DNA from: Naegleria gruberi
Taxonomy: Eukaryota
Length of the DNA stretch: 64,000 bases
Reading direction: 5' to 3' (one strand)
Assembly: GCA_000004985.1 (NCBI GenBank)
Contig: GG738848.1
Both the position numbers and the translations under genes were made by a program. The notes beneath the pieces were generated by a model. The model saw nothing but the letters and a program-made list of their open reading frames with translations. It searched no databases and was not told the origin of the DNA. This document shows positions 1 through 64,000 of this stretch, one piece after another; within the stretch, counting starts at the first letter, position 1, and each line of letters begins with the position of its first letter.

Positions 1-1853
1 AAATTAAAGTAACTCTTTTATAACGTGATTCTAATAATTTCAAAGCTCTTAAATCTCTTTTTAAAATATCAAAATAATCTATATTTGTATAATTACCATT
101 TATATCCAATCCAATTTGATTATTTAAACGTTGTGAATTTAAAATTTGTTTTACAATTTGTAAATGAATTCTAGTAGCAACAATAATATAAGTTATCATA
201 TTAGGTGGAAATAATGAAAATGCATCAACTTGTGTACAATATGTTATTTTTAATGCACTTTCTTCAATCATTTGTTTACCACAATTAACTTTAGATAATA
301 TTCCAATTCTTAATCCATTTACAATTATTGTAAATGATGTATCACATAAATTATATCCACGTGTTTGAATAAATTCTTTAGGTACTGTTTCACGAAGTGA
401 TTTATGAGCTGTACCTGAAATTGCTTCAGCTGCACGTAATTGTTTTGTAAAATTTTGACTTGTAATGTCTATTTTATATTAAATATTATTGTAATGTTAT
501 AATAGTAGTATTGTAATGTTATAATAATAATAATATTAAATATATTAAATGTAAAAAATAAATAACAAACCTTCTCCAAATATTAAAAAATTCCATTCAT
601 TTGGTAAAATTTTACCAGTTGCCATATAAAACATGTGTGGTAATTCCTTTAACATACTTGAAATATCAAAATCAGTTGAATGTTGTGCAGCATATTCATT
701 ATTACATAAAAAACTGACAAAAATTCTAATTTTTGCCAAAGTAATTTCATCTTGATTTAAATTAGCATCACCTCCCTTTTCAGAAAAGTAAAAATTAGAA
801 TTATGTAAATAATATCTTGCATTTCTATATCTTCCATTTGAAGATTCAAATAATGCTAAATAAACATATGTACATGCAACATAAAAATTTGTATGAAAAT
901 CAAATATTTTTGATAATAAATTTCTTGATTTGTTTGCACTCTTTTCAGATAATTCTGTAAATCCACATCTTTGTTCACATAATGCTTGAATTGAATAAAA
1001 TAAACATGTAATTTCCTTTTCATTTTCTAAATTTCCATTAATAGAATTATTATTAGTAGTAGCATTTAAAATAACATCTTCTAATAATTGACGTTTAATA
1101 ATTGGATTTCCATAACAAATGACAAGAAAATATAAATCAATAACATTTCTTTTAGATAAATGATTATTATTAATTTGATTATTATTTAAACTATTTAAAA
1201 GTGGATTATTAAGTAAATTTGTATTAATATTTTGATTAATTAATTGAATATTATTTATATTACTAATATTATTATTTAATTCCATATTCTTTTTCTTATT
1301 AACTGGTTCTGAATATTTACATTCAATTCCTTTTAATTGACATTGTGAACATGATGGTAATTGTTTTGAACACTTTTATATTGTTATTGATATTAATATG
1401 TTGATGATAATATATTAATATGTTGGAATACAGATGATATACATTTTGATGTTGGACATGTTGATGATGATGAAAATATTTAAATGATGAATGTTCATTT
1501 ATGAAATGATGAGAGGAGTTAAAATGCATTAATTATTATTATTAAATACCAACCTTTTTATGAAGCCTTTTACAATTTAAACAACTAATTGGATGATATT
1601 GAATTGTTTCTTCTTCCTCTTCATTACTATGACTTATATTTCCATTACTACTACTATTATTACTACTACCACCACTTGATGATGATGAGGATGAAGGAGT
1701 TGATAATGGTCCACTATCTTGATGATGAATATTATTATTATTAAATAAATCATCTTCATTAGATGGTGATGGTGATGATGAATTAATGACTACTTGATCA
1801 TTTTGTTGTTGTTGTCTTTGCAGTGTTGATGTGTTGGTGGTAATTTTAGGCAT
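1..1853 (-). CDS. Zn(II)2Cys6 (GAL4-type) binuclear-cluster transcription factor, 3 exons, 3' part runs off the window start
   Basis: The model is exons 1853..1554, 1372..571 and 468..<1 on the minus strand. Introns are 1373..1553 (GTTGGT...AAAG) and 469..570 (GTTTGT...ATAG), and both preserve frame. Splicing joins ISCLNCKRLHKK to CSKQLPSCSQCQLKGIEC, which gives a perfect C-x2-C-x6-C-x6-C-x2-C-x6-C zinc cluster. The downstream exons encode a long N-rich region resembling the fungal-type TF middle domain. The ATG at 1853 follows a long non-coding stretch. Confidence 0.6.
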
Positions 1854-2445
1854 TTTTTAGTGTTGTTGTTTGTTTTTAAATTAGTGTTGGAGAGTTGATG
1901 GAAAGTTGTTGGTGTGGTGTTTGTTGATTGAGAGACTTGGATATTGTTGAAAATTGAAAGTTGTGACAAATAAGCAAAATTATTGTAGTTGAAGGCATTG
2001 TAAAGGGTTCAAATTTTAGTTAGTGCTTCCTCATTTCTTATCATCGCTGTCCATTTACAAAAATAATTCTGTCACAATATCCAATTAGTCAAGATTGAAC
2101 AGTTATTGTGTTGGCTAATGCAAATGATAAAGGTCTAGAAAGACAAACTGTTCGTTGGTCATGTTCAAATCAATTCAGTTAGACGGTTTTTTGATTTATC
2201 TCCCGCTCAAACTGAACGTTTTACAGTTATTTCAAAGTTGAAAAAAAATGTTTGGAATCACATCAATGGGAGCTCCCAATTACTTTCATCAATGTAAGGG
2301 AATTTACGATGAGTTGGAAGTGGATGAAAGCCTTCAAGAAGAAGAAGAAGAAGAAATTGTTGAATATGAAGTATTTAAATTAAGTAACCTCAATCAACAT
2401 TAAGTGCAGAATTACGTTCCATCAATCATAATAATACAACATCTT

Positions 2446-2489
2446 ATAATAATAATAATAGTATCAATAATAATAATAATAATATTAAT
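2446..2489. repeat. (AAT)n microsatellite
   Basis: The sequence is ataataataataatagtatcaataataataataataat. Confidence 0.7.
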
Positions 2490-2969
2490 ATGAATACAAC
2501 AACTAGTACGGGACATACAAGACAACCACAAAGTACAATCGCCAACAAGTACATTTCACCATTATATCTCTCAGCAATATCTAAAAAACCAAACAAGGCT
2601 CCACCTGTAAAGGAAATACCCAAACATAAAGTTGATTCATTCTTACAATCAACTATTGAAGTTAAATCAATAACACATTTAAAAGATCAACAATCTAAAC
2701 ATGTTCGATATAATTTAGATCCTAGAGAGAAGTATAAATATCCAGTTACAAGTAATCAAGAATTTGGTTGGCTCACTTCAACTCCATCAACTACATTAAA
2801 TAAGGAGAATGAAAAATTTGAACAAACTTTTAATAACATGTCGCATTCTACTAGAGAAGCAAAATATAATCAATCTAATGTGAGAGAAAATAGAAAGTTT
2901 AATTTTCCATGCAGTCATACTGATATTGTAAAATATAGAAATAACATGATTTTAAATAATCATTTTTAA
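2490..2969 (+). CDS. hypothetical low-complexity protein (159 aa ORF)
   Basis: This is a single ORF from the ORF track, N/T/S-rich, with no recognisable domain. The reading frame stays open upstream to about 2428, and a 51-codon ORF at 2249..2403 precedes it, so the 5' end of this model is unresolved. Confidence 0.25.
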   Translation: MNTTTSTGHTRQPQSTIANKYISPLYLSAISKKPNKAPPVKEIPKHKVDSFLQSTIEVKSITHLKDQQSKHVRYNLDPREKYKYPVTSNQEFGWLTSTPSTTLNKENEKFEQTFNNMSHSTREAKYNQSNVRENRKFNFPCSHTDIVKYRNNMILNNHF

Positions 2970-3345
2970 ATATAAGTTGAATTAGTAAAATGTAAATAAA
3001 TTGTTTTTAAACAAGTAAAAGAACATGATTCCAAACGTGAATATATAACAAATTAGTATTATAAATTAAGTAAAACATGGAAGAGAACTTTCAGGACCTG
3101 ATTTCACAATCCTTGGAATATGAAATTGTTGGAATTGATTAGTTCCATATCTAGCATTTATTATAGGAATAAGTTTATTTACTACGGCTGGTTGTATTTG
3201 ATTTGACATTGCCACAATCTCTTGACATTGCTCGTCGATTTTCAATCCAGATGGATTTGGTTTTGATCCTTACAGTTAATTTGTTTCTTGGGAGAGAATT
3301 CTAGAAAGAAACGAGAAAGTTTGTTTTGTTGCATTTCAAAAAAAA

Positions 3346-5520
3346 ATGACAACATTTATTATTGCATTAATTTTATTTATTCTACTTTCTACTTGTTTAG
3401 TTTTATATTTGTGGTTTAGACCAGATGAAGATGATGATCATTATATTCCTAATACCAGAAGAACTACTAGAACCACAACTAAAACAAAATCATCAACAGG
3501 ATCATTAAAGTCTTCATCACCAATTAACTCCGATTCAATCATTAAACAAGAAGAAGAAAAACAACAATTAATTAATGATAACAATGATGATGATATTATG
3601 ATTGATGATTTTGTTTATATTAAAAATTCATTCAACAATGGAAAATATAATATTAATAATAGTAATAGTAATAATAATAATACAACAACAATAACAATAT
3701 TTAATAATAGTATTAATAATATTGTAAATTTTAAAAATAGTAAAATGGAAGATTCAAATTTAATATTAAAAAAATTACATTTACGTAATTTAAATAATAT
3801 TGAAAATATTAAATTTGAAACTGATAATATTCCATTAATAGAAACTTTTAAAAATATTGAAAAGTCAACTGGTGATGAAATTAAAAATAACAAATTATTA
3901 ATATTTGAAACTATTATTAGAGGTTATTTAATTAGAAATAGATTTAAAAATATTAATTTATTACATTCCAAAATTAGAAATTATTTATGTAAAAAATATT
4001 TTAATTATAATTTAAATTTAATTAAAAATGTTCAAAGTAAATGTTTTACTAAACATGTTAAAAATAATTTTATAAATCAATTGGAAAATATTAAAAATAT
4101 TCAAAGTGCTTTAAATGGAAATTTAGAAAGAATTAAATTTAATGAAAAAATTGAAAAATCTAAAAATTTAATTTGCAAATTAAAATCAATTAATTTTAAA
4201 AATAATTTAAAAATTGATTTAAATAGAATTATCAACTTGCAATCTATAATTAAAACTTATTTACAAAATAAGAAAAAGAATAATTTAATTAAATCTATTG
4301 AAATGATTCAAAATTATATTAATTGTAACAAAATTAGAAATAATTCTAAAATGGAAATTATAAATATTGAAAATAATTTACCATTTATTATTTCTATATT
4401 TGAATCAAATCAAATTAGAAAAGATTTTAATAATCAAAAATATAAAATTAAAATAATTCAAAATTTATTAAAATCTTTCAAAAATAGAAATGAATTTAAA
4501 TTTAAAATTGAAAATATAAAAATAATTCAAGGATTAATTGAATCTGTCAAAAATAGAAATGAATTTAAACATGAAATTGAAAATACTTTAATTATTCAAT
4601 CAATTATTAGAACATTTTTAGCAAATTCACAAAAATTAGAATTAAATAATAATTTTAATAATTTGATTAAAAATATTAAAATAATTAAAGAATCAAATGA
4701 AATTAGAAATAATTTTAAAAATAATTTAATTAATGTTAAATTGATACAATATTTTTTAAAATCTAAAATTGAAAGAAACAATTTTAATCAAGATTTATTA
4801 AAAATTATAAATTTACAATCTTTAATTCGTAAACATTCCCAAATTAGGGAATATAACAAATCAATTCAAAAAATATTAACATTACAATCTAAAATTAGAA
4901 ACTTTGAATTTAAAAGAGATCATTTTGAAGAAATTGAAACATTTAAAATTCCAAATATGGAATTTGAATTAAATTTTTATTCCAATTATCCTAATATGGA
5001 AATTTACATATTTGCACTATCTAAAATTAAAAAACATTTCGATTGTGAAATTTCCTTAGAAAAAGGTCATAAATTAAAAGGATTTTCAGAAATTAAATTT
5101 AATGGAATTGAAAATGGATTAAAAATTAATTTAAATGAATTTAAATGTGATGAAATTTTTATTTGTACAAAATTTTATTGTAATTTAATGAAAATGAAAA
5201 TTGAAAATCAAGATTTTAAATATATTCCATTTAAGGAACTTTTAAAATTACATTCAAATCATGTTTATATTTATAAAAATGATGAAAATGAATGGAATAT
5301 GAAAATATTAAATTATAATACTAGTAAGAGATTTAATTTAACATCTATTCAATATTATAAACAATTTAAATTATTACAAAATAGTAATAATAATTTAATA
5401 GTTAATAATAGTACTAATACTACTAATACTACCAATGAAACAACATCAGAAGAAGCAACACCAGTAATTGAAAGTGATACTACTACCATCAATCAAGAAG
5501 AAAATACAAATGATGAATAA
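3346..5520 (+). CDS. membrane-anchored multi-IQ-motif (putative calmodulin-binding) protein, 724 aa
   Basis: It is a single long ORF. The N-terminus is a hydrophobic segment, FIIALILFILLSTCLVLYLWF. At least ten IQ-like motifs follow, such as IIRGYLIRNRF, IQNLLKSFKNRNEF, IQGLIESVKNRNEF, IQSIIRTFLANSQ and LQSLIRKHSQIREY. A near-identical direct repeat, aaaaatagaaatgaatttaaa, occurs at about 4483 and 4549. Confidence 0.55.
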   Translation: MTTFIIALILFILLSTCLVLYLWFRPDEDDDHYIPNTRRTTRTTTKTKSSTGSLKSSSPINSDSIIKQEEEKQQLINDNNDDDIMIDDFVYIKNSFNNGKYNINNSNSNNNNTTTITIFNNSINNIVNFKNSKMEDSNLILKKLHLRNLNNIENIKFETDNIPLIETFKNIEKSTGDEIKNNKLLIFETIIRGYLIRNRFKNINLLHSKIRNYLCKKYFNYNLNLIKNVQSKCFTKHVKNNFINQLENIKNIQSALNGNLERIKFNEKIEKSKNLICKLKSINFKNNLKIDLNRIINLQSIIKTYLQNKKKNNLIKSIEMIQNYINCNKIRNNSKMEIINIENNLPFIISIFESNQIRKDFNNQKYKIKIIQNLLKSFKNRNEFKFKIENIKIIQGLIESVKNRNEFKHEIENTLIIQSIIRTFLANSQKLELNNNFNNLIKNIKIIKESNEIRNNFKNNLINVKLIQYFLKSKIERNNFNQDLLKIINLQSLIRKHSQIREYNKSIQKILTLQSKIRNFEFKRDHFEEIETFKIPNMEFELNFYSNYPNMEIYIFALSKIKKHFDCEISLEKGHKLKGFSEIKFNGIENGLKINLNEFKCDEIFICTKFYCNLMKMKIENQDFKYIPFKELLKLHSNHVYIYKNDENEWNMKILNYNTSKRFNLTSIQYYKQFKLLQNSNNNLIVNNSTNTTNTTNETTSEEATPVIESDTTTINQEENTNDE

Positions 5521-5750
5521 AAAGCATTGCTACCAAATAATATTAAGATCATCATGCTGTTGATAAAGGTCAAGGCTTGTTGAAAAATTATTGTGTGTAT
5601 TGGGTTGATGCTTGATCTTAAGAAGTTGACGAGTTTGAAAGACAAGTCATCACCTGTTTGACGAAGGCTTTGAAAAATCAAACTTCTTTCACAATTTTTT
5701 TAATTTTTTTTAAAAAAAACCTTCAAATCTTCATCATTGTACCATAAAAC

Positions 5751-7454
5751 ATGTCCCAACAACAATTGGAAACACTTGTATCTCGTTTGGAAAGTGCCGT
5801 CTCCAAATTGGAACACTTAAAGTTCAGTGGTGCTTCTTCATCATCTGATGATTCTGCTACTGGTGAAGCTCCATCTGTTGGTGCTTTCAAGGAATACTTG
5901 AATACCAATGTTAAGCCTCTCGTTGATACTTGTACTACAATCGGTGCTGAATGTGCTAAGGGTGTAAGTAGTTTGTTATTATTATCAACAGATGTTCTAA
6001 ATAGTAATTTATTATTAATTTGTTAATACATATCATTATTTGAAAATTGATGATAAAATTGATCTTTATTTGATCACTATTTATTATTACAATATGCATC
6101 ATCATCATCATCTCAACTAATATTAAATCTTGATGATCAATAACATGTTAAAAACAATAATAACATCTTATAATAATAGGGTGAATTTATTAACAATGCT
6201 TTCAATGAAATGTTAAAAATCGTCACATTGGCTAGTAATAATAAGAAGCCATCTGATGAAGAATTTGGTAAGATTTTGAGTGGTTTGGCCAAGATTTTGA
6301 AAGATTCTGGAGATTATCGTTTCAAGAATAACAAATCTGAATTCTACAATCACTTGTATTCTATTGAAGAAGGTTTGAAGTGTTTGGTTTGGCCAACAGT
6401 TCCTGCTCCTGTTTCTTATGTTAAGGAAACTGTCAATTCTGCTCAATTCTACAATAATAAGATTTTGATGGGTTATAAGAATACTGATAAGGTTGAATTG
6501 CACAGAGGTTTTGTTAGTCAATTCAAGACTGCTATTGAAGAATTATCTGTCTATGTTAAGGAATATCACATGACTGGTTTATCTTGGAATGCTAAGGCAA
6601 CCACTGTTGCTACTGCTGCTGCTTTGAATGGTCAAGTAGCAACTCCAACTGCTACTCCATCTGTTCCTTCAACTCCATCAGTTGGTGGTGGTGTTCCTCC
6701 TCCTCCATCAAAGATTATTCCAGTTAGTGAAGATTTGATTAAGAGTACTTCTAGTGCTAAGCAAGATTCATCAAGTGGTAGTGCTGGTGCTTTGTTCGCT
6801 GAAATTGCTGCTAGAAAGGATAATGCTAGTGTTGGTTTGAAGCACGTCACTAAGGACATGAAGACTAAGAATCAAACTGATAAGCCACCTGCAATCGTTC
6901 CAGGTTCTACTACTGCTACTCCAAAGTCTGGTGTTGTTGGTGGATCAACTGCTCAAAAGAAGGGTACTCCAAAGTTTGAAAAGGATGGTTCTGGTAAGAA
7001 ATGGCAAGTTGAATGGCAATCAGGTGCTCATGATTTGAAGATTACTGATACTGCTTTGAATCAATCTGTTTACATGTACCAATGTAACGATACTATGCTT
7101 GAAGTTTCTGGTAAGGTCAATAACATTGTTCTTGACAAATGTACAAAGACTTGTCTCATTCTTGACAATGTTGTCAGTGGTATTGAATTGGTCAACTGTA
7201 AGAGTTGTCAAGTTCAAATTAGAGGTGCTGCTCCAATCCTCTCCATTGATAAGACTGATGGTATCATTGTTTACTTGTCTAAGGAAGCTATCAACTGTAG
7301 AGTTGTTTCTGCCAAGTCCTCTGAAATGAACATTTGTGTTCCTGATTTGGATACTGAAGATGATGTAATTGAAATTCCACTCCCAGAACAATTCGTTCAC
7401 ACTTTCGATCCAAAGACCAAGAAGTTCAATACTGATATGATGAAGCACGAATAA
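5751..7454 (+). CDS. cap: adenylyl cyclase-associated protein (CAP/Srv2), 2 exons
   Basis: Exons are 5751..5963 and 6180..7454, with a 216-nt intron GTAAGT...AATAG that is phase 0 and keeps frame. The N-terminus MSQQQLETLVSRLESAVSKLE matches the CAP N-terminal helix. There is a polyproline tract VPPPPSK. The C-terminal CARP/beta-helix region reads WQVEWQSGAHDLKITDTALNQSVYMYQCNDTMLEVSGKVNNIVLDKCTK...SAKSSEMNICVPD. Confidence 0.85.
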
Positions 7455-7456
7455 AT

Positions 7457-10400
7457 TTATTCCATGTCAATTGATTCTCTCAAATAGTCATATAATTTCT
7501 TTGCATTCTCTTTCGATTGCATAATATCACTCAAATCTGAAACACTCATATCTGCCAACTCGTATAAATTCGTAACAGAATTAATAATTCTTGGCATATT
7601 TTCAACTGTTACACCTGGCAGACGAGCAAGAAATTCAATAGCTTGATTAGAGCTTTCATTTTCCTCCACATGCTCACTCGTACCAATAGCCTGAGCTAAA
7701 GAAACATCAGGTTCATAATCTTCCTCATTCTCTTCCATATCATAGTCATTATATTGTAAAACTTGATGTTTCATCATGTAGAAGAATTTACCAGTTGCTG
7801 CTGGTGTTCTTGAATAAGCAATTTTCAATTTTGGAAAATGGAGTGCTGTTAAGACAAGTTTTGTCATTATTGATTTTTCTTCAATTTTACCATCCTCATA
7901 TGAATAAAATCCAGAGTAAGGATCAGGTAACACAAATGCTTCATCTTGTTCAAATTGAATTAAAAGAACAGCATGTTTGTAATATTTGATCATTTTCTCT
8001 GATTGTTGAAATAATCGTCCCGAATTTAAACTTTGCCACAAATCTGTTGTGCTCTTTCTTTCTACACAACAATGTTTTGATACAATATAATCTCCCACCG
8101 ATATTTGAATTGGAATTACTTTATATCCACTAGAGTTCAATAAAGATGGTAAAGTAGATCTAAATTCTCTTGCATCAATAACAATCTTGGATTTGTTTGA
8201 GTCATTACTTGGTGCAGATGGATTCAATGCAAAATTAAATTCACTAAAATTAACTTGTTGTGAATTACTAATTGCCATATTACCACCTGCTCTTCTTGTA
8301 TCTGAAAATGCTTTTGGTACTAATTTTGAACTTTCCGATTGAATGACTCTTTCTCTTAAATAAATATCTGAAATTAAGGTTTCAATTGTTGGTACTGTTA
8401 AACGTCCATAAGAAACAATTAATTTCTTAAATGCTTCCTTTTCTCTTTCAACTGTTGCTTGATATTGTTTATATTCTACACTATTTCTATCATATGATAA
8501 TAAATAGACATGAAGTGGTATGTATGGATATTTACATTGATAATGTTCAATTCTTCTAATAAATGATAAATCATTTTCATATAAAATTACAAAAGATGGC
8601 ATTAAATCATCTAATATTGTACTTGTATCATATAGTGAATGAATTAAAAGTTGCATTTCTTTTGGTTCATTCAATTTTTTAACAACCTTATCTGGAATTA
8701 TTTCAAAATATTCATCAATTGGATGTTTTTTTAGATTCATAATCACATCATTATCAAGATCATGATTGGAATTATCATCATTGCTATCTACTGATGGAGG
8801 TGGTTTAAAATCTTCAAATTTTTCATCCTCATCTTCGTTTTGAACTTTTTCATCATCACTATCAATTTCATAAACAAGAATTGATTCTTCCAATTTACTC
8901 TTTTCAATTTCCTCTTGATTTTCTTCAAAATTTGAAACATGTTGACTTAATAAATCCAATTCACTATTTTGTAATGATTTTCTTTTAACTCCCTTCTTTT
9001 TCTTTGATTCTCCAAGTTTTTCTTCTTTCTGTTTATCAATTTTTCGTTGTTGTTTCCTAATTTGTGGACCAATTAATTTATGAATTAATCTATTTAATAG
9101 AGTTTTACCACCTAATTCTAAGTAAGTTCTTATTTGTGAACAAGTTTTTTCATTAGAAGCTAAAATTAAAACTCTTCCATTAATATTTGGATTGTTATTA
9201 TTTTGAATAGTTTCATATATACTTTCAATAGTATTTTCTAATTGTTTCCATTTTGGATTTTCTTCTAAATGAAATTGAATGGAATCAACTGATACATATG
9301 GATCTATTGTTCTATTACTTTCCATTTGAGTTAGAGTTTTTTGTTTTTTTAGAGGTGATTTAACCTTATTTGATGAAACTGTATATATTCTATCTTTGGC
9401 ATATTGATAAATATCAGATGCAGTATCAGTTGTTAACCATGTTGAAGATGGTATTCCACTTTTACCATCTGATAATCTTAATGTTTCTAAATAATCATAA
9501 AATGTAACACAATCATAATTTAACAAGTAAAATAGTAAACTTCTCATTACTTTTAAATCTTCAATATGTTTCTTTGATTGGTGTCCAATTCTATTCCAAA
9601 TTGGTTTTAATTGATGTGTTATAATTTTATGAAAACTCTTAAAATAACAATCTTCTATTTTAATTTCACTCAAATCCAACTGAATATATGATTCAATGGT
9701 TAATATTTTCAATTATTTCATATTAATAACATACAGATGGATTATTCTTTTTTAAAGAATTAATTGCAGTTGTAATAATATCAATAATAGCATTTTCAAT
9801 TAATCTCATTTTTTGTGACATGGGTACAATAATTTCCTTTACAATTGGTTGATATTTCATTAGAGATTGTGAAACTTCCAAATCAAAACGTGGTTTAAAT
9901 TCAACTCTATCAATAAATAATAATCTCATTAATTGTTCCATTCTTGAAAAACCTTTTGTTAATTCTTCAGCATTTTCAGTAAAAGCTTTAACAAAAGCAT
10001 CCATTGAATTTGATAATCTAAAAACACGTAATATAAATGATTCAGTTGATTTATCAGTAATTTCATGTGCATTTAACACTACAATTCCACTAACATGTTT
10101 AATTGGTACTTTATCATTCAATAAATCAACAATTAAAATTCTACTCGTAATAAATAAACATCCACCTTGATTATATAATTCAACTCTTTCATTAATTGTA
10201 AAAGTTGATGTAATTGATTTTGGTAAATTTTCAATTTTAATTAAACCACTCTCTAATAATAATTGTTTAATTAATTCTTCTTCATAGGGTTTAGAATTAA
10301 TAATTAAAACTAATTGTGATGGATCACAAAATTTCCTAAGAAAATGTGTTATCATAATTTCAATTCCTAATCCTTTAGCCATTAATAAAAGTAAATTCTT

Positions 10401-10592
10401 ATTCTCCTCTGAAAATAATTTTAATAATAAATTACTTTGATAATTATTTAATATATTTATAGAATTAATAGAATTAGTAAATCGTTTTTGATTATTGCTT
10501 GTTGTATCATTGTTGGGTGTTATTTGTTCAATAATTAAATTATTCCGATCCATTGATGGTGATGAAATGGAACGGTTGTTTGATTGTTGCAT
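7457..10592 (-). CDS. ERCC4: XPF/ERCC4 (Rad1) structure-specific endonuclease, 2 exons
   Basis: Exons are 10592..9735 and 9679..7457, with a 55-nt intron GTATGT...TTCAG at 9680..9734. The N-terminal helicase-like region (FITSRILIVDLLNDKVPIKHVSGIVVLNAHEI...AFVKAFTENAEEL) aligns with XPF. The ERCC4 nuclease motif is present as KIVIDAREFRSTLPSLL...GDYIVSKHCCVERKSTTDLWQSLNSGRLFQQSEKMIKYYKHAVLLIQF. A C-terminal HhH-like tail follows. Confidence 0.8.
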
Positions 10593-10678
10593 TTTTTTTT
10601 GAGTTCGATCAAGTGCTGGAATTGAAGATGGTGAAGTACATTGCTTCCAACTGAGTAGAGTGAATAATTATTTGTTGT

Positions 10679-12826
10679 TTATTGTTTCTTCTTATTGAGT
10701 CTTCTTCGCACTAGGAATCCTCTAACTTCTTTTTGGATAACAACTGCTGCATGATTTTTACAAGTATTAACAGCTATTGTGAGTGCATCTTGTGAGGCTA
10801 ATCTTTTAGAAGGAATTGGATCAAGCCCTCGGGAAAGAAGATCTATCAGAGGTTCAACAAAGTGGTGATTACACTTCTTTTTACCATGTTTGGCAATACG
10901 AGAAAAGTGATGGTTTTCTTTAAGGTTTTCTTCCCATAATTTTTCAAATTCTTCTTTCGATGTTATCTTGGCTTGAAGATTGATTTTCTTTTTGCTTAAA
11001 ACTTCGAATAATGAATAACAAATACTGTAAACATCAATAGTATTTGAAGCTGGTTGGCCTTCATTGTGTTCTGGAGGAAGATATCTCATAGTACCCCCAA
11101 TCACAGGATCATTAACCTTTACAGAGAACCCAAAATCAGCCAATCTAATTCCATCTTGTGATATTAAAATGTTTTGTGGTTTTACATCTGAATGAACGTA
11201 TCCAGTTGAATGAACAAGATGCATTGCATTCAGTAAATCAACTACTAATTTCAAATATTTGAGTGGTTTCATATATTTGACCTTCTTTCCTTTTGTACCA
11301 ACAAAACTAATTTGTTGAGTAAAAAGATCTCCATATTTACAATATTCCATTACTAGTACATTACAAAGAGATTTCTTGTTTGAATCATCTACTTCCTCAT
11401 AAGAAAAATAGTCCAACATTTGAATAATATTCTTATGTTTGAACAGTTTTAGACATTCCACTTCTCTATCAAAATCTCTTTGGGCTCCATCTTTGTATTT
11501 TTTAAGCACGCAAATCTCATTAGTTTCCTTTTTAGTGGCAAGAAAAACAATAGCTGAAGCGCCATCACTCAGTCTCGTTGTTACTTGATAGGAATCCTTC
11601 TTTTTCAAACCCTCCTCAAGATCCTTACTATTCTTCTTTGTAAACAGTGCTGTAAATGGTTTGATGAGAGCCTTCCAAGACCTTGATTTCTTCTCACTGG
11701 TGGATGTTGAACTACTTGACGAAGTTGTTGAGCTTGACGTACTGGTTTCTCTTTTACCAATAGAAAAAGCTCTTGTTGTTTTGGTTTTCTTTTGTGCTTG
11801 TCTTGGCATCAAATCTTCCTCGTCACTTTCTATTAATCCTAACCTTTCTCGGCATTTATCTAAAACTGAAATAATTTCTTCAATATTTGGTCTCTTTTCT
11901 GGTTCAACTGAAATACATTGCAGAGCAAGATTCAACAGTTTTTGAATAGTTACTTCAATAGTAATATCAATTGATGATAAATCAGTTAGAGCTCTTTGAG
12001 CCTTGTCTTTCACAAATTGTAATTCGTTTTTCCAATTTTGAGGGTCCAACATTTTGGCATCTATTTCTTCATTACACAAAATACTCAAAATCATAGTACC
12101 AAGCATATGAACATCGTTCGATGGTTCAAAATCATTATCACTTTCATATGCTTCCCTTGAGTAATAAGTGACATGTTCATCATTCAAAGTCTCCTTAATG
12201 GTTTCAATTCCAAAACTTGGAATTTGAAGTAAAACCTCTCCATCATACATTCCTTCAATACTCTTAGCAAGAATTAAAATGTTCTTTGGAAGAATGCTGT
12301 TGTGGCTAATGTTTGCATCGTGCAATTCTTGTACTGACATACACAAGTCAAAGAAAGTTCTTGTGACGAATTGGGCTTTGGATTTTTTAGTTTTAAGATA
12401 TTGGTTATTGTACATAATACTTTCCAAGCTGATGATTGGTCCATCCCAAGTTTGTAAAGTTGAAGTTTTGATGTTACATTTAGCATCTTTTGCTGAAGTA
12501 AAGTACAAATTTCTCGTCAATCCTCCGTTTGTAATTTTTTCGAAAACACCATCAATTTGGATGTTGTATTGCGATCTTAAACTTGCTTGAATATACCTTA
12601 AGAGTTTTTCCTCTAGTTTGGCACTCTTTTCAATCCTGGAATCCAATATAGATTGAGAAAAAACAAAAACATTTTTCGAAATCTTATCATCACTAAAAAC
12701 CGGAACATGAACATTGGTTGGATAGGAATCTTGATAGATAAGATCTAAACCAATTTTATCATCGCCCATCAACAATTTCTGAATCATTACTTCATAGGAT
12801 TGTATAGTCCCATTATTTGATTCCAT
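10679..12826 (-). CDS. tandem pseudokinase-like / Ser-Thr protein kinase with C-terminal IQ motif, 715 aa
   Basis: It is a single ORF. The C-terminal half is a canonical kinase: VLKKYK (VAIK-like), HSDVKPQNIL, DFG and the APE-like segment PPEH. The N-terminal half has a kinase-like subdomain XI remnant (LQCISVEPEKRPNIEEII) but lacks the catalytic motifs. The C-terminus ends with an IQ motif, VVIQKEVRGFLVRRRL. Confidence 0.7.
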   Translation of the reverse strand: MESNNGTIQSYEVMIQKLLMGDDKIGLDLIYQDSYPTNVHVPVFSDDKISKNVFVFSQSILDSRIEKSAKLEEKLLRYIQASLRSQYNIQIDGVFEKITNGGLTRNLYFTSAKDAKCNIKTSTLQTWDGPIISLESIMYNNQYLKTKKSKAQFVTRTFFDLCMSVQELHDANISHNSILPKNILILAKSIEGMYDGEVLLQIPSFGIETIKETLNDEHVTYYSREAYESDNDFEPSNDVHMLGTMILSILCNEEIDAKMLDPQNWKNELQFVKDKAQRALTDLSSIDITIEVTIQKLLNLALQCISVEPEKRPNIEEIISVLDKCRERLGLIESDEEDLMPRQAQKKTKTTRAFSIGKRETSTSSSTTSSSSSTSTSEKKSRSWKALIKPFTALFTKKNSKDLEEGLKKKDSYQVTTRLSDGASAIVFLATKKETNEICVLKKYKDGAQRDFDREVECLKLFKHKNIIQMLDYFSYEEVDDSNKKSLCNVLVMEYCKYGDLFTQQISFVGTKGKKVKYMKPLKYLKLVVDLLNAMHLVHSTGYVHSDVKPQNILISQDGIRLADFGFSVKVNDPVIGGTMRYLPPEHNEGQPASNTIDVYSICYSLFEVLSKKKINLQAKITSKEEFEKLWEENLKENHHFSRIAKHGKKKCNHHFVEPLIDLLSRGLDPIPSKRLASQDALTIAVNTCKNHAAVVIQKEVRGFLVRRRLNKKKQ

Positions 12827-13295
12827 CTTGTTTAAAGCAGTAGTGAAATAAAGAAACTTGGCAGATAGGTAACTGACTATATAAAACCAACAACAATAAA
12901 AACAACGCCCCTTATAATGATGAGGTTATTTTTTAAGGATGAAAAAATTGTTCTCTTCAGTTTGACTTGGCACTAACCATCTGCCCTACCATCAAAGCCT
13001 TTTATTTTTCCCGCTCTCTTAGAGCCCTTGGAGAGATGAACACGAACTATGAAGTGGAGCTGAATAAAATTCTTTCTTCGCAATTAAGGTCTCATGACCA
13101 TTGAACCTCTTTTTAAGGTTTCATCTATGTTGGAATATTGCATAATGATCTGGGAACTCTCAACGAAATTCAACGTTTTTCAACTTTAATTCTAAATTCA
13201 TTGATTTTAATATTTGAATGTTAATACTTGATTTACAAAATATTTCATCATTAATATCATTATTATTAATAAATTTAATAATATTATAAAATTTA

Positions 13296-14720
13296 TTAAG
13301 CATGATTCTTTGTATGTAAACCCTCTTTTAAAATTGTCATTTTCACATCATCAAAAACATGTCTAACATTATCAGTATCAGTGGCACATGTAACATGAGT
13401 ATAAAGTCTATTGGGTTCACCTTCTCGTACTAATTTTTTAAATTTTCCAGTAATAAATTCAACTGATTCATCAAAATTATTTCCATCTCCTTTAAAATCG
13501 GGAAAATAGGTTGAAATTGGATTCTTTTGAATTTTCTTCTCAAATAAATCTCTCTTATTGAAAAATAACAGTATTGATGTATGTTTAAAGTATTGATTAT
13601 TGGCAATTTCTTCAAAAATAGCAAGTGATTCTTGCATTCTATTGGTTTTATCATCTTCATAACATGTTTGATCATATTCTGATAGAGCTACAACAAAAAG
13701 TAGACATGTTACACTCTCAAAACAATGTATCCATTTTTTACGTTCTATATTTGGTAATTATTATTATAATATAATGATGATGATGATGATGATGATGAAA
13801 TTATTATGATGATCAATTGTGATCAATTATGCACATGTGAATGTTTATAATTATTGATAATATTATGATCAAATATTAAATATTAAATATTATTGAATAA
13901 TATATGATTAAATATTCAATTTTTTTCAATAATATAATTAACATACCATTTCTTTGACCTCCAACATCTAATAATCTGAAATATAAATTATCAATTTCAA
14001 ATTTACATTCCACAATACCCGTCGTTTTAACTCTACATTTTACAATATCTTCATAGGTTGGTATATATTCACGAGCACTTATACGTTCAATATTTTCAAA
14101 GAAATATTCAGCAGAATCAAATATTTGAAATTCATTTCTTCTATCATAGGCCTATATATATAAAAAAATGTGTGTAAATAGTTAATAGTTTGTGTAATAT
14201 ATTGTAAAGTATTTAAAGTATTGTAAATAGTATTGTAAACTTACAGTCCTTATACCAGAATCATTCCATAATTTTTTAATTGCATCTCCAATATGAGGAT
14301 TAGTATCAAATTCTCTAGCAGCAATTGCTAAATTTGGATCAAGTGATTTAATTTTCTCAGCAATTTTCATATTTTCTTCATTATCAAATTTAATTTGAAA
14401 TCGTGAAGTTCCATCAATTAATCTTAAACAATTTAAAATGACATTTCCTCTGACAAGTGGCACATATGATTCAACTTCCTCACTTGTAAACCCATTCAAA
14501 TGAATAATTTTAATTTGTTCTAGATAATAAATTAAATTAATTTTAGATGTAATATTAATTACATACTAAATAATGTTGACTTTCCCGATTCTCCACTTCC
14601 GAGAAGAAGTAATTTAATTTCCTTGTTTTGTAAGAGAGCTTGGTTTCGAATATCTTCAGCAATTTTCTTGTTTTTAGCTCTTGCTAGACTTGGATCTTCA
14701 TTCTTTCCACCACAAACCAT
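13296..14720 (-). CDS. heterotrimeric G protein alpha subunit, 4 exons, about 360 aa
   Basis: Exons are 14720..14567, 14519..14245, 14151..13947 and 13744..13296. Introns are 47, 93 and 202 nt (GTATGT/GTAAGT...AG), and the frame is conserved across all junctions. The protein carries the P-loop LLLLGSGESGKST, KIIH, switch II DVGGQRNERKKWIHCFE, NKRDLFEKK and TCATDT. Confidence 0.8.
13775..13797. repeat. (ATG)n microsatellite inside G-alpha intron 3
   Basis: The sequence atgatgatgatgatgatgatgatg is directly visible. Confidence 0.8.
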
Positions 14721-15258
14721 TTCAATTTATGTTTTATTGTTGTTGTTGTTGTATGATGATGACACAAAATGATGATGATGATGAAATTCTTATTGTTGTT
14801 GTATCCAAACTGAAGATGATGGATAAAAGAGAAATGACAATTTTTTTTAAACAGGTGACATGATGTGCTCGAGAGGGAGATTTTGCTGTTGATCTTTGAA
14901 GGGTTTCTCTTCAATATGTTTCCTTTCATCGCGTTTTAATCATAGATGACAAGAGAGTAGTCGCATTTCAATGCAATTGATAATTATGGTAAGGATTTAA
15001 AAACAGTGATGGTTCAAACCTTGTTATTATTATGAAATGTTGATTTGTTTATTTTCAATGAACCATACGATTGGTTTTTATGGATATCACTTCTATTATC
15101 ATGTTGGTTCAGTTTGATTTGTGGGCTCTAATTTGTTATTGAGAATTATTCGGTTTGCCTAAAGCATTAACAAGAACATCCAAAAACCATTTTGGATGTT
15201 CAAATAGTGTGGTATGGCTTTTAAGGGATAGATGCATGTTGTTAAGAGGTTTGTAAAA

Positions 15259-18200
15259 TTACTTCAATTCATCATCATTGGATGAAATATTATCAGCATT
15301 GGAAACAGCAACTATTGGAACATAATCAAGAATTGAAATTGCCTTCTTGTTCAATTCTGCAAACAAGTTTGCAACAGAAACGAGTGAAGAGTTTGATGAA
15401 AATAATTGTAACAAATCTTCACAAATATCCATTACAACTTTGTAGTCATTACAAAGAATTGAAAGGAATTTGTGGAAATTTTGTAAATTCTTTGGATTGA
15501 GAGGTTTTTCAAGTTTAACACGTTTAGCGACCTCTCTAAATAAGTTTGTACTTGTTGGAAGATATTGTCTGAGTGAGTTAAAATATTCCAAATCTCCTTT
15601 CTTTACACAGTTATTGTAAATTGGTTCAATCCAATCAGACATGGTGTTAATATCATAAGCATTGGCTATTATCAATGATTCCTCAAAGTCTGCATGATTT
15701 TGAATAAAGGTTCTTGCTTCCTTCAATCCAAGTTCAACAATTATTGGCAAATTTTGGAGCTTCTTCTTATTTGGGAGCTCATTGTAAAACTTCAGTTGAA
15801 GTTTGACGAGAGCAGCCAAGTTAGTTGACTTGACAGCAGTTTGACAACAATCTTCTTTGGCTAATGATGATGCTGCAGATTCAAAATTTTCACAAACAAT
15901 CTTCATAACATGTTCTAGTGGTACATGTTCATCTAAATGTGTAATTGATTGATTACTAGAGACACTTGTTGAAGAATCGTCCTTGTCTGTTAATCTCTTA
16001 TGAATTACCTTGATTCCTTTACATCCTCTATTATACAAATAGGTTCCATATTCTTTTAACATGTTAAATCTCAAGTAAACCATTGCTAACTTTTCATTTT
16101 GTTCAGGGAATTTAGTTTGCACGTACGATGATAAGGCCATTTTCAATTGGTTGTTATTATCATGGTCTGTGTTCTTGTTCTTTTTGAGAATAAGCTCAAA
16201 CTGTTCATTTTCTATTAAGATATCAAAAAGGAACGTAAGTTCTGAAAAGTCAGGAATGGAAACAAGCAACCTGACAATAAGTGAAAAGTCGTGATCATCT
16301 AAAATTTCTTGAATAATTGGTCCTTTGATTCTCTTTAAAATTGACTCTATCCCTTCAAAACTTGAAGACATATGATAACAATGATAAGCTCTAATAATAA
16401 TTTCAACTTTGCATTTCAAGTTCAAAATACCTCTGGATTTCTTCTTGTGTGGGCTATCGTCATTTGTTTCATCATCAGAGTCTATTAATTTGATTAATTG
16501 ACGAGCAATAGATGATGGATCTTTTGCAATATTGGCAAATTCTGCAAATTCATCCATGGTGCATTTGACTAGATCGAATTGTTTTTGTGACTCTTTGAGA
16601 GTTTTGATTGGCTTACTCTTAAGTTGTTGGTTAAATTGTTTAAAGAATGTTGAAGTTTGCACACTTGCTGTATAGGAGCTAGAAAAATCAAAGCTTGAAA
16701 ATGAGCTACCAGAACTTGTTGATAATCTATCATCAAAATCTTCGGTACTTGAGGTACTGTCATTTGCTCCACTGTTATTATTATTGGCAGATGAGGATTG
16801 GAAATAATCTTCAATTAGAATTTCACCTCCTCCCTCTTCTTGATTTTTGAATATGGAAACATCCTCGTTTCTATAATACTCAACATAGGTAGAATAGAGA
16901 TAATTAGCACAAACTTTAGAAGCTCTATCGCTATCAAGATTACGAAGTTGAATGAAGGAAGAACAAACTTTAAGCTTTTCCTTTCCAAACATCATTAGCA
17001 AGAGTTTTAAAACTTCAAAATCATCCTTTGTAATAACACTATCATAACTTAATTGGAGAATTCTTCCAATTTTGTGATTGAGGGCAATAACTTTGAGGAA
17101 GTGTTTGGAACCTTTCATCTTATAACCAAAAGATAAAAGAGACATCTTATCTAATATTTGTTGAATATCGTCAAATTCATCAATATTGAGGACCATATCT
17201 TTAAGAGCAGAATAAATATTTGATGGAAGCGTTTTGGCAGCAAAGCTATTATTTCTCTGATCAGAATCTTGATACATTGTCTTGATTTGTAATTCATAAC
17301 CTTTTGCCAATGTAAGAGCAACTTCAATAATTTGTAAAATATTACTATTATATGAATAGTAATTAGCAAGCTTCTTTGCTTCTTTGTACTGTTCTTTTAG
17401 TAATAAATTATCAATGACCTTATCTAATAATTCATCCATATTGTTGATATTGGTTGGTATATTTGGTTGGTTTGATCGTTTTGAGGAATTTTGAGTATTT
17501 TCAATAAATCTGGCCTCTAATGGAGCTAAAACTATTGAGGCGCCACTTGTAAAAAAGTTATCTGCAGAGTTGGAAAGTAAAACAATACTCTGTACAAGAT
17601 AGTCAATATCTTTTTGATTTCTACATGGAGTTGGATTTGTTTTTGTCATTTCAATACTACCTCTCTTTTTGGTTATATTATAGGTTCCTTCATACCAAGA
17701 CAGTGCAAGATTCAACAAATGTAAAACGCTGGTAGAAGAATATTCTGATTGGTAGAGTATTGCTTGTTCTAAGAAGAATTTAGCACCACTCTCTTGCGGA
17801 TATCTGTGCTTGATGAAAAGATCATTCACTTTTGAATAGGCAGTAATGATATCTGTGGTATTAGTAACATAGAGTGAACGAACTTTTTGAATCTTGTAAA
17901 GAGCTTGAGAGTATGTAACCTTATCATTTGAATAGGTAATCTTCTTTCTATACATGACAATAACTTGTCTTGCCTCTTTGAAACAGTTATTTTCTATCAG
18001 AGATTCAATAAAATGATTTGGATTTCCTGTAAAGACATTGAGGTGATCGATTTCTTGTACTTCTCCAGACTTGAAAACTCTTTCAAATAATGAATTTACA
18101 CTGTACATATTTTCAAACTCATTGGTAACATCAACAATTAACGAGAATTGTGTCTGATGAAGTAACTGGAGATAATTGGTACGTTTGTATTGCGTGTTCA

Positions 18201-21200
18201 AAGACCTGGATAGTTGTTGTGCTAGAGCTGTTGAAGTGGAGACAACCCATGTTAAATCGCCAAAGTTAAAGTTTGGAGCAACCCCACTATTCAAATCCTT
18301 TACAACTTTAACAAATGTCTTCATTTCATCTGTTGCCTTTCCAATATTTTCATGAACATATGATTCATAGAATTGTAAGAATGAAATAATTGGATTATTA
18401 ACATCAAACAATTCAAATGATTGTGTAATATAGTGAACACCGCTTTGTTTTTCATCTTTCAGGAAATTATTTGAACAAAAATCTTGAATATATCTATCAA
18501 TACTTTCTGTCAACTTTCTCATATTTTGTTTCTTAATAGATATGGTTTCATTCTTTTTCATTTCGGTATTTGTTAACTTTTGCTTTAAAGATTGCAAATA
18601 ACATTTCATACAAGTGAAAAGTTCAGACATTGTATAATCTTTAGGGAGATAACAAGTGGCAACTATTGCAAGTAAAGGTTCACTAAGAGCAAGTGATCTA
18701 TTTAACAAATACTCAACAACTTCATCATTTTTCAAGTTGAATTCTTCAGCTCTCATAATTTCTAGGAATGCCTTGAATATAATATCATTTTCTTGATTTA
18801 AATCCGTAAGAATATCGTTATTATTATTCTCTATTGATAACTTAGTTTGAATATGGTCACGTTTTGATTTCATATCTCTCAGAACAATAATTAAAAATTG
18901 TTTGATGACATCAGGCATGAATTCTTCTACAATACTCATAACTGTCTCAATAGGAGCATTAATATCTTGAGCATGATAAAGGAATGAAATCCATTGTCCT
19001 TTCTTGGCAGTAGATTTTAATTGATTTACAAATGGTGGTAGACCATGTAATTCAGAAAACACAGATAAGAGCTTCCAAGGAGAAACATAAATCTTGTGTC
19101 CACTATTTCTCATACCATCTAAAATTTGAACTTGTGATGGATCAGTGGAATTCTTAGAGTTATACTCCTTCTCTAAAAATTCTTTGACTGAAATGTCAAC
19201 AATTAGCATGCTTTCAGTTGCTTCTTCCAACATTTTAAGAATTTTGAATTGAGGATGGGATAAATAATGTTCGTAAACGGAACTTGTAGATTTTGATACG
19301 GAAATTTGTAAAAATTCTTCGACGAGCTTCTTAGAAGGACTATCAACATGTTGTGGTTGATCAACTTGAGCAACAAAAGATGGATGAAAATCAAAAATTC
19401 TTCTAGCTACTTTTGTTTCAACAAGGATGACCTTGGCATACTTATCAGAATACTCTTCAAAATTGCAAAGGTCTATGAACATTTTACATGAGGAAGTGAT
19501 AGCTTGATTAGAAAAATTATTCAATGCAATTTCTCTGACTCTATCACAAAGATTCAATTGGGATTCCTTGTCCATATAATTTGAAAGGGGAAGTTGTTCG
19601 TTCTTTCCTCCATACAGATAAGGTGAGTAAGCATCATCTATTAAATCTTTCAATTCATTATCCTTGGTAGAATTGACTTCACTGAGTAACTCCTTGTAAG
19701 CTTCCAAAGGTCTTTGATTCATCAAATAGTAGGAAATATCAAGAACCTCCTTGATACTTGATTCATATGTCGAAAAGTTGAATAAGTCATCTCTATTGTT
19801 AATCTTAAATTGAGTAGGGGTTAATAAATTAAACTCTCCTTGATTAATTTCGTTACCTTCGTCCATCATTAAAATTTCATCAATAGACATATCAATATGT
19901 GTATGTTTAAGCATATCAAATAGAGAAATATCTTTTTGGCATGAAACAATGTTACCTCTTGCAATTTCGTTATTGCAAAGGTTGATAGTTTCATTTTCAG
20001 ATTGACTCTCCTTTGATAGGGTTGGGTTTTCAGAATGCTTTGTACTTTTTTCATTAAAAAGTGCAGAATGGAAGGTTGGATATGGCTGAAGCGCTTTGGA
20101 TAAGTAAGAACTGTTCAAGTAATGCTCACTTGTAATTGGTTCTTCCAAAGATTCATGAAGAGTTTTTGGAGAATACATTTGTGTGGAGAGAGCCATGATT
20201 GGATTTTCATTAAGAATGCTATTCAAATTAATCTTTTGATTATCATTATTTCTAAGTTTAGATTGGGCGTTAATGAATGATAAATTAAACATATCCTTCT
20301 TATTGGAGAGTAAGAACATATTTAACCATGATGGTCTCTTATCTTCAGTGAAGGATTTATCTAATGCATCCCAAATATTAAACTTGTCAATATACCTAAA
20401 GCAAATACTAGGAATATTTTTCTCAATACAGAAAGAAATAAAGTCTTTGTGGAATTTGCTCATTTCTCCCACTGGATGTAAATAAGTTGTGTTGATTGGG
20501 TTGGAAACAATATCCTTATCAGAATCGAACATATTGGTAGGATCACATTCAATAGACAAAGTTTCTATTAAATTAGATGGAATATCATTTGAAAAAAGTT
20601 GATAGGTTGCACAAAATCTTTGCAACAAGGAAATAAAATCCTTTGTATCTTCTCTAATGAATATTCCTCTGAATGCAAGACTATTCAACAATAGCTCTTT
20701 CATCATTGGACTACAAAATTGTAATTGTTCTCTGACAATGTTGATAACTTCTTGACAACTTTCAACAACCTGTTGCATCTTGGAAGAGTAACCTTCAGGA
20801 ACATAGAGAATATCTCCATCTTCTGTTTGATAACATTTCACACTTTCATTCTTCTTTTTCAAGTTTCCGTAGTATTTAATTGCACTCTTTGACCATCTCA
20901 CCAGTCCAACAAAATCATGATGAGCAATACAAAAGGCAAGCTTTGATTTGTTGGACTCATTATCGTGATAATCTTTTTCAAGTAGAATTCTCTCTCTTGT
21001 ATGTTTATCCCATCTCAATAACCAACTCAATTTAGATACAAAGTAAGAGGACTTTGACTTTGATAGTGCTAAAATTTTCTTGTTAGTGCTAGATATTGAA
21101 GCACTTCTCATTCTTGATTGAATAGACACTTTACGTTTAAAAACTAGGCTATCTGAACTATCTGAAGATACTGGTGATTCAACAACAACACTACTTGTAA

Positions 21201-24200
21201 TGTGGTGGAGTGGCGTAAGTTGTGCATCATCAGAAATATCTCCAATAACAATGTTTTTTTCCACTTGATCAAAATCTTCATCTGTGAAAGGATTATACTG
21301 TCCGTATGGAAGCACCTTTTCAAGTACTTTTTGAATGGATGTATCAGGATAAAGTTCTTCCAAAAGTTGAAGAAATTCTATTACATCTTGTTCCTCTTCT
21401 GAAAGCTTCTTCATTCTCTTCAATTCCTTAATTAAATGGTTTCTAATATTCTTGTCGATCGTATTAAAAGCCAATTCTCTTAAATGTTCTGTAACATCTT
21501 CTCCCAAGTTTTCTAGCATTTTAATAGCAAGATTATATTCACCAGAAACTAAATGTTCATATATTACAATAAAGGAAAGTTGTTGAAAGCTTTCAAAATC
21601 TTCAATTTCGAAAAAGTTGTTAGTATTGTCTTCATCCTCACTATCACATTCAGCTGCAGACTTGTGCTTTACGGTTCTATTTTTCAAGAATGAGTAACCA
21701 AGCGAAACAAGACCCTTAGTCAAACAATCAACAATTATGGACTTATTTTCCATATTCTTCCACTTGTGATAAAGTTCTTCATTGCCTCTCATTAAAATTT
21801 TGTCAAACATTTCCATTTCATTCTTTTCGTCTGCATCAGAAATTTCATTCTCCTCGGCATCATAATTATACATATCTTCTTCATTGTTAATCGATACACC
21901 TGTCTTCATTTCGGAACCGAAGAAGGATAAATCATTAAAATTATCACCTCCAGAAAAAGACTTTGTTAAAATTAAGTTAAATCCTGTTGTATAAATTATC
22001 TAACTTACCAAATCCAGGTCTATTCTCTTCTCTGAACGAAGAGTTTCACTTCTCTTGCTTTGAGAATTGAATGAACTAAGTAAATCTGCTGCTATTGGTT
22101 CATTTACTTCTTCTTCCTCTTGATTATTATATATCAAATATGATCTCAATAGAGAAATGATACTAGATAAAAGCAAAACTTCTTCTGGTTTTGACAAAAC
22201 TTGCTTGGAACTCATGATATCCTCAATGATTGAAATAGTGTTAGAAGATGGATTATTAATAATGTCATTTGAAGCACTTGTAATTTCATCAATTTCAGAA
22301 ATGGTTTGACTTTCCATAAACTTGTCTAACTTTTTGGCATTCTTAATCTCCAACTTTTTAATCACAGAATCAGTACTTTCAATCTTAATAGGTACTCTCT
22401 TATCTTTGAATATAAATATAGAATCAAAAGTATTTGGCTCTTCTTCACCCAAATTATATTCATTCTTTGAACCCAGCTCTAAAATTCGTTTTTCAATCAA
22501 TGAGAGAATGTAAGATATGGCTGTAGTGATAGTATGAATTTTAAATTCACTATCTTTTGAAAATTTAGTGTCTTGAATAAACTTGGCAATTATATAGCAA
22601 ACATTTAACTCTTGCTCCGGATCAAGATGTTGCAAAGTATCTTGTACAACAGCAAGTTCTCTATTTCTCAAACCAAGCTCTATAGCATGAACTGCTAATG
22701 ATTTTCTGTCCCAGCCATTAAGATCACATAACCTCTCAGCTAATCTTTGTCTTTCGTACTTGATAAGATTATTCAAAAGAATGCTCTTGTTGGTGTTTAC
22801 ATTAATAAAGAAAACTCCATGTTTGTGGGCATCCTCTGTTATGTAAAAGCAATGTACATCTGAGCAGTAAATTTGGGAAATGAAATTACCCTTTTCCAAA
22901 CATATTGCTGTGGTTTTTCCTGAAAGCATGTCATAAACTTGAAGGAGTCTTATATCAGCCTCCAACAAGTCAAAAATGATGTAGCACTTGTTATTTGTTA
23001 TGATATAGTCATGAATTTTAGAATTCTTTTCAACTGCATGAATAACAGTAATGCCTTCATCAATGTGGCTGATATTTTCATCTTTCCTAGGAGAAAGCAT
23101 AAAGTTGTGACTTGATGTTCTCGAAATTAAAGAGTCTTTTCTCGAAAATGACTCTAAATTACTATCTAAACTACCAATTGATCCTCTTTTGATTAACAGT
23201 GAATCCCTCATTATGGTTTCCTTTCGTTGTTTGTTTGCAACTACAAATGGATAATTGCTCTTTGTATCTTTCTCAGTACCAAAATCATCACCTGAATCGA
23301 TGAGAACACTAGTAGATCTCTTTTGAGGTTCTGTATTATCAAACCAGTGAGATTGATAAAAATTCTCTGAGGTGTAACAGAAAGGTAAAAGTGATTCTAT
23401 TGGCTCAATAGTATCCGTTTTCTTTTCACTTTGATTGAGCAGTTCATTGAAGGAAAGTTCTTCGTCCTCCTCATCACCTTCAATATCTTCCTCTTCTTCT
23501 TCATCGCCTTCAGTATCATCTTCTTCATCAAAATCTTCTTCTGTTCGTTGAACATGCTCTTCTTCTTTAACATTTTCCGTTTTTAAATCCAAATCTATAA
23601 TATATACATCATTGTCACATGTTGCTGTTAAAAGTAATCCGTTATTCGATAATTTAAAGTTACATAAATTTACAATATCACAATTTACAAATCCAACTTT
23701 CTTCTTTTTAGAGATATCCCAAATATCAACTTTGTTTAGCATTTCAGAAGGGCTGGAAGAAAGTGAGCAAAAAAGAAACTGTTGATATGCCAATAATTCT
23801 CTATATGTATGATCCTTTGGAGCTTGTATTGTAAAATTACTACAAATTTGCAATAAAAAGTTCTGTAGAGAAACTTCACAAACATGATTGTTATCGAATA
23901 ATATTAAAAAGTGACGATCTTCAAGAATTGGAAGTATTGCTTTCATGGAGACCTCTTCTCCAAAATTAGCATTCTTGATGGAGTTTGTAATTTTTGAGAA
24001 TGATATTGTGAATTTTTTGACAATCCATGTTACTCTTTCATTCTTGAATTTAAATATTGTTTCCGAATCGTCTGTTAAGAAATTAATTAAAATTTTCTCA
24101 TTCCTTTCTGATGGACTAAACGTCTCATCTTGGTCACTTTTAGAAAAGAATATAATTTCCAAAGTATCATCCCTAGCAACAAGACAATAACACGAGAATT

Positions 24201-24651
24201 TAGACTGAATGCCTCCTGTTGTGTGTGACCTCATCCAATTAATCCTAATTTGAAATTAAAATACTATATTATCATTCAATACATACGATTTAATATTTCC
24301 ACAATTATTGATGGTAATAAATTCTCGCAAAAATTCAAATGTTGCATTATCGTACTGTGTACTTTCCTCCAAAAAAAAGAATTGTAACTTGTCATTAGTT
24401 CTATCCAATAAATAAATAATTTCATTATTCGGAGAATAATATGATTCAATATTGTTCGAGCATTGATGAATTGGCAAACCGGAAGATATTTTCACAGCCA
24501 AAACTGATGCCAAAGAAATTGAACTTGGTGGCATCATAAAAAAAGGTTGATGATATTCCTCCTTACTAATTTTAAAATCATCATCATCCTGATCAAAGTT
24601 TGTTGGAGTCATCGGAGATGATAACTCTGAGATGACGAGGTGATTTGGCAT
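15259..24651 (-). CDS. giant hypothetical protein, about 3100 aa, 3 exons
   Basis: Exons are 24651..24287, 24244..22009 and 21960..15259. Introns are 24245..24286 (42 nt, GTATGT...TTAG) and 21961..22008 (48 nt, GTAAGT...AAAG), and both keep frame. This joins the ORFs 24256..24651, 22000..24234 and 15259..21909 from the ORF track. I recognise no catalytic motif. The protein is acidic with S-rich stretches and is probably a scaffold-type protein. Confidence 0.55.
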
Positions 24652-24829
24652 TTTTTCAAAAGATTCTTTTTATTCAAAGGCTTTAAAGATTTTTAATTAC
24701 TATTTAATATTTAATAATATTATTAAAATTTATTATTTTCTTGATAGAAAACATTACTATCGTGTATTATTGATAATTATCGTAATAATTTGAAAATGAT
24801 GGTTTAATATTGTACATTATTTACAGTCA

Positions 24830-25189
24830 TTATTGTTCTTTAACCAAATCGATGGCCAAATAAAACTTCTTCTCGTTCATAAAGGCAATACCAATTGCTT
24901 CTCTTTCACAATCGGCGCAAGTCAGATATTTAATTTCCTGTGCAGTACCACTCTTGTTTTTCGTAAATCCAATATTTTCAAAATCAAACATGTCTTTTAA
25001 TTGATACCATCTGTTGTATGATTTGGTATCGGTAATATCCTTCACAGGTAATTCAAAGGTTGTATCCTCCACGAGCAATCCCATATTTTCCCTGAGAATT
25101 TTAGAATTGCAATGTGGGCAATTGATGACTGTTGGATTTCTAATTATTGATGTAACAATTTCCGAGGATGATGAAGCTGCTGATTCCAT
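24830..25189 (-). CDS. RABIF: Mss4/RABIF-like Rab guanine-nucleotide exchange/chaperone zinc-binding protein, 119 aa
   Basis: There are CxxC pairs (CPHC...CADC). The region WYQLKDMFDFENIGFTKN...KYLTCADCEREAIGIAFMNEKKFYLAIDLV aligns closely with the Mss4 core. Confidence 0.8.
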   Translation of the reverse strand: MESAASSSSEIVTSIIRNPTVINCPHCNSKILRENMGLLVEDTTFELPVKDITDTKSYNRWYQLKDMFDFENIGFTKNKSGTAQEIKYLTCADCEREAIGIAFMNEKKFYLAIDLVKEQ

Positions 25190-25334
25190 TTTTTAATTTG
25201 ATTTTAATTTTAAGAAGTTCCTTAAGCTAATATTGGAACATTAAAATCGTCTTCGGTCAGTAGATCAAAATAATATAGACGAGAATAACTAATTGTGTAA
25301 GCATGATATATTGTGTAGACTATCAAGTTAGATT

Positions 25335-27308
25335 TTATTCATTTCCCAAAATATGGGTTTTAAATTTCCATGAAAGATTTGGTTTAGTTTGATTGTGTGC
25401 AAACATTGGATAAATAGTGGATGTAATAATTTCCATTAATTGTTTGAATTGAATAGTATCAAGTGCATTCATGTAAAATGTGAATATTCTTTTTGGATTA
25501 TGATTATCTTTTGCTTTAAATTTAGATTCAATAAAAGAAAGAGTTTTCAAAACTTTCTGTGAAATTTGTACTTCCTTGTCGAGAAGATACCTTTGTGGAT
25601 TATTGTTAGGGTTAAGTTGACTCGAAGTATTGGTGAAAAAGTTATTTTGATCAGGAACTGGGTATTGATTAAAATCTGGAAACAAGTCAAAAAGTGATTT
25701 GTCATCGCTAATGGTTTCACTCAAAATATCAATCTTTGTGAAAATGAGGAAAATTGGTGAATATTTGAGTGGTCCATTACATTGTTCTTCAAATAAGTTA
25801 ATACTTTCTATCATCCTATTTGAAAAATCATCTTCATAACAAGTCTTTCTAAAGTCAATCAGTGAAGTGGTATATAAAACGCCTGTCAATCCAGCATAAA
25901 TATTATTATACTTCTTTCTTTCTGTTCTGGCACCACCAACATCATAAACTCTAAATGGCATACCTAGATAATCATAATCTAGACATGTAATACCTGTTGT
26001 TTTACAACGACAACCAATAATGTCTTCAACTGATGGCTCATATTCGCTCAGTTTCTTAAACATTCGTTTCACAGCGCTCGTATCACCATGATCCCTTAAA
26101 TAATAATCCATGCCATCTGTCATTGAGTCTGTTAACGCATAACGATTTAAAACCTTTCTAACATCTGTATCCTCCCACATGGAAACAACAAATTCCTTCT
26201 GTGGTAATTTAGAAATATCAAAAAGTGTATATCTAGATTGTAATGAAGTAACTCTAGAATCAAACTCTTTAAACTTTTCGTATAAAGTTTCATCTAACAT
26301 GAAACGATTTTCTCTCGTAACCTTAGTTGTACCATTCTTAATAGCATCAACTTCATTCAAATAAAGTGAAACTCCTAATGAAAAACTTTGTAGTAAATTG
26401 GTAATAATATACATTCTCATTCTCTCAATTTCAGACCTATTGAAACCTTCTTGAAAAACAAGTCTGAATTGTCTGAAAAGTGTAGTTTTACCAGAACCTA
26501 AAGTGCCTGAAAGCATTAGAGTATAAACAGAGGGTGATTCGTATTTGGATTTCTGAACTTTTTTAGTTTTGGCAACATGTTGTGCGTTGGACGACGTTGC
26601 CTTATTCATTTCCTTTCTATGGGATGGAGCATTGGAACTAAAATGGCCATTGGTTGTAACATTCATATTCTTGGATATATGATTCGAGAGATGATAAAGT
26701 TGATTGTTGGTATTGGCAGGAGATACGTCATGGATATCTATTGTTGTTGTTGTTGAACTAGAGGATTGTTGGTGATGATTCACTGCTGTTGACAATGTTG
26801 AAGGAGTTGTGGTGGGGGTGGTGGTGGATAAATTACTCATCATCATTGGAGTGGTTGTTGTGGTTGACAAATTACTTGTTACTGATGGAGATGGACTTGT
26901 GAGAGATGATGATGCAGTTGTTGTCTCATTGCTGTTAACAACTTCATCTCCACTCATGTACAAGGGTATTGGTTTATCGAATGGAACTGTAGAAAGTGGA
27001 ATGATTTGATTTTGTCCAATGGTTGACTTTAACTTTTTGTACAATTGTTGTGTAGCTGTTGTTTCAGAATCAGATTCATGTCCATTGTTTTCCTGTGTGG
27101 TTACAGTAGCTGTGGCTTGATTGGCCATTGGAATCATCATGTTTGGTTCTAATTTGTGTTGCTGCTGTTGACCAGGTGGAACATCTCCAAAGGCTTTCTT
27201 CTTTTTTAAATATCTATTCATCATTTCCTTCTTCATTCGTTCATGTTCATTACTTTCCCTGATAACACTTGTTATGGATGGAAAGAAGAATGAAAGTAGA
27301 CTTTCCAT
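25335..27308 (-). CDS. divergent G-alpha-like protein with long S/T-rich N-terminal extension, 657 aa
   Basis: It is a single ORF. The G-alpha core is recognisable: P-loop LSGTLGSGKTT, switch I RCKTTGI, switch II FRVYDVGGARTERKKY, and a helical-domain-like insert. The guanine-specificity motifs are degenerate: NKxD reads TKID and TCAT reads MNAL. The catalytic Gln of DVGGQ is replaced by Ala. Confidence 0.75.
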   Translation of the reverse strand: MESLLSFFFPSITSVIRESNEHERMKKEMMNRYLKKKKAFGDVPPGQQQQHKLEPNMMIPMANQATATVTTQENNGHESDSETTATQQLYKKLKSTIGQNQIIPLSTVPFDKPIPLYMSGDEVVNSNETTTASSSLTSPSPSVTSNLSTTTTTPMMMSNLSTTTPTTTPSTLSTAVNHHQQSSSSTTTTIDIHDVSPANTNNQLYHLSNHISKNMNVTTNGHFSSNAPSHRKEMNKATSSNAQHVAKTKKVQKSKYESPSVYTLMLSGTLGSGKTTLFRQFRLVFQEGFNRSEIERMRMYIITNLLQSFSLGVSLYLNEVDAIKNGTTKVTRENRFMLDETLYEKFKEFDSRVTSLQSRYTLFDISKLPQKEFVVSMWEDTDVRKVLNRYALTDSMTDGMDYYLRDHGDTSAVKRMFKKLSEYEPSVEDIIGCRCKTTGITCLDYDYLGMPFRVYDVGGARTERKKYNNIYAGLTGVLYTTSLIDFRKTCYEDDFSNRMIESINLFEEQCNGPLKYSPIFLIFTKIDILSETISDDKSLFDLFPDFNQYPVPDQNNFFTNTSSQLNPNNNPQRYLLDKEVQISQKVLKTLSFIESKFKAKDNHNPKRIFTFYMNALDTIQFKQLMEIITSTIYPMFAHNQTKPNLSWKFKTHILGNE

Positions 27309-28528
27309 TTGTTGCTATTTAAACTGTTTTTTGTATATATATTGTATGTGTTGTGTTGTTTTTGTAATCCTACTATTAATAATAATAATATATCAAGTGT
27401 TTAATCCACTCAACCCTAGAGTTGGGCGATAATTCTCTACAACTATTAACTGTTGTTGCTGATTTGATGATATTAAATTCTTCTTCTTCTTGGTTGAAAT
27501 ATTCTTGTTGTTGTTGATGTTGAAGGAGAATAATCATTGAAACAATTTCAGAGTTAATAATATCTATATATTATATCAATCAGTGTCTTTTCAAAGAGTA
27601 GTGAAACTAACTATTGTTCCTAAACTCTGATGAAATTATGGCGCAAAAAGTTATTATTGTTGTGCACACAAATAATTTCTTAGTGTTTTGAAAAATGATG
27701 AGAAGAAGGCTGGAGGAGCGATAGAGAGAAAACTCTCACAGAAGCAAAACTCAAGTTGTTGTTTTTTGTTCTCTGATGATGCACAGCAATGTTATCACGT
27801 CTTGATGCCTACTTTACTTTTTTTTGGAGAGGCAATCAAAATAAGGAATAGACAATTGACACGTTCAGATGAAAATATTTTGAGTCAAATTCACCTCTTC
27901 AAAGCATTTTGGTTGCAAAAGAGGAAAGGTACTTGAAACCAATGTTTTGGCCAAAGGACATGTCTCATAAAACATGTTTGGCTATGGTTTCGAATAATTA
28001 ATAACGAAAGCAAGTGAATAAATAAAAGTATTTTGTGAAACTGCTGTAAGCCTCAAAAAAGCAATCATCAACTTGTCCTTTTTTGTATTGTTATTTACAT
28101 AAAGAAAACAATAAAAAGTTTACAAAATTTTTCTTGACTTTTGAAGATGAAGTGTTAAATCGTCCAAATACAAAACTTCATCAATGATAAATGAACTACT
28201 GTACTTTGTTAAAAAATCAAAAACAAAATTGTAAAAGAATAATTACAATGTAACGCTTTTTTAATTCAAAGACAAAAGAAGATTTTAAAGAATTGAATTT
28301 TTAAGCTAAATGTAAGGAATCCTATTTGGTTGTGAAATTAGGCCTTTACCCTTGAAGAGCAATATACTTTTATGCTACTTTTCAACAATTTTTGGATAAA
28401 CCTACGGGAACTTTGAATCTAAAGTGGGAGAAGAAACATAAATTTCAAGATGCAATAAAGAGCAGAGTAAATATTGTAAAATAAACAATTCCTCAACTAC
28501 TGATAATGTAAGGACTACAGTTGCTAGT

Positions 28529-29979
28529 TTATTTTAGAGAAGCGAAATGTTTTAACAGGACACTGGTAGTAAAGGCATCATAAACTGGCTGTGCAAGAAT
28601 AATATCGATAGGTGTGAGTCCAAGATTAATCTTTTGTGTTCTCCATGCAGTACATTTAACAGCCAGCTTAAGCATGGACATGATGTAGAGATCGGTGTGA
28701 CTCATGTCATAAAATATCATGTGTAATAAGTTATCTCCCTTCTCATTCACTTTAAAGTATTCTTCAATATTTTCAATTCGTAATAGAAAATCAAACATTA
28801 AATTTTTTGGTAATGGGACTTGTATAATCGCAATGCAAAGGGGAAGGAAACAATTAGTAATCAGAGGAGTATAATCTATTCAAACTGATATTGGAAAAGT
28901 CGATAACAGAGAACATATTTTCAGATGCCATGAAATAAAATTCAAATAGTTGCTGTCTAAAATCCATAAACCACAACTCGCTCAATATTAGAACTTTGAA
29001 AAATAGTGACGTTTTTGATAGAGCTAATTCTACCTCCTTGATAGGTATTACATAAGTAAATTAAATATTGAAACCAATTATCTGGCGAAATATTGTCAAA
29101 AATTTCCATTGGAAATGCATGCTTTTTGAAGAAAAAATTTAGCATTTCTTTTACATAAGGGGCAGACATTTCATTCAATTTGAATAAACTGTCACACAAG
29201 GGTTGGCTTGGTAAGATGGAGTGTGGTTTTAGAACATGTTTAAATAAATATTCAAGTATTGAAGGACCAAAAATAGAGAGCTCAGTATTGAACAATTCTA
29301 AAAATTTGTAAAGGGGTTTGCTGTTTGGTCTGATATTTGGGTCCTGGAAATTCAGCATAATTTGTAATATTGGGATTGTAAGTATTGGTATCATTCATGT
29401 CATTAATAAGAATGACTTTCTTTGAATATTGAGAAGGAATGTCAAATCCACAACTTTGACAAAATATAACAAGTTTTTCCAATCCTTTCAAACATGATGT
29501 TAGGGAATTGTAACAATTTGAATTTGATAAATTATTCAAAATTATTACAATTTTTTTGGCTGTGTGGTTATCACCAATGTATTCCTCAATATTTACATAG
29601 TTGATTGATTCTTCTTTTGTTTCAAAATTGTATTTACCTTTAAGAATATCATATTCATCAACAAGATCTGTATCAAGTGTTGAATAGTAATAATTGGTTG
29701 ATCAGGTCTTAACTCATTAACTCTATTAGTGACTTTTGGCATTCCGTGCCGTTCGTAATGTGCATCAACCTCTCTGATAGATTTCCATTTTGCATAGGTT
29801 GGAATAAATTCAATAATTTCATACTTGATCATTGTATCTAAATGAGGAAGAAATGATAAATCCATTGGTGTTTCGGCATCGGTTGTTGTAGTTTTAGAAT
29901 TTTCTTTTTGATCCTCGTTGATCCATTCTTTAACTATTGGACACATCATGTGATAAGGATCTTTTTCTAATATTTCCAA
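28529..29979 (-). CDS. uncertain multi-frame gene with ankyrin-like C-terminus; model disrupted by at least one unspliceable frame change
   Basis: Four minus-strand ORFs (29593..29979, 29282..29539, 28957..29394 and 28529..28798) tile the region in three frames. A weak GTCATT...TTTCCAG intron could join the second and third. I found no GT-AG intron that joins the first and second across about 29600..29690. The C-terminal ORF has an ankyrin-like pattern, GDNLLHM...LGLTPIDIIL. Confidence 0.3.
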
Positions 29980-30285
29980 AAATTCGCATTGTTTTCTCGT
30001 TGGTTTTATAAATTGTTAGTGCCAAGCTTGGCAGCAACAATATTATTACAATAGTAGGAATAACATCAGAGTGGGTTGATCAATTATCGACTTTTTTTTA
30101 AAGAAGAGCCTTTACATGTTAAACTTTGATAATTTTGGTGAAGATTTCCAGTCCCTTAGATGGCTTAATTTGTCTGCAATTGAACTTCTTTCTTATGGAA
30201 TGTAAATTACCTTTGAAATCTCCAATTGTATTAAACATTTCCAAACTTTTCTTGCGATCTGAGCATCATCTAGATGTTTGAAAGT

Positions 30286-31155
30286 TTACAAATCCTCATC
30301 CTCTTCAGGTATGTACAACAAGAAAGCGTCAAATTCCTTCTCCCAAACACCTATTGTCGAGAATAGTTGTGTTGTTTCTTGCGCATCAAATTGTTGTAAT
30401 TTCACAACAGGTTCAATTTTCATATTCAAATCATAAATCTTTCTAATTAAATATTCTACAGATTTCAATACATTGTAATTTACAATTGAGCTCAAGTCAA
30501 AATAACCAATATTTTTCTTTCTGTGGAATGTAATTTGTTTTGGTTTGACTTTTCTATCCTTTTCATCTACTTTTGTACCACAAAGCACCATTCTATTTGA
30601 TGATGTTAGATTTCTCTTATCCAATGCATAATTTCCCATCCTAAACCACAACGGAGTATTCTTATAAGTCATTCTAGAAAGAGAGTTAAACATGATCATG
30701 AAACAATCTGCATCTTTGAGGAATATACAATCATCACTTAATAATAAATCATTCACAAGTGATGGATTAATTTCAGTGTGTGGATCATTTGAACACAACT
30801 CCCAAATTTCCAAGTAAAAGAGTGGAATTAGGAATTTAACTGATGTAATAGTTGCATAATAATAATCATTCAACTGTAAATTCCTCACCATTTTAGATTG
30901 AAATCTACTTGTAAAAGTTGATTTACCAACATTACTATCACCTAATAAAACTAATTTAATTCTTCTCGGAGGTGAATTAATTTTATATTTCAAGCCTGGT
31001 AATGTTGATTCATTCATTCCGATAAAAGAATCATCAAGAATAATTTTGGTTAATTCTTCTTCTTCTTGTATATTATTTGGAGTAGAATTTGTAACCTCAT
31101 GTTTGCATCGTTTATTGTCGATTGTGGTGACAATATGTTGTTGATCTCTTTTCAT
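30286..31155 (-). CDS. Ran-like small GTPase paralog with degenerate G3/G4 motifs (likely pseudoGTPase), 289 aa
   Basis: It aligns along the full length of Ran. The P-loop is KLVLLGDSNVGKSTF. The region IMFNSLSRMTYKNTPLWFR matches Ran IMFDVTSRVTYKNVPNWHR. The segment VLCGTKVDEKDRKVKPKQITFHRKKNIGYFDLSSIVNYN is Ran-like, and the acidic tail EEDEDL resembles Ran DEDDDL. WDTAGQE is replaced by WELCSND, and NKVD by TKVD. There is a 60-aa N-terminal extension. Confidence 0.75.
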   Translation of the reverse strand: MKRDQQHIVTTIDNKRCKHEVTNSTPNNIQEEEELTKIILDDSFIGMNESTLPGLKYKINSPPRRIKLVLLGDSNVGKSTFTSRFQSKMVRNLQLNDYYYATITSVKFLIPLFYLEIWELCSNDPHTEINPSLVNDLLLSDDCIFLKDADCFMIMFNSLSRMTYKNTPLWFRMGNYALDKRNLTSSNRMVLCGTKVDEKDRKVKPKQITFHRKKNIGYFDLSSIVNYNVLKSVEYLIRKIYDLNMKIEPVVKLQQFDAQETTQLFSTIGVWEKEFDAFLLYIPEEDEDL

Positions 31156-31304
31156 TTTTTTTACTATTCAATAAATTTTATTTAATTTTTAATTGTTGTA
31201 ACGGTAATATTATCCCAATATTCGCATCAAGAATTTTCAAAATAACAATTGTTTCATAGTATGTATTATTATTACAATTTAAATTCAATTTTAATTTCAA
31301 AAAA

Positions 31305-32809
31305 ATGGCATCAAAGGAAATAAGAGGCTCCTATCATGTTGATGAAGAATTAGAACAACAGGGCAAAGGACTTGATGATTTGATAGGTAAAGGAATTATT
31401 AATAGAAATAACAGAAATTATTTGGAATCTAGGTTAAAAACAAATATTAGACCATTGACAGAAAGTGATGATTATGAAGTTTATTTTAGTGGTAAATCAA
31501 TAAATGGTTCATTATTGACTGGATCATTGGAGGCTAAGAAATTGGATGGATTTGAAAAGTTTACAAAATATGGAGGTGGTGATGCAAAGAAAATATTAAT
31601 TCCGAAAGGTCAAGCTTTGAAATTTATTGATATTGGATTACAATTTACAGTGATAATGACAAATTTAAATGAAGCTTTTTTATATGGAGATTTTGTATAT
31701 GGATCAAGTTCGGCTGATATTAATCCTCTTGGAAGACAATTATCAATTCTAATGACACCAGAAGTTAAAATCAATAATTTCCCATATGAACCTGTTGCCA
31801 TGTTGTGTGGAGAACAATTTGTTGCAGTATTGGATAGCTGTAATAGATTGTGGTATTGTGGTATTGAAACTCACATTGGAACTGCTAGTAATAATTGTAC
31901 TTATGATTTTGTGGAAATTGGATTGAAAAAGTATTTGGAGACTGAATTTAATGATGAAACTACACATATCACTCACTTTAGAGTTGGAGGAAGACACTTG
32001 TGTTTATGTATTAATAATAGGACTATTATTTCAACAGGTAAGTGCCAATTCTTTCTATTTCATTCGAATACACATATATGTAAATTCATTAAGGTGCAAA
32101 CTATTTTGGACAGGTAGGTCATTAGCTTTAAATTAAATGCTCAATCCAAAAGTTGGGAATTATAAACACACCAGATTTGGTACCATCAGTTCTCCCAAGC
32201 ACTGTTGTCGATGCACTGTACAGCTATACATTCGTTAAAAGTTGGAATGAAGATGGAAAATATAGAGTAAGAGACGTTGCTTGCTCTGGAAATATGACAG
32301 CTATTCTCACAGGTAAGCTCAAACCAAAACACCAGATTTAACATTAATTATTAGAATGTGGAAAATTATTTAAAACCTGTAATGCATCTGAACCAATTCA
32401 AGCAGTTGTTCTGGATGGGTTTTCACTAACTACCATCGGTGGTAATTGGACTCACATTCTGGCACATACAAGCAAAAACCAAATGATGGGCATTACAGAT
32501 AATCATGTTACAGAATTCTTTAGCGAATCTCCCATTAAGAATTGTGATAATTTGCAAATCTCAACAGGAACCAATTCTAACTATACCTATTTTATTTACT
32601 CAAATAATGAATTATATGAACCACGCAATCCAAATCCTGTTCTCAAATCTTCTCTGCCAATAGTTGTTTGTAAAATGACATCTAAAGCAACCATGGTTTT
32701 ATGTATGAATTGTAAGAACAACAAGTCAATTGTTGCAATGAAACGAAACATGCTCCAATGTACAGTATCACAAGGGTTATCAGATATTCTAATCAATGTC
32801 CACCAATAA
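31305..32809 (+). CDS. RCC1-like / beta-propeller repeat protein, 3 exons
   Basis: Exons are about 31305..32037 (or to 32093, since the donor is ambiguous between GTAAGT at 32038 and GTGCAA at 32094), 32153..32312 and 32355..32809. The second intron is GTAAGC...ATTAG. Repeats follow an RCC1-like spacing: ITHFRVGGRHLCLCINNRTIISTG, VRDVACSGNMTAILTG, VVLDGFSLTTIGGNWTHIL and FVAVLDSCNRLWYCG. It is transcribed divergently from the Ran-like gene, with about 150 bp between the two start codons. Confidence 0.45.
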
Positions 32810-32811
32810 AT

Positions 32812-33470
32812 TTACGCTCTTTTGGAAATTGGAGGTAACTTTATTGACACGTAAGTTACCATATTTCACTTTGATTTTCACTTTCGAAACAAATAGTTCC
32901 AACATTTATGCTATTGGAAAGAGTGAAGAATTAATAGGTAATCTCATTTAGAAACACAGTATTGATCGTGATCAATTAATCATTGCCACTAAATACTCAG
33001 CTCCTTTCGCTCAACATGCCAATGGTGGTGGCAATCATAAGAAGAATTTAATTCAATCAATCAATGCCTCACTCAAGAGATTACAATTAGAGTTTGTTGA
33101 TATATTACACGTTCACTTTTGGGATTTCACTGTTGATGCCAATGGATCTTGGTATTGGTCCTTGGGGAGTACCCGGTGCTGGTAAATTGAGGTAAGAAAT
33201 TGAGAAATCAAGAAAGTTTGTTGAAATGACTCAAGATGACTATGTTGTACTTGAAATTGCAACAGAATTGAATAGAACTCCCTCACAAGTTGCTATCAAT
33301 TGGATGATTTCGCAAGGAGTGTCAAGTGTCTTGATTGGTCCAAGGAACTTTTGAACAATTTGCAGATAACATTAAGAGTTTGGAATTTAGATTAAATCAA
33401 GATCAATTGAACAGATTGAAGATACACAATCTGTTAGCATGTTATACTTGAATGGAAACAAGTTCTCTAT
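32812..33470 (+). pseudogene. aldo-keto reductase (AKR)-derived pseudogene fragment, 5'-truncated with stops and frameshifts
   Basis: Translation gives AKR-like segments: LEIGGNFIDT, an intron-like gtaagt...aaatag, then IGKSEELIGNLI*KHSIDRDQLIIATKYSAPF...NLIQSINASLKRLQLEFVDILHVHFWDFT, and TQDDYVVLEIATELNRTPSQVAINWMISQGVSSVLIGPRNF*. These are interrupted by in-frame TAG/TGA codons and frame changes. It starts immediately after the stop codon of the upstream gene and has no start codon. Confidence 0.6.
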
Positions 33471-33958
33471 TAATAAAAAAATAAGTTGGATTCAATTTTA
33501 CAACAAAGCCATAAAATACATATCCAATTAGAATAAAGTAATTTCACCTTCCTCTTGTAGATATGAAGACTTTGATTGTTGTAAAGTTTTGGGTTTTGTT
33601 TTTCGATTTTTTGCATTTTCAAAAATGTGGATGACGCAGATGCATTGTTGTTGTTTAACATGTTATTGAATACAAATCAACAATATTGTTGATTTGTAAT
33701 GATTTGTTATCTGAATCTTGTTTTTTGGAAAGTTATCTGATGAACATTTTGGGACGAAACATTATCTCTTCACAACTTGGAGAGTTTCCAACAACAAGTT
33801 TAAGAGAAAACAATTCCCATTCGGTTCGATACTATCTACTCTTGGGTAATGAGTTTGTTTTTCATTGTTATTTTCATTATCTCTTGCGGTATTTTACGTT
33901 TTGAATAAATAGTGGAAAGCAAAGAGTGAATGTTTGAATCAATAACAAAAAAAACAAA

Positions 33959-35142
33959 ATGAATAACAATTCAAACAAATCATTTGCTACTAGAAGAAAC
34001 TCTTCTAATACTGTTCTCAGTTGTATTGTCTGTTTGGTATTATTCACCTTCATGATGACAATGGTTACTCCAATTGAACTTTCCAAAGGAAACAATAAGA
34101 AACCAATGCCACCAAAGCACAATAACACTCATCCTGTTCATCCAACTCATCCAATTGCTAATCACACTCATGCCAACACTCCTGTCAATGACAAGTCTTT
34201 GATTGATAGAATTAATTCCAATCATACTCATGGATGGAAGGCAACTGAATACTCTAGATTTGATAACATGACCATTTCACAACTTAGAGATAATTTATTT
34301 GGTCTTTCATTGATGAGCTCTGATGAAGACACTCCAAGAATGGCAAGTATTGAAACAAGAGTTGATATACCAATGAATTTCGATGCAAGAACTCAATGGA
34401 AAGGATGCGTTCCAGCAATTAGAGATCAACAAACATGTGGTGCTTGTTGGGCTTTGTAAGTTTTACAATTTGATTTATTTCAACTTACAATTTTCATTTT
34501 TGTATTATTTATAATAGCTCTGCAAATTATGTATTGGCTCATAGATTGTGCATTGCCACCAATGGTAAAACAAATGTTGTCCTCTCACCAGAATATCAAG
34601 TTCAATGCGATACAATGAATAAGGCCTGTCAAGGAGGTTATTTGAAATATTCTTGGACATTTTTGGAAAATACTGGAACACCACTCGATACTTGTATTCC
34701 ATATGCTAGTGGAAGAGGAACCTTCTCCTCTGGTACTTGTCCAACTCAATGCAAGATTGCATCCATGTCCATGAGCAAGTATAAGGCCAAAAATACTGTT
34801 TATATTTCAGGTATCAATAATATCAAGACTGCAATCATGACATATGGCAGCGTACAAGCTGGTTTCACAGTCTACAGAGATCTTACAGGGTAAGTTGAAT
34901 TTGTTTCATATATTCTAATTTGTTTTTCTAGATACAAGTCAGGTGTCTATAAACACGTTGTAAGCACAGTTCTTGGTGGACATGCCGTTGCCTTAATTGG
35001 ATTTGGAGTTGAGGGAGGTTCTAATTATTGGTTAGCTGCCAATTCATGGGGTCCAAATTGGGGAATGTCTGGATATTTCAAAATTGCTCAAGGAGAAGGT
35101 GGAATTGAGAATCAAGTTTATGCTGGAGAAGCTGTCTATTAA
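33959..35142 (+). CDS. cathepsin B-like papain-family cysteine protease, 3 exons, 359 aa
   Basis: Exons are 33959..34455, 34518..34889 and 34932..35142. Introns are 62 and 42 nt (GTAAGT...AG) and keep frame. There is an N-terminal signal or hydrophobic segment and a His/Pro-rich propeptide. The active site reads [12 protein letters not shown], followed by HRLCIATNG. The catalytic His is in [11 protein letters not shown], and ANSWGPNWG plus [12 protein letters not shown] are present. Confidence 0.85.
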
Positions 35143-35268
35143 AGAACAGTTCAAAACTCCAAACATTTGACGGATCTATCGATCTTTCAGAAACAGTTTA
35201 TTCTAACAAAATTATGTTGGAATTGTACATAACAAAATAAATATTTCCATTTTGTATTCCAAATGAGC

Positions 35269-35272
35269 AAAA
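35269..35272 (-). terminator. Pol III T4 terminator 5 nt downstream of the tRNA
   Basis: On the tRNA strand the sequence reads ...GCTA GACATTTTGC. Confidence 0.6.
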
Positions 35273-35276
35273 TGTC

Positions 35277-35348
35277 TAGCAAATCTAGGTTTCGATCCTA
35301 GGACCTATGGGTTATGAGCCCATCGCGCTTCCGCTGCGCCAATTTGCT
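35277..35348 (-). tRNA. tRNAi-Met: initiator tRNA-Met (CAT anticodon), 72 nt
   Basis: The reverse complement is AGCAAATTGGCGCAGCGGAAGCGCGATGGGCTCATAACCCATAGGTCCTAGGATCGAAACCTAGATTTGCTA. It folds as a cloverleaf with a 7-bp acceptor stem, anticodon loop CTCATAA, the initiator-specific T-loop ATCGAAA, and three G-C pairs in the anticodon stem. Confidence 0.9.
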
Positions 35349-35651
35349 TTACATTATTTATTAAAAAATATCTAGTAAAAATATTTAATCTAAAATTATG
35401 TGTAGTCTCACACCAACTACTATTTTTAAAGTGTTATTGATTCTTGAACAAAATGTTTTAACTAAAAAGCAGTCAGTTAGTACCCGAAATGTTAATAATC
35501 AATGGTCGTGAGACCGTCATAGTTTAGCATATCTTATGCTTGTCATCACACTACATCTCTTGCCAAATGCGATATAACTGTTCCTTCTCTCTCCTATCTT
35601 GTTCGCATTTTTTAATTGTGGGAGAATAAAATATTTTTATTAAATAATAAT

Positions 35652-38256
35652 TTATTGCAAGATGAGATGAACTGTAATTTCCTCTTGTTCTGAAGAAATA
35701 TTAAGGATTCTCATCTTTTCATTCGATTTTAATAGAGAGGCTAGAGGAGTAGTCAAGTATGATTGCTCGTTATGTTCTGAGAATATTGATGGAGCAAATA
35801 AAGAACCAGTTTCTCCCTTGGAATTTGTAATGAAAATTGTGTCCATCTCCTGATTGAGTGTTCTAGCTTCCTTCACCAATTCCTCAATGGTATCTGTAAA
35901 TTTCATATGAATTTCTTTAATATTATCAGAAATGTTCTCATAATGAATGTCTAAATCATCCAAACAGATATTATACTTGATATAGGAAAGTTTCTTTGAA
36001 TATTGATTCAACTGTTGAAGATATTGAAGTAAATGAAAACATTGAATTGATGCTGCCACGGATGTGGTAGTAATCAGAGCTGGATGAATTGCTCCAGCTA
36101 TTTTCTTTGCTTTGAAAAACTCAATTGGCTTACAAAGTTTCCTCCCAAAAAGGAAAAAGTTTTCTGCCCTAATATTGGAAGTGTCTTGAACGAACTGAAC
36201 CATCAAATCATCATCTTTTTCATATACTAAAGGTTTGAATGGTGAATTGACCTTCATATTTGAGTGAGTCATCTCTTCACTTTTTTCAGGAATAGTTATT
36301 TGGTGGTGAAACTTATTTTCATATTGTTGCAATTCTTCCCTTGTCAATGGCATGAATGGAAATTCAACACTTGATACAGATCTTGTTGATGGAATCAAAT
36401 CATTATTATCAAGATGTCTGTACAGTAAATAAATAGTAGTATTCATAAATGAGAAGTGACTCTCCTTTTCATAATTCAATTTAGCAGGACGTGGAGTAAA
36501 CTCTACCGATTCATTAAGGAAATATTGAATCTTGTTATCTTCATTCAATTCATCCAAATTGCAAAGTGTATTTTCTTGGAATGGACTGACAAATAACTGA
36601 TTAAACACCTCACGTGCAAGCACATAGAGGTGATTATTGACATTTCCAAGTTCAACCCTTTCTAATAATCTTGGGACCATTCTTGTGAAATAATCTTCGT
36701 ATTTCATTTTACTCCACATGATTAAATCTTCATGTTTTTCAGGATTGCTTTTCAGTGTGCAGGATGTTCTGATCTCTTCTCTTTCTTCCTCCTCTGTTTT
36801 TTGATTCTCATTGTGGAAGGGCTTTGTTGAGGCGTAGAGATGGAATGAATTTTGTGAGTAAAATCCTTGAGTTCCAGAGTTGATGAATGGAATTTTGTAA
36901 AGATTACACTTGTGAGAGAGGAATTGTCTTGCATGGTCATTATCTACTGCACCAAAAACAACGTCAATGGAAGACCAGAATGAATCTTGATTAAGATATG
37001 ATTCACTGTCACTGGTCAACTTTTCTTCAAACGATTCAATATTGACCTTTGAATTAAAGTAGTTGACCATCTTTTTCAATATTTGAGATTTCTTTGATCC
37101 AATATCACTTTGAGAGAAGAAAAATTGACGATTAAGATTTGTCAACTCAATACTATCCATATCTGTCACGTACATTGAACCTCTAGTAGTACATGCATTC
37201 ATGACCATCAAGTTCTTTACCAATTCACAACCTATTGCTCCAGCACCAACAATTAAAATATTCAAATCCTCAAGACCTAGCTCTTGAATTTTGAGTTGGC
37301 TTGGAGCCAAAGATAATTGATCAAAAAAGAAATAATATGGGTGCTTTTCTTTTGACAGCTCCAAAATCTGACACAGAATCTCATTTGCTGTAATTGCAGC
37401 AAAAAAACTTGTCTGTTTGTTCATGAGTAATAAAATACTTTGTAAAAGCTTACCATTGCATAATTGGAAGTTTCTCTAACTTTCTCGTGTTGAATGAATT
37501 TTTCATGATAGAAATTTAACAATTGATCTTTAACTTCATTCTCGTCATATGAGTCAATTGGATTTTCCATTTCTTCCATCTTTTCTGTAAATAAATCAAA
37601 CAAGGTGTTGACATCCATATTGTCAATAAAATTAGAAACAAGAGTTGAGAATTCTTCTAATGAAGTGTTCTCAAATATTGCATTGAGAATAGGACCATCT
37701 AAACAGCTTCTGTGAAAATGAGGAATTTGCTCCGTTTCACTTTTTGGAATAGTCAATATTCTTCCAATAAGCCCACTCACTTGAACACTAACTATTGTAT
37801 TAGAAAGATCATTAAAATTTGATTTTTCAATTCCACATTTAACAATACACTTTTAACCATTAGAGATAAAACCTAAACTTTCACTTACTGAGAACTGTTT
37901 CAAATTATTAGAAACTTCATCTGCTGAAACTTGCTTCACATTTGAGTCAGGGTTTAATCGGTGAATTTCTTCTTGGAAATTTTCTCCTTTCACATAACTC
38001 TGATCAAAATTGTAAGCTATTAGAATAGAAGAAGAATACTTACATCAAAATGGATTGTTGACAAATCTCCTTCTTCAATAGCAACAAGAGCCATGGCTTT
38101 GAATCCTAAAAGGATTAAATTTTTGGTCAACTCGACCAACATTGAACAACTTTGAGTATTCCTTTGGTTGTACTCAATCATCAAGTTACTATTATGAATT
38201 TTACTTGTAGAATCCTGCCCTAAAGCATACTCTTGCCTGTCCCATAAGTTTGACAT
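35652..38256 (-). CDS. compact UBA1-architecture E1 ubiquitin-like activating enzyme, 4 exons, about 826 aa
   Basis: Exons are 38256..38044, 37999..37889, 37849..37454 and 37412..35652. Introns are 44, 39 and 41 nt, all GT-AG and all phase 0. The N-terminus LWDRQEYALGQ...LVELTKNLILLGFKAMALVAIEEGDLS matches the first (inactive) adenylation domain of E1s. The second ThiF domain is LNILIVGAGAIGCELVKNL...ELTNLNRQFFF...VDNDHAR. The catalytic-Cys box TSCTLKSNPEKHEDLIMW aligns with UBA1 PICTLKNFPNAIEHTLQW. The region between the two adenylation domains is too short to hold an FCCH domain. A UFD-like C-terminal domain is present. Confidence 0.7.
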
Positions 38257-38273
38257 TTTTTTGATCGAATGTT

Positions 38274-38280
38274 AACGTGA
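38274..38280 (+). promoter_or_regulatory. AACGTGA motif copy 1, in the shared E1/UEV1 bidirectional upstream region
   Basis: The sequence is gttAACGTGAttt, 18 bp from the E1 ATG on the minus strand and 56 bp before the UEV1 ATG. Confidence 0.5.
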
Positions 38281-38335
38281 TTTCCCAAGTCACTTCACTT
38301 TTCAAACTAAACTAATTGAAAAAAATTGTATTACA

Positions 38336-39064
38336 ATGTCTTCATCACGTTTGAGAAGGATCAAAAACGATCTTACAGAGGTACAACAAAATGCTTCTCT
38401 TCCTCCTTTATTAACATTTACACAGACTGAAAATTCTAGTATCATTCTCTTTAGTTTTAACTTGGACGAAACATCAAGTCTTTATGCAGGTGCCAATTTT
38501 CAGATTGAAGTTTCATTCCCAGAAAATTATCCCCACAAACCTCCTTCTTTCACATTCAAACACACCGTTCCATATCATTTCCTTGTTGATCAAATTAATG
38601 GAAAGGTAATTGGCCTCTCAAAACTTTCGACATGGTCAATGCTATTCACTTTACAATCAATATTTTCTGATCTCTACTCAAAATTTGTAAATGAACCAAG
38701 TCAAGAAGATGCTGAACAATGTGGTGTTAATGAGGATATGATTACAGAATATAGAAACACTCCACAAATCTACAGAGAAAAAGCAAGAAACTCTGTCAGA
38801 AAGTTGCAATTAACTGTAATTGAAAATCCTCTTGATTCAAATGAAATGAAGGATGAAGAATCTACTGAATCGAATGAAACGATTCATGAAGTAGTAGTTG
38901 ATGAAAATAACTTGCAGCCAAGTAATCCAATTTTGGAACAACCACTTGATTCAAGATTTGTTAATTCCAGTAATCACCACAAAATTGTTTCTCATGAAGA
39001 TGAATGGAATTATGAATACGGCTTGTATCATTTAAATATGAGATATGGAAATTACAATCAATAA
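38336..39064 (+). CDS. UBC-fold E2 variant (UEV) lacking catalytic Cys, 242 aa
   Basis: The E2 N-terminal helix is SRLRRIKNDLTEV, followed by FPENYPHKPPSFTFKHTVPYHFLVDQINGKVIGLSKLSTWS. The HPN-x-G-x-I-C-L core is present, but the Cys position is not conserved. The only Cys in the protein lies in the C-terminal tail. Confidence 0.65.
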   Translation: MSSSRLRRIKNDLTEVQQNASLPPLLTFTQTENSSIILFSFNLDETSSLYAGANFQIEVSFPENYPHKPPSFTFKHTVPYHFLVDQINGKVIGLSKLSTWSMLFTLQSIFSDLYSKFVNEPSQEDAEQCGVNEDMITEYRNTPQIYREKARNSVRKLQLTVIENPLDSNEMKDEESTESNETIHEVVVDENNLQPSNPILEQPLDSRFVNSSNHHKIVSHEDEWNYEYGLYHLNMRYGNYNQ

Positions 39065-39114
39065 ATATTTTATTCAGAATATATTGTACATTTGTTTTTG
39101 TAACAGATTATTGC

Positions 39115-39945
39115 TTATTGAAATAACAATCTATTTTCAATTTCGTGCAAATCCTCTTTGGTTTGTGTTGGAGCTACAGGCAATGAACACTTGACATATG
39201 CACCATGAGTTGTTCCAGTTGCTTCTGTACCACTACACTTGAACGGCCATTTACCAGTATTTGTATTGTAAAGAGACAAACAAGCATGACAAAAAACAGC
39301 ATTACATCTTGGACAGTGAGTATGCTTGCACCTGTCTAACTTTCCATCAGATGATGCTTGTCTTTCACAATAATTTCCACAATTAACACATAATCTTGCC
39401 AAAGGAACAACTATTTCTTGATTGGATAGATTAATCTTGGCAGTTACAGAGGATCTAGTTGTCAAGGCAGTGATCAAGGGATCTTCATTAGAACATCCAT
39501 TTCCACAAATTCCTTCACCATTCTTCCATTGATTGCCACAAATGAAACAAAAGTCAAATTTGCAAACATCACAACTCAATCTAACATCGCTGGTGTTTCT
39601 TCTAATGAAGTGATTCTTACACTTATTACAAGTAGTTGCTCTCTTGATCTTGTAATGAATATCATTCAATGCTGAATCAAACTCTTCAATTTTATCATAA
39701 TCGATATTGGCTTGATTGACCCAATTCATTGAAATGGTTTCGCCACAATTAGTTTCATCACTTCCAGTTACATTCTTATTGGAACCATAACAAACCATTG
39801 CTGTTCCTTTCGACAAGTTTTGTAAATTTTCAACAAGACAGTCTTGACAAATATAATGTTGACATTTAAGTTTCAATAATTGTTGAGTGCCAAGACAATA
39901 GAAGCATTTAGACATTTTTTTGACTTGAGAGTTCCCAAATGTCAC
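39115..39945 (-). CDS. RING-between-RING (RBR) E3 ubiquitin ligase, 276 aa
   Basis: RING1 reads CFYCLGTQQLLKLKCQHYICQDC...C..C. The IBR reads CNKCKNHFIRR...CDVCKFDFCFICGNQW. The Rcat reads CVNCGNYCERQASSDGKLDRCKHTHCPRCNAVFCHAC, which matches HHARI [20 protein letters not shown], with the catalytic Cys in DRCKH. Confidence 0.75.
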   Translation of the reverse strand: MTFGNSQVKKMSKCFYCLGTQQLLKLKCQHYICQDCLVENLQNLSKGTAMVCYGSNKNVTGSDETNCGETISMNWVNQANIDYDKIEEFDSALNDIHYKIKRATTCNKCKNHFIRRNTSDVRLSCDVCKFDFCFICGNQWKNGEGICGNGCSNEDPLITALTTRSSVTAKINLSNQEIVVPLARLCVNCGNYCERQASSDGKLDRCKHTHCPRCNAVFCHACLSLYNTNTGKWPFKCSGTEATGTTHGAYVKCSLPVAPTQTKEDLHEIENRLLFQ

Positions 39946-39977
39946 TAGTCAAGCTGCACTTCAAACAGCTTTTTCGA

Positions 39978-39984
39978 AACGTGA
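39978..39984 (+). promoter_or_regulatory. AACGTGA motif copy 2, in the shared RBR/UBL upstream region
   Basis: The sequence is cgaAACGTGAtg. Confidence 0.5.
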
Positions 39985-40001
39985 TGAAACTTATACACTC
40001 A

Positions 40002-40008
40002 AACGTGA
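40002..40008 (+). promoter_or_regulatory. AACGTGA motif copy 3
   Basis: The sequence is caAACGTGAta, about 80 bp upstream of the UBL ATG. Confidence 0.5.
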
Positions 40009-40086
40009 TACACCCCAAAACGCAACACAAGAATTCAATAAATAGATTTTAAATCACAGAATATTAATATCTCAATTCATAAAAAA

Positions 40087-40356
40087 ATGTCCACTCCATT
40101 AAACGTTTCCATTCAACAAGGTGTCCATACTAAAGTACTCTCAATCAGTCAAACTGCAACAGTGAAAGACCTTGCAACCATGTACAAATCCCAAACTGAA
40201 CTTAAAGAATTCTACTTTTTGCATAGAACCACCAGACTTGAAGAAACTACTATTGTTTCTCATATTATTAAACATCCAAACCAAAAGTTAGTAGTTGTTG
40301 GAATTGCTAAAGGTGGTTCTGAAGAAGGAAGAGCATCAATCTTGTCTCTTATTTAA
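40087..40356 (+). CDS. small ubiquitin-like (beta-grasp) protein with internal Gly-Gly followed by a 12-aa C-terminal tail, 89 aa
   Basis: The sequence MSTPLNVSIQQGVHTKVLSISQTATVKDLATMYK...KLVVVGIAKGG|SEEGRASILSLI has the length and hydrophobic periodicity of a ubiquitin fold. It loosely resembles the UFM1 core ([11 protein letters not shown] compared with KVLSISQTATV). GG at positions 76-77 followed by a short extension is the arrangement seen in processed UBL precursors. Confidence 0.5.
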   Translation: MSTPLNVSIQQGVHTKVLSISQTATVKDLATMYKSQTELKEFYFLHRTTRLEETTIVSHIIKHPNQKLVVVGIAKGGSEEGRASILSLI

Positions 40357-40513
40357 ACCTAGTTGAGTTTCGTCAAGATATTGAAATAAACTCTCTTTTT
40401 TCAATTAAATCGAAATATTAATCATTTCTGCTGCTTATGAAATCAAGCCGTGTGATCAAACGAGAATCTAATTTTGGTGCCACTGGTGCAAATGATTAAG
40501 TTAGGAAGTCTGA

Positions 40514-40520
40514 AACGTGA
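40514..40520 (+). promoter_or_regulatory. AACGTGA motif copy 4, 17 bp upstream of the UEV2 ATG
   Basis: The sequence is tgaAACGTGAaa. Confidence 0.5.
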
Positions 40521-40536
40521 AAAAAACAATTAAAAA

Positions 40537-41016
40537 ATGTCAAAACAAAGAAGAATTCTGAATGAAGTTGCTGAAGCCAACAAGAACAATCATCCAAAGA
40601 TCAAATTTGAAATTTCCCAAGAGAATTTACATGGTTGGAATTGTTCATTTAAAGGTCCAGATAACACTCCCTATCAAGATTTGCAATTTGAAGGAACTCT
40701 CTGTCTTCCGTAAGTTTAGTTTGGATTAGTTTTGCTAATATTTTGCTTGGTTAGAAATGATTTTCCTTCATCAAGACCAACCTTTGTATTCTCTTCCAAA
40801 ACAATTCCATACCACATCAATGTAGACGATAGTGGTGTAGCTTCTGTCTCTTTGCAATGGACTCCCACACTCACAGGAATAGTTTTTGTCGAAAGTGTAA
40901 TTAACATGTTAGAAACTCCACAACCAACTTGTTCTGTTAGTGATGAAAGATTCAAATTATATCAAAGTAACAAAGATCAATATCAAAAACAAGCCAGCAA
41001 ATTCCTCCAAGAATAA
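40537..41016 (+). CDS. Mms2/Uev1-like E2 variant (UEV) lacking catalytic Cys, 2 exons, 144 aa
   Basis: Exons are 40537..40709 and 40755..41016, with a 45-nt intron GTAAGT...GGTTAG that is phase 2 and keeps frame. The sequence is RRILNEVAEANKNN...WNCSFKGPDNTPYQDLQFEGTLCLPNDFPSSRPTFVFSSKTIPYHINVDDSGVASVSLQWTP. The UBC fold is present with Ala at the active-site Cys position. It resembles Mms2 KINMNGINNSSGMVDARSI. Confidence 0.65.
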
Positions 41017-41022
41017 ACGTGA
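41016..41022 (+). promoter_or_regulatory. AACGTGA motif copy 5 (overlaps the UEV2 stop codon)
   Basis: The sequence is taAACGTGAtc. Confidence 0.45.
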
Positions 41023-41037
41023 TCATTGTAAACTTGA

Positions 41038-41044
41038 AACGTGA
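41038..41044 (+). promoter_or_regulatory. AACGTGA motif copy 6, 18 bp upstream of the USP ATG
   Basis: The sequence is gaAACGTGAga. Confidence 0.5.
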
Positions 41045-41061
41045 GACGAATCTTAAAAAAA

Positions 41062-42414
41062 ATGTTAGAAAGAGGTTTTGAAAATGTTGGCAATACCTGT
41101 TATTTGAATTCTTCTTTGGTAACACTCCTCTGCATTGATCAGTTCAAGAGTCTTATCAACACCAGTAAATCACCAATTTGTAAACTAACAAGTCAACTGT
41201 TGGAAAAAAAAATGTCCATGAAGGAGTTTGTCAATATTTTGCAGAAAATGTTTGATTACTTTCTAAAAGATAAGGTTTGTTTATAATACTGATAATTTTG
41301 ATTGAATTTGTGCAGAATTTCATGTTGAGATCTCAAAATGATTCATCTGTAAGTTTCTAATGCTTTACAAATCGAAATTAATGACAGGAAAAAGGAATTC
41401 ATTACAAAGTTGTTACAAATCATAAAGCTCGAAAAGAACCATGATTTATCATTCATGGATGGAGAATTAGAAACAAGAATTAGTTGTACAAATTGTGGAG
41501 ATATAGATCAGTACGTTTCTCCATTTATTGGGCAAAAAGTTTGCGTTCCCTATTCACAACCATTGAATTCTTTACTTGAAAGCTTTTTCTTGGTTAGTGA
41601 GCCTTGTAGTCAATGCTCTGGAACATTTAGTACCTCTCAATTCTTTAAGGGGACAATTCCACACTGGTTATTATTTCAATTCTACTATACAGAAGCATCG
41701 ACAAGAGTTGAACTTGATGAGAATGAATTAGTTTGCTCTCTTTCAGTCAAAGAGGGTGAATGTGCAGAGTATGATATTAAGGCAATGACTCTTCGTTGTG
41801 GAGGAGATCTTAAATATGGACATTATGTCAGTGCTGTTTTTTTCAACAAGGGTGTTAGAGTTTACAATGACAGTTTTATTAGAGATTATCCAAACTTTAA
41901 AAGTTTTTGGATGGAATATTCGGGTTGGCAAATCAAAGACATTCTTCTTGAATCAATTGTATATGAAGATGTTGTTGCAGAGGAAACAGAACAACAAACA
42001 AAAAAAGGATTCCTACGACGTGTACGAGGTTTTGTTCAAAAAATCAAAAAGCAAACCAAGTTTAAGAAAAAAGAAACGATTGGACTCAAAAAAGCACTCA
42101 TTCAATACCGGAAGCAATTCATTGAAGAAATTGAAAAAAGAAATAGCCATTTTGAAACGGACACATGCTTTTTACTATTGTTATACCAAATTTGGGAACT
42201 TATAATTAGATATCTGGAATTATTGTTTAAGCTTGCTGCTGGTGTTGAAGTTAGACTCTGGCAATCAACATCTATTTTCTCACCAAAATATTTCACAGAT
42301 TCACAAATCTATTTTGCAGATATTGAATTTCATTTTCAAGACAACCAACCCCAAAACATTCGAAAGCCAGTTGAAGAAGAAATCAAATCACTTGAATTTG
42401 TATATCACCTCTAA
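41062..42414 (+). CDS. USP-family ubiquitin-specific protease (deubiquitinase), 3 exons, about 423 aa
   Basis: Exons are 41062..41274, 41316..41348 and 41388..42414. Introns are 41 and 39 nt (GTTTGT...TGCAG and GTAAGT...GACAG), both phase 0. The Cys box is GFENVGNTCYLNSSL. The QQD-box-like segment is QNDSSGKKEFITKLL. The His box is YDIKAMTLRCGGDLKYGHYVSAVFFNKGVRVYNDSFI. Confidence 0.75.
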
Positions 42415-42446
42415 TATATTTCTTTATTTACATGTACAAATTGTAT

Positions 42447-44694
42447 TTACTCATCTCGCTGTTTCAAATAGTAAGAAGAAAGCTTATCCTCTGAGAATGA
42501 AATATCATTCTTATAAGCCTTCTTAATACTTCTATATTTCTTACACATACAAATGGAAAAGACAACAGCTGCAACAAGTGAGAGCAACAAGACACCTACT
42601 AAGCAGAATAAAGCAATAACTGCTGAATGGGCCCAATCTGATTCACTCTCCAGTTCATAAAGATATTGATATTTACAGTAAATTGGTTTGAGAGGTGGAA
42701 TAGTTTTGAAATTTCTCTTAACCTGAGTGTGACATCTATGGTTGACTAATCTAGTCATGGCATCATCGAGGCTCTTAACAGTTGAAGGACTCCAAGCTCT
42801 TTCAGCAAATGCTGAAATTCTTGGGAATATAGTTGAAATAATAACCTCATTATGAACATTTTCTCCCCACATGGCTGCTTCCAATCCAATAATTTTAGAA
42901 CTGTCATATGTTTCACTTGAATTAAATTGATCGTTTGGATCAACAAGATACAAAGACTTCCAAGTATCCACAAATGTGTATGGACTATTTTTGTGTTAAT
43001 AATTAAAAAATAATAATAACCTATAAACATACGGTGGAGTTGGGGTTGGTGAATTACCAACAACATTTTGAACCATATCCAAATAATATCCAGCAGAAAG
43101 AATGGTTCTGTAACCTCTATTAACACATTCAGGAAGATTTTTGGCATCTCTCCAAATTTGGCAAATACTCTTAGTTTTATCTGGAGTAAATAAAGATGAT
43201 TTCATTCTTAAAAACAAATCTTCCCAAAAGATGAGATTTGAAATTTTTTGATAATTTTCACCAGAAGCAAGTCTTGCTTGGAAATATGCCCAAATATCAT
43301 TGGCTGACTCAATTTTACCATAATCAGTTTGGTTACCAGTTGCTGTTATAAATAATATGTAATTATTATTGTAAACAAGTTAATAAATTAAATTTGATAA
43401 ATAACATACCTGCAAAGAAGTCTGTAATGACTGGATTTTCAGTCCAACAAGATTTAACAATTTCATCTGATCCAAGATGCATTGTGGTTAATTGAACAGA
43501 TGATGCGAGAGTTGGAGCTTTTTGAGTGATACCACTTGTGGATTGCCATTGTGCAATAATTGCTTCAATTAATTCATAGGTCAATGGTTCAACAACATTG
43601 AAAGGGAAGTTATTGATATTAGCAGACAATCTTGTTGGGCATGAGGATACAACTTCACTATAAGCATAGGCAAATGATTTGGCATGACCAGGCATATCAA
43701 ATTCAGGAATAACTTGAATACCTCTGTAATAAGCAAATTCAATAATTGTTGCAATGTCATTGCTGGTAAATACTAAATCTTTAGAAAAGCTAGACTTTTC
43801 ACTCAACTTGGAGAATTTACCATACATTTGATATGGGAATGATTGAGCATCTGACAAGTGAATGTGTAATACGTTCAATTTATCGAATGACATTAATTCA
43901 ATAATATCCAAAATTGTACTTGTGTAAATATAATTTCTAGAAACATCAATCATCAATCCTCTATATTTGTATCTTGGACTATCTTTGATTACAATAGGAC
44001 TATTTGGAATAAAGAAGAAATTTGAATTTGGATTTCTTCTAATCATTTGTGCAAAAGTCTCCAAAGCTCTCAAAAATCCGAATTGAGTATTTGATTTAAT
44101 GACCATACCTCTTGATTTGATTGAAATTTCATAAGACTCATCAATATCAAACACATTCAACAATGGCAATTTTGTTGCTTCTCTTATTTGAATTACTACA
44201 TTATCTGTGTAAAAATCAAATTCATTATCTTCATCATTATTATTACTATTATCATTATCAGAACCACTATTAGTAAATAATTTAAACATCCACTTGGTAT
44301 ATCTATCAAGTGCCTTCCCTACAATTGGAAAATCACTAACAGAAGCACTGTTTCCATTCACTTCCAAAGCAAAATTCAATTTATAAAAACTAATCATTCG
44401 TGTTTGTGATGAATCCCATGATACTTCCTTCGGTCTAGGAACAAGATATTTAATAATTTCAGTATTAGGATTATAGCCTAAAGTATAATGATTGCAACAC
44501 AACAAGAGAACAAGTAGTGAAAATACAATCATCATCATTCGATGACTTGTTAATGTCCTCATGATCATGGAATTGTTACTCCTCGATAATGATGAAGATG
44601 ATGATGGTGGTGATGATGATGAATAAATTAGAGAATATTCTCGGTGGTGATGATGGTAATGCCCCACTACTTCGGAGAGTTGAAGTGATGACAT
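42447..44694 (-). CDS. beta-N-acetylhexosaminidase (GH20) with C-terminal transmembrane segment, 3 exons
   Basis: Exons are 44694..43410, 43342..43033 and 42984..42447. Introns are 67 and 48 nt (GTATGT...AG) and keep frame. GH20 motifs are present: HIHLSDAQSFPY, FDMPGHAKSFAYAY, HLGSDEI and GLEAAMWGEN...AERAWSP. The likely true start is an internal Met before the signal peptide MRTLTSHRMMMIVFSLLVLLLCC. The C-terminus is AVIALFCLVGVLLLSLVAAVVFSICMC followed by a basic tail. Confidence 0.8.
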
Positions 44695-44823
44695 TTTTTG
44701 GTTACAATCATGTGAAGATATTTCGGGGTGTTACATTACAGTGCAATAAAGTAATAAGTTAACAGGCAATATTTACAACAGACCATTCATGAGGTTGTTA
44801 TTAGTTGAGTGATGATAATATTT

Positions 44824-47800
44824 TCAATCATGTTTTCTTTTATTGTTAAAGTTTGGCTCAAATAATTGCATTTGTTCGATTTTTTCTAAGATTGAACTAG
44901 CACTTAATCTTTGCTTTGGATTACAACAAATCATTTTCAAAAGTAAATATTGACAACTGGTGGCAAGATTAGTTCTATTTCCAATTATTGAATTGAAGAA
45001 AGCATTTTCATCCATTTGGTGTTTGATAAGCGTGTCCGATATCTGTTCCTTTCAATTTGAATAAAGAAGTATTGAAATCATTTGTTAATAATTGATAGAA
45101 TATACATCCTAAACTCCAAATATCACTCTGAGGATAAAACAATCCATCCAAAATACTTTCTGGAGATGAATATTGAATCGTCCCTTCGAATGCAGTCATT
45201 CCAACTCTTCCTTCATATCTTGAAGATCCCCAATCACCAACAACAATTGAAATAGTTTCAGATACGTTTCTGGTTTTCTTTACAAATATATTTCCCAGCT
45301 TCAAATCTCTATGGACCATTCCTTTTGAATGGAGAAACACTAATGCACTTGATATCTGTTTAGTTATTTGAAGGGCTGTTTCTAAGGTTAATTTCTTTGA
45401 ATTTTTATACAACCAACTTCTCAAATCTGATTCGTATAATGGCATTACTATACATATATTTTCCATCCTCAACAATTAACAATTGTATAAGCCAAAATTG
45501 GAACAATATGTGGATTTTCATATACATTCAACTCGCTCATAACAACAATTTCCTTTAGTTCAGTGCCATTATTATTTTCAAGCTCAATAATTTTGACAGC
45601 CACTGATTCCCTAGATTGAGATTCTGTATACCTGTAAACATTTCCATTTGATCCACTTCCCAACTTATTTTCTCTGATATATTCTTTATCCTTAATTTTG
45701 AATTGAGATAAAGAGTCTTTTATCACCATTCTTAGTGGAATTAAATCATCAGTATCATCATAATTGATGTTCAATCGGGTGGTAAGATCTTGCTTATATG
45801 TTTTTTCTTCTTTCTCCAATATCTCAAAGTCAAAAAACTAACTACACAACCTATTATAATGACTGAAATTAGAACAATGATGGAAACAATCACAATTGGA
45901 GTAACAATATCATTCCTTTGTACACAATCATCTCCTGAATATCCATCACTACAAGAACAAGTATTATTTGAAACACATTCTCCATTTTGGTTACAATTTG
46001 AAAGACTTTCACAACTAGGAGTCATACAATCTATTCCTTTCCAACCATCAAAACACTGACAGGTTGATAGAACACATGTACCGTGACCATTGCAAACATT
46101 TTCATTTGTGGAGACTATTCCTAGACATACAGTTTCTGAAATACTACACATTGGCCCCGTCCATCCATGTTGAACACTTACATTGGTCAAAATCAATACA
46201 TGAACCATGCTCTGAGCACACTTTCAATCCATCTCCTGCAATGCCAAAACAGTAAGGTATGTAACAGGTGTTGCCAGACCACCCCTCTTTGCATTGATAT
46301 TGATTTGGTCCAATACATTTTTGTGCACGAGATGAAGGAATATCACAGGATAATGCTGAACAATCCGTACTACCTTTCCATCCACTATGGCATTGACAAT
46401 TTCCAATATTTATACAATCACCACTGCAAACACTACTATCATTCGCTAAATACCCATAACAACGAGGAATGCTACAAACTTCACCAAACCATTCATCCAT
46501 GCATTGATATTGATTTGGACCTGAACATGTAGAATGATTAGGAATTGGACTATCACAAGAATATTTGGAGCAATCAATACTACCTTTCCAACCACTACTA
46601 CATTGACATGAATCTATTGTGCTACATTTTCCATGTCCGTCACAAACATCAGAATTTGTTGAGGGTATTCCATGGCAGGTTGAAAGAGTTCCAACCCAAC
46701 CTCCCAAACATTGAAATTGATTAGGACCAATACAGATGGATTCATGAGAAGAGGGAGTGTCACATGAAAATTGTGAACAGTCCTTATTACCTTTCCATCC
46801 TGAATTGCATTGGCATGTGTCCACATCAACACATTGACCATGTCCTCCACATACTGAAACATTTGTTGGCAATTTCGAAAAACAGGTTGCAATTTCACAC
46901 AAGTTTCCACCCTGTTTGACATTCATATTGGTTTGGTCCAATACATTTAGATGCATGGTTGGATGGTGAATCGCATGAAAATTGAGAACAATCCTTATTT
47001 CCCTTCCAACCTGAATTACATTGGCATGTGTCTACATCAATACATTTACCATGACCTCCACAAACAGTATTATCTAAGGAAGATAACCCAAAGCAAGTTG
47101 TTGTTCCAACTATTGTTGACATTCTAAATGTGTTGGAGATTCTTCTAATAACATTATTATCTGAAATATCTGGATAACTAACAATCTTGTTTGGATGAAC
47201 AGCGCAACCCTTTGGATGATCGAATTGAGCTGAACCAGCATCACCATTCACTTTAAGAATAAGAATAATACATTTAACATGTTGACATAAATGAAAACTT
47301 ATTCCCATCATAAAAACCTTCATAACCATTTCCTGCCCTAGTTATTACAGTGCTGTAGTCTCCTCTCATTTCTCTAATTTTGTTATTGTTTGTGTCAACA
47401 ATTATCAAGGCTTTTACCGAGTCAACACAAATTGCAGAAGGTTCATAAAAAGAGGCAGATAAAGCAGGACCTTCGTCATTTCCCATCTTTGGAACTTCCA
47501 GCCAAGGTTGTTAACATACCATTTGATAGATCTAATTTTAATATTCTTTCTCTAGTTGGAAAAATAATAGAATTTCCAAAATTTGTGATTTGGGATGGTC
47601 TATTAAGGAATACTGAGAGTGCGTCAATAGGTGTCGAAAAAGGATAATATGTGCCATAGTTTCCATAGACCACCTTTACCTGTAGTGTTTTCACATTTAC
47701 AGAGAGTATTGATGAAGAACTTGACAAATATAGTTGACGATCTAATATTGAAATAGAGTTAACATAATTTTGATCATTGTAAAAAGTAAAAATTTGATCA

Positions 47801-48615
47801 TTTGCAACTACTTTGACCACATTATTTCCTTTATCCAAAATATACAATCTGGAATTGGAATAGAAAGCTTGGGTTGGATTAAAAAGCTTTGCTTTCGTTG
47901 GAATAATTAATTCTCCCCCACTACCACAAACACCTTTGAAAATAATTATTATATTAAATTCTAATTGTTTAAATTAATAAAACATACTTCCTGCTAAAAT
48001 CTTCAATGTTCCATCATTTTGCAATAATTTGATTTGACAATTTCCAGTGTCAGAAATTACTAGATTTCCTTCTGGTGATAATGAGACCCCATTTGGAGAT
48101 GATAATCCACTTGAAACAACAATTATTGCTTTTCCATTTGATATCTTAATAATATTTGAATTTCCACTGTCAGCAATATAAATATCTAAAGTATTGGGAT
48201 CGGCAAACATCCCTTTTGCACTGTTGATCCTTGCTCCTGAAACTCTCAAACTATTAATTAATCCATTGGACATGTCCACCACTCTTATCCTACTAGATGT
48301 TTCTTGCTTCCACAATAGCCATTTCCTGCAACAACCTTAATATCATTACTATCCATTCTCTTCACAGTACAAAACTCTGTATCCGTAGTATAATATTACA
48401 AAATCACCATCAGGGACAGCATGTATTGCATTAGAAAATATAGGGAAATCTAGGTAGCGAGTATTACCTATACTTCCAGCCACTGGAGTATGTAAGGATA
48501 GTACAGATGTTGTCTCAATACATTTGGACAGATGAGCCAAACTCAATAGAAATATCAACACACTGATCACAGTAATGATATTCATCTTATTCCTTCTCAA
48601 TGCCATTGATAACAC
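44824..48615 (-). pseudogene. receptor-like kinase gene (signal peptide - NHL repeats - tenascin-type EGF repeats - TM - Ser/Thr kinase) carrying at least six frame disruptions; probable pseudogene (or error-rich sequence)
   Basis: Successive minus-strand ORFs at 48349..48615, 47974..48315, 47476..47847, 47274..47486, 46895..47329, 46144..46956, 45771..46208, 45469..45819, 45008..45475 and 44824..45015 encode a continuous architecture but in changing frames. Two shifts fall inside EGF repeats, where the repeat pattern CxCxxGWxGxxC predicts the expected reading (CKCST/GWTGPMC at about 46160 and CQTGW/GNLCEIATC at about 46925). One shift falls in an A6 run at about 45810 between the TM and the kinase. 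Two more lie within the kinase catalytic domain, at about 45470 and 45010. No GT-AG intron explains any of them. Confidence 0.5.
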
Positions 48616-49269
48616 CTCTGTTTGTTTTTTTAAAGGATGTCAAGTTGTTAAGCACACGATTAATTGATAACACACAGTAGTGATCAGAAAATTCATCGTT
48701 CTTTTACCTATTGCGATAGATTATTTCACAGTAGATCCTGTCTACTCCTGAAAAATTCTCCTTAATAGAATTGGATCAGAAATATACTTTCTATTGCATT
48801 GATTTGCAAGTAATTTCCCTCCAACTTTCTATTAAATTTAACAGCAGACAAAGTATGATACTATCTGTAAACAATTCAATTTAAACTGTTACATCATAGA
48901 AGCAATTTTGTTATCAATAACAACATATGGTGCTGTGTAATAATCTTTCCGTAATAATATTATTTTCATCAAACCTTGAATACCAACAAATTACATTCAA
49001 ATATTTTCATTAAAATTATACTCTTCTATTATTCATAATTTTGTTTTTAATATTATTGACACATGTTGTTGCTTCATTGAAGTTTTTGTTAATGTGGTGA
49101 GGAAGGAACTTTTTTGTATTGTTTTTCTTCTTGCTACATCATCGCAAGCCTTTGCCATGAAGCCACAACAGCAAGAAAAACAAACAAAAAAATTGTTTTA
49201 CGATTGCCCGTTCCTTTCGTTCTCTCCAGACCTTCTCTGATCGCAATAAATTTTTGAACGAAAACAACA

Positions 49270-51252
49270 ATGGCTTTCTCATCATCAATATATAATCGAA
49301 CACTGTTGGCAGTTGTTTTAGTAATCCTTTGTTCAGCCTCCGTATTTGCTTTAACAATTCAAAACGGATTAACTCAACAAGATAAGACAAATATTCAAAG
49401 CGTTTTAGAAAAGGATTTTAAAGGAATTAGTAACAAGAAGGACTTGTTCTACTCTGCATCAACTCTTTTAAAGATTTCTAATGGAGACATCATTCAATCT
49501 GCTCAAAACCAATGTGTGAAAACAATTTCTAATGTTGAAGGACCAGAAGCTTTGTACAACTTGATTGCATCAAATGCTGCTTTGAAGTGTTCTCCACTTG
49601 AATCATACACTGCTGTCCAAAGTGCTTTGGCCAAATACATTGATGAAAGCAGCGACAAGACTTCTGCTGAAAATATTTATTCGATCGCTAGAAGTATTTT
49701 GTTGACAAAGAGCAAGATTAACGTTGCTGATTTGAAGGTAAGTTATCAAGATTAATAAGTTATATATATTAATATTATTTCATCATTTGTTTAATATTAA
49801 TTTTAATATTATCATCTTTAGATTTCTAAACTCTACGAACTTGTTGTTAAACAACTCACATCATCAATTAAACAAGATTGTAACGATGCTTGTTTGAAGA
49901 GTGTTGGTTTCTTGATGGAAGCTGCTCAAATTTTGCAAAGTATTCAAAAGTCTGATGTTGCTTCTCTCAATAAGGCTATTTCTGCTCTCACTTCCGTTAC
50001 CAAGAAGGCTATTTCATCAAACAATGTTGAAACTGTTGCTATCTTTGCTAGAGGATTGAACAAACTTGCTACTATTGTTGATGTTAAGAGCAAGGTATCA
50101 AAGGAAGATTTTGTTGCTCTCATTAATTCCTTGGTCTCCAAGAAGGATTCATCAAAGACCTTGAGTGAAATTTATCATCTCATTGAAGGTGTTCAATCGT
50201 TCACCAAGCCAATTTATGAACCAATTGTTGTTGTTTCCGAATTGAAGGATGAAAAGGGAGCCATCTCTCTTCAAATTTCCAACATTTTGGGTGCTCCATT
50301 GAGTGAAAAGGTTACCTTGCAAAGTGTTTACAAGGGAAGTAATTCCGATGATTCCATTTTGCCAAAGGGTCCAGTTAAGCTTGATGCCAATGGAGTTGAA
50401 TATCAAATCAAGGGTGTTAAACTTGATTCTGGTATTTTCAATTTTGATATCACTGTCGGAAAGGAAGCTGTTACTCGTTCATTGAAGACTGCTGCTGCTG
50501 ATTTGAAGATTAGAGATTTCCAACTTGATGTCGGAAAGTTCTCTCGTTCAAATGTTGCTTATCCAAAGACATTGGAAGAAAAGTTGACTATTGATGTTGA
50601 TTCAAACAATAGAATTCGTGTCAATTTCGCTTTGGCCGGTGTTGCTCCACATCAAGTTTTCCTTAGAATTGGTAATTGTAAGAATGAAGCTATTTTCAAC
50701 ATTAAGCAACAACATCAACCAAATTATAATTTGGATCTTGGATTGGATAGAGTTGTTGGTCCAGCTTTGAAGTATGAATCTGGAGAATATAAGGTTCAAA
50801 TTTTCATTGGTGATGCCACTTTGAGCACTCCAATTCACTGGACTGTTGCTACCGTTGTTATTAACTTCTCCAAGCAAATTGAAAAGACTGAAGAAGAATT
50901 GTTGTATCAACCAAGAGAATTGATCACACACATTTTCAGAGCTCCTGAAAAGAGAGCTGGTTCTGAAATTGCCTCATTGTTCTCTCTTGTTGTTTTTGCT
51001 CCATTGGCTATCTTCTTGATTGGTCTTATCACTGTTAGATTTAACTTTGGAGGATGCCCATCTGGTTTGGCTGGTTTGTTGGCTCCAGTTTTTGTTGGAC
51101 TTTTGGGTGTTTTGGTTGGAATTTTGGCAATGTACTTTATCTCGTGGGATATCTTTGTTACTATGAAATATTTAGGTTTGGCTGGTATTGCCATTACTTT
51201 GGTTGGTGCTAAGGTTTTGAGTGGTGTTGCTGAAAAGAGAGCTCAAAACTAA
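49270..51252 (+). CDS. RPN2: ribophorin II (OST subunit RPN2/Swp1), 2 exons, 633 aa
   Basis: Exons are 49270..49737 and 49822..51252, with an 84-nt intron GTAAGT...CTTTAG that is phase 0. There is an N-terminal signal peptide. The C-terminal block ELITHIFRAPEKRAGSEIASLFSLVVFAPLAIFL...FVTMKYLGLAGIAITLVGAKVLSG aligns with the three-TM C-terminus of ribophorin II. Confidence 0.75.
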
Positions 51253-51316
51253 ATAGTACACAGTATTAGTATTTTAATAATATTATGAAAAATCAATAAT
51301 TTTATAAAATTAAAAA

Positions 51317-54300
51317 ATGTCAATAAGTGTGTGGATCAGTTTACTTGTACTCTTATTGTCTGGTGGTATCTTGTTCTATAATGAACATTTTAACAAGAAT
51401 CACTCTGATAAGATCAATATACTCTCCTATTTGAATCAGCCAAATTCCGAATGGCAATTGTTAAAATCATCAAACATTTCAACACCTTCATCAATTATTT
51501 ATCATCTCCAACATAAAAAAACAAAATTGGAATGGTTCCACATGGATAATCAGAATGATCAAAATAATTTCTTTAGTATTTCTTTTAAAACACCTCCTAA
51601 AGATGATACAGGTTTAACTCACATTTTAGAACATTTAGTATTGTGTGGATCAAAGAAGTTTCCAGTGAGAGATGCCTTCTTTTCAATGTTAAAGAGATCA
51701 ATGTCAACTTATATGAATGCTTGGACAGCTGCTGACATTACATCCTATCCATTCGGAACTTTAAACGAAAAGGATTATTATAATTTAATGCAAATTTATT
51801 TGGATGCTGTTTTTAATCCATTATTGAGAGAATTGGATTTTTCACAGGAAGGGCACAGATATGAATTTGAAGAGGAAAATATTCAGTCCAATTTAACATT
51901 TAAAGGAGTTGTTTACAATGAAATGCAAGGAGTTGTTGGAGATGCCAATAATTTCTTTTCATTTGAGATGAATAGACTCTTATTTGAGAAATTCAAGGCA
52001 TTGAATAATAGTTTTGAATTTCTCCATGGCTATTCTGTAAATTATGGAGGAGAGCCAAGAAATATCATTGATTTAAAATATGAAGAATTGGTGGCTTATC
52101 ACAAGAAATATTATGCGCCAAATAATGCTCTAGTTTTCACATATGGAAATCTTCCTCTCACTAATCACTTGGACTTCTTCAAGAATGAAAAGATTTTGGA
52201 TCAATTTGGAGAGATGGAATATGTAAAGAGTGTTCAGGAAGAGCTTAAACAAGTCAAGGATTTCCAAGTGCAGCCATACACTACTGAAATTATTTATACT
52301 GAAGGTCCAGAGGAAAGTATAGTTCACAACCCAGAAAAACAATTGAAGTATTCAATGACATTTTTTATGAATAGACCAATTGATGGATATTTTGAAACAT
52401 TTTGTTTGCAAATTATTGATCTTTTACTGTTAGATAATCCAAGAGGTCCACTTTATCAAACCATCATTGAATCCAAGTTGGCTCCTAGATTTATTTCCAT
52501 CACTGGTTATGAAAAGACTGATCTTTTAAGGAAACAAACAGCATTCATAATTGGAGTAACAGATGTAGGAGAATCTGATATTCCACTCATTGAAAATGCA
52601 ATTAATCAAACTCTTGAAAAGGTAATGACTGAGGGCTTCAGTGAAGATTACTTGAATTCTATTTTGAATGTTATGGAACTGAATAATAGAAGAGTTTCTG
52701 TTAGTTATGCAACTGAATTGATGATGTTCATTCCGCCAATTTGGTGCAATGGTGATAGTTACAAGATGGAAGAGGCCCTCAATGTTGAACAGGTTAGTAT
52801 TTTGTTGAATTGAGATGATTTAATAGTTTTGTTTAGAATATTAAATTATTGAGAACTCAAGTTAGAGAAAATCCAAACTTTTTCCAAAATTTGATGAGAA
52901 AATACTTTAGAAAAGATAACTCATTTAGTGTTGTTATGAGACCTAATAAGATGCATTTGGATAAATTTAAAGAATTTGAGAGAGAAAAACTCAAATCAAT
53001 TGAACGATCCATGAGTGAACAGGAAAGGACTAACACACTCTCACAAGCTATCACACTCAAAAATCATCAAAGTGCTGAAAAGCTGAAGGATGTTGATTCC
53101 ATTTTGCCTTCACTAAATATTAATGACATTAGACCAAAGATTCTCTACTCAATTGATCCACATGTTAAAGAATTCACTATTCATGGTAGAAAAGTATCCC
53201 TTTTCATTCAACATACAAATGGCCTTGTCCACTTCAGTTTGGATTTTGATTTGTGGGATGGAGAACATATCAGTATCAGTGATGATAGCTCAATTGACCT
53301 TTTACCATTTTTCACATATAGTATAACCAAGATGGGTACAAAATATTTGGATAAGAAGGAATTGTCTGAAAAGATTGGATTATATACTGGCGGAATTTCA
53401 TCAAGCGTTTACATGACACCAAGATATAATACAGCTAATCATGTCAATAACTTAGGAAGATTTGGATTGGAATTTGACTCTGAGAGTACTTTGGAAAATT
53501 TCCCAACTCTTTTGAACTTGATAGATGATATTATCAATAGTCCAAGATTTGTTGATGTTGAATATTTGGAAAGATTATTTGAAGAATACTCAACTTCAAT
53601 TAGTGAATCTTTGACTCAAAATGGAAATGAATTCTCTCAATCCTACTCTTCTTCATTCTTGAGTGATTACTCTAAATTGAGTGAAAGAATAAGTGGTATT
53701 TCTCATTTCCTATTTATCAAAGATTACAAAGAAAAGCATGCCAATAATTTGCCTGAAGTTTTACTTGAAGATATGAAAAAGATTTTACGTCACGTATTCA
53801 AGAATGTCTCCGTTGCCATTACAACAGAACCTGAAAATATTGAGAGTGTCAAAACAAATCTCATTCCATTCCTTCAACAGTTTGAATTTACAGATATTGG
53901 AAAGAAGCATTCATTCAAAACGACGACACAAGAAAAGGAGGAAAAGAGCAAGACATTTATTGGATTGAATTTCCCTGTCAATTATGCATCTATTAGCATG
54001 TTTGTTAACACCACATATTATGAAAAGGATGCAGCATCTCTCTCAGTTTTTTCCACATTTTTATTCCCAATACTCCATAAAGAAATCAGAGAAAAGGGAG
54101 GAGCTTATGGACAAAACTCTAGAGTGAGTGTAGGAGATCAGACATTTTCATTCTTTACGTACAGAGATCCACAAACCTATAATTCAATTCAAGTATTTAG
54201 AAAGGTCATTTCCAACATTTGTGAAGGCAATGAAACAGAAATTACCGAAAAGGAATTATTTGAATCTAAATTGTCCATGTTCAAGAGATTAGATAAGCCA

Positions 54301-54537
54301 ATTGAACCTCACTCTTTATTTACAACAAGATATTTATATGATATTTCAGATGAAATGAGACAGAATTATAGAACAAATCTTATTAATGTTTCTGTGCATG
54401 ATTTGTACTCTGTATGCAAAAAGTACTTGTTGAATCCAGACTTGTATCATGTTACCATTGTTGGAAATGAGCAAAAAATTGATACTGACTTGACGGATAG
54501 AAATGAGTGGGAAATTATCAAGATTAGTTCAAAATAA
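51317..54537 (+). CDS. PITRM1: presequence protease PreP/Cym1 (M16C metallopeptidase), 2 exons, about 1058 aa
   Basis: Exons are 51317..52792 and 52837..54537, with a 44-nt intron GTTAGT...GTTTAG that is phase 0. The inverted zinc motif is GLTHILEHLVLCGSKKFPVRDAFFSMLKRSMSTYMNAWTAADITSYPF. The protein length and C-terminal M16C domain are consistent with PreP. Confidence 0.85.
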
Positions 54538-54696
54538 ACATTACCAAGTGAAAACACAATATTTTGATAATACCTCACATGTATTGACACAAGAGATCAG
54601 ATTCAAGCCAAAGAAAATGAAGTTCTCATTCTCGAAGTTGAGTTTGTATCTTTACAAATTTTACACTGTAGATTTCTGTATGAATGAGATAAGAGA

Positions 54697-55575
54697 TTAA
54701 CAACAGTAATACTCCTTCAGATTAACTAGTTCTGATCTTAGAATTAAGGAGTCTGCTGATGATATTTTGTTCATTCTAATATCAAGTCGAATTAAGTTTC
54801 TCATATTTTCATAAATTAATTTGGTTCCTTTTCCATTTAGTTTGTTTGCAGCCAAATTCAAACGTAATAGAGTTGCTGAATTAAAGAGATGTTGTGAGTT
54901 AGTATCTATTGAGGATTTTTGAGAATTTTGCACTAAATATTCTAAACCCTTCTCAGTAATTCGATTACTTCCCAAGTTGAGTAATGTTAAATTTGAAAAA
55001 TTGTAACTTTCCGAGATAGATTTCAAGCAAGAATCGTCTACTTGATTTCCTGATACATTCAGTTTCATTAATTTTTTAATTATTTCCCCTTCACTCAAGT
55101 AACGAACCCCCTCAAGTCCAATACCATTTTTGTAAACCTCCAAATGTGTTAAATTTGCTAAATGTTCACATTCTGTAATATATTTCATTCCTTCGTTTCC
55201 TATTTTGTTATCTCCCAAATTCAATGTTGTTAAATTCTTTAAAAACACATAATTAGACTCAATTAATTCCTTCAATCCACTCAAATAAATTCTTTTCACA
55301 TTAAAATACATAGAGACAGGAACCTGACATGCTTTCTCATACCAATCCTTGCTCACCAGAGTACAAGTTTGTATCAAGAAGCTCGACTCTATAAATTGCA
55401 TCATGTAAAATACTGTACCACTTGAAAAGAGTGAATAATCAACAATACAATTCCGATGTTGTTCAATCTCTTCACAATTTATCTTTCTCTTTTTTCCATC
55501 CATTAAATATTCATCATTATCATAATCAGGTATTTCAGCTGTTGTTGGTTGGCTTCGTTTTCCATTATTGAACAT
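54697..55575 (-). CDS. F-box / leucine-rich-repeat protein, 292 aa
   Basis: An F-box-like segment (HRNCIVDYSLFSSGTVFYMMQFIESSFLIQTCTLVSKDWYE) is followed by RI-type LRRs, such as LTTLNLGDNKIGNEGMKYI, LTHLEVYKNGIGLEGVRYL and LTLLNLGSNRITEKGLEYL. Confidence 0.65.
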   Translation of the reverse strand: MFNNGKRSQPTTAEIPDYDNDEYLMDGKKRKINCEEIEQHRNCIVDYSLFSSGTVFYMMQFIESSFLIQTCTLVSKDWYEKACQVPVSMYFNVKRIYLSGLKELIESNYVFLKNLTTLNLGDNKIGNEGMKYITECEHLANLTHLEVYKNGIGLEGVRYLSEGEIIKKLMKLNVSGNQVDDSCLKSISESYNFSNLTLLNLGSNRITEKGLEYLVQNSQKSSIDTNSQHLFNSATLLRLNLAANKLNGKGTKLIYENMRNLIRLDIRMNKISSADSLILRSELVNLKEYYCC

Positions 55576-55602
55576 TTTTTAATAATTGGATTTTAAATTA
55601 AT

Positions 55603-56541
55603 TTATAAAAAGCAACCTAACCAAGAACCCTTATAGAAACCTTTCAATCCCTCTTGTTGATACATTTTCTTTACACAATCTGGGTAGCTGGAATAGGTTC
55701 TTCCTTGATCACCAATGTACCTGCTTAATGAGAGAGTGAATGGTGAAGTTGTGGCATCGAAAATGACACTCGTCGAAAGTTCCTCAATTGTTTCTAAAGA
55801 ATCAACTGTTTCATCATCCAAGAAATAATAATCATTTCCAATAACTGATTCAATTACGGAACGAATAGCAACAGATAAACCAAATTTGTAAACTTGTGTA
55901 CCAGCTTGTTGCAACATTGCCCAACCATAGCCACGATAGAGACCTTTAACTCCATTTTCAGAGTAAATTTGAACAGCAGTTTCAACAAATCCTCTTTGTT
56001 TCTTCATATCATCAAATCTCTTATGTCTGGCGAGAGAGGCAACTATTATAGGATGAGTCACAGCACTTGACAGCATATTATCAACAATTGATGAACCAAG
56101 CCTAATAGCCAAACTATTGCTAGAAGTCAAGGGCTGGAAAATGTGTTCTCTAACAGTTAATCCATAGATAAAACTTGCTCCAATTTGAAATACTGAAGGT
56201 AACCATTCCTTCTTTCCCAATAATCCAAGAATTCCTTCTTCGGAATAAACTTTAGATAATAAATCAAAAATTCCTCCATTATAAAAAGGCTTTCCAGTAC
56301 CATTATTTGAATATTCTTCATGAACATAATCCATAACCATTCTCTTCTCCGAAATTAAAAACAACATGGCGTAATAGGAGAAAGCAGAACCATTAAGAGC
56401 AAGCTTTGTATAATTGGAAGTCAAGAATGGAATGGATTGTAAACTTTCCATTGAATGATCGCGTTCCAAGCCTCCATCAAGGGTAATTTCATCAGGGTCA
56501 ACAAGAGCAAGACTTTTGTTCATTTTTTTTAAAATTAACAA
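55603..56541 (-). CDS. divergent mitochondrial-carrier-like (SLC25-like) membrane protein, 312 aa
   Basis: There are three repeats with carrier-type G-x-x-G-[LF]-Y-[RK]-G signatures (GILGLLGK, GVKGLYRGYGWAML, GLKGFYKGSWLGC). The PX[DE]XX[KR] motifs are poorly conserved, so the assignment is tentative. Confidence 0.5.
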   Translation of the reverse strand: MLILKKMNKSLALVDPDEITLDGGLERDHSMESLQSIPFLTSNYTKLALNGSAFSYYAMLFLISEKRMVMDYVHEEYSNNGTGKPFYNGGIFDLLSKVYSEEGILGLLGKKEWLPSVFQIGASFIYGLTVREHIFQPLTSSNSLAIRLGSSIVDNMLSSAVTHPIIVASLARHKRFDDMKKQRGFVETAVQIYSENGVKGLYRGYGWAMLQQAGTQVYKFGLSVAIRSVIESVIGNDYYFLDDETVDSLETIEELSTSVIFDATTSPFTLSLSRYIGDQGRTYSSYPDCVKKMYQQEGLKGFYKGSWLGCFL

Positions 56542-56682
56542 TCAAAATTTTCGAAATTGATGAGATTTAGGAAATTTTCGTTGCAAAATTTGAAACTTTT
56601 AACTCAAATCAATTTGATACGAAAATGGTCAACCTCATTCATTCTACTACAACAATGAATAAATATTTAAACTCAAGTTCAC

Positions 56683-59090
56683 ATGAGAACTTTGGACCAT
56701 CACAATCTTTGTAAACAAACATTTTCACTTAAACCCTGGAAAAAAATGCCTCCAAAGACCTCCTCAAAAACAACCTCTTCTGATGATGTTGATGAAAGCA
56801 GTGATGTAACCACAAAAAAGACGGTAACAAAATCGACCACCACCAAAACAACAAGTACTTTTGTTAATAAGCCTTTCAAGGTACCTCTAAAATCACCACC
56901 AAAGACTGCAACTTCATCTTCAGCAACAACAATATCTGCTGCTTCATCTTCTTCATCTTCTACAAAGAGTGCTGCTAAAAGTAGTGTTACTGCAAAGGCT
57001 AAACCACTCTTTGAACAGTCCCAAATTTTAGCTCCGAGCGATCCATCTTTGGATGATTCTTTTACTTTTGATTCTCCATTGAAAAACAAGAAGAAGAATG
57101 TGGAAAAGGAAGATGATGAGGATAGTGATAATGATGTAAATGAAAAAAAGAGAAAATTGGAAAGCATTTCAAAAGCAAAGAAGGAAAGTGAAAAAGTAAA
57201 ACCCACTAAAAAATTGAAAGAATCATTGAGTACAGTTTCCGATGAAAAGAAACCCTTCTCTCACAAGGAAATTAAACCAAAATCATCAAACAAGACTTTT
57301 ATTATTGGTGTAAGTGGTGGAGACTTTGCTCAAAAATCAGAAGTTGTGAATATCATTGAAAAGGTAGGTTTGAGAATATATAACTCGTATAACGATCCTT
57401 TTCCTTCATTGAATTAGTTATCAAAAAATACAGAATACGAATATGTGGAAATTGGTAGTTCAAACTTTGAAAGTTATACTCATCTGGTTTGTCTTGATCC
57501 TAACCCAAAGAAAACCATCAAGTTAATTTATTCTATTGCTTTGAATGTTCCAATAATCAAATCATCTTGGTTATATGAGAGTGAAAAATGTAATTATTTT
57601 GTAAAGGAAAGTGATTTTTATTTCGCTCAATATATCAGATCAAGAAGTGAGGGAATTTTGAAAGGAAAAAGATGTTATATTTTAAGAGGAGAAGTGACAT
57701 TTCCATCACCAGAAATATGTGAAAGATTTATTGAACTAAGTGGAGGAGCTTGTGTGGAAGATATTACTCGAGCAAATATTATACTTTCAACAACAGGAGC
57801 AAAAGATTTTGATAATATCATTCCAAGACACACTTCCAGTATGCCCCTATTCCCAGTGGTAACTGTTCGTTGGTTAGTTGACTGTGTTGATAAACAACAA
57901 TATCAAGATCCAAATGAGTATAAGGTATGTGTTTTTAATAATATTTACATTGTGGATTTACAATTCGAAAGGATGATTACTTTTACAGTGAAGCTTGTGT
58001 TTTGAAAGAAAGAGTGCTTGCTGAAAAATCAGCTCGAAAGCATATTGGATGTTTGAGATTATTGACTGATATTACTTGTTCAGCTAATATTATCCCATTA
58101 TATGCAGACAAAAAAAGTATTGTACTGGGAAGAGCAGCTACAGATGTGGATTTCACTGTAGATACTGAAAACTCAAAGAAGAATCCTGTTATTTCTAGAA
58201 TGCACGCTAAAATTGTACAGTTCCAGCAAGAAAGTAACAGCCAAAGTAAGGAAACCATACTCAAGTGGAAGCTCATTGATTCTTCCTCGAATGGTACCTT
58301 TGTAAATAATGTTAAGGTTAAGGAAGCCGTTTTAGCTAATGGAGATATTATTTGTTTCGGTCATTCCAAGGCCTCAGTTAAAGTAGGAGAACAAATTCCA
58401 TTCGCAAATACCAAATGTAAATATGTGTTTGAGACTGAGGATATTGTTTCAAATGAAGAAGCCGAGAAGGAAAAGGAGAGATTAAGAAAAGAGAATGAAC
58501 TAATGAGATTGGAAATTAATGGTCTAAGAGATTACAAACAAAAATCAAGTATGGTAAACCATCAAAAAGAGAAGGAAATTATACGTCTGCAAGAATTACT
58601 TTCCAAAAATCAGAGAAAAGAAATTGTCGAATTTCCACTCTGTCACAAGCTTTATGTATTGGATACAAACGTTCTCGTTGAAAATATTTCAATCCTTGAG
58701 AATCTGTTAAAATCAGCCAATATTACATGCCTTATCCCATATACAGTTATGGTTGAGTTGGATAAATTAAAGACGAGAACAGGTTCAGTTGCCATTAAGG
58801 CAAGAGAAGCAACCAGATTCTTGGAGGAATGTTTCGAAAACAAGACTTATCCAAATTTGATGGGTCAACTTCCAAACCAACAACTGAAAGGTATTGAAGA
58901 TGGAGGTGTTTTTGTTTCATCTGCTGATGATAACATTATCAATTGTTGCCTCTATTTCAAAGATCACGTACTCAAACGAAAGGAAAAGAATCATGAATTA
59001 ATTCTTTTAACATTTGATAAGAATATGAGAGTTAAAGCAGGTCTCTTAAAGATTGTTTCTCCTTCAATTCTTCCATTCAACAATAATTGA
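56683..59090 (+). CDS. BRCT-BRCT-FHA-PIN multidomain protein, 3 exons
   Basis: Exons are 56683..57363 (there is an alternative ATG at 56746), 57418..57924 (or ..57917) and 57989..59090. Intron 1 is 57364..57417, GTAGGT...AATTAG, phase 0. The donor of intron 2 is ambiguous between GTATGT at 57925 and GTATAA at 57918; only the latter keeps frame with the acceptor at 57988. BRCT1 is FIIGVSGGDFAQ...THLVCLDPNPKKTIK...SSWL. BRCT2 is RCYILRGEV...ANIILSTTGAKDF...VRWLVDCV. The FHA domain is IVLGRAATDVDFTVD...ISRMHAKIVQ...LIDSSSNGTFVNNVKV...GDIICFG. The C-terminal PIN-like domain is LYVLDTNVLVEN...CLIPYTVMVELDKLK. Confidence 0.6.
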
Positions 59091-59183
59091 AGCTTGTTCA
59101 TGTATAATGGAATTGATTCTCCTCCAACATTTCGATAGAGAAGATTAAATAAAATCATAATTGATTGCAATATTACAAAAAAA

Positions 59184-60593
59184 ATGAGTGACAATGCTAG
59201 TAGTAATACTTCCACATCATCATCAGGTGCAGGAACAACAAATAATTCTTCAGTAGAAGAAGAAGAAGGTGGATCATCCCTCATCAAGAAACTTTTAGGT
59301 TTTATTTTTCTCTTTTATTTATCCTTCGGAATTATTAATCCTGTCAATATTGAACTCTTTGAAAAGATTAATTCTGTTGGAAGTGTTGATGGAAAACATT
59401 CCAAGCATACAGCTTCATTATTTGGTGCATTGTTTGCACTTCCTGGATTAATATTCTTCTTTGTGAGTCCGGTGATTGGAAATTTATCTGATCGATTGGG
59501 AAGAAAATTGTTCCTTACCTTGTTTACTTTTTGTTATACTTTAACATTTGGAATTTACTATTTATTGTGTCATGTTGTGACAAGTCCAGACGAAGAATTG
59601 AATGAAATTTTCATCTATGTCAAGTATAATGGATTGAAATTTTACATTGTTGCTAAAATTATTCAAGGATGCAGTTTGGATATTATTCCATTATGTAATT
59701 CCTATATTGCTGATAATTCTAAAAAGGAGGATTTTGCAACATACTTTTCATATATCTTGGCAGCTATGGGTTTGGCCACAGCCATTGGACCAATGGTGAG
59801 TGGATTTGTGGTGAAGAATTTTGGAATGACACAAGTATTTCAATTGATTTTTATCACTTCTAGTATTACAACATTGTTTGCTGCAAAGTTTGTTAAGGAG
59901 AATGCAAAGAATGACGCTATTCAACACCAAGAATCTTCACTCATCGAGAAGGTTACTACGCCATTCAAGTCTCTGTACAATATTCTTACTCAAGGAGATT
60001 CTGTTTTGATTTCATTGATAATTTCTAAATTGTTAAGCTCGTTTATTTCAGTTGGATTCTTTTGTATTGTTACACAATTTACAAGAATCAAATATTCATT
60101 TGGACCTACTGAAAATGGCTACGTCTTGACACTTATTGGAATAACTGCCATTCTTTCAAATTCCGTTCTATCCAAATTGATAATGTACCTCTCAAAAGGA
60201 AAGGAAACTAATGGATTGATTATATCAGGTGTAGCCAATGCCTTATTCTTCCTTTCTTTTGTGGTGTGTGGAAATGGCGCCTACGTATACTATGGAACTG
60301 TTTTCTTCCTGTTCGGTGCTAAAGAGGATCCACTCAGGTCTGCTCTCATTTCCAAGGTATTCAATGATCCAAATCAACAAGGAGTATTGAATGGATGTTT
60401 AGGATCTATTTCCACAGTTGGAAGAGTAATATCCCCAATCATCTTTTCATCATTGTTAGATATTTTCACAACGAGTGAAACCATGCCTCGTATTGTGGAT
60501 GCTCCATTCATTGCCTTGACAATTACACAAGTTATTTGTGTATTGTTTGTAGTGAGAGCAAAACACTTGATTGAAAAGAATAAGGGAGAATAA
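59184..60593 (+). CDS. major facilitator superfamily (MFS) transporter, 469 aa
   Basis: There are 12 predicted hydrophobic segments. The MFS signature GNLSDRLGRKLFL lies between TM2 and TM3. Confidence 0.75.
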   Translation: MSDNASSNTSTSSSGAGTTNNSSVEEEEGGSSLIKKLLGFIFLFYLSFGIINPVNIELFEKINSVGSVDGKHSKHTASLFGALFALPGLIFFFVSPVIGNLSDRLGRKLFLTLFTFCYTLTFGIYYLLCHVVTSPDEELNEIFIYVKYNGLKFYIVAKIIQGCSLDIIPLCNSYIADNSKKEDFATYFSYILAAMGLATAIGPMVSGFVVKNFGMTQVFQLIFITSSITTLFAAKFVKENAKNDAIQHQESSLIEKVTTPFKSLYNILTQGDSVLISLIISKLLSSFISVGFFCIVTQFTRIKYSFGPTENGYVLTLIGITAILSNSVLSKLIMYLSKGKETNGLIISGVANALFFLSFVVCGNGAYVYYGTVFFLFGAKEDPLRSALISKVFNDPNQQGVLNGCLGSISTVGRVISPIIFSSLLDIFTTSETMPRIVDAPFIALTITQVICVLFVVRAKHLIEKNKGE

Positions 60594-61027
60594 TTTTTCC
60601 CTTCTTTGCCTCTTCGTTACAGCAACAACCTTTGGTTTTTGTCGTATATTCTTTACCTTAACTGTTGGAAATTACCATAAAAAACCCTGAAATGCTGTTT
60701 CTTCTCTTCTTTCAGTGTTTACTTGATCAATCAATGAACATGTATTGTAAGTTTCCAGAAGGTTGATTATCGTGGTTGATTGTGTGAAAAACTAAAGCTT
60801 CCATCCCCTTAATATAGATGCCCTCAGGTGCGACTGGATCCATATTGAGGTAAACCCAATATACGCACACGTAAACAACCAATAGAAGAGCCTACATTAT
60901 AATATTGAATAAACCGGGTGCGCACCTTAAAGAACAATGACACGGAGCTGATCCGTGTTAGGGAGTTGCTACAGAAACAGAGAAAACAACAAGTGTTGAG
61001 TTATATTGTTAATTCCTTAAAGAAAAA

Positions 61028-61909
61028 ATGGGTATTGTTGGATCAAGGTGCGGAAAGCATTACAAGATTCAGGCGAAAATATCGAGTGAAGTTGTGGAGA
61101 ATGGTCAAACGGTTCTATTCAATGTTTGCAATCGCACTGAACAACAACAACAAGAGGAAACACCAAATGGTGATGATCAATCTGTTACTCGCCATGCCAG
61201 CTCACAAGAATTTTCAGCAAATAGTAACAGCCAAAAACAACTGCTAAGAGGTTCATCATCAAGTTTATCATCAACCTCATCATCAGAATTATTAACATCG
61301 AACGGAACTGCAGAGAGCAGTGGAAATTTAAAATCAATTCTAGGTTCTAATAAGAGCTCACCCACTGCAAGACCATTACGTTCAGTTACCTTAATATTAG
61401 ATACAAAGGAAAAGGAAGAAATATTTGCATCATCAACAATAAGCAAACGTAAAAAAGGAAGAAGAAAAACTGATAAAGACAATGATCCAATAGAGGAAGA
61501 CTGCATAGATATTAGGGTTCTCTCAAGAAGAGCTTCTCTGCCCTCAATGGTGAGTTTTGAAGGTTCTCTCTCCACCACACCAGATAGAAAAGTAACAGGA
61601 AACTTCTTCTACAGTGTATTGGAGGCACCTTACTCACCAGCAGATAGTACCAAAACAGCTCCAACCCTATCAACTGTTTGTTTAGAATCTCCATCTATTA
61701 GAATCATTCCTCCATATGAAGATTTATTGGAATGTGATGTTTACCCATTGCCAAAGAAACATGCACTCAAAGATGAAAAAGCTAGAAAGTTGCAAGAAAA
61801 GAGATTAAATCCAGTCAAAACTTGGTCAAAGGATGAATTGAGAAAGTTAGCAAAGAAGACAAAGCGTGCTACTAATCCAATTGCAGAAGATTTAATGATT
61901 TACAAGTAG
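61028..61909 (+). CDS. hypothetical Ser-rich protein with N-terminal MGxxxS myristoylation-type start, 293 aa
   Basis: It is a single ORF with no recognisable domain. It partly overlaps an alternative 109-codon ORF (60918..61247) in another frame, which I consider less likely to be real. Confidence 0.35.
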   Translation: MGIVGSRCGKHYKIQAKISSEVVENGQTVLFNVCNRTEQQQQEETPNGDDQSVTRHASSQEFSANSNSQKQLLRGSSSSLSSTSSSELLTSNGTAESSGNLKSILGSNKSSPTARPLRSVTLILDTKEKEEIFASSTISKRKKGRRKTDKDNDPIEEDCIDIRVLSRRASLPSMVSFEGSLSTTPDRKVTGNFFYSVLEAPYSPADSTKTAPTLSTVCLESPSIRIIPPYEDLLECDVYPLPKKHALKDEKARKLQEKRLNPVKTWSKDELRKLAKKTKRATNPIAEDLMIYK

Positions 61910-61913
61910 AAGA

Positions 61914-63377
61914 TCATGATCTCTTTCTTTGTTTGTTTGGAGGAGAAGGTGTACCTGCCACTTCTTCATCACTTGCATTTGAAAGAACATGTCGTTGGGC
62001 AATCATTCCTTCACTGTCATCTTGAACACCATATTCATTGCTTCCACCATTACTTGAATTTGAACTGAAAGATTGGACAACACCCAATTGAATATATCTT
62101 TCATTTTCACCATTAATACCAAATGAAGCACATGGCATATCTTCATTAAGGAATTGATTATGAAGAGATTTTCCTGATGGATTAGATATAATCTCTGGTG
62201 TGACAAATCTATCTTGATTATCTATATATATGGATGATTCATCAAGGTGACTTCTCTTTCTCTTATTAATAGGGGTAGAGAATTGATCACCAGAAGAGAA
62301 ATTATCATCAACCATTTGATTGTCATTAACTTGTTGCTGTTGTTGACTAGCTCTTCTGGATGAAACTTGTTGGTTTGTAGTAATAGTTGAAGTTTCTGCA
62401 GTAGCCATTGTTTCATCATCTGAATCAATAGTTGCCATTAAAAATACAATTTCTACATCCTTTGCTTGTGATTCTGATCTTATTACAATTGGATCTCCTC
62501 TATTTCTTGTCATTGAAAAATGAATATTATATTCAGATAATTCACAAAATCCTATTAATGCCTTTAAATCTTTAAAACTAAAGGTCATTTCACTTTCTGC
62601 TTGAATTGTTTGTTCTGAACCTGGTACTGTTCCTGCAGGTGGGGTTGGTCTATTACTTGCATCATTTTGAACAAATGCCTGTTGAGCTACATTGAATGAT
62701 TCCAAATTTACAGTATCAATAGCAAGTGATGTTTGATTTCCATTTTGTTTTTCTCCCTTTTCAGCATATGATTTCATTTGAATATAGTATTGTGTAAATC
62801 TTCCATCAGTTTGTGATAAATTTGGTTGATTTTGTTGTGATGTAGTAATAACAACTCTCTTTCCCAAAAGAAAGGTAATATCACCAGCCAATTTACCAAA
62901 TGGTGATAATAAATTAGATAAATATGAAGAATTGACTTCAAATTCAAAATCTCTAGAGAGATCATGTTCTGGATTGACCACATCACATGGTGAACAATTA
63001 ATTTGATAAATCTTTTGTACTTGAGAAAGTCCAAACGAATCAAATATAACTTGACTATTATTCCTATCTAGTGTAATTTTCAATTGATCTAAATTAGCAG
63101 CATTCTTAAATACGTGAACAACATTCTTCAGAGTTAGCCTAACAATTTTCGGAGCAGTTTGTAAAAAGGAATATCTATCAAAAAACGAATGTAAAAATGT
63201 GAACCTAGCAAATGTTGATTTTGAAGCATTGACAGTAACAAAAGAAACCCTATCAGGTTTCATATCAAATATTACTTCCTCTCCGACTTTGGCCAAACAA
63301 TTTATCATGTTGGCAAATGTTTTAATATGTTGTCTATTCTTTAATCCAGCATCCATTTTTATGTACAGCCTATACAA
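61914..63377 (-). CDS. RAD9: Rad9 checkpoint clamp (9-1-1) subunit homolog, 487 aa
   Basis: The N-terminal PCNA-like fold aligns with Rad9: MINCLAKVGEEVIFDMKPDRVSFVTVNASKSTFARFTFLHSFFDRY compared with LGKAVHSLSRIGDELYLEP...[24 protein letters not shown]. The second domain reads FSFKDLKALIGFCELSEYNIHFSMTRNRGDPIVI. A long S/Q-rich C-terminal tail is typical of Rad9. Confidence 0.7.
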   Translation of the reverse strand: MYRLYIKMDAGLKNRQHIKTFANMINCLAKVGEEVIFDMKPDRVSFVTVNASKSTFARFTFLHSFFDRYSFLQTAPKIVRLTLKNVVHVFKNAANLDQLKITLDRNNSQVIFDSFGLSQVQKIYQINCSPCDVVNPEHDLSRDFEFEVNSSYLSNLLSPFGKLAGDITFLLGKRVVITTSQQNQPNLSQTDGRFTQYYIQMKSYAEKGEKQNGNQTSLAIDTVNLESFNVAQQAFVQNDASNRPTPPAGTVPGSEQTIQAESEMTFSFKDLKALIGFCELSEYNIHFSMTRNRGDPIVIRSESQAKDVEIVFLMATIDSDDETMATAETSTITTNQQVSSRRASQQQQQVNDNQMVDDNFSSGDQFSTPINKRKRSHLDESSIYIDNQDRFVTPEIISNPSGKSLHNQFLNEDMPCASFGINGENERYIQLGVVQSFSSNSSNGGSNEYGVQDDSEGMIAQRHVLSNASDEEVAGTPSPPNKQRKRS

Positions 63378-63701
63378 TGATGATGTTCTATTGAAAGATC
63401 AACTTTAAAGTTGGTTATTGATTGTTGTATTTTTTTCAATTTTGTTTTTTATTAATAAACAGCAAGTTTTTGCATTCCACTCAATACAGGAAATTACAAC
63501 TTTCCACTAAAAACACGAAGAACAACTATCATGAGCGGGAAAAACTTAAAGGATGCATTCCTTATTCAAAACTTTAAGGAATTTGCTCACACCTCAACAA
63601 GTCACAACAATTTGAAGTGTCAAAACTCGAGCCGTTCAAGTAATCACTTTGAAAAGAACGTTTATAGAGATGAAAACACTTGAAAAAATCGTGCAGAAAA
63701 A

Positions 63702-64000
63702 ATGGCAGGAGCAGCAGCAGTTGGAGCCTCGTATTCGAAAAAGATTGCGTTTGTTTATATTTTCAATTTGATTGTAGGAGTGGGCGCTTTGGCTCTTCCG
63801 TATGCATTTCACAAGGCTGGTAGGTTTTTTAGAGGTGATTGAAAATTGGAATTTTATTGTGTTGTTTGATGATGGAAATGATGATAGGAATTATTTCGGG
63901 AGTGATGGTGCTTGCTTTGAATGCATTTATGGCTTTTATTTGTGTTACTTTTGTGATAGAGGTAATGTCCTCATCGAATTACATGTTGAAGAGAAATGAA
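63702..64000 (+). CDS. amino-acid transporter (AAAP/SLC36-38-like) 5' exons, partial
   Basis: Exons are 63702..63819 (MAGAAAVGASYSKKIAFVYIFNLIVGVGALALPYAFHKAG, then a GTAGGT donor) and 63888..63961 (GIISGVMVLALNAFMAFICVTFVIE, then a GTAATG donor). The model continues beyond the window. Confidence 0.45.

What the first reader, a model, noticed from the sequence alone, without database searches (positions are those of the whole stretch)
25335..27308. G-alpha-like protein with the switch II catalytic Gln replaced by Ala and degenerate guanine-specificity motifs
The 657-aa intact ORF contains a recognisable G-alpha core (P-loop GSGKTT, switch I RCKTTGI, RVYDVGGARTERKKY). DVGGQ reads DVGGA, NKxD reads TKID and TCAT reads MNAL. 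It also has a 250-aa S/T-rich N-terminal extension. This resembles the logic of plant extra-large G proteins, with a GTPase-impaired G-alpha fused to an extension. It sits 11 kb from a canonical G-alpha gene (13296..14720). The coding potential is intact, which argues for a functional pseudo- or slow GTPase rather than a pseudogene.
Basis: partly seen in the sequence, partly recalled or inferred. Interest (0 to 1): 0.55.

Follow-up and report, generated by a model that had tools for sequence, protein, structure and literature searches.

The report
Hydrolysis-disabled G-alpha subunit of Naegleria
This is an intact, already annotated Naegleria gruberi gene for an unusual G-protein alpha subunit that keeps its nucleotide-binding residues but has lost two residues needed to hydrolyse GTP, a state conserved in N. 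fowleri and Willaertia, so it is probably a permanently "on" signalling protein rather than a dead gene.

Summary
ORF 25335..27308 (-) encodes a 657-aa protein with a full G-alpha domain (Pfam E=3e-69; AlphaFold core pLDDT 87, TM about 0.84 to solved G-alphas). It is identical to NCBI XP_002682131, [quoted passage not shown].

DVGGA, TKID and MNALD align with DVGGQ, NKxD and TCATD. All of these changes recur in orthologues from N. fowleri and Willaertia magna (43-51% core identity). They are absent from the other 147 of the 150 nearest G-alpha representatives.

"Degenerate guanine-specificity motifs" is overstated. Lys270, Asp272 and Ala326 are kept, and TKxD is the normal G4 motif of dynamin, SRP and Rac. 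Lys46, Arg178, Thr181 and DVGG are also kept, unlike plant XLG2.

Best reading: a nucleotide-binding but hydrolysis-dead G-alpha, likely RGS-insensitive and constitutively GTP-loaded. It would be the G-alpha counterpart of Rnd/RhoH, controlled through its amount or through its disordered Ser/Thr-rich linker.

Deviant catalytic motifs in some Naegleria G-alphas are already noted in the literature, so this is a new member of a known kind. Interest is modest.

The parts
25335..27308 (-). Complete single-exon gene for the atypical G-alpha (657 aa plus stop), identical to N. gruberi XP_002682131
27192..27308 (-). aa 1-39: conserved N-terminal motif MESLLSFFFP followed by a basic helix. There is no Gly2 and no Cys, so no myristoylation or palmitoylation signal.
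   Evidence: AlphaFold full-length model gives a helix at aa 2-39 with pLDDT 83-92. The motif is conserved in N. fowleri, and in W. magna when that gene is started at L001:9872. 57 of 62 comparators have an MG start or a Cys at residues 2-8.
26550..27191 (-). aa 40-253: low-complexity Ser/Thr-rich linker, predicted disordered and variable in length between species
   Evidence: S+T is 28%. pLDDT is below 50 for aa 44-240. The whole pre-core N-terminal region (aa 1-253 here) is 253, 156 and 165 aa in Ng, Nf and Wm, and is poorly conserved.
26958..26972 (-). aa 113-117, PIPLY: the only island inside the linker conserved in all three orthologues (PIP[IL][FY]); a candidate short docking motif
25413..26588 (-). 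aa 241-632: G-alpha domain, comprising a Ras-like domain and a helical domain
   Evidence: Pfam PF00503, E=3.4e-69. AlphaFold core model pLDDT 86.6, pTM 0.88. Foldseek TM-score 0.83-0.85, normalised to target length, against Gs, Gq, Gi and Gt structures.
26481..26507 (-). aa 268-276: P-loop GTLGSGKTT. Leu270 is at Gαi1 Gly42 (Ras Gly12) and Gly271 is at Glu43. The GxxxxGK[ST] framework is kept.
   Evidence: Leu and Gly are present in all three orthologues. Comparators have Gly in 59 of 66, and Glu or Asp in 57 of 66.
25989..26009 (-). aa 434-440: switch I RCKTTGI. The cis arginine finger (Arg178 equivalent), the Mg-binding Thr181 and Thr182/Gly183 are kept (the RGS-contact role of Thr182/Gly183 is from general knowledge).
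25908..25943 (-). aa 456-467: G3/switch II DVGGARTERKKY. Ala460 (codon 25929..25931, GCC) replaces the catalytic Gln204. Tyr467 replaces the switch II Trp211.
25728..25739 (-). aa 524-527: G4 motif TKID (Asn269 to Thr; Lys270 and Asp272 kept)
   Evidence: Comparators have Asn in 66 of 66.
25458..25472 (-). aa 613-617: G5 motif MNALD (canonical TCATD; Ala326 kept)
25563..25667 (-). aa 548-582: lineage-specific low-complexity insertion between the G4 and G5 regions, variable in length among orthologues
   Evidence: low pLDDT around aa 560-570

Best explanation
The gene encodes the N. gruberi member of a small orthologous group of atypical G-alpha subunits, seen so far only in Naegleria and Willaertia. 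In this group the GTP-hydrolysis machinery has been selectively disabled while the nucleotide- and Mg-binding framework is preserved.

Shown:
- Two positions whose mutation disables GTP hydrolysis are substituted in all three orthologues. Gln204 (Ras Gln61) is Ala. Gly42 (Ras Gly12) is Leu.
- The G4 Asn is Thr.

Inferred:
- The protein still binds guanine nucleotide, exchanges it readily and cannot hydrolyse GTP.
- It is probably not a substrate for RGS GAPs.
- In the cell it is therefore constitutively GTP-loaded.
- Its output would be set by abundance, by location (through the conserved N-terminal hydrophobic/basic helix rather than lipid anchors), or by modification of the roughly 200-aa disordered Ser/Thr-rich linker, not by a GTPase cycle.

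This is the same logic as the atypical small GTPases Rnd1-3 and RhoH.
For: Domain and fold. The protein has a full G-alpha domain and fold.

Substitutions. In all three orthologues Ala replaces Gln204, Leu replaces Gly42, Gly replaces Glu43 and Thr replaces Asn269. Comparators have Q in 64 of 66, G in 59 of 66 and N in 66 of 66.

Retained residues. The G1 framework with Lys46 and Ser/Thr47, Arg178, Thr181, Asp200, Gly202/203, Lys270, Asp272 and Ala326 are all kept. Of 40 positions that are at least 90% conserved in comparators, only 5 differ in all three orthologues.

Selection. The ORF is intact in three genera-level lineages plus a metagenome variant. That variant has 0 nonsynonymous and 2 synonymous differences in the core. 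Synonymous codon differences occur at the Ala and Leu codons. Synteny between N. gruberi and N. fowleri is partly conserved, with a Spatacsin_C gene downstream in both.

Published biochemistry:
- Gαi1 G42V and Q204L are GTPase-deficient (PMC3285607).
- In N. fowleri Gα1 the deviant P-loop TAQ occupies the same three positions that read TLG or PLG here. It slows hydrolysis. Transplanted into Nf Gα2, it also speeds activation and abolishes RGS GAP action (PMC9283941).
- TKxD is a normal guanine-binding G4 motif in dynamin, SRP and Rac.
- Rnd and RhoH lack the Gly12 equivalent, RhoH also has an altered G3/switch II, and both are constitutively GTP-bound and controlled by expression and turnover (PMC13236570).
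Against: - No biochemical or expression data exist for this protein or its orthologues. No paper cites its accessions.
- Gαi1 G42R keeps GTPase activity but cannot adopt the active conformation (PMC3285607). A bulky Leu at this position could likewise lock the switches in an inactive-like state rather than an "on" state.
- The distal half of switch II is unusual: Trp211 to Tyr in Naegleria, Ile212 to Asn/Glu, Phe215 to Tyr and Glu216 to Ala/Pro. The GTP-induced conformational change and partner binding may therefore not be canonical.
- Hydrophobic replacement of the catalytic Gln does not by itself abolish hydrolysis in HAS-GTPases (PMC2848588).
Confidence: 0.5

Rival explanations
1. Nucleotide-independent scaffold or decoy (pseudoGTPase), as proposed for plant XLG2. 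The protein would be largely nucleotide-free in vivo and would act by binding Gβγ, RGS or other partners regardless of nucleotide state.
For: - The Leu at Gly42 is a bulky side chain next to the γ-phosphate site. The XLG2 study argues that only Gly avoids a steric clash there (10.1101/795088).
- Loss of the Glu43 clasp and the Asn-to-Thr change in G4 could lower affinity.
- The clade sits on a long branch: 25.7% identity to other G-alphas versus 36% among them, and root-to-tip length 0.42-0.46 versus 0.354±0.03.
- It has a long N-terminal region and no lipid-anchor signals.
Against: - Every residue that XLG2 has lost for phosphate, Mg or base binding (Lys46, Arg178, Asp200-x-Gly-Gly, Ala326) is kept here in all three orthologues at 43-51% core identity. 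So are Thr181, Lys270 and Asp272. That pattern is hard to explain without selection for nucleotide binding.
- In H-Ras, any Gly12 substitution except Pro gives a constitutively active (hence still nucleotide-binding) protein (PMC3285607).
- TKxD binds guanine normally in other families.
Confidence: 0.2
2. The protein is still a cycling switch. GTP would be hydrolysed by an alternative route, either with a catalytic residue supplied in trans by a dedicated GAP (as Rap1GAP does for Rap, which lacks Gln61; this example is from general knowledge) or by a HAS-GTPase-like cis mechanism.
For: - HAS-GTPases carry a hydrophobic residue at the Gln position and still hydrolyse GTP (PMC2848588).
- The cis arginine finger Arg178 and the RGS-contacting switch I residues Thr182 and Gly183 are kept.
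- Heteroloboseans underwent an independent radiation of RGS proteins, and N. fowleri has a large 7TM-RGS family (PMC3971589; PMC9283941).
Against: - The simultaneous Gly42-to-Leu change is expected to obstruct the catalytic site. Gαi1 G42V is GTPase-deficient, and the Nf Gα1-type P-loop abolishes RGS GAP action.
- The HAS-GTPase hallmarks are absent by sequence: there is no K-loop motif GTT[RL]D in switch I, and the P-loop reads GTLGSGKT with no Asn for K+ coordination.
- No clade-specific acidic or amide residue appears next to Ala460. The sequence DVGGARTERKK otherwise matches the family consensus.
Confidence: 0.2
3. A decaying or recently inactivated paralogue (pseudogene in the making), or an assembly or annotation artefact.
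For: It has a long branch and low-complexity insertions, and N. gruberi is reported to have about 44 G-alpha genes, so redundancy is plausible (PMC8584482).
Against: - A 657-codon intact ORF lies in about 30% GC DNA.
- The same substitutions are found in independent assemblies of N. gruberi, a metagenome Naegleria, three N. fowleri assemblies and W. magna.
- The core is far better conserved than the linker.
- The metagenome variant has no nonsynonymous change in the core.
Confidence: 0.03

Closest known systems
Canonical heterotrimeric G-alpha subunits (Pfam PF00503), e.g. human Gαi1 and N. fowleri Gα7 (PDB 6ne6)
   Same: It has the same two-domain fold (TM about 0.84). It keeps the G1 framework, the cis arginine finger, Thr181, DVGG, Lys270/Asp272 and Ala326.
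   Different: - Gln204 is Ala, Gly42 is Leu, Glu43 is Gly and Asn269 is Thr.
- There is no Gly2 or Cys lipidation signal.
- About 215 aa of disordered linker separate a conserved N-terminal helix from the core.
- There is an extra insertion between G4 and G5.
N. fowleri Gα1 with the deviant P-loop 23-TAQ-25 (Bosch et al. 2022, PMC9283941)
   Same: It is from the same genus, and the deviation is at the same three P-loop positions (Ala41/Gly42/Glu43 equivalents). Experimentally this P-loop gives slow hydrolysis; transplanted into Nf Gα2 it also gives faster activation and loss of RGS GAP sensitivity.
   Different: The motif here reads TLG (PLG in Willaertia), with the bulkier Leu, and the catalytic Gln is also lost. 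The N. fowleri orthologue has Tyr at the switch II Trp, which that paper calls universally conserved in its 13 G-alphas. It may therefore not have been in that set (inference).
Engineered or oncogenic GTPase-deficient G-alpha mutants (Gαi1 Q204L, G42V; gsp/gip2-type)
   Same: The substitutions are at exactly these two positions.
   Different: Here the substitutions are natural, combined, and fixed for the whole Naegleria-Willaertia divergence. The residues are Ala and Leu rather than Leu and Val, and their effect is untested.
Atypical small GTPases Rnd1-3 and RhoH
   Same: They share the logic. The Gly12-equivalent is substituted (in RhoH the G3/switch II too), nucleotide binding is retained, and the proteins are constitutively GTP-bound, GAP-insensitive and controlled by expression and turnover (PMC13236570).
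   Different: They belong to a different GTPase family (Rho rather than G-alpha). The resemblance is analogy, not homology beyond the shared G domain.
Plant extra-large G proteins (XLG1-3)
   Same: They are G-alpha homologues with a long N-terminal region and no catalytic Gln.
   Different: - XLG2 has also lost Lys46, Arg178, DVGG (which reads RLNP) and Ala326, and is proposed to be nucleotide-free.
- Its N-terminal half carries a Cys-rich region and an NLS.
- The Naegleria protein keeps all of those residues. Its N-terminal region has no Cys and no recognisable domain.
- The origin is independent: the clade groups apart from all other G-alpha representatives in the comparison set, whose labelled nearest members are heterolobosean.

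Membership tests
Heterotrimeric G-protein alpha subunit (PF00503) | Significant match to the family profile over the whole domain | tested here: met
   E=3.4e-69, 234 bits against a cutoff of 48.8; profile positions 3-333 of 333
Heterotrimeric G-protein alpha subunit (PF00503) | Ras-like domain with an inserted all-helical domain | tested here: met
   AlphaFold model pLDDT 86.6, pTM 0.88. Foldseek top hits are Gs, Gq, Gi and Gt with TM 0.83-0.85.
Heterotrimeric G-protein alpha subunit (PF00503) | G1 GxxxxGK[ST], switch I Arg finger plus Thr, G3 DxxG, G4 xKxD, G5 xxA | tested here: met
   GTLGSGKT, RCKTTGI, DVGG, TKID and NAL are conserved in the three orthologues
Heterotrimeric G-protein alpha subunit (PF00503) | Catalytic Gln in switch II (DVGGQ) and Gly at the Ras Gly12 position | tested here: not met
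   Ala460 and Leu270. Comparators have Q in 64 of 66 and G in 59 of 66.
Heterotrimeric G-protein alpha subunit (PF00503) | N-terminal myristoylation or palmitoylation signal (MG..., Cys near the N-terminus) | tested here: not met
   The protein starts MESLLSFFFP with no Cys in the first 253 aa. 57 of 62 comparators have an MG start or a Cys at residues 2-8.
Heterotrimeric G-protein alpha subunit (PF00503) | Binding of Gβγ, and receptor- or RGS-regulated GTPase cycle | not testable with these tools
   Only indirect evidence is available. Switch I is canonical. The distal part of switch II deviates: W211Y, I212N/E, F215Y and E216A/P.
Plant extra-large G proteins (XLG) | N-terminal half with a Cys-rich region and an NLS | tested here: not met
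   There is no Cys in aa 1-253 and no Pfam domain there. XLG features are taken from 10.1101/795088.
Plant extra-large G proteins (XLG) | Loss of core nucleotide- and Mg-binding residues (Lys46, Arg178, DVGG, Ala326) | tested here: not met
   All are retained in all three orthologues
Constitutively GTP-bound atypical GTPases (Rnd/RhoH type; functional class, not a homology family) | Natural substitutions at the Gly12 and/or Gln61 equivalents, with nucleotide-binding motifs intact | tested here: met
   Leu270 and Ala460 are substituted, while G1, G3, G4 and G5 binding residues are kept. The class is as described in PMC13236570.
Constitutively GTP-bound atypical GTPases (Rnd/RhoH type; functional class, not a homology family) | No intrinsic or GAP-stimulated hydrolysis; GTP-bound in cells | not testable with these tools
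   This needs recombinant protein assays.
HAS-GTPases (hydrophobic residue in place of the catalytic Gln, K+-dependent hydrolysis) | Hydrophobic residue at the Gln61 position | tested here: met
   Ala460
HAS-GTPases (hydrophobic residue in place of the catalytic Gln, K+-dependent hydrolysis) | K-loop (GTT[RL]D in switch I) and a P-loop Asn for K+ coordination | tested here: not met
   Switch I reads RCKTTGI and the P-loop reads GTLGSGKT, with no Asn. The criteria are from PMC2848588.

The most novel reading that the evidence does not exclude
A natural, evolutionarily fixed "always-GTP" heterotrimeric G-alpha. It would be lipid-anchor-free and RGS-insensitive, and would have both classical oncogenic positions (Gly12 and Gln61 equivalents) substituted. 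It would signal by abundance, or by phosphorylation of a disordered Ser/Thr linker that separates a conserved N-terminal helix from the core. That would make it a Rnd/RhoH-like regulatory mode not yet demonstrated biochemically for any G-alpha.
Probability: 0.4. Interest if true: 0.5.

Novelty: new member of a known kind. Interest (0 to 1): 0.3.

Why it matters
- It would show that heterotrimeric G-alpha subunits, like Rho GTPases, have produced constitutively GTP-loaded members that are regulated outside the GTPase cycle.
- The route differs from that of plant XLGs, which lost nucleotide binding altogether.
- It would give a natural test case for how Gly42 and Gln204 substitutions behave together.
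- The orthologue in the pathogen N. fowleri may have been left out of the one biochemical survey of that organism's G-alphas, so it could be an unexamined signalling component.
- The practical impact is limited. The gene is already annotated, and deviant catalytic motifs in some Naegleria G-alphas have been noted before (PMC8584482, citing Anantharaman et al. 2011).

Tried and rejected
1. Word-indexed homologue searches. The full-length query was swamped by the low-complexity N-terminus. My core-only search used too strict an E-value cutoff and returned only the two Naegleria proteins. The alignment search returned 6 proteins. The exhaustive representative search supplied the comparison set.
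2. dN/dS against the near-identical metagenome copy. There are only 6 nucleotide differences, so the result (core 0 nonsynonymous, 2 synonymous) is consistent with constraint but weak. The N. gruberi to N. fowleri comparison is too diverged (about 50% aa identity) for a meaningful dS, so I did not attempt it.
3. Conserved linkage with a canonical G-alpha. W. magna also has a G-alpha 8 kb away, but it is only 30% identical to the N. gruberi neighbour. The N. gruberi neighbour is also not close to the atypical clade in the tree. I rejected this as meaningful.
4. Absence of an αN helix just before β1. Prolines occur there in all three orthologues, but several canonical heterolobosean G-alphas also have Pro-rich N-termini. 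I therefore did not use this as evidence. The full-length model instead predicts a confident helix at aa 1-39.
5. Anantharaman et al. 2011 (PMC3396428), the likely primary source on deviant Naegleria G-alphas, is not held.
6. A search for the accession numbers in the literature found nothing.
Full report
**1. The observation**

The minus-strand ORF 25335..27308 is intact and encodes 657 aa. The window is about 30% GC, where stop codons are frequent, so an ORF this long is not a chance event. Pfam G-alpha (PF00503) matches aa 241-632 end to end with E=3.4e-69. The best solved relatives are G-alpha subunits, led by N. fowleri Gα7, PDB 6ne6. The protein is 100% identical over its full length to XP_002682131/EFC49387, [quoted passage not shown]. 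The window is therefore N. gruberi DNA, and the gene is already modelled and named.

Three independent alignments put Ala460 opposite Gln204 and Thr524 opposite Asn269: to Nf Gα7, to human Gαi1 and to 66 other G-alphas. MNALD lies opposite TCATD, with the Ala kept. The neighbouring gene at 13296..14720 (-) is a four-exon canonical G-alpha with GSGESGKST, RVKTTGI, DVGGQRNERKKW, NKRD and TCATD.

**2.

- The P-loop reads G-T-L-G-S-G-K-T. Leu270 occupies Gαi1 Gly42, the equivalent of Ras Gly12. Gly271 occupies Glu43.
- The switch II Trp211 is Tyr in both Naegleria species. Ile212, Phe215 and Glu216 are also replaced.
- The protein starts MESLLSFFFP, with no Gly2 and no Cys anywhere in the first 253 aa. 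In contrast, 57 of 62 comparators have an MG start or a Cys at residues 2-8.
- A full-length AlphaFold model predicts a confident helix for aa 2-39 (pLDDT 83-92) and disorder for aa 44-240 (pLDDT below 50), followed by the folded core. The "extension" is therefore a conserved N-terminal helix tethered to the core by a Ser/Thr-rich linker (28% S+T).
- Inside the linker only PIP[IL][FY] is conserved.

**3. Relatives**

An exhaustive HMMER scan of 1.84 billion cluster representatives found only two close relatives. They are N. fowleri FDP41_009257 (about 51% core identity) and Willaertia magna ABK040_005128 (43%). The next hits drop from 290 to 145 bits and are canonical G-alphas.

Both orthologues carry DVGGA, [TP]-L-G in the P-loop, TKxD and x-A-[LT]-D. 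Among the 150 best representatives, only these three have Ala at the Gln position.

The Ala codon is GCC in N. gruberi and GCT in the other two. The Leu codon is TTA, TTG and TTA. The residues have therefore been held through synonymous change.

A metagenome contig carries a near-identical copy with 6 nucleotide differences. The core has 0 nonsynonymous and 2 synonymous differences.

Synteny between N. gruberi and N. fowleri is partly conserved, with the 2216/2220-aa Spatacsin_C gene downstream in both.

The W. magna gene model probably starts 43 codons too late. An in-frame upstream ATG gives MELLTQFFFPS, which matches the Naegleria N-termini.

In a neighbour-joining tree the three proteins form a clade on a long stem. 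Root-to-tip length is 0.42-0.46, against 0.354±0.03 for the others. They are 25.7% identical to other G-alphas, whereas those average 36% among themselves. The canonical G-alpha 11 kb away is not their close paralogue.

**4. What is kept and what is lost**

Of 40 positions that are at least 90% conserved in the 66 comparators, only five differ in all three orthologues. Two of these are Gln204 and Asn269. Gly42 is conserved in 59 of 66 comparators, just under that threshold.

The following are all kept:
- GxxxxGK[ST], including Lys46 and Ser/Thr47.
- The cis arginine finger Arg178.
- Thr181, Thr182 and Gly183.
- Asp200, Gly202 and Gly203.
- Lys270 and Asp272.
- Ala326.

The core model has pLDDT 86.6 and pTM 0.88, and superposes on Gs, Gq, Gi and Gt structures with TM 0.83-0.85. 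No alternative Gln or other polar residue lies near position 460, since DVGGARTERKK otherwise matches the family consensus.

**5. Mechanism**

The following is established for the family:
- Gαi1 Q204L and G42V are GTPase-deficient, whereas G42R keeps hydrolysis but cannot reach the active conformation (PMC3285607).
- In N. fowleri itself, the natural Gα1 P-loop TAQ occupies the same three positions that read TLG here. It slows hydrolysis; transplanted into Nf Gα2 it also speeds activation and abolishes RGS GAP action. Glu43 pairs with the arginine finger and is implicated in control of exchange (PMC9283941).
- TKxD is the ordinary G4 motif of dynamin, SRP, Rac, Roc and EngB (10.1101/2019.12.24.888222). 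It is a variant, not a degenerate motif.

From the pattern of selective loss of hydrolysis residues and strict retention of binding residues, I infer a protein with three properties:
- It binds nucleotide.
- It exchanges nucleotide readily.
- It cannot hydrolyse GTP.

It would therefore be constitutively GTP-loaded and probably RGS-insensitive. Its activity would be set by amount, by location through the N-terminal helix, or by modification of the linker. This is the logic of Rnd1-3 and RhoH (PMC13236570). I give this reading about 0.5.

**6. Rivals**

(a) An XLG-like nucleotide-free decoy, about 0.2. This is disfavoured because XLG2 has lost Lys46, Arg178, DVGG and Ala326 (10.1101/795088), and all of these are kept here.

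(b) A switch that still cycles by alternative catalysis, either a GAP residue supplied in trans or a HAS-GTPase-like mechanism (PMC2848588), about 0.2. Ala at the Gln position fits. The K-loop and the P-loop Asn are absent, and Leu42 should obstruct the site.

(c) A pseudogene or artefact, about 0.03. Conservation across independent assemblies argues against it.

A caveat applies to all readings. By analogy with G42R, Leu42 might lock the switches in an inactive-like state even with GTP bound.

**7. Comparison with known systems and novelty**

The protein is a member of the G-alpha family by profile, fold and G motifs. It fails the family's catalytic-Gln, Gly42 and lipidation features.

It is not an XLG. 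There is no Cys-rich region or NLS, the binding residues are retained, and the origin is independent.

A review states that N. gruberi has about 44 G-alphas. [quoted passage not shown] 2011 (PMC8584482). The primary paper is not held. The phenomenon is therefore known in outline.

Three points appear to be undescribed:
- This specific orthologous group.
- Its double Gly42/Gln204 substitution conserved into Willaertia.
- Its contrast with XLG-type decay.

No paper cites the accessions. The N. fowleri survey of 13 G-alphas calls the switch II Trp universally conserved, whereas the N. fowleri orthologue has Tyr. That orthologue may have been left out of the survey; this is an inference.

Verdict: a new member of a known kind, of modest interest (0.3).

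Noticed in passing
window 30286..31155 (-): A 289-aa ORF encodes a divergent Ran-like GTPase. Its best PDB hits are Ran/Gsp1 at E about 5e-24. The P-loop GDSNVGKST is kept. The place where Ran has WDTAGQE reads IWELCSND, so DxxGQ is lost. NKVD reads TKVD, the same Asn-to-Thr change as in the G-alpha 3 kb away. The ORF also has a roughly 60-aa N-terminal extension. It may be a second atypical or pseudo-GTPase in the same neighbourhood.
   Followed up: partly
window 24830..25189 (-): An Mss4 homologue (PF04421, E=8e-21; a Rab-binding factor by general knowledge) lies 145 bp downstream of the G-alpha stop codon. The same arrangement is seen on the metagenome contig L002. No Mss4 domain is on record for the genes called downstream in the N. 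fowleri loci.
   Followed up: partly
L001 9872..10000 (Willaertia magna JBEGDK010000030): The deposited W. magna gene model (KAL9656362, 599 aa) probably starts 43 codons too late. An in-frame upstream ATG gives MELLTQFFFPS..., which matches the conserved Naegleria N-terminus MESLLSFFFPS / MERLISFFFPA.
   Followed up: yes
L001 20048..21376 (-): W. magna also has a second G-alpha gene about 8 kb from its atypical G-alpha. It is only about 30% identical to the canonical G-alpha that neighbours the N. gruberi gene, so the linkage looks coincidental.
   Followed up: partly
window 13296..14720 (-): The canonical G-alpha has four exons and starts MVCGG rather than MG. It therefore has no Gly2 myristoylation site but does have a Cys3. 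It is flanked by a 715-aa protein kinase gene (10679..12826) and a 2216-aa Spatacsin_C-like gene (15259..21909), the latter syntenic with N. fowleri.
   Followed up: partly
P0080 and P0119 (representative search hits, not in the window): Two other G-alpha representatives lack the catalytic Gln. P0080 reads DVGGRK and comes from an unnamed Logan/ENA assembly. The tandem-domain chytrid protein P0119 (Kappamyces sp.) reads DVSGLSHHR in both halves. Natural loss of the Gln thus recurs sporadically in G-alphas.
   Followed up: no

What the first reader, a model, noticed from the sequence alone, without database searches (positions are those of the whole stretch)
30286..32809. Head-to-head pair: a Ran-like pseudoGTPase and an RCC1-like repeat gene
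The 289-aa protein aligns with Ran from the P-loop to the acidic C-terminal tail. It has lost the DxxGQ switch II motif (WELCSND) and changed NKVD to TKVD, so it is unlikely to cycle GTP normally. Its promoter region (31156..31304) is shared with a divergently transcribed gene. That gene's product has RCC1-like repeat spacing, and RCC1 is the exchange factor for Ran. A bidirectional promoter linking a degenerate Ran paralogue to a degenerate RCC1-like propeller suggests a co-evolved regulator/effector pair.
Basis: partly seen in the sequence, partly recalled or inferred. Interest (0 to 1): 0.6.

Follow-up and report, generated by a model that had tools for sequence, protein, structure and literature searches.

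The report
Divergent Ran paralogue beside RCC1-like gene
In the amoeba Naegleria gruberi, a fast-evolving, switch-defective copy of the nuclear-transport GTPase Ran lies head-to-head with an RCC1-like propeller gene, but related species do not keep the two genes together, so they are probably chance neighbours, not a matched pair.

Summary
The window is Naegleria gruberi. ORF 30286..31155(-) encodes a 289-aa protein whose best matches are Ran (E about 5e-24, against 2e-8 for Rab). It keeps the P-loop, the basic patch and the acidic tail (EEDEDL). It has WELCSND in place of DTAGQE, TKVD for NKVD and SSI for SAK. This ORF is absent from the annotated proteome.

The plus-strand gene has four exons, including a 20-nt micro-exon. 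It is NAEGRDRAFT_62730, a degenerate RCC1-like-domain (RLD) propeller, supported by Pfam PF25390 (E 4.6e-21) and by Foldseek hits of the AlphaFold2 model that are all RLDs. The start codons are 149 bp apart.

The interpretation as a co-evolved pair is not supported:
- N. fowleri and N. lovaniensis have Ran-like relatives, and these two species plus Willaertia have RLD relatives. The two genes are never within 6-10 kb of each other there.
- The window RLD is one of two N. gruberi-specific duplicates. It sits outside the locus that N. fowleri and N. lovaniensis share, and a decayed aldo/keto-reductase pseudogene follows it directly.
- By profile, the RLD is nearer RPGR and UVR8 than RCC1.

What remains is a Naegleria-specific, rapidly evolving Ran-derived candidate pseudoGTPase family that I found described nowhere. 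That is modestly interesting.

The parts
30286..31155 (-). Single-exon ORF of 289 aa including the stop codon: a Ran-derived paralogue and candidate pseudoGTPase. It is absent from the annotated N. gruberi proteome.
   Evidence: ORF. Ran is the best PDB match at E about 5e-24, against 2e-8 for Rab. The AF2 model's top 50 Foldseek hits are all Ran/Gsp1. The exact sequence is not in the 15-billion-protein collection, and no near-identical hit was found. Codon usage is in frame.
30979..31155 (-). N-terminal extension of about 59 aa that canonical Ran lacks, predicted disordered. It contains KR-x10-NKRCK, which fits the classical bipartite nuclear-localisation pattern (31102..31152).
   Evidence: pLDDT is below 50 for residues 5-57. 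Extensions are also present in the N. fowleri and N. lovaniensis relatives. The motif was read from the sequence. The nuclear-localisation reading is inference only.
30919..30942 (-). G1 / P-loop GDSNVGKS, which retains the GxxxxGK[ST] pattern.
30784..30804 (-). The G3 / switch II position reads WELCSND in place of WDTAGQE. The Asp, Gly and catalytic Gln are all replaced, and an insertion of about 12 aa follows.
30565..30576 (-). G4 reads TKVD in place of NKVD.
30511..30561 (-). Ran helix alpha4 and basic patch, KDRKVKPKQITFHRKKN, almost unchanged from canonical Ran.
   Evidence: These are invariant columns in the alignments; coordinates.
30289..30306 (-). Acidic C-terminal tail EEDEDL (Ran has DEDDDL), preceded by a predicted C-terminal helix.
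31156..31304 (.). 149-bp spacer with 16% G+C between the two divergent start codons.
   Evidence: Promoter function was not tested.
31305..32037 (+). Exon 1 of the RLD gene NAEGRDRAFT_62730.
   Evidence: The spliced product is 100% identical to XP_002681980.1.
32094..32113 (+). 20-nt micro-exon. Together with the flanking exons it encodes GANYFGQLG, the only intact RCC1 repeat signature in the protein.
   Evidence: RCC1 repeat hit over residues 243-303
32153..32312 (+). Exon 3 of the RLD gene.
32355..32809 (+). Exon 4 of the RLD gene, including the stop codon.
   Evidence: The C-terminus aligns with the orthologues.
32810..33350 (+). Decayed aldo/keto-reductase pseudogene starting directly after the RLD stop codon. 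It is a context feature that points to local rearrangement.
   Evidence: Only Pfam PF00248 positions 27-116 and 216-263 are present, with an in-frame TAG at 32949..32951 and frame changes.

Best explanation
These are two independent genes that became neighbours in the compact N. gruberi genome. They are not a conserved functional unit.

Gene 1 belongs to a Naegleria-specific, very fast-evolving family derived from Ran.
- It keeps the G-domain fold, the P-loop, a near-canonical G4 (TKVD), Ran's alpha4 basic patch and the C-terminal helix with acidic tail.
- The switch II DxxGQ motif is destroyed, the switch I region is unrecognisable, and insertions flank switch II and helix alpha3.
- Inferred mechanism: it may still bind nucleotide but cannot sense the gamma-phosphate or hydrolyse GTP as Ran does. 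It would therefore not be cycled by RCC1 and RanGAP. It more likely acts as a constitutive binder, scaffold or decoy for a partner that recognises the retained basic patch and acidic tail, such as a Ran-binding-domain protein or a karyopherin.

Gene 2 is a degenerate seven-bladed RCC1-like-domain propeller from a family confined to Naegleria and Willaertia. It is most plausibly a protein-interaction module with an unknown partner. The window copy is one of two N. gruberi-specific duplicates in a rearranged locus.

Shown: the gene identities, the motif states, the folds, the phylogenetic distribution and the lack of conserved adjacency. Inferred: the biochemical consequences and the partner type.
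For: - Identity of the Ran-like gene.
- Genus relatives share an N-terminal extension, loss of DTAGQ (WDYQNEN and WDYQNDN) and an insertion after switch II. A profile search found no further members.
- Fast evolution: dN between N. fowleri and N. lovaniensis is 0.377, against 0.003 (proteasome alpha) and 0.082 (L22) for neighbouring genes, whose dS is about 0.4.
- RLD identity. The family has only six members, all from Naegleria or Willaertia.
- No adjacency in any relative.
- The RLD tree shows species-specific duplicates: 85% identity within N. gruberi and 83% within N. lovaniensis.
- N. lovaniensis L001 and N. fowleri L003 share a cyclin - RLD - TPR arrangement that the window lacks.
- An aldo/keto-reductase pseudogene abuts the RLD stop codon.
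- A second head-to-head pair with about 140-160 bp spacing lies in the same window.
- Two other divergent Ran-like genes on metagenome contigs also lack RLD neighbours.
Against: - For a single Ran-like gene, having one of roughly 18 or more RCC1-type genes as an immediate neighbour is unlikely a priori. The count of 18 RCC1-type genes comes from PMC9928731. With about 15,700 genes (from memory), this gives roughly 0.2-0.6%.
- The DNA around the N. gruberi paralogue NAEGRDRAFT_69018 could not be read. A duplicated Ran-like + RLD unit is therefore not excluded.
- Orthology of the N. gruberi Ran-like gene with the N. fowleri and N. lovaniensis genes rests on shared indels and motif loss. It does not rest on synteny or on a score advantage: 28-34% identity to them, depending on the alignment, against 34-39% to canonical Ran.
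- There are no expression or interaction data.
Confidence: 0.68

Rival explanations
1. This is a functional pair specific to N. gruberi. The RLD propeller binds the Ran-like protein as an exchange-factor-like regulator or an effector, and the 149-bp spacer co-regulates both genes.
For: - Head-to-head with 149 bp between start codons.
- The Ran-like protein keeps helix alpha4 and the basic patch nearly intact. From memory of the Ran-RCC1 complex (PDB 1I2M), that region is part of the RCC1 interface.
- The RLD fold resembles RCC1.
- Chance adjacency for this one gene is roughly 0.2-0.6% (gene counts and from memory).
Against: - Adjacency is absent in N. fowleri, N. lovaniensis and Willaertia.
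- The RLD family occurs in Willaertia, where no Ran-like relative was found.
- The RLD profile is closer to RPGR and UVR8 than to RCC1, and the protein lacks RCC1's basic N-terminal tail (read from the sequence).
- Switch II, a core part of the RCC1 contact surface, is replaced and followed by an insertion.
- Genome-wide, several chance adjacencies of a small GTPase with a regulator-type gene are expected. N. gruberi has 182 Ras-like GTPases. If about 2% of genes belong to GEF/GAP-type families (my estimate), about 7 such pairs arise by chance.
Confidence: 0.1
2. The Ran-like ORF is a non-functional relic, meaning an unexpressed or decaying Ran duplicate, and only the RLD gene is a working gene.
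For: - It is not in the reference annotation or in any protein collection.
- Its catalytic motifs are extremely divergent.
- In the genus relatives, dN is close to the dS of neighbouring genes.
- The N. fowleri relative has its acidic tail shifted out of frame.
- A decayed pseudogene lies in the same locus.
Against: - 289 codons without a stop, at a chance probability of about 3e-12, and in-frame codon usage typical of window genes.
- Divergence from Ran is strongly uneven. The alpha4 basic patch and the tail are conserved while the switches are lost, which is not the pattern of neutral decay.
- Intact ORFs persist in three Naegleria species.
- With the gene's own dS, dN/dS is about 0.3.
Confidence: 0.15
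3. The RLD protein is the heterolobosean Ran exchange factor (a divergent RCC1 orthologue), and the Ran-like gene is simply its neighbour.
For: RCC1 chains are among the best structural matches. RCC1 orthologues are hard to detect in excavates, and none has been identified in trypanosomes (PMC3032688; PMC11825100).
Against: - The profile E-value to RCC1 is only about 0.1, against 1.6e-8 for RPGR.
- Only one of seven blades keeps the RCC1 signature.
- There is no basic N-terminal tail.
- The family is duplicated and evolves fast: 42-43% identity between N. gruberi and N. fowleri or N. lovaniensis.
- Naegleria has about 18 RCC1-type genes that could fill this role.
Confidence: 0.04

Closest known systems
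Ran / Gsp1 (Ras superfamily, Ran family)
   Same: It is the best sequence and structure match. The two share the P-loop, the alpha4 basic patch (FHRKKN), the C-terminal helix, the acidic tail, and the absence of a lipidation motif.
   Different: - Switch II DTAGQE is replaced by ELCSND.
- Switch I cannot be aligned.
- NKVD becomes TKVD and SAK becomes SSI.
- There is an N-terminal extension of about 59 aa and two insertions.
- It evolves very fast, whereas Ran is usually single-copy and among the most conserved eukaryotic proteins (PMC6177115).
PseudoGTPases, meaning G-domain proteins that have lost catalytic motifs (for example Rnd and RhoH, the p190RhoGAP pG domains, and microsporidian ArlEM; PMC5593906 and PMC13393502)
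   Same: It has a G-domain fold with degenerate G3 and catalytic residues. If the P-loop and G4 still bind nucleotide, it would fall among the members that bind nucleotide but are catalytically dead.
   Different: It derives from Ran. My literature searches found no description of a Ran-derived pseudoGTPase. Nucleotide binding and hydrolysis are untested.
N. fowleri FDP41_001384 and N. lovaniensis C9374_004706 (uncharacterised Ran-like proteins)
   Same: All have an N-terminal extension, loss of DTAGQ, an insertion after switch II, and the Ran basic patch.
   Different: - They keep NKVD and SAK/SAR.
- They are only 28-34% identical to the window protein, depending on the alignment.
- They lie in a different neighbourhood (L22, proteasome alpha, methyltransferase, NFACT) with no RLD gene.
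RCC1-like domain (RLD) proteins: RCC1, RPGR, UVR8, HERC1/2, RCC2, WBSCR16, Kti13
   Same: It is predicted to be a seven-bladed propeller whose best Foldseek hits are all RLDs. It matches Pfam PF25390 at E 4.6e-21 and carries one canonical GxNxxGQLG hairpin.
   Different: - The Pfam score is below the gathering threshold.
- Six of the seven blades have lost the signature.
- By profile it is closest to RPGR and UVR8, not RCC1.
- It has no basic N-terminal tail.
- The family is restricted to Naegleria and Willaertia.

Membership tests
Ran family GTPase | Closer to Ran than to any other small GTPase family | tested here: met
   The top 44 PDB sequence hits are all Ran/Gsp1 (E 4.5e-24 to 7e-23), and the next is Rab27B at 2e-8. 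The top 50 Foldseek hits are all Ran.
Ran family GTPase | G1 P-loop GxxxxGK[ST] | tested here: met
   GDSNVGKS at residues 72-79.
Ran family GTPase | G3 / switch II DTAGQE, which carries the gamma-phosphate-sensing Gly and the catalytic Gln69 | tested here: not met
   The sequence reads ELCSND. The Asp, Gly and Gln are all replaced, and an insertion of about 12 aa follows.
Ran family GTPase | G4 NKVD and G5 SAK guanine-specificity motifs | tested here: not met
   TKVD and SSI. The Lys and Asp of G4 are retained, so guanine binding is not excluded.
Ran family GTPase | Switch I with Thr42 | tested here: inconclusive
   Different alignments place N, D or T at this position. The region has pLDDT 29-40 in the model.
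Ran family GTPase | Ran-specific basic patch (HRKK) plus a C-terminal helix and an acidic DEDDDL tail | tested here: met
   FHRKKN is conserved, a helix is predicted at residues 258-280, and the tail reads EEDEDL.
Ran family GTPase | GTP/GDP cycling driven by RCC1 and RanGAP | not testable with these tools
   This needs nucleotide-binding, hydrolysis and exchange assays.
PseudoGTPase | G-domain fold with loss of motifs needed for hydrolysis or nucleotide binding | tested here: met
   The fold is shown. The loss of G3 and of the catalytic Gln is shown.
PseudoGTPase | Demonstrated lack of GTPase activity | not testable with these tools
   This is a biochemical test.
RCC1-like domain (RLD) superfamily | Significant match to RLD or RCC1-repeat profiles | tested here: inconclusive
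   PF25390 matches at E 4.6e-21 but at 76 bits, below the curated cutoff of 150. The RCC1 repeat matches at E 0.004, 18.1 bits against a cutoff of 21.7. The family profile matches RPGR RLD at E 1.6e-8.
RCC1-like domain (RLD) superfamily | Seven-bladed beta-propeller fold | tested here: met
   The AF2 model is all-beta with repeating four-strand units (pTM 0.60, but mean pLDDT only 51.7). The top 50 Foldseek PDB hits are all RLD propellers, with E from 1.5e-14 to 1e-9 and TM about 0.5.
RCC1 proper (Ran exchange factor orthologue) | Closest to RCC1 among RLD proteins, with orthologues across eukaryotes | tested here: not met
   Profile E-values are 1.6e-8 for RPGR, 3.5e-5 for UVR8 and 0.08-0.1 for RCC1. 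Homologues are found only in Naegleria and Willaertia.
RCC1 proper (Ran exchange factor orthologue) | Basic N-terminal tail that provides nuclear localisation and chromatin binding | tested here: not met
   The N-terminus reads MASKEIRGSYHVDEELEQQGKGLDDL, which is acidic (read).
RCC1 proper (Ran exchange factor orthologue) | Exchange activity on Ran | not testable with these tools
   This is a biochemical test.
Conserved bidirectional (head-to-head) gene pair | Divergent orientation with a short shared spacer | tested here: met
   149 bp between the start codons.
Conserved bidirectional (head-to-head) gene pair | Adjacency kept in related genomes | tested here: not met
   None of the RLD loci L001-L005 has a Ran-like gene, and none of the Ran-like loci L006-L008 has an RLD gene.
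Conserved bidirectional (head-to-head) gene pair | Co-expression | not testable with these tools
   No transcript data are available here, and the Ran-like ORF is unannotated.

The most novel reading that the evidence does not exclude
Naegleria carries a previously undescribed, genus-specific family of Ran-derived pseudoGTPases. These proteins have lost switch II but keep Ran's basic patch and acidic tail. In N. gruberi, this protein has been brought next to a lineage-specific RCC1-like propeller that has become its dedicated binding partner. That would be a young regulator/effector module working beside the canonical Ran system, possibly in Naegleria's closed mitosis or in the amoeba-to-flagellate switch.
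Probability: 0.07. Interest if true: 0.6.

Novelty: new variant of a known kind. Interest (0 to 1): 0.3.

Why it matters
Ran is normally single-copy and almost invariant. A lineage-specific Ran copy that discards the switch but keeps the partner-binding basic patch and tail would add a Ran-derived member to the pseudoGTPases. It could also show which Ran surfaces work without nucleotide cycling. On the practical side, the N. gruberi member is missing from the reference annotation and should be added. The proposed Ran-like/RCC1-like module would matter only if it were real, and the comparative evidence argues that the adjacency is incidental.

Tried and rejected
- Exact-sequence look-ups for the Ran-like ORF and for the N. 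gruberi RLD proteins P0113 and P0114 found no N. gruberi contigs. I therefore could not read the paralogue's locus or the annotated gene list around the window.
- tblastn of the Ran-like protein against all RLD loci gave only noise, even at E 50.
- tblastx of the whole window against all related loci found no synteny beyond the genes themselves and a tRNA.
- I considered the tRNA-Met near the Ran-like genes in three species as residual synteny. I rejected it as proof because only the tRNA and about 25 nt upstream are conserved, and the other neighbours differ.
- phmmer against 1.84 billion cluster representatives and a three-sequence profile search found no further Ran-like family members, for example in Willaertia.
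- Literature searches for the locus tags and for Ran-derived pseudoGTPases found nothing specific. The pseudoGTPase review PMC7544640 is not held.
- RCC1 catalytic residues and the beta-wedge could not be assessed. At 12% identity and with a low-confidence model, the alignment is not reliable.
Full report
**Source and gene models**

The window has about 30% G+C and short GT..AG introns. Splicing the plus-strand ORF fragments as 31305..32037, 32094..32113, 32153..32312 and 32355..32809 gives a 455-aa protein. This protein is 100% identical to 'predicted protein [Naegleria gruberi]' XP_002681980.1 / NAEGRDRAFT_62730. The window is therefore N. gruberi, and the model is the annotated one. The introns are 56, 39 and 42 nt. 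The second exon is a 20-nt micro-exon that completes GANYFGQLG, the classical RCC1 repeat hairpin.

**The Ran-like ORF**

ORF 30286..31155(-) is an uninterrupted 289-codon frame.
- Given its composition, the chance of no stop codon in 289 codons is about 3e-12. Its codon usage scores 0.23 bits/codon in frame and -0.54 and -0.71 out of frame, within the range of other genes in the window.
- Against PDB sequences, the top 44 hits are all Ran/Gsp1 (E 4.5e-24 to 7e-23). The next family, Rab27B, is at 2e-8. The alignments run from the P-loop to the last residues.
- An AlphaFold2 model built on a 62-sequence alignment has a confident G-domain core and a C-terminal helix. It has a disordered N-terminal 57 residues and a low-confidence switch I region. 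Its top 50 Foldseek hits are all Ran. The alignment was dominated by Ran sequences, which biases this result.

Alignments and coordinates give the following motif states:

| Element | Canonical Ran | Window protein | State |
|---|---|---|---|
| G1 P-loop | GDGGTGKT | GDSNVGKS | retained |
| G3 / switch II | WDTAGQE | WELCSND | lost, followed by a 12-aa insertion |
| G4 | NKVD | TKVD | altered |
| G5 | SAK | SSI | altered |
| alpha4 / basic patch | KDRKVKAKSIVFHRKKN | KDRKVKPKQITFHRKKN | almost unchanged |
| C-terminal tail | DEDDDL | EEDEDL | retained |

The exact sequence is absent from the 15-billion-protein collection, and no near-identical protein turned up. The gene is therefore missing from the N. 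gruberi annotation.

**Relatives of the Ran-like gene**

A full phmmer scan of 1.84 billion cluster representatives found mostly canonical Rans and tandem-Ran fusions. It also found two Naegleria proteins with N-terminal extensions:
- N. fowleri FDP41_001384 (321 aa)
- N. lovaniensis C9374_004706 (312 aa)

Both have lost DTAGQ (WDYQNEN and WDYQNDN). Both carry an insertion after switch II at the same place as the window protein. Both keep the basic patch. A profile built from the three sequences found no additional members, and none in Willaertia.

The family evolves very fast.
- Amino-acid identity between N. fowleri and N. lovaniensis is 52%, with dN 0.377.
- The neighbouring proteasome alpha gene has dN 0.003 and the L22 gene 0.082. 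Those neighbours have dS of about 0.4.
- In N. fowleri the acidic tail YLPDDDDDL is still encoded, but in the -1 frame.

I treat the three genes as one genus-specific family. Orthology of the N. gruberi member rests on shared indels and motif losses, not on synteny or on a score advantage.

**The RCC1-like gene**

- Pfam gives the RCC1-like domain PF25390 at E 4.6e-21 (76 bits, below the curated cutoff of 150) and one RCC1 repeat at E 0.004.
- Homologues exist only in N. gruberi (a second copy, NAEGRDRAFT_69018), N. lovaniensis (two copies), N. fowleri (FDP41_011898) and Willaertia magna.
- An AlphaFold2 model from this six-sequence alignment has low confidence (mean pLDDT 51.7, pTM 0.60) but is all-beta with repeated four-strand units. 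Its 50 best Foldseek PDB matches are all RCC1-like propellers: RCC1, RPGR, UVR8, HERC1/2, RCC2, WBSCR16 and Kti13.
- The family profile against PDB sequences ranks RPGR first (1.6e-8), then UVR8 (3.5e-5). RCC1 itself scores only about 0.1.
- The N-terminus is acidic, unlike RCC1's basic chromatin-binding tail.

It is therefore a degenerate member of the RLD superfamily. It is not a recognisable RCC1 orthologue.

**Is the adjacency conserved?**

No.

*RLD loci.* I fetched them in N. lovaniensis (L001, L002), N. fowleri (L003, L004) and W. magna (L005), with 6-kb flanks. tblastn with the Ran-like protein found nothing, even at E 50.

*Ran-like loci.* I fetched them in N. fowleri (L006, L007) and N. 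lovaniensis (L008), with 10-kb flanks.
- They contain L22, proteasome alpha, methyltransferase/DFP and NFACT genes, but no RLD gene.
- tblastx of the whole window against them matched only the Ran-like gene and a tRNA-Met.

*The RLD tree* shows that the two N. gruberi copies (85% identical) and the two N. lovaniensis copies (83%) are species-specific duplicates.

*Synteny.* N. lovaniensis L001 and N. fowleri L003 share a cyclin - RLD - TPR arrangement that the window lacks. The window copy therefore sits outside that shared locus.

*Pseudogene.* Directly after its stop codon lies a decayed aldo/keto-reductase pseudogene.
- Only profile positions 27-116 and 216-263 remain.
- It has an in-frame stop and frame changes.
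- This is a sign of local rearrangement.

*Other Ran-likes.* Two other divergent Ran-like genes on metagenome contigs also have no RLD neighbour.

**How much does the geometry mean?**

The 149-bp, 16% G+C spacer must hold whatever promoters exist. The genome is compact, however. The same window has another head-to-head pair about 140-160 bp apart (55603..56541(-) and 56683..57417(+)).

The Naegleria pangenome paper counts about 18 RCC1-type genes and 182 Ras-like GTPases (PMC9928731). With about 15,700 genes (from memory), the chance that this particular gene has an RLD neighbour is roughly 0.2-0.6%. Across all small GTPases and all regulator-type families, several chance adjacencies are expected genome-wide. 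The coincidence is suggestive but post hoc.

**Most likely explanation**

These are two independent genes.

The Ran-like protein is a candidate pseudoGTPase.
- It may still bind nucleotide, since the P-loop and the Lys and Asp of G4 are retained.
- It lacks the gamma-phosphate-sensing Gly and the catalytic Gln, and it has a remodelled switch II surface.
- It should therefore not cycle under RCC1 and RanGAP control (inference from established small-GTPase mechanism).
- What selection has kept is the alpha4 basic patch and the acidic tail. In Ran, these are the elements engaged by Ran-binding domains and karyopherins (from my own knowledge, not tested here). A constitutive binder or decoy role is my best guess.
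- The N-terminal KR-x10-NKRCK fits a bipartite nuclear-localisation pattern. It is not conserved in the relatives and remains speculation.

The RLD protein is most likely a protein-interaction propeller with an unknown partner.

**Rivals**

- A real N. gruberi-specific pair (0.10).
- The Ran-like ORF is a non-functional relic (0.15). The intact ORF, the codon usage and the uneven conservation argue against this. Its absence from the annotation, the high dN and the N. fowleri frameshift argue for it.
- The RLD is the heterolobosean Ran exchange factor (0.04).

**Novelty and verdict**

A Ran-derived pseudoGTPase family does not appear in the literature I could search. Ran is otherwise usually single-copy and highly conserved (PMC6177115). 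I therefore rate this a new variant of a known kind, of modest interest (0.3).

Noticed in passing
window 30286..31155 (-): The Ran-like ORF is not present in any protein collection searched, by exact or near-identical match. It appears to be missing from the N. gruberi reference annotation, although its neighbour NAEGRDRAFT_62730 is annotated.
   Followed up: yes
window 32810..33350 (+): A decayed aldo/keto-reductase pseudogene starts in frame directly after the RLD stop codon. Only Pfam PF00248 positions 27-116 and 216-263 remain. It has an in-frame TAG at 32949..32951, about 100 profile positions deleted, and frame changes.
   Followed up: partly
window 35652..42414: Four ubiquitin-system genes cluster within 7 kb: an E1-like gene (ThiF + UBA_E1_SCCH, 35652..37424 -), an E2 (UQ_con, 38336..39064 +), an IBR/RING protein (39115..39945 -) and a UCH-type deubiquitinase (41410..42414 +). 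As a candidate group of functionally linked neighbours, this may be stronger than the finding under review.
   Followed up: partly
window 35277..35348 (-); L006 about 12780..12850; L008 about 14700..14780: A tRNA-Met(CAT) gene, with about 25 nt of conserved AT-rich upstream flank, lies within 2-4 kb of the Ran-like gene in N. gruberi, N. fowleri and N. lovaniensis. This could be residual microsynteny or a shared Pol III upstream element.
   Followed up: partly
L006 about 10818..10847 (N. fowleri FDP41_001384): The canonical acidic tail YLPDDDDDL* is still encoded, but in the -1 frame relative to the annotated ORF, which reads on into unrelated sequence. The same protein sequence is present in independent assemblies, so this looks like a real frameshift in a fast-evolving gene.
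   Followed up: partly
window 32094..32113 (+): A 20-nt micro-exon flanked by introns of 56 and 39 nt encodes the core of the only intact RCC1 signature (GANYFGQ) in the RLD protein.
   Followed up: yes
window 55603..56541 (-) and 56683..57417 (+): A second head-to-head gene pair, a mitochondrial carrier and an unknown Ser/Lys-rich protein, has about 140-160 bp between the start codons. Such spacing is therefore ordinary in this genome.
   Followed up: partly
L009 1191..4268 (metagenome contig ERZ27256376 k141_93299): Three tandem copies of a divergent 229-230-aa Ras-family gene. The copy I examined (P0123) is Ran-like and has WDLDGAS in place of WDTAGQE. They come from an unidentified organism, so Ran-derived switch-altered paralogues are not unique to Naegleria.
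   Followed up: no
window 25335..27308 (-): A G-protein alpha subunit gene (PF00503, E 3.4e-69) with a long Ser/Thr-rich N-terminal extension of about 240 aa lies 3 kb from the Ran-like gene.
   Followed up: no
window 28529..29979 (-): The gene immediately downstream of the Ran-like ORF consists of several minus-strand ORF pieces with no Pfam match. Its exon structure and identity were not resolved.
   Followed up: partly

What the first reader, a model, noticed from the sequence alone, without database searches (positions are those of the whole stretch)
35652..42414. Six contiguous genes that together make up a complete ubiquitin-like conjugation toolkit (E1 - UEV - RBR E3 - UBL - UEV - USP)
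The six genes sit within 6.8 kb with almost no intergenic space. They are a compact two-adenylation-domain E1 (35652..38256, minus), a Cys-less E2 variant (38336..39064, plus, head-to-head with the E1, 79 bp apart), a minimal RBR E3 ligase (39115..39945, minus), a small ubiquitin-fold protein with an internal GG (40087..40356, plus, head-to-head with the RBR), a second Mms2-like Cys-less E2 variant (40537..41016) and a USP deubiquitinase (41062..42414, starting 45 bp after the UEV2 stop). Eukaryotic genomes rarely cluster functionally coupled genes. A clustered activator, conjugation cofactor, ligase, modifier and deconjugase looks like a dedicated, possibly lineage-specific or horizontally acquired, UBL pathway rather than housekeeping ubiquitin machinery.
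Basis: partly seen in the sequence, partly recalled or inferred. Interest (0 to 1): 0.85.

Follow-up and report, generated by a model that had tools for sequence, protein, structure and literature searches.

The report
Private ubiquitin-like tagging gene cluster
Six neighbouring genes in the amoeba Naegleria gruberi appear to encode a private, co-regulated protein-tagging system (activator, two odd carrier-like proteins, ligase, small tag, tag remover) found so far only in this species, which is unusual because eukaryotes rarely keep a whole pathway side by side.

Summary
Window 35652-42414 is Naegleria gruberi NEG-M nuclear DNA. It carries six contiguous genes: a compact UBA1-type E1, two E2-fold proteins, a small RBR ligase, an 89-aa GG-bearing ORF and a USP protease. 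The flanking genes are unrelated housekeeping genes.

These are not housekeeping orthologues. In an exhaustive search of 1.84 billion proteins the E1 scores 1724 bits on itself and 172 bits on the next hit. The UBL and RBR have no relative except on a 95.5 %-identical sister-strain contig that keeps the gene order.

New findings:
- The heptamer AACGTGA marks all four promoter regions of the cluster (7 of 10 window copies) and is footprinted in the sister strain.
- The UBL gene is missing from the reference annotation.
- Both E2-likes lack the canonical Cys. UEV2 keeps His-x-Asn, has Ser at the Cys position and a Cys at the catalytic-cleft Ser/Asp site. UEV1's only Cys lies in the same loop.

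Not shown:
- The beta-grasp fold of the UBL, because structure prediction failed.
- Which protein carries the thioester.
- Co-expression.

There is no sign of horizontal transfer, and "Mms2-like" is wrong. Verdict: probably a lineage-restricted, dedicated UBL cassette, a new variant of a known kind.

The parts
35652..38256 (-). E1 activating enzyme, compact UBA1 type, 826 aa. Exons 38256-38044, 37999-37889, 37849-37454 and 37412-35652. It has a degenerate inactive adenylation domain, no FCCH, an active adenylation domain (GAGAIGCE at 296, NLNRQ at 332, AVDN at 395), catalytic Cys458 (SCTLKSNP) and a reduced SCCH. The C-terminal ~105 aa is unassigned and may be a UFD.
   Evidence: Splicing. Pfam ThiF 1e-42 and SCCH 2e-8. 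PDB: yeast Uba1 2.7e-47, ahead of UBA6 at 1e-36, UBA7 at 6e-35 and SAE2 at 8e-26, with the catalytic Cys aligned. Colinear BLASTP to an aphid UBA1, including the N-terminal domain. Motif positions.
38336..39064 (+). UEV1, an E2-fold protein of 242 aa (NAEGRDRAFT_62733, annotated 'predicted protein'). HPN is replaced by HFL. The catalytic Cys column holds Val/Ile. Asp sits at the cleft Ser/Asp site, followed by a 4-aa insert that carries the protein's only Cys (C129). The C-terminal tail is acidic.
   Evidence: UQ_con 4e-17. PDB best hits are generic active E2s, including UBE2H and UBE2L3. MAFFT alignment with human E2s. Cys count. Locus identity.
39115..39915 (-). Small RBR-type E3 of 266 aa (NAEGRDRAFT_78190, annotated 'hypothetical'). 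RING1 spans C4-C57 and the IBR spans C96-C141. RING2/Rcat reads C176-x2-C179...C196-K-H198-x2-C201-x2-C204-x4-C209-x2-C212, so C196-x-His is the candidate catalytic pair.
   Evidence: Segment scans: RING models 2e-4, IBR_1 28.9 bits (cutoff 27), second IBR 0.07. The best PDB hit is ARIH2 at 0.02, which is not significant. All 25 Cys are conserved in the sister strain and dN/dS is 0.32. AF2 failed with pLDDT 33. The Rcat pattern was read by eye against HHARI from my own knowledge.
40087..40356 (+). Candidate ubiquitin-like modifier precursor, 89 aa, no Cys. It ends ...VVVGIAKGG(76-77) followed by the tail SEEGRASILSLI. It is not in the reference annotation.
   Evidence: The ORF is intact in the sister strain (87 % aa identity, dN/dS about 0.5), with an in-frame indel directly after GG. 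The exact sequence is absent from 15 billion proteins. The low-confidence AF2 model gives the secondary-structure order beta-beta-alpha-beta-beta-beta. The best Pfam hit is the beta-grasp domain OTU1_UBXL, at 2e-3 and 7e-4, below cutoff. Foldseek and hhalign were negative.
40537..41016 (+). UEV2, an E2-fold protein of 144 aa. Exons 40537-40709 and 40755-41016. It keeps Tyr-His-Ile-Asn (HPN-like), has Ser at the catalytic Cys column, and has Cys117 at the conserved catalytic-cleft Ser/Asp site.
   Evidence: UQ_con 1.4e-22 over the whole domain. The HMMER alignment to UBE2A puts C117 opposite S120. MAFFT alignment. BLASTP of UEV1 against UEV2 gives 24 % identity and aligns C129 with C117. The role of the Ser/Asp site is described in PMC4604453.
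41062..42414 (+). USP-family cysteine protease of 421 aa. Exons 41062-41274, 41316-41348 and 41395-42414. Cys box GNTC13YLNS, His box GH225Y, N240-D241 (YNDSF), and a CxxC...CxxC zinc ribbon. A ~160-aa C-terminal extension contains a hydrophobic helix.
   Evidence: Splicing. UCH 4e-15, 56.5 bits, profile positions 1-235 of 254. Motif positions. phmmer found no PDB hit, so the protein is very divergent.
38274..38351 (.). E1<->UEV1 divergent promoter with two AACGTGA copies, at 38274 (+) and 38345 (-). The 79-bp spacer is 100 % identical in the sister strain.
39978..40008 (+). RBR<->UBL divergent promoter with two AACGTGA copies, at 39978 and 40002. The AAACGTG core is conserved in the sister strain inside an intergenic region that is otherwise 81 % identical.
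40514..40520 (+). AACGTGA copy 23 bp upstream of the UEV2 ATG.
41016..41044 (+). Two AACGTGA copies, at 41016 and 41038, upstream of the USP ATG at 41062.

Best explanation
This is a Naegleria gruberi-restricted, co-regulated six-gene cassette for a private ubiquitin-like modifier.

Proposed cycle. Every step is inferred from sequence unless marked otherwise.
1. The 89-aa precursor is trimmed after Gly77 by the USP, which also reverses conjugation.
2. The compact UBA1-type E1 adenylates the exposed Gly-Gly end and takes it onto Cys458. The ATP-binding and catalytic motifs are shown to be intact.
3. The modifier is passed to the E2-fold proteins.
4. The RBR ligase binds the loaded carrier through RING1, takes the modifier onto Cys196 (a Cys-x-His motif) and transfers it to substrates.

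Step 3 is the weak link, because neither E2-fold protein has a Cys at the canonical position. My preferred reading (about 0.35) is that the thioester cysteine has moved to the catalytic-cleft loop: Cys117 of UEV2, at the conserved Ser/Asp site, and Cys129 of UEV1. The alternative of roughly equal weight (about 0.3) is that both are non-catalytic cofactors and an E2 encoded elsewhere carries the modifier.

All four promoter regions share an AACGTGA element, so the six genes are probably switched on together. The genes evolve fast and look native. The origin is therefore most likely duplication and divergence of the host's own ubiquitin machinery, not recent transfer.
For: - Domain identities and intact catalytic motifs of the E1, the RBR and the USP.
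- Six of six adjacent genes are ubiquitin-system genes, and none of about 25 other ORFs in the window is.
- The E1 is an orphan: 1724 against 172 bits in an exhaustive search. Its nearest relatives are a taxonomically incoherent mix of UBA1s.
- UBL and RBR were found only in a sister strain.
- Order, ORFs and all RBR cysteines are conserved on the 95.5 %-identical contig L001.
- AACGTGA occurs 10 times in the window against 3.3 expected. Seven copies fall in about 500 bp of cluster promoters (Poisson P about 8e-16). The motif is footprinted in L001.
- The UBL has GG at 76-77 with a tail, and the sister strain has an indel exactly after GG.
- UEV2 keeps His and Asn of HPN and has Cys at the Ser/Asp cleft site. 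UEV1's sole Cys is in the same loop and BLASTP aligns it to UEV2 Cys117 (PMC4604453).
- Native composition and introns.
Against: - The beta-grasp fold of the UBL is not demonstrated: AF2 pLDDT 46, no ubiquitin-like Foldseek hit, hhalign E 0.14, and no Pfam ubiquitin hit.
- There is no canonical E2 cysteine in the cluster. I know of no precedent for a relocated E2 cysteine. MAFFT places UEV1 Cys129 four residues after the Ser/Asp column, not on it.
- The RBR assignment rests on sub-threshold or barely-threshold hits and a pattern read by eye. AF2 failed.
- Constraint between the two strains is weak or unresolved: UEV1 dN/dS 1.4 from 10 substitutions, UBL 0.5.
- There are no expression data.
- The only synteny partner is nearly the same organism.
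Confidence: 0.55

Rival explanations
1. The cassette is dedicated, but the two E2-fold proteins are catalytically dead cofactors, in the way Mms2/Uev1 serve Ubc13. They would bind the modifier or the RBR and steer linkage or substrate choice, while the thioester is carried by a canonical E2 encoded elsewhere in the genome.
For: Both proteins lack Cys at the canonical column, and UEV1 has also lost the HPN Asn. E2-fold proteins that lost the Cys are, as far as is known, always non-catalytic (own knowledge). UEV1 shows no detectable purifying selection between strains.
Against: - Neither protein resembles the Mms2/UEV family specifically. The top 60 PDB hits are active E2s.
- UEV2 retains the His and Asn of HPN, which true UEVs lose.
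- A private E1 normally has a private E2 (UBA7-UBE2L6, UBA6-USE1; own knowledge). It would be odd to cluster two cofactors but not the enzyme.
- The cleft-loop Cys shared by two paralogues that are only 24 % identical is unexplained.
Confidence: 0.3
2. The cluster is a decaying relic. An old duplicate set of ubiquitin-pathway genes is drifting towards pseudogenes, and the small ORF is not a real modifier.
For: - Sequence divergence of every member is extreme.
- Both E2-likes have lost the E2 cysteine.
- dN/dS is about 0.3-1.4 between strains, based on few substitutions.
- The UBL is unannotated and has no detectable homology to ubiquitin.
Against: - All ORFs and splice sites are intact in a 32 % GC genome, where random ORFs are short. 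One E1 exon alone is 590 codons.
- Catalytic motifs of the E1, the RBR and the USP are all retained.
- All 25 RBR cysteines are conserved.
- The E1-UEV1 promoter is 100 % conserved while other spacers are 81 %.
- The promoter motif is kept at all four promoters.
Confidence: 0.1
3. The cluster is a horizontally acquired island, for example from a giant virus or a mobile element, that carries its own ubiquitin-like system.
For: It is patchy, being apparently absent outside N. gruberi. Functional clustering is typical of viral and prokaryotic systems. Giant viruses of amoebae do carry ubiquitin-system genes (own knowledge).
Against: - GC, GC3 and codon usage are indistinguishable from neighbouring genes, with r = 0.95.
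- Six GT-AG introns are present.
- There are no flanking direct or inverted repeats.
- IMG/VR holds no relative of the E1, the USP or the RBR. JGI metagenomes hold none either.
- The nearest relatives of the E1 are eukaryotic UBA1s.
Confidence: 0.05

Closest known systems
ISG15 system of vertebrates (UBA7 E1, UBE2L6 E2, HERC5/ARIH1 E3, USP18 protease)
   Same: It is a lineage-restricted, fast-evolving ubiquitin-like modifier made as a GG-plus-tail precursor. It has its own single-chain UBA1-type E1 and its own USP-family deconjugase, and it is induced as a unit. UBE2L6 and UBE2L3 are among the solved relatives of UEV1, and UBA7 is a 6e-35 hit of the E1.
   Different: The ISG15 genes are dispersed, and UBE2L6 has a normal catalytic Cys. 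ISG15 is a recognisable di-ubiquitin. Here the modifier has no detectable sequence similarity to ubiquitin. The E1 lacks an FCCH. The six genes are adjacent.
Operon-encoded ubiquitin-like systems of archaea and bacteria (Caldiarchaeum E1/E2/RING-E3/Ub/Rpn11 operon, PMC5654768; bacterial Bil/Bub-type operons)
   Same: Activator, carrier, ligase, modifier and protease are encoded side by side and presumably expressed together.
   Different: Those systems use small ThiF/MoeB-type E1s, JAB/Rpn11 proteases and small RINGs in prokaryotic operons. This cluster has eukaryote-type parts: a two-domain UBA1-type E1 with SCCH, an RBR and a USP. Each gene has its own promoter and introns, and the cluster sits in a nuclear chromosome.
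Ubc13-Mms2/Uev1 (UEV cofactor paradigm)
   Same: These are E2-fold proteins without the active-site cysteine that work inside a conjugation pathway.
   Different: There is no specific similarity to Mms2/UEV, since the top hits are Rad6/UBE2A, UBE2D, UBE2H and UBE2L3. UEV2 keeps the His and Asn of HPN. Both proteins have a Cys in the catalytic-cleft loop. No active partner E2 is in the cluster.
Ariadne-type RBR ligases with UBE2L3 (ARIH1/ARIH2)
   Same: The order RING1-IBR-RING2 and a Cys-x-His in RING2 match. ARIH2 is the best, though non-significant, solved relative.
   Different: The protein is only 266 aa, with no Ariadne, UBA-like or other accessory domains. Only the isolated IBR segment reaches a Pfam gathering threshold (IBR_1).

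Membership tests
Canonical single-chain E1 (UBA1/UBA6/UBA7 type) | Active adenylation domain with a Gly-rich ATP loop, Arg/Asp motifs, and a ThiF fold | tested here: met
   ThiF 1e-42. GAGAIGCE, DMDSIELTNLNRQF and AVDNDHAR align to yeast Uba1.
Canonical single-chain E1 (UBA1/UBA6/UBA7 type) | Catalytic cysteine in the SCCH domain (PxCTxK/R motif) | tested here: met
   SCTLKSNP with Cys458 aligns to LCTLRSFP of yeast Uba1. UBA_E1_SCCH 2e-8.
Canonical single-chain E1 (UBA1/UBA6/UBA7 type) | N-terminal inactive adenylation domain | tested here: inconclusive
   Residues 3-135 give a colinear but weak BLASTP match to UBA1 residues 51-222 (pairwise E 0.02). Pfam does not detect it.
Canonical single-chain E1 (UBA1/UBA6/UBA7 type) | FCCH, four-helix bundle and C-terminal ubiquitin-fold domain | tested here: not met
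   There are no Pfam hits to E1_FCCH, E1_4HB or E1_UFD, although all three are present in the UBA1 hits. About 100 aa of acidic helical sequence stands in place of the FCCH. The C-terminal ~105 aa is unassigned.
Ubiquitin-conjugating enzyme (UBC/E2) | UBC core fold | tested here: met
   UQ_con 4e-17 for UEV1 and 1.4e-22 for UEV2, both above the gathering score.
Ubiquitin-conjugating enzyme (UBC/E2) | Catalytic cysteine about 8 residues after the HPN motif | tested here: not met
   The column holds Val/Ile in UEV1 and Ser in UEV2. UEV2 keeps H-x-N, while UEV1 has H-F-L.
UEV / Mms2 family | Specific sequence relationship to Mms2/Uev1/Tsg101 UEV domains | tested here: not met
   No UEV protein is among the top 60 solved relatives of either protein. 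The best hits are UBE2A, UBE2D, UBE2H and UBE2L3.
RBR E3 ligase | RING1 - IBR - RING2 in this order | tested here: inconclusive
   Segment scans give RING models at 2e-4 to 6e-3 (below cutoff), IBR_1 at 28.9 bits (cutoff 27), and a second IBR at 0.07. The order is correct. The structure model is unusable.
RBR E3 ligase | Catalytic Cys (with His at +2) in RING2 | tested here: inconclusive
   The C196-K-H198-x2-C201-x2-C204-x4-C209-x2-C212 spacing matches HHARI RING2 as I recall it. It was read by eye and no statistical test was done (for positions).
Ubiquitin-like modifiers (beta-grasp, type I UBL) | Beta-grasp fold | tested here: inconclusive
   AF2 gave pLDDT 46 with the element order beta-beta-alpha-beta-beta-beta. 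Foldseek found no ubiquitin-like hit. hhalign against seven ubiquitin-like proteins gave E 0.14. The best Pfam hit is the beta-grasp domain OTU1_UBXL, below cutoff.
Ubiquitin-like modifiers (beta-grasp, type I UBL) | C-terminal Gly-Gly exposed by processing | tested here: met
   GG is at 76-77 (ubiquitin has it at 75-76) and is followed by a 12-aa tail. GG is conserved in the sister strain, which has a 3-aa indel immediately after it. Processing itself was not tested.
USP (peptidase C19) deubiquitinases | UCH domain with a Cys box and a His box | tested here: met
   UCH 4e-15, 56.5 bits against a cutoff of 23.9, over profile positions 1-235 of 254. GNTCYLNS, GHY and YND are present, plus the CxxC/CxxC zinc ribbon.
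Co-regulated functional gene cluster | Adjacency conserved in relatives | tested here: inconclusive
   Adjacency is conserved on L001, but that contig is 95.5 % identical in DNA, so it is a sister strain only. No more distant homologue exists in the databases searched.
Co-regulated functional gene cluster | Shared cis-element / co-expression | tested here: inconclusive
   A shared AACGTGA element lies in all four promoter regions and is strongly enriched and footprinted. Expression data were not available.

The most novel reading that the evidence does not exclude
The two 'Cys-less' E2-fold proteins are working E2s of a new type. The thioester cysteine has migrated from the canonical position (now Ser in UEV2) to the catalytic-cleft loop, at or next to the conserved Ser/Asp gate site. 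They serve a self-contained, promoter-coordinated E1 / E2 / RBR / UBL / USP cassette that arose de novo within the Naegleria gruberi lineage. This would be the first operon-like, private ubiquitin-like system of eukaryotic type.
Probability: 0.2. Interest if true: 0.85.

Novelty: new variant of a known kind. Interest (0 to 1): 0.66.

Why it matters
Ubiquitin-like pathways in eukaryotes are normally ancient, widely shared and encoded by scattered genes. This appears to be a young, species-restricted pathway whose writer, carrier-like proteins, ligase, tag and eraser sit together and share a promoter element.

It would give a compact, genetically tractable example of how a new modifier system is born from duplicated ubiquitin machinery. 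It would also be a natural test of how far the E2 active site can be rearranged, with Cys replaced by Ser and a new Cys at the Ser/Asp cleft site. If the relocated cysteine works, it changes how 'inactive' E2 variants should be recognised in genome surveys.

The modifier gene is absent from the reference annotation, and two of the enzymes are labelled 'predicted' or 'hypothetical'. Annotation-based surveys could therefore not have seen the cluster.

Tried and rejected
- Structure prediction of the UBL (single sequence, pLDDT 46) and of the RBR (two-sequence alignment, pLDDT 33) gave unusable models. Foldseek of the UBL model against the PDB gave only noise.
- Look-ups of the window's own proteins in the contig index failed.
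- Scans of IMG/VR (E1, USP, RBR) and of JGI metagenomes (E1, USP) found no relatives. These scans detect close relatives only.
- The compact 759-aa E1 on metagenome contig L002 looked like a possible analogue. It is an ordinary UBA1-like gene on an unrelated, virus-like contig, so I rejected it.
- A search for flanking repeats found only short AT-rich chance matches.
- Literature searches for the locus tags, for a Naegleria ubiquitin-like cluster and for expression tables found nothing.
- The idea that AACGTGA is a general Naegleria promoter element is rejected. Only 3 copies lie outside the cluster in 57 kb holding about 25 genes.

Full report
**Source and context.** The window is nuclear DNA of Naegleria gruberi strain NEG-M. 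My spliced E1 is 98 % identical to NCBI 'ubiquitin activating enzyme E1 [Naegleria gruberi]' on a 712,659-bp scaffold. UEV1 and the RBR are exact matches to NAEGRDRAFT_62733 ('predicted protein') and NAEGRDRAFT_78190 ('hypothetical protein'). GC is about 32 % throughout. The rest of the window encodes ordinary, unrelated cellular genes: G-alpha, a Ras-like GTPase, an RCC1-like protein, cathepsin B, beta-hexosaminidase, EGF-repeat protein, ribophorin II, M16 peptidases, CAP, XPF/ERCC4, a kinase, spatacsin, LRR, MFS and Rad9. The cluster is bounded cleanly by cathepsin B on the left and hexosaminidase on the right.

**The observation.**
- I rebuilt the intron-containing genes by hand. The E1 has four exons and 826 aa. 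UEV2 has two exons and 144 aa. The USP has three exons and 421 aa.
- The spliced products score much better than the single exons. The USP hits UCH at 4e-15 over profile positions 1-235 of 254. UEV2 hits UQ_con at 1.4e-22 over the whole domain (compare).
- My E1 model differs from the NCBI model. It starts 38 codons earlier, at a LWDRQEYALG motif that matches the LYSRQLYVLG start of UBA1. It also keeps 15 residues (TSFFAAITANEILCQ) that align to the conserved UBA1 segment TSFIGGIVAQEVMK.
- The RBR most likely starts at the ATG at 39915, not at the GTG at 39945.

**E1.** The protein belongs to the single-chain UBA1/UBA6/UBA7 group.
- Solved-structure hits: yeast Uba1 2.7e-47, human UBA1 4e-40, UBA6 1e-36, UBA7 6e-35, SAE2 8e-26 and UBA3 2e-12.
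- The ATP loop, the Arg/Asp motifs and the catalytic Cys (SCTLKSNP, Cys458) align residue for residue.
- The N-terminal inactive adenylation domain is recognisable only weakly, though it is colinear with UBA1.
- The FCCH is replaced by about 100 aa of acidic helical sequence. Pfam finds no four-helix bundle or UFD.
- 'Compact two-adenylation-domain E1' is therefore a fair description.

**E2-fold proteins.** Both are bona fide UBC folds, and neither has a Cys at the catalytic column.
- UEV1 reads Y-H-F-L...G-K-V/I, so both the Asn and the Cys are lost (consistent).
- Neither protein is Mms2-like. The nearest solved relatives are active E2s, UBE2A/Rad6 at 9e-16 and UBE2D for UEV2, and UBE2H and UBE2L3 for UEV1.
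- UEV2 Cys117 falls, in HMMER's own alignment, opposite Ser120 of UBE2A. That column holds Asp117 in UBE2D2. [quoted passage not shown]
- UEV1 has exactly one cysteine in 242 residues, Cys129. It lies in the same loop. MAFFT puts it in a 4-residue insert just after an Asp at the Ser/Asp column. Direct BLASTP of the two paralogues (24 % identity) aligns Cys129 with Cys117 in a shared C-[GS]-V-[NS]-[ED]-[DE] stretch.
- This pattern was noticed post hoc and has no precedent known to me. It is nonetheless not what a dead UEV is expected to look like.

**RBR.** The full-length protein only reaches sub-threshold Pfam scores.
- Scanned in three pieces, the N-terminal part hits several RING models (2e-4 to 6e-3). 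The middle part hits IBR_1 at 28.9 bits (cutoff 27). The C-terminal part hits IBR models weakly, at 0.07-0.09. This is the RING1-IBR-RING2 order.
- ARIH2 is the best solved relative, but at a non-significant 0.02.
- By eye, the C-terminal finger has the Rcat spacing C-x2-C...C196-x-H198-x2-C-x2-C-x4-C-x2-C.
- All 25 cysteines are conserved in the sister strain and dN/dS is 0.32.
- AF2 failed. I regard the RBR assignment as probable, not proven.

**UBL.** The 89-aa ORF has no cysteine, GG at 76-77 and a 12-residue tail.
- It is not in the reference proteome. The exact sequence is absent from 15 billion proteins. The only hit among 5.8 billion clusters is an 86-aa, 87 %-identical ORF on metagenome contig L001.
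- In that copy GG is kept and a 3-residue indel sits immediately after it (GGSEEGRASILSLI against GGLRASILSLI). dN/dS is about 0.5, based on 15 substitutions.
- Evidence for a ubiquitin fold is only circumstantial. The low-confidence AF2 model has strands and a helix in the order and approximate positions of ubiquitin. The best Pfam match of both variants is a beta-grasp domain (OTU1_UBXL, 2e-3 and 7e-4) below its cutoff.
- Foldseek and hhalign are negative.

**USP.** The Cys box (GNTCYLNS), the His box (GHY), the YND motif and the CxxC...CxxC zinc ribbon are all present. The family assignment is above Pfam's threshold. The protein is nonetheless too divergent for phmmer to hit any solved USP.

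**Distribution.** An exhaustive HMMER search of 1.84 billion representatives with the E1 gave 1724 bits for itself and 172 bits for the next protein.
- The next hits are a taxonomically incoherent set of UBA1s, including a mite, an MMETSP protist and metagenomic sequences.
- The 90 %-cluster search likewise jumped from 98 % to 27 % identity.
- UBL and RBR have no relatives other than on L001.
- L001 (ENA ERZ929261, 2,710 bp) is 95.5 % identical in DNA to window 37709-40357. It carries the E1 5' end, UEV1, the RBR and the UBL in the same order and orientation. It is a sister strain, so it shows the ORFs are maintained but is not independent synteny.
- Assuming N. fowleri and N. lovaniensis proteomes are in these databases, which I did not verify, the E1 has no orthologue there.

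**Co-regulation signal (new).** The heptamer AACGTGA occurs 10 times in the 64-kb window. Shuffles give 3.3 ± 1.7 expected, and none of 100 shuffles reaches 10.
- Seven of the ten copies lie in the four promoter regions of the cluster. Two are in the E1<->UEV1 divergent region, two in the RBR<->UBL divergent region, one is 23 bp upstream of UEV2, and two are upstream of the USP.
- With the rate seen outside the cluster, 0.024 copies are expected in those ~500 bp, giving a Poisson P of about 8e-16.
- In L001 the 79-bp E1-UEV1 spacer is 100 % identical, while the other two spacers are 81 % identical. Within the diverged RBR-UBL spacer the AAACGTG cores sit in conserved islands.
- This is the best available evidence that the six genes form one regulon. 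Expression data could not be obtained.

**Origin.** Nothing points to recent horizontal transfer.
- GC and GC3 are in the range of neighbouring genes, and codon frequencies correlate at 0.95.
- Six GT-AG introns are present.
- No flanking repeats were found.
- IMG/VR and JGI metagenomes hold no relatives.
- The E1 and both E2-likes are closest to eukaryotic ubiquitin enzymes. Duplication and rapid divergence inside the lineage is the simplest history.

**Mechanism.**
- Shown: the presence and integrity of catalytic motifs in the E1, the RBR (by pattern) and the USP; a GG-plus-tail ORF; adjacency; and a shared promoter element.
- Inferred: the USP trims the precursor and reverses conjugation. 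The E1 activates the modifier. The RBR, which by family mechanism needs a thioester donor, passes it to substrates.
- Unresolved: the identity of that donor. I put about 0.35 on a relocated cysteine in UEV2 and/or UEV1, about 0.3 on dead cofactors plus an E2 encoded elsewhere, and about 0.1 on direct E1-to-RBR transfer with the E2-folds as adaptors. The remaining probability is that the cassette is not a functional conjugation pathway at all.

**Comparison and verdict.** Functionally the cluster resembles the ISG15 system: a private UBA1-type E1, a USP-type eraser, and a fast-evolving, lineage-restricted modifier with a GG-plus-tail precursor. In layout it resembles the prokaryotic ubiquitin-like operons.
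- It differs from ISG15 in that the genes are clustered, the canonical E2 cysteine is absent, and the modifier shows no sequence similarity to ubiquitin.
- It differs from the prokaryotic operons in being built from eukaryote-type parts with separate promoters and introns.
- I found no description of it in the searchable literature.
- I rate it a new variant of a known kind, with interest 0.66. If the relocated-cysteine reading is true, the interest would be considerably higher.

Noticed in passing
window 38274, 38345, 39978, 40002, 40514, 41016, 41038 (also 22, 3034, 18857): The heptamer AACGTGA, extended form about (A)AACGTGA(T), is concentrated in the four promoter regions of the cluster: 7 of its 10 copies in the window, against 3.3 expected for the whole window. 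It is a candidate binding site for an unknown transcription factor. The copy at 3034 lies about 310 bp upstream of an IQ-motif ORF (3346-5520).
   Followed up: partly
window 40087-40356: The 89-aa GG-bearing ORF is absent from the N. gruberi reference proteome and from 15 billion catalogued proteins as an exact sequence. It was called only on a metagenome contig from a sister strain (P0041).
   Followed up: yes
window 37368-37453 and 38142-38256: The NCBI E1 model (EFC49389 / XP_002682133, 773 aa) probably uses a wrong acceptor. It skips 15 residues (TSFFAAITANEILCQ) that align to a conserved UBA1 segment. It also starts at Met39 instead of the upstream Met that restores the LWDRQEYALG start motif.
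   Followed up: partly
window 38257-38335 vs L001 555-633: The 79-bp bidirectional E1/UEV1 spacer is 100 % identical between the two strains. The other two spacers (UEV1-RBR and RBR-UBL) are about 81 % identical and the coding regions 91-99 %. This suggests a densely constrained promoter.
   Followed up: partly
window 41840-42414 (USP residues ~260-421): The USP has a ~160-aa C-terminal extension with a Lys-rich stretch and a strongly hydrophobic helix (CFLLLLYQIWELIIRYLELLFKLAAGV). This could be a membrane anchor. Alternatively, an intron may have been missed.
   Followed up: no
L002 (JGI metagenome 3300045986, contig Ga0496761_000345) 3028-5577: An intron-less, tightly packed contig carries a 759-aa UBA1-like E1 that stops before the UFD. 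An 80-aa ORF follows it and may be the split-off C-terminus. The neighbours are a PRA-PH protein and ORFs with no matches. It looks like a giant-virus contig and is unrelated to the Naegleria cluster.
   Followed up: no
window 15259-21909 (-): A single 2216-codon ORF has a Spatacsin C-terminal domain (1.3e-89). It is a spatacsin (SPG11) homologue in a heterolobosean.
   Followed up: no
window 38336-39064 vs L001 634-1362: UEV1 differs from its sister-strain copy by 8.5 non-synonymous and only 1.5 synonymous changes (dN/dS about 1.4). There are too few substitutions for a test, but the pattern is worth checking for positive selection once more strains are available.
   Followed up: partly

What the first reader, a model, noticed from the sequence alone, without database searches (positions are those of the whole stretch)
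44824..48615. Receptor-like kinase gene (NHL + tenascin-EGF + TM + kinase) broken by many single-nucleotide frame changes
The domain order is clear and continuous on the minus strand, but at least six frame switches interrupt it. Two fall inside EGF repeats, where the repeat consensus reveals exactly one inserted T (CKCST|T|GWTGPMC) and an indel in a G-run. One falls in an A6 run just after the TM segment. Two lie inside the kinase catalytic core. I can place no GT-AG intron at any of them. Neighbouring genes, including a 9.3-kb ORF, are clean. This pattern points to a decaying paralogue of a lineage-expanded receptor-kinase family, or, less interestingly, to a locally error-prone assembly.
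Basis: seen in the sequence. Interest (0 to 1): 0.5.

Follow-up and report, generated by a model that had tools for sequence, protein, structure and literature searches.

The report
Dead receptor-kinase gene in Naegleria gruberi
This is a decayed, unprocessed pseudogene of a Naegleria gruberi membrane receptor kinase, broken by nine frame-shifting insertions and deletions; the same genome keeps at least two intact relatives, so the finding is real but ordinary.

Summary
The window is Naegleria gruberi: a neighbouring G-alpha ORF is 100% identical to the NCBI protein. On the minus strand, 48606-44824 encodes signal peptide, NHL repeats, teneurin-type EGF repeats, one TM helix and a full protein kinase domain. 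It is readable only by changing frame ten times.

One change is best explained by a 67-nt GT..AG intron, and a canonical 54-nt intron lies in frame. Nine are true lesions:
- six single extra bases;
- one missing A in an A6 run;
- a 5-nt deletion that removes the W-x-G of an EGF motif;
- a roughly 100-nt deletion of half an NHL blade.

The two multi-base deletions were called against two intact N. gruberi paralogues, XP_002670873.1 (1395 aa) and XP_002671107.1 (1349 aa), which have the same architecture.

The only public model here is a 103-aa kinase fragment, NAEGRDRAFT_62737. All nine lesions fall within 3.66 kb, against none in 39 kb of other ORF sequence (P about 2e-10).

Verdict: a genuine non-processed pseudogene. 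One oddity remains. There is no nonsense codon and the kinase profile score is undiminished, so some single-base indels could still be consensus errors. Reads were not available.

The parts
44824..48606 (-). Whole disrupted coding region of the receptor-kinase pseudogene (ATG 48606-48604, TGA 44826-44824). With nine repairs and two introns removed it reads as 1220 aa with no internal stop.
   Evidence: Pfam on the repaired product.
48520..48606 (-). Signal peptide MALRRNKMNIITVISVLIFLLSLAHLSKC.
   Evidence: Read from the sequence: a hydrophobic core after a basic N-terminus. No predictor was run.
47105..48483 (-). NHL-repeat (beta-propeller) ectodomain region, carrying three frame lesions and both introns.
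   Evidence: Pfam NHL; colinear with the NHL/TEN_NHL region of P0152 and P0312.
45924..47098 (-). Teneurin/tenascin-type EGF repeats, about seven units. The first four are units of about 210 nt.
   Evidence: Pfam EGF_TEN, EGF_Teneurin and EGF_2; unit alignment.
45825..45908 (-). Single transmembrane helix IVTPIVIVSIIVLISVIIIGCVVSFLTL followed by RYWRKKK (positive-inside), which gives type I topology.
   Evidence: Read from the sequence; aligns with the TM segment of both paralogues.
44878..45681 (-). Protein kinase domain. GSGSNG, VAVK, HRDLKLGN, DWG, SPE, DIWSLG and the subdomain XI Arg are all present. It is interrupted by three single-base insertions.
   Evidence: Pkinase 147.9 bits, profile positions 1-260 of 263; motif coordinates.
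47934..47987 (-). Intron 1: 54 nt, GTATGT...CAAAG, in frame. It contains the only apparent in-frame stop.
   Evidence: Same 5' splice-site type as seven introns of neighbouring genes. Its retention shows the copy is not a retro-copy.
47251..47317 (-). Candidate intron 2: 67 nt, GTTTTT...TTAAAG, accounting for the f1-to-f2 switch. An alternative 5' site at 47326 gives 76 nt.
   Evidence: Splicing gives AGNGYE|VNGDAGSAQFDHPKG, a canonical NHL linker that matches the paralogue spacing. The 5' site departs from the GTAWGT seen in the other window introns, so it is less certain.
48351..48351 (-). Lesion 1: one extra base, GGA[T]AGT. It creates an immediate TAG after codon 85.
   Evidence: The downstream f1 stretch SNDIKVVAGNGYCGS aligns with VVAGNGICS / VVAGTGEC in the paralogues.
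48300..48301 (-). Lesion 2: deletion junction, 3n+1 nt missing. Both paralogues have 24-36 more residues here, the first two strands of an NHL blade.
   Evidence: (paralogue residues 130-170 unmatched).
47481..47481 (-). Lesion 3: one extra base in GGGAAA. The join is SSKDG|NDEGPAL.
46906..46907 (-). Lesion 4: 5-nt deletion after TGG in EGF unit 1. The x-G of C-x-x-G-W-x-G-x-x-C is lost.
   Evidence: DNA alignment of the four units (unit 1 is 211 nt with a 5-nt gap). Both paralogues have GWYGDLC / GWTGLNC. The alternative, one extra G in the GGG run, is not fully excluded.
46167..46167 (-). Lesion 5: one extra base inside EGF unit 5, CKCST[T]GWTGPMC.
   Evidence: (unit 5 is 124 nt). The site is not at a 0-frame stop.
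45801..45806 (-). Lesion 6: A6 run just after the TM helix. One A is missing (minus-one shift). The exact position is not determinable within 45837-45774.
   Evidence: The juxtamembrane region is not conserved in the paralogues.
45471..45471 (-). Lesion 7: one extra base, TGT[T]GAG, in the kinase N-lobe between beta4 and beta5.
   Evidence: The two-frameshift model scores 147.9 bits against 139.2 for a 26-nt-intron alternative.
45449..45449 (-). Lesion 8: one extra base, TAT[A]GTA, 22 nt downstream of lesion 7. The enclosed EDGKYMY aligns with ENSLFIC / ENGGYIC.
   Evidence: The site is not at a 0-frame stop.
45010..45010 (-). Lesion 9: one extra base, GGA[T]GAA, in the kinase C-lobe.
46669..46701 (-). 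In-frame damage: GWVGTLST---CHG lacks a conserved EGF cysteine and three residues. A further 6-nt in-frame gap lies at 46402-46431 (VCSGDC).
   Evidence: Of 56 Cys shared by both paralogues, 43 are Cys in the repaired product.
45011..45319 (-). The only public gene model at the locus: XP_002682136.1 / NAEGRDRAFT_62737, 103 aa. It is a Met-to-stop piece of the C-lobe ORF and lacks the whole N-lobe.

Best explanation
The locus is a non-processed pseudogene of a Naegleria gruberi type I receptor-like protein kinase.

The ancestral protein had a signal peptide, an NHL beta-propeller ectodomain and a stalk of teneurin-type EGF repeats. These were followed by one TM helix and a cytosolic kinase with the family-specific DWG motif. 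By inference it worked like its two intact paralogues: ligand binding outside, phosphorylation inside.

On the assembled haplotype the gene is dead. The first lesion places a TAG after codon 85, so at most a signal peptide plus about 55 residues could be made. Eight further frame-shifting indels follow, including a 5-nt deletion and a deletion of about 100 nt. At least one in-frame deletion removes a conserved EGF cysteine. The gene kept its introns and its genomic position between the hexosaminidase and ribophorin II genes, so it decayed in place. The 103-aa 'kinase' in the public annotation is an ORF-finding artefact.

Shown: architecture, frame path, lesion positions, intact paralogues, and confinement of the lesions to this gene. 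Inferred: that every single-base indel is real, that the gene is not expressed as protein, and its former function.
For: - Organism and identity of the locus.
- Full-length domain set after repair.
- Frame path.
- Colinear three-frame tblastn hits of paralogue P0152.
- Two intact paralogues with identical architecture, 45% identical to each other and 37-40% to the repaired locus.
- Multi-base lesions that base-calling errors do not produce: a 5-nt deletion and 24-36 missing residues at 48301/48300.
- In-frame loss of a conserved Cys.
- Retained 54-nt GTATGT intron.
- Lesions confined to this gene: intact genes lie 130 nt downstream and about 660 nt upstream, with 0 lesions in 39.4 kb of other ORF sequence against 9 in 3.66 kb, P = 2e-10.
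- No second copy in the window.
Against: The damage is indel-only. There is no nonsense codon in 1220 codons. All kinase catalytic motifs are intact. The Pkinase score (147.9 bits) equals that of the intact paralogues (151.7 and 149.7). NHL and kinase segments keep a coding-frame log-likelihood within the range of intact neighbours (valid segments only).

With 10 substitutions per indel, the chance of seeing no nonsense codon is 0.002. It becomes unremarkable only at about 1-2 substitutions per indel. Seven of the nine lesions are single-base and could in principle be consensus errors. No reads, transcripts or second assembly of this strain could be reached.

The roughly 100-nt 'deletion' is inferred from paralogues that are only about 38% identical. 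It could instead be an old in-frame difference plus a 1-nt indel.
Confidence: 0.8

Rival explanations
1. The gene is intact and functional in the organism, and the frame breaks are consensus or assembly errors in a locally poor stretch of the draft assembly.
For: The pattern is indel-only, with no nonsense codon and an undiminished kinase profile score. Seven lesions are single-base, and some sit in short runs: GGGAAA, A6 and TT. From my own knowledge, the public N. gruberi assembly is a Sanger draft.
Against: Nine errors would have to fall in 3.66 kb that coincides exactly with one gene, while 39.4 kb of other ORF sequence, including genes 130 nt and about 660 nt away, has none (P = 2e-10). 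A 5-nt deletion, a loss of 24-36 residues relative to two paralogues and an in-frame Cys loss are not base-calling errors. The stretch spans several Sanger read lengths. About half of the single-base events are not in homopolymers.
Confidence: 0.12
2. Only the assembled haplotype is dead. N. gruberi NEG-M carries an intact allele of the same locus that the assembly did not retain, so the organism still has the function.
For: Nothing in the window speaks for it directly. From my own knowledge, the strain has been described as heterozygous. A young null allele would fit the lack of substitution-level decay.
Against: Nine independent indels on one allele imply long relaxed constraint, which is hard to reconcile with a selectively maintained second allele in a recombining population. 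No second near-identical protein exists in the 15-billion-protein collection: the P0147 cluster has one member.
Confidence: 0.1
3. The frame changes are bridged biologically, by programmed +1 ribosomal frameshifting at stop codons (Euplotes-like), by transcript editing, or by tiny non-canonical introns, and a full-length receptor is made.
For: Seven of the nine lesions need a +1 correction. Four of them (48351, 47481, 45471, 45010) can be placed exactly on the T of a 0-frame stop codon. A 26-nt GT..AG segment could bridge 45471 and 45449.
Against: Sites 46167 and 45449 are not at a 0-frame stop. There the downstream frame must begin before conserved GW / MPLYE residues. The codons before the putative shift sites differ (GGA, AAA, TGT, GGA), two sites need the opposite shift, and two are missing sequence rather than carrying extra. 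The 26-nt-intron model removes beta5 of the kinase and scores 8.7 bits lower. No other gene in the window needs such events.
Confidence: 0.02

Closest known systems
N. gruberi XP_002670873.1 (NAEGRDRAFT_74151, 1395 aa) and XP_002671107.1 (NAEGRDRAFT_81646, 1349 aa), uncharacterised 'predicted proteins'
   Same: Same order of signal peptide, NHL repeats, teneurin-type EGF repeats, single TM helix and C-terminal Pkinase. They share the DWG motif in place of DFG and the block MPLY..DLR.W...HSKGMVHRDLK. Identity to the repaired locus is 37-40% overall and 52-57% in the kinase C-lobe.
   Different: Both are uninterrupted ORF products. The locus has nine frame lesions, lacks half an NHL blade and about 95 residues of NHL region that both paralogues have, and carries two or more extra EGF units. 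It is the outgroup to the pair, so it is an old family member that died, not a recent duplicate.
Non-processed (in situ) pseudogenes of eukaryotic multigene families
   Same: Homology to functional paralogues, retained introns and genomic context, multiple disabling indels, and premature termination early in the reading frame.
   Different: The lesion spectrum is unusually one-sided: eleven indels and no nonsense codon, with no measurable loss of the kinase profile score.
Teneurins (source of the Pfam EGF_TEN, EGF_Teneurin and TEN_NHL models)
   Same: The EGF and NHL modules match the teneurin-derived profiles.
   Different: Teneurins are type II proteins with the order EGF then NHL then YD shell, and no kinase. 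Here the order is NHL, EGF, TM, kinase, with type I topology. This is shared module types only, not membership.
Single-pass receptor kinases of animals (RTKs), plants (RLK/Pelle) and Entamoeba (TMKs)
   Same: Same working logic: an extracellular ligand-binding domain, one TM helix and a cytosolic kinase.
   Different: No specific sequence relationship was found. The nearest non-Naegleria kinases are 41% identical or less. The ectodomain composition of NHL plus EGF differs.
Euplotes-type +1 programmed ribosomal frameshifting at stop codons
   Same: Several +1 sites can be drawn at a stop codon.
   Different: There is no common slippery codon, two sites are not at stops, and other sites need minus-one or multi-base corrections. 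Tested and rejected.

Membership tests
Non-processed pseudogene | Clear homology to a functional gene or family | tested here: met
   Two intact N. gruberi paralogues align end to end. Pfam domains are full-length after repair.
Non-processed pseudogene | Disabling lesions (frameshifts, premature stops) in the coding sequence | tested here: met
   Nine frame-shifting lesions. The first gives a TAG after codon 85.
Non-processed pseudogene | Introns and genomic context retained (not a retro-copy) | tested here: met
   A 54-nt GTATGT..AG intron at 47987-47934, and no poly-A tract. The locus sits between intact hexosaminidase and ribophorin II genes.
Non-processed pseudogene | Lesions are present in the organism's DNA, not only in the consensus | not testable with these tools
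   No reads or second assembly could be reached. Indirect support comes from the multi-base deletions and the confinement of lesions to one gene.
Non-processed pseudogene | No full-length transcript or protein | not testable with these tools
   No expression data were available. A de novo N. gruberi transcriptome is cited in preprint 10.64898/2026.08.18.745565.
Naegleria NHL-EGF-TM-kinase receptor family (NAEGRDRAFT_74151 / 81646) | Domain order: signal peptide, NHL, teneurin-type EGF, TM, Pkinase | tested here: met
   (for the repaired translation).
Naegleria NHL-EGF-TM-kinase receptor family (NAEGRDRAFT_74151 / 81646) | Family-specific kinase signature (VGDWGSSR, MPLY..DLR.W, HSKGMVHRDLK) | tested here: met
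   Three-way alignment.
Naegleria NHL-EGF-TM-kinase receptor family (NAEGRDRAFT_74151 / 81646) | Uninterrupted ORF (functional member) | tested here: not met
Programmed +1 ribosomal frameshifting | All shifts at a common slippery motif or stop codon, all in the same direction | tested here: not met
   46167 and 45449 are not at stops. The preceding codons are heterogeneous, and two sites need the opposite sign.
Sequencing or assembly artefact | Errors independent of gene boundaries, of single-base type only | tested here: not met
   All nine fall in one gene (P = 2e-10). Two are multi-base, and there are in-frame deletions as well.
Teneurin | Type II topology with EGF upstream of NHL and a YD-repeat shell | tested here: not met
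   Type I topology, NHL upstream of EGF, no YD or Tox-GHH domains, and a kinase instead.

The most novel reading that the evidence does not exclude
If all eleven indels are real, this pseudogene records an almost purely indel-driven decay: nine frame-shifting and two in-frame indels, no nonsense codon, and a kinase profile score equal to that of the living paralogues. That would mean one of two things. Either the neutral mutation spectrum of N. gruberi is strongly indel-biased, at roughly one indel per one or two substitutions or more. Or this locus was hit by a localised indel-generating process.
Probability: 0.12. Interest if true: 0.4.

Novelty: new member of a known kind. Interest (0 to 1): 0.15.

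Why it matters
The practical value is mostly as an annotation correction. UniProt D2V1Y3 / XP_002682136.1, named a 'non-specific serine/threonine protein kinase' of 103 aa, is a fragment of a dead 1220-codon receptor-kinase gene. It should not be counted in the Naegleria kinome.

The finding also brings into view a small and so far uncharacterised family of NHL-EGF receptor kinases in Naegleria, with two intact members. These are candidate surface sensors in a free-living amoeba.

The indel-only decay pattern is a modest lead on the mutation spectrum of an AT-rich protist. It is worth a look only if reads confirm the indels.

Tried and rejected
- Exact-product look-ups for ORFs of the window, and for the 100%-identical G-alpha P0144, found nothing. 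The gene-position index does not hold N. gruberi.
- The first homology search with the whole repaired protein was swamped by bacterial NHL-repeat proteins and missed the paralogues. The second (EGF-TM-kinase) found only hits at 31-48% identity. The paralogues came from the exhaustive representative search with the kinase fragment and from cluster look-ups.
- Tandem Repeats Finder did not detect the EGF units. A manual MAFFT alignment did.
- A 45-nt GT..AG 'intron' (GTACTG...TTGCAG) would avoid lesions 1 and 2. It was rejected because the skipped f1 stretch DIKVVAGNGYCGS aligns with VVAGNGICS / VVAGTGEC in both paralogues.
- A 26-nt GT..AG 'intron' bridging 45471 and 45449 was rejected. It scores 139.2 against 147.9 bits and removes the segment that aligns with ENSLFIC.
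- Stop-codon +1 frameshifting was rejected (see the rival explanations).
- A relative-rate test on the kinase was uninformative, because the pseudogene is the outgroup to P0152 and P0214.
- In the codon-likelihood comparison, two segments were mis-registered. Only the correctly phased segments are used, and the Cys/Gly-rich EGF segments score low for compositional reasons.
- The metagenome scan for close relatives of the kinase gave only one 34%-identical contig.
- Literature searches found nothing on this family or on Naegleria pseudogenes.
Full report
**Source of the window.** The window is AT-rich, about 30-35% GC, and carries eukaryotic genes. These include CAP, spatacsin, a G-alpha, a UBA-type E1, ribophorin II, PreP peptidase, Rad9 and an MFS transporter. 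The G-alpha ORF at 25335-27308 (-) is 100% identical over all 657 residues to 'guanine nucleotide binding protein alpha subunit [Naegleria gruberi]' on a 712,659-bp contig. So this is the public N. gruberi assembly. From my own knowledge it is a JGI Sanger draft of strain NEG-M; I did not verify that here.

**Checking the observation.** A three-frame map of the minus strand shows long stop-free pieces that hand over to one another in the order f0, f1, f0, f0, f1, f2, f0, f1, f0, (f1), f2, f0 between 48606 and 44824. Joined, they give the following parts:
- a signal peptide;
- an NHL-repeat region;
- about seven teneurin/tenascin-type EGF units;
- one hydrophobic helix followed by RYWRKKK;
- a complete protein kinase domain.

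Pfam finds Pkinase over profile positions 1-259 of 263 (E 1e-43), plus EGF_TEN, EGF_Teneurin, EGF_2 and NHL. The number of frame transitions is ten, not six.

**Introns versus lesions.** Seven introns of neighbouring genes in the window are 40-70 nt long, begin GTAWGT or GTTAGT, and end AG. Within the locus, 47987-47934 is such an intron: 54 nt, GTATGT...CAAAG, in frame. It hides the only in-frame stop. The f1-to-f2 switch at about 47.3 kb fits a second intron, 47317-47251 (67 nt, GTTTTT...TTAAAG). Splicing there gives AGNGYE|VNGDAGSAQFDHPKG, a textbook NHL linker with paralogue-like spacing. Its 5' site is atypical, so I rate it probable rather than certain.

No intron can be placed at the other nine switches. 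At each of them, homologous coding sequence continues straight across the junction. Two tempting GT..AG segments were tested and rejected, one of 45 nt at 48.36 kb and one of 26 nt at 45.46 kb. In both cases the 'intronic' stretch aligns with paralogue protein sequence. For the 26-nt case the kinase profile score also drops from 147.9 to 139.2 bits.

**Finding intact relatives.** The word-indexed searches missed them. An exhaustive HMMER search with the uninterrupted kinase C-lobe piece returned two relevant proteins.
- P0147 is 103 aa and 100% identical to the query. It is XP_002682136.1 / NAEGRDRAFT_62737, on the same 712,659-bp contig. It is the only public gene model at this locus and is merely a Met-to-stop piece of ORF 45008-45475.
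- P0152 is 1395 aa and 57% identical in the fragment. It is XP_002670873.1 / NAEGRDRAFT_74151, on another scaffold.

A cluster look-up of an earlier hit added P0312, which is XP_002671107.1 / NAEGRDRAFT_81646 (1349 aa). Both intact proteins have the architecture NHL/TEN_NHL, EGF_TEN, TM and Pkinase and are 45% identical to each other. tblastn of P0152 against the window hits the locus colinearly in all three minus frames and nowhere else.

**The lesions.** A repair model built explicitly from window coordinates needs the following changes:
- removal of one base at each of 48351, 47481, 46167, 45471, 45449 and 45010;
- addition of one base in the A6 run at 45806-45801;
- addition of five bases at 46907/46906;
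- addition of at least one base at 48301/48300.

The result is 1220 codons with no internal stop. Three sites are more than single-base events.
- At 46907/46906, the DNA alignment of the four ~210-nt EGF units shows unit 1 (211 nt) with a 5-nt gap directly after an in-phase GGGTGG. Both paralogues read G-W-x-G-x-x-C there.
- At 48301/48300, both paralogues have 24-36 additional residues, the first two strands of an NHL blade, between VVAG.G.C and IR..DM.SG.
- In EGF unit 2, an in-frame 9-nt gap removes a conserved cysteine (GTLST---C against GNLCDIPIC). Unit 4 has a 6-nt in-frame gap.

Of 56 cysteines shared by the two paralogues, 43 are cysteine in the repaired product. Some of those differences will be alignment or lineage differences.

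**Why I read this as a real pseudogene.**
- All nine frame lesions lie in the 3.66-kb CDS, and none lies in 39.4 kb of other ORF sequence in the window. That other sequence includes the hexosaminidase gene, whose ATG is 130 nt from the locus's stop codon. P = 2e-10 under a uniform error process.
- The multi-base deletions and the in-frame losses are not the kind of error a base-caller makes.
- The affected stretch is several Sanger reads long.
- The retained intron and the conserved context show decay in place rather than a retro-copy.
- The first lesion creates a TAG after codon 85, so no receptor can be made from this sequence.

**What does not fit comfortably.** The damage is indel-only. 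There is no nonsense codon. Every kinase signature is intact: GSGSNG, VAVK, HRDLKLGN, DWG, SPE, DIWSLG and the subdomain XI Arg. The Pkinase score (147.9 bits) matches the living paralogues (151.7 and 149.7). In this CDS, 5.7% of random substitutions create stops. With eleven indels, seeing no nonsense codon has P = 0.54 at one substitution per indel, 0.04 at five and 0.002 at ten.

So one of three things holds. N. gruberi may have a markedly indel-rich neutral spectrum. The inactivation may be recent and unusually indel-heavy. Or some of the seven single-base indels may be consensus errors laid over a gene that is dead anyway because of the larger deletions. I could not resolve this. No reads, transcripts or second assembly of the strain are reachable with these tools.

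**Recoding was considered and rejected.** Seven lesions need a +1 correction, and four can be drawn exactly on the T of a 0-frame stop codon, which recalls Euplotes. However:
- sites 46167 and 45449 are demonstrably not at stops, because the downstream frame must start before the conserved GW and MPLYE;
- the preceding codons differ;
- two sites need the opposite sign;
- two sites lack sequence rather than carrying extra.

**Comparison with what is known.** The closest relatives are the two uncharacterised N. gruberi proteins above. A Logan-derived fragment (P0214, 55% identical) shows that the family exists in at least one other organism. The pseudogene is the outgroup to P0152 and P0214 and to P0152 and P0312. 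It is therefore an old family member that was maintained for a long time and then lost, not a fresh duplicate.

The module types match teneurin-derived Pfam models, but the order, topology and kinase rule out any teneurin membership. Functionally, the intact family works like single-pass receptor kinases in general. No specific relationship to animal, plant or Entamoeba receptor kinases was found (identity 41% or less).

**Verdict.** This is an ordinary in situ pseudogene and a mis-annotated 103-aa 'kinase'. There is a minor unexplained bias toward indels. Interest is low.

Noticed in passing
window 57931-57988 (+): The BRCT ORF (57445-58005) and the FHA+PIN ORF (58002-59090) overlap in different frames (f0 to f2). 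A 41-nt GTTTTT...GAAAG segment (57931-57971) would join them in frame. This is the same unusual GTTTTT 5' site as the candidate intron 2 of the pseudogene. It could be a short intron class or another frame break.
   Followed up: partly
P0152 (XP_002670873.1), P0312 (XP_002671107.1); window 44824-48606: N. gruberi has a small, uncharacterised family of type I receptor kinases. Their ectodomains combine NHL propeller repeats with teneurin-type EGF repeats (Pfam TEN_NHL and EGF_TEN), in the reverse order to teneurins. All members have DWG in place of DFG.
   Followed up: partly
window 47105-47146 (-) versus paralogue alignment: Between VIRRISN and TFRMSTIVG the locus lacks about 95 residues, roughly two NHL blades, that both intact paralogues have. 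It also has two or more extra EGF units. The gap is in frame, so it may be an old difference or a further large deletion.
   Followed up: no
P0121 (ENA contig of 2430 bp): A protein from an ENA assembly clusters at 90% identity or more with N. gruberi NAEGRDRAFT_81646. N. gruberi-like sequence is therefore present in at least one public non-NCBI assembly. No counterpart of the pseudogene locus turned up there.
   Followed up: no
window 25335-27308 (-): The G-alpha protein has an N-terminal extension of about 240 residues before the G-alpha domain (Pfam match 241-632). Its best solved relative is the Galpha7 entry 6ne6.
   Followed up: no
window 3346-5520 (+): A 724-aa ORF with extreme codon composition (GC3 0.07, GC1 0.21) and only a weak IQ-motif hit. 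It is far more AT-rich than any other ORF in the window.
   Followed up: no
window 35277-35348 (-): A single tRNA-Met (CAT) gene lies just downstream of the UBA/ThiF E1-like gene. It is the only Rfam hit in the window.
   Followed up: yes
window 44695-44823 and 55576-55602: Intergenic spacers are very short. Only 130 nt separate the pseudogene's stop from the hexosaminidase ATG, and about 27 nt separate the mitochondrial-carrier ORF's stop from the LRR ORF's ATG. Promoters and terminators must be very compact or overlap coding sequence.
   Followed up: no
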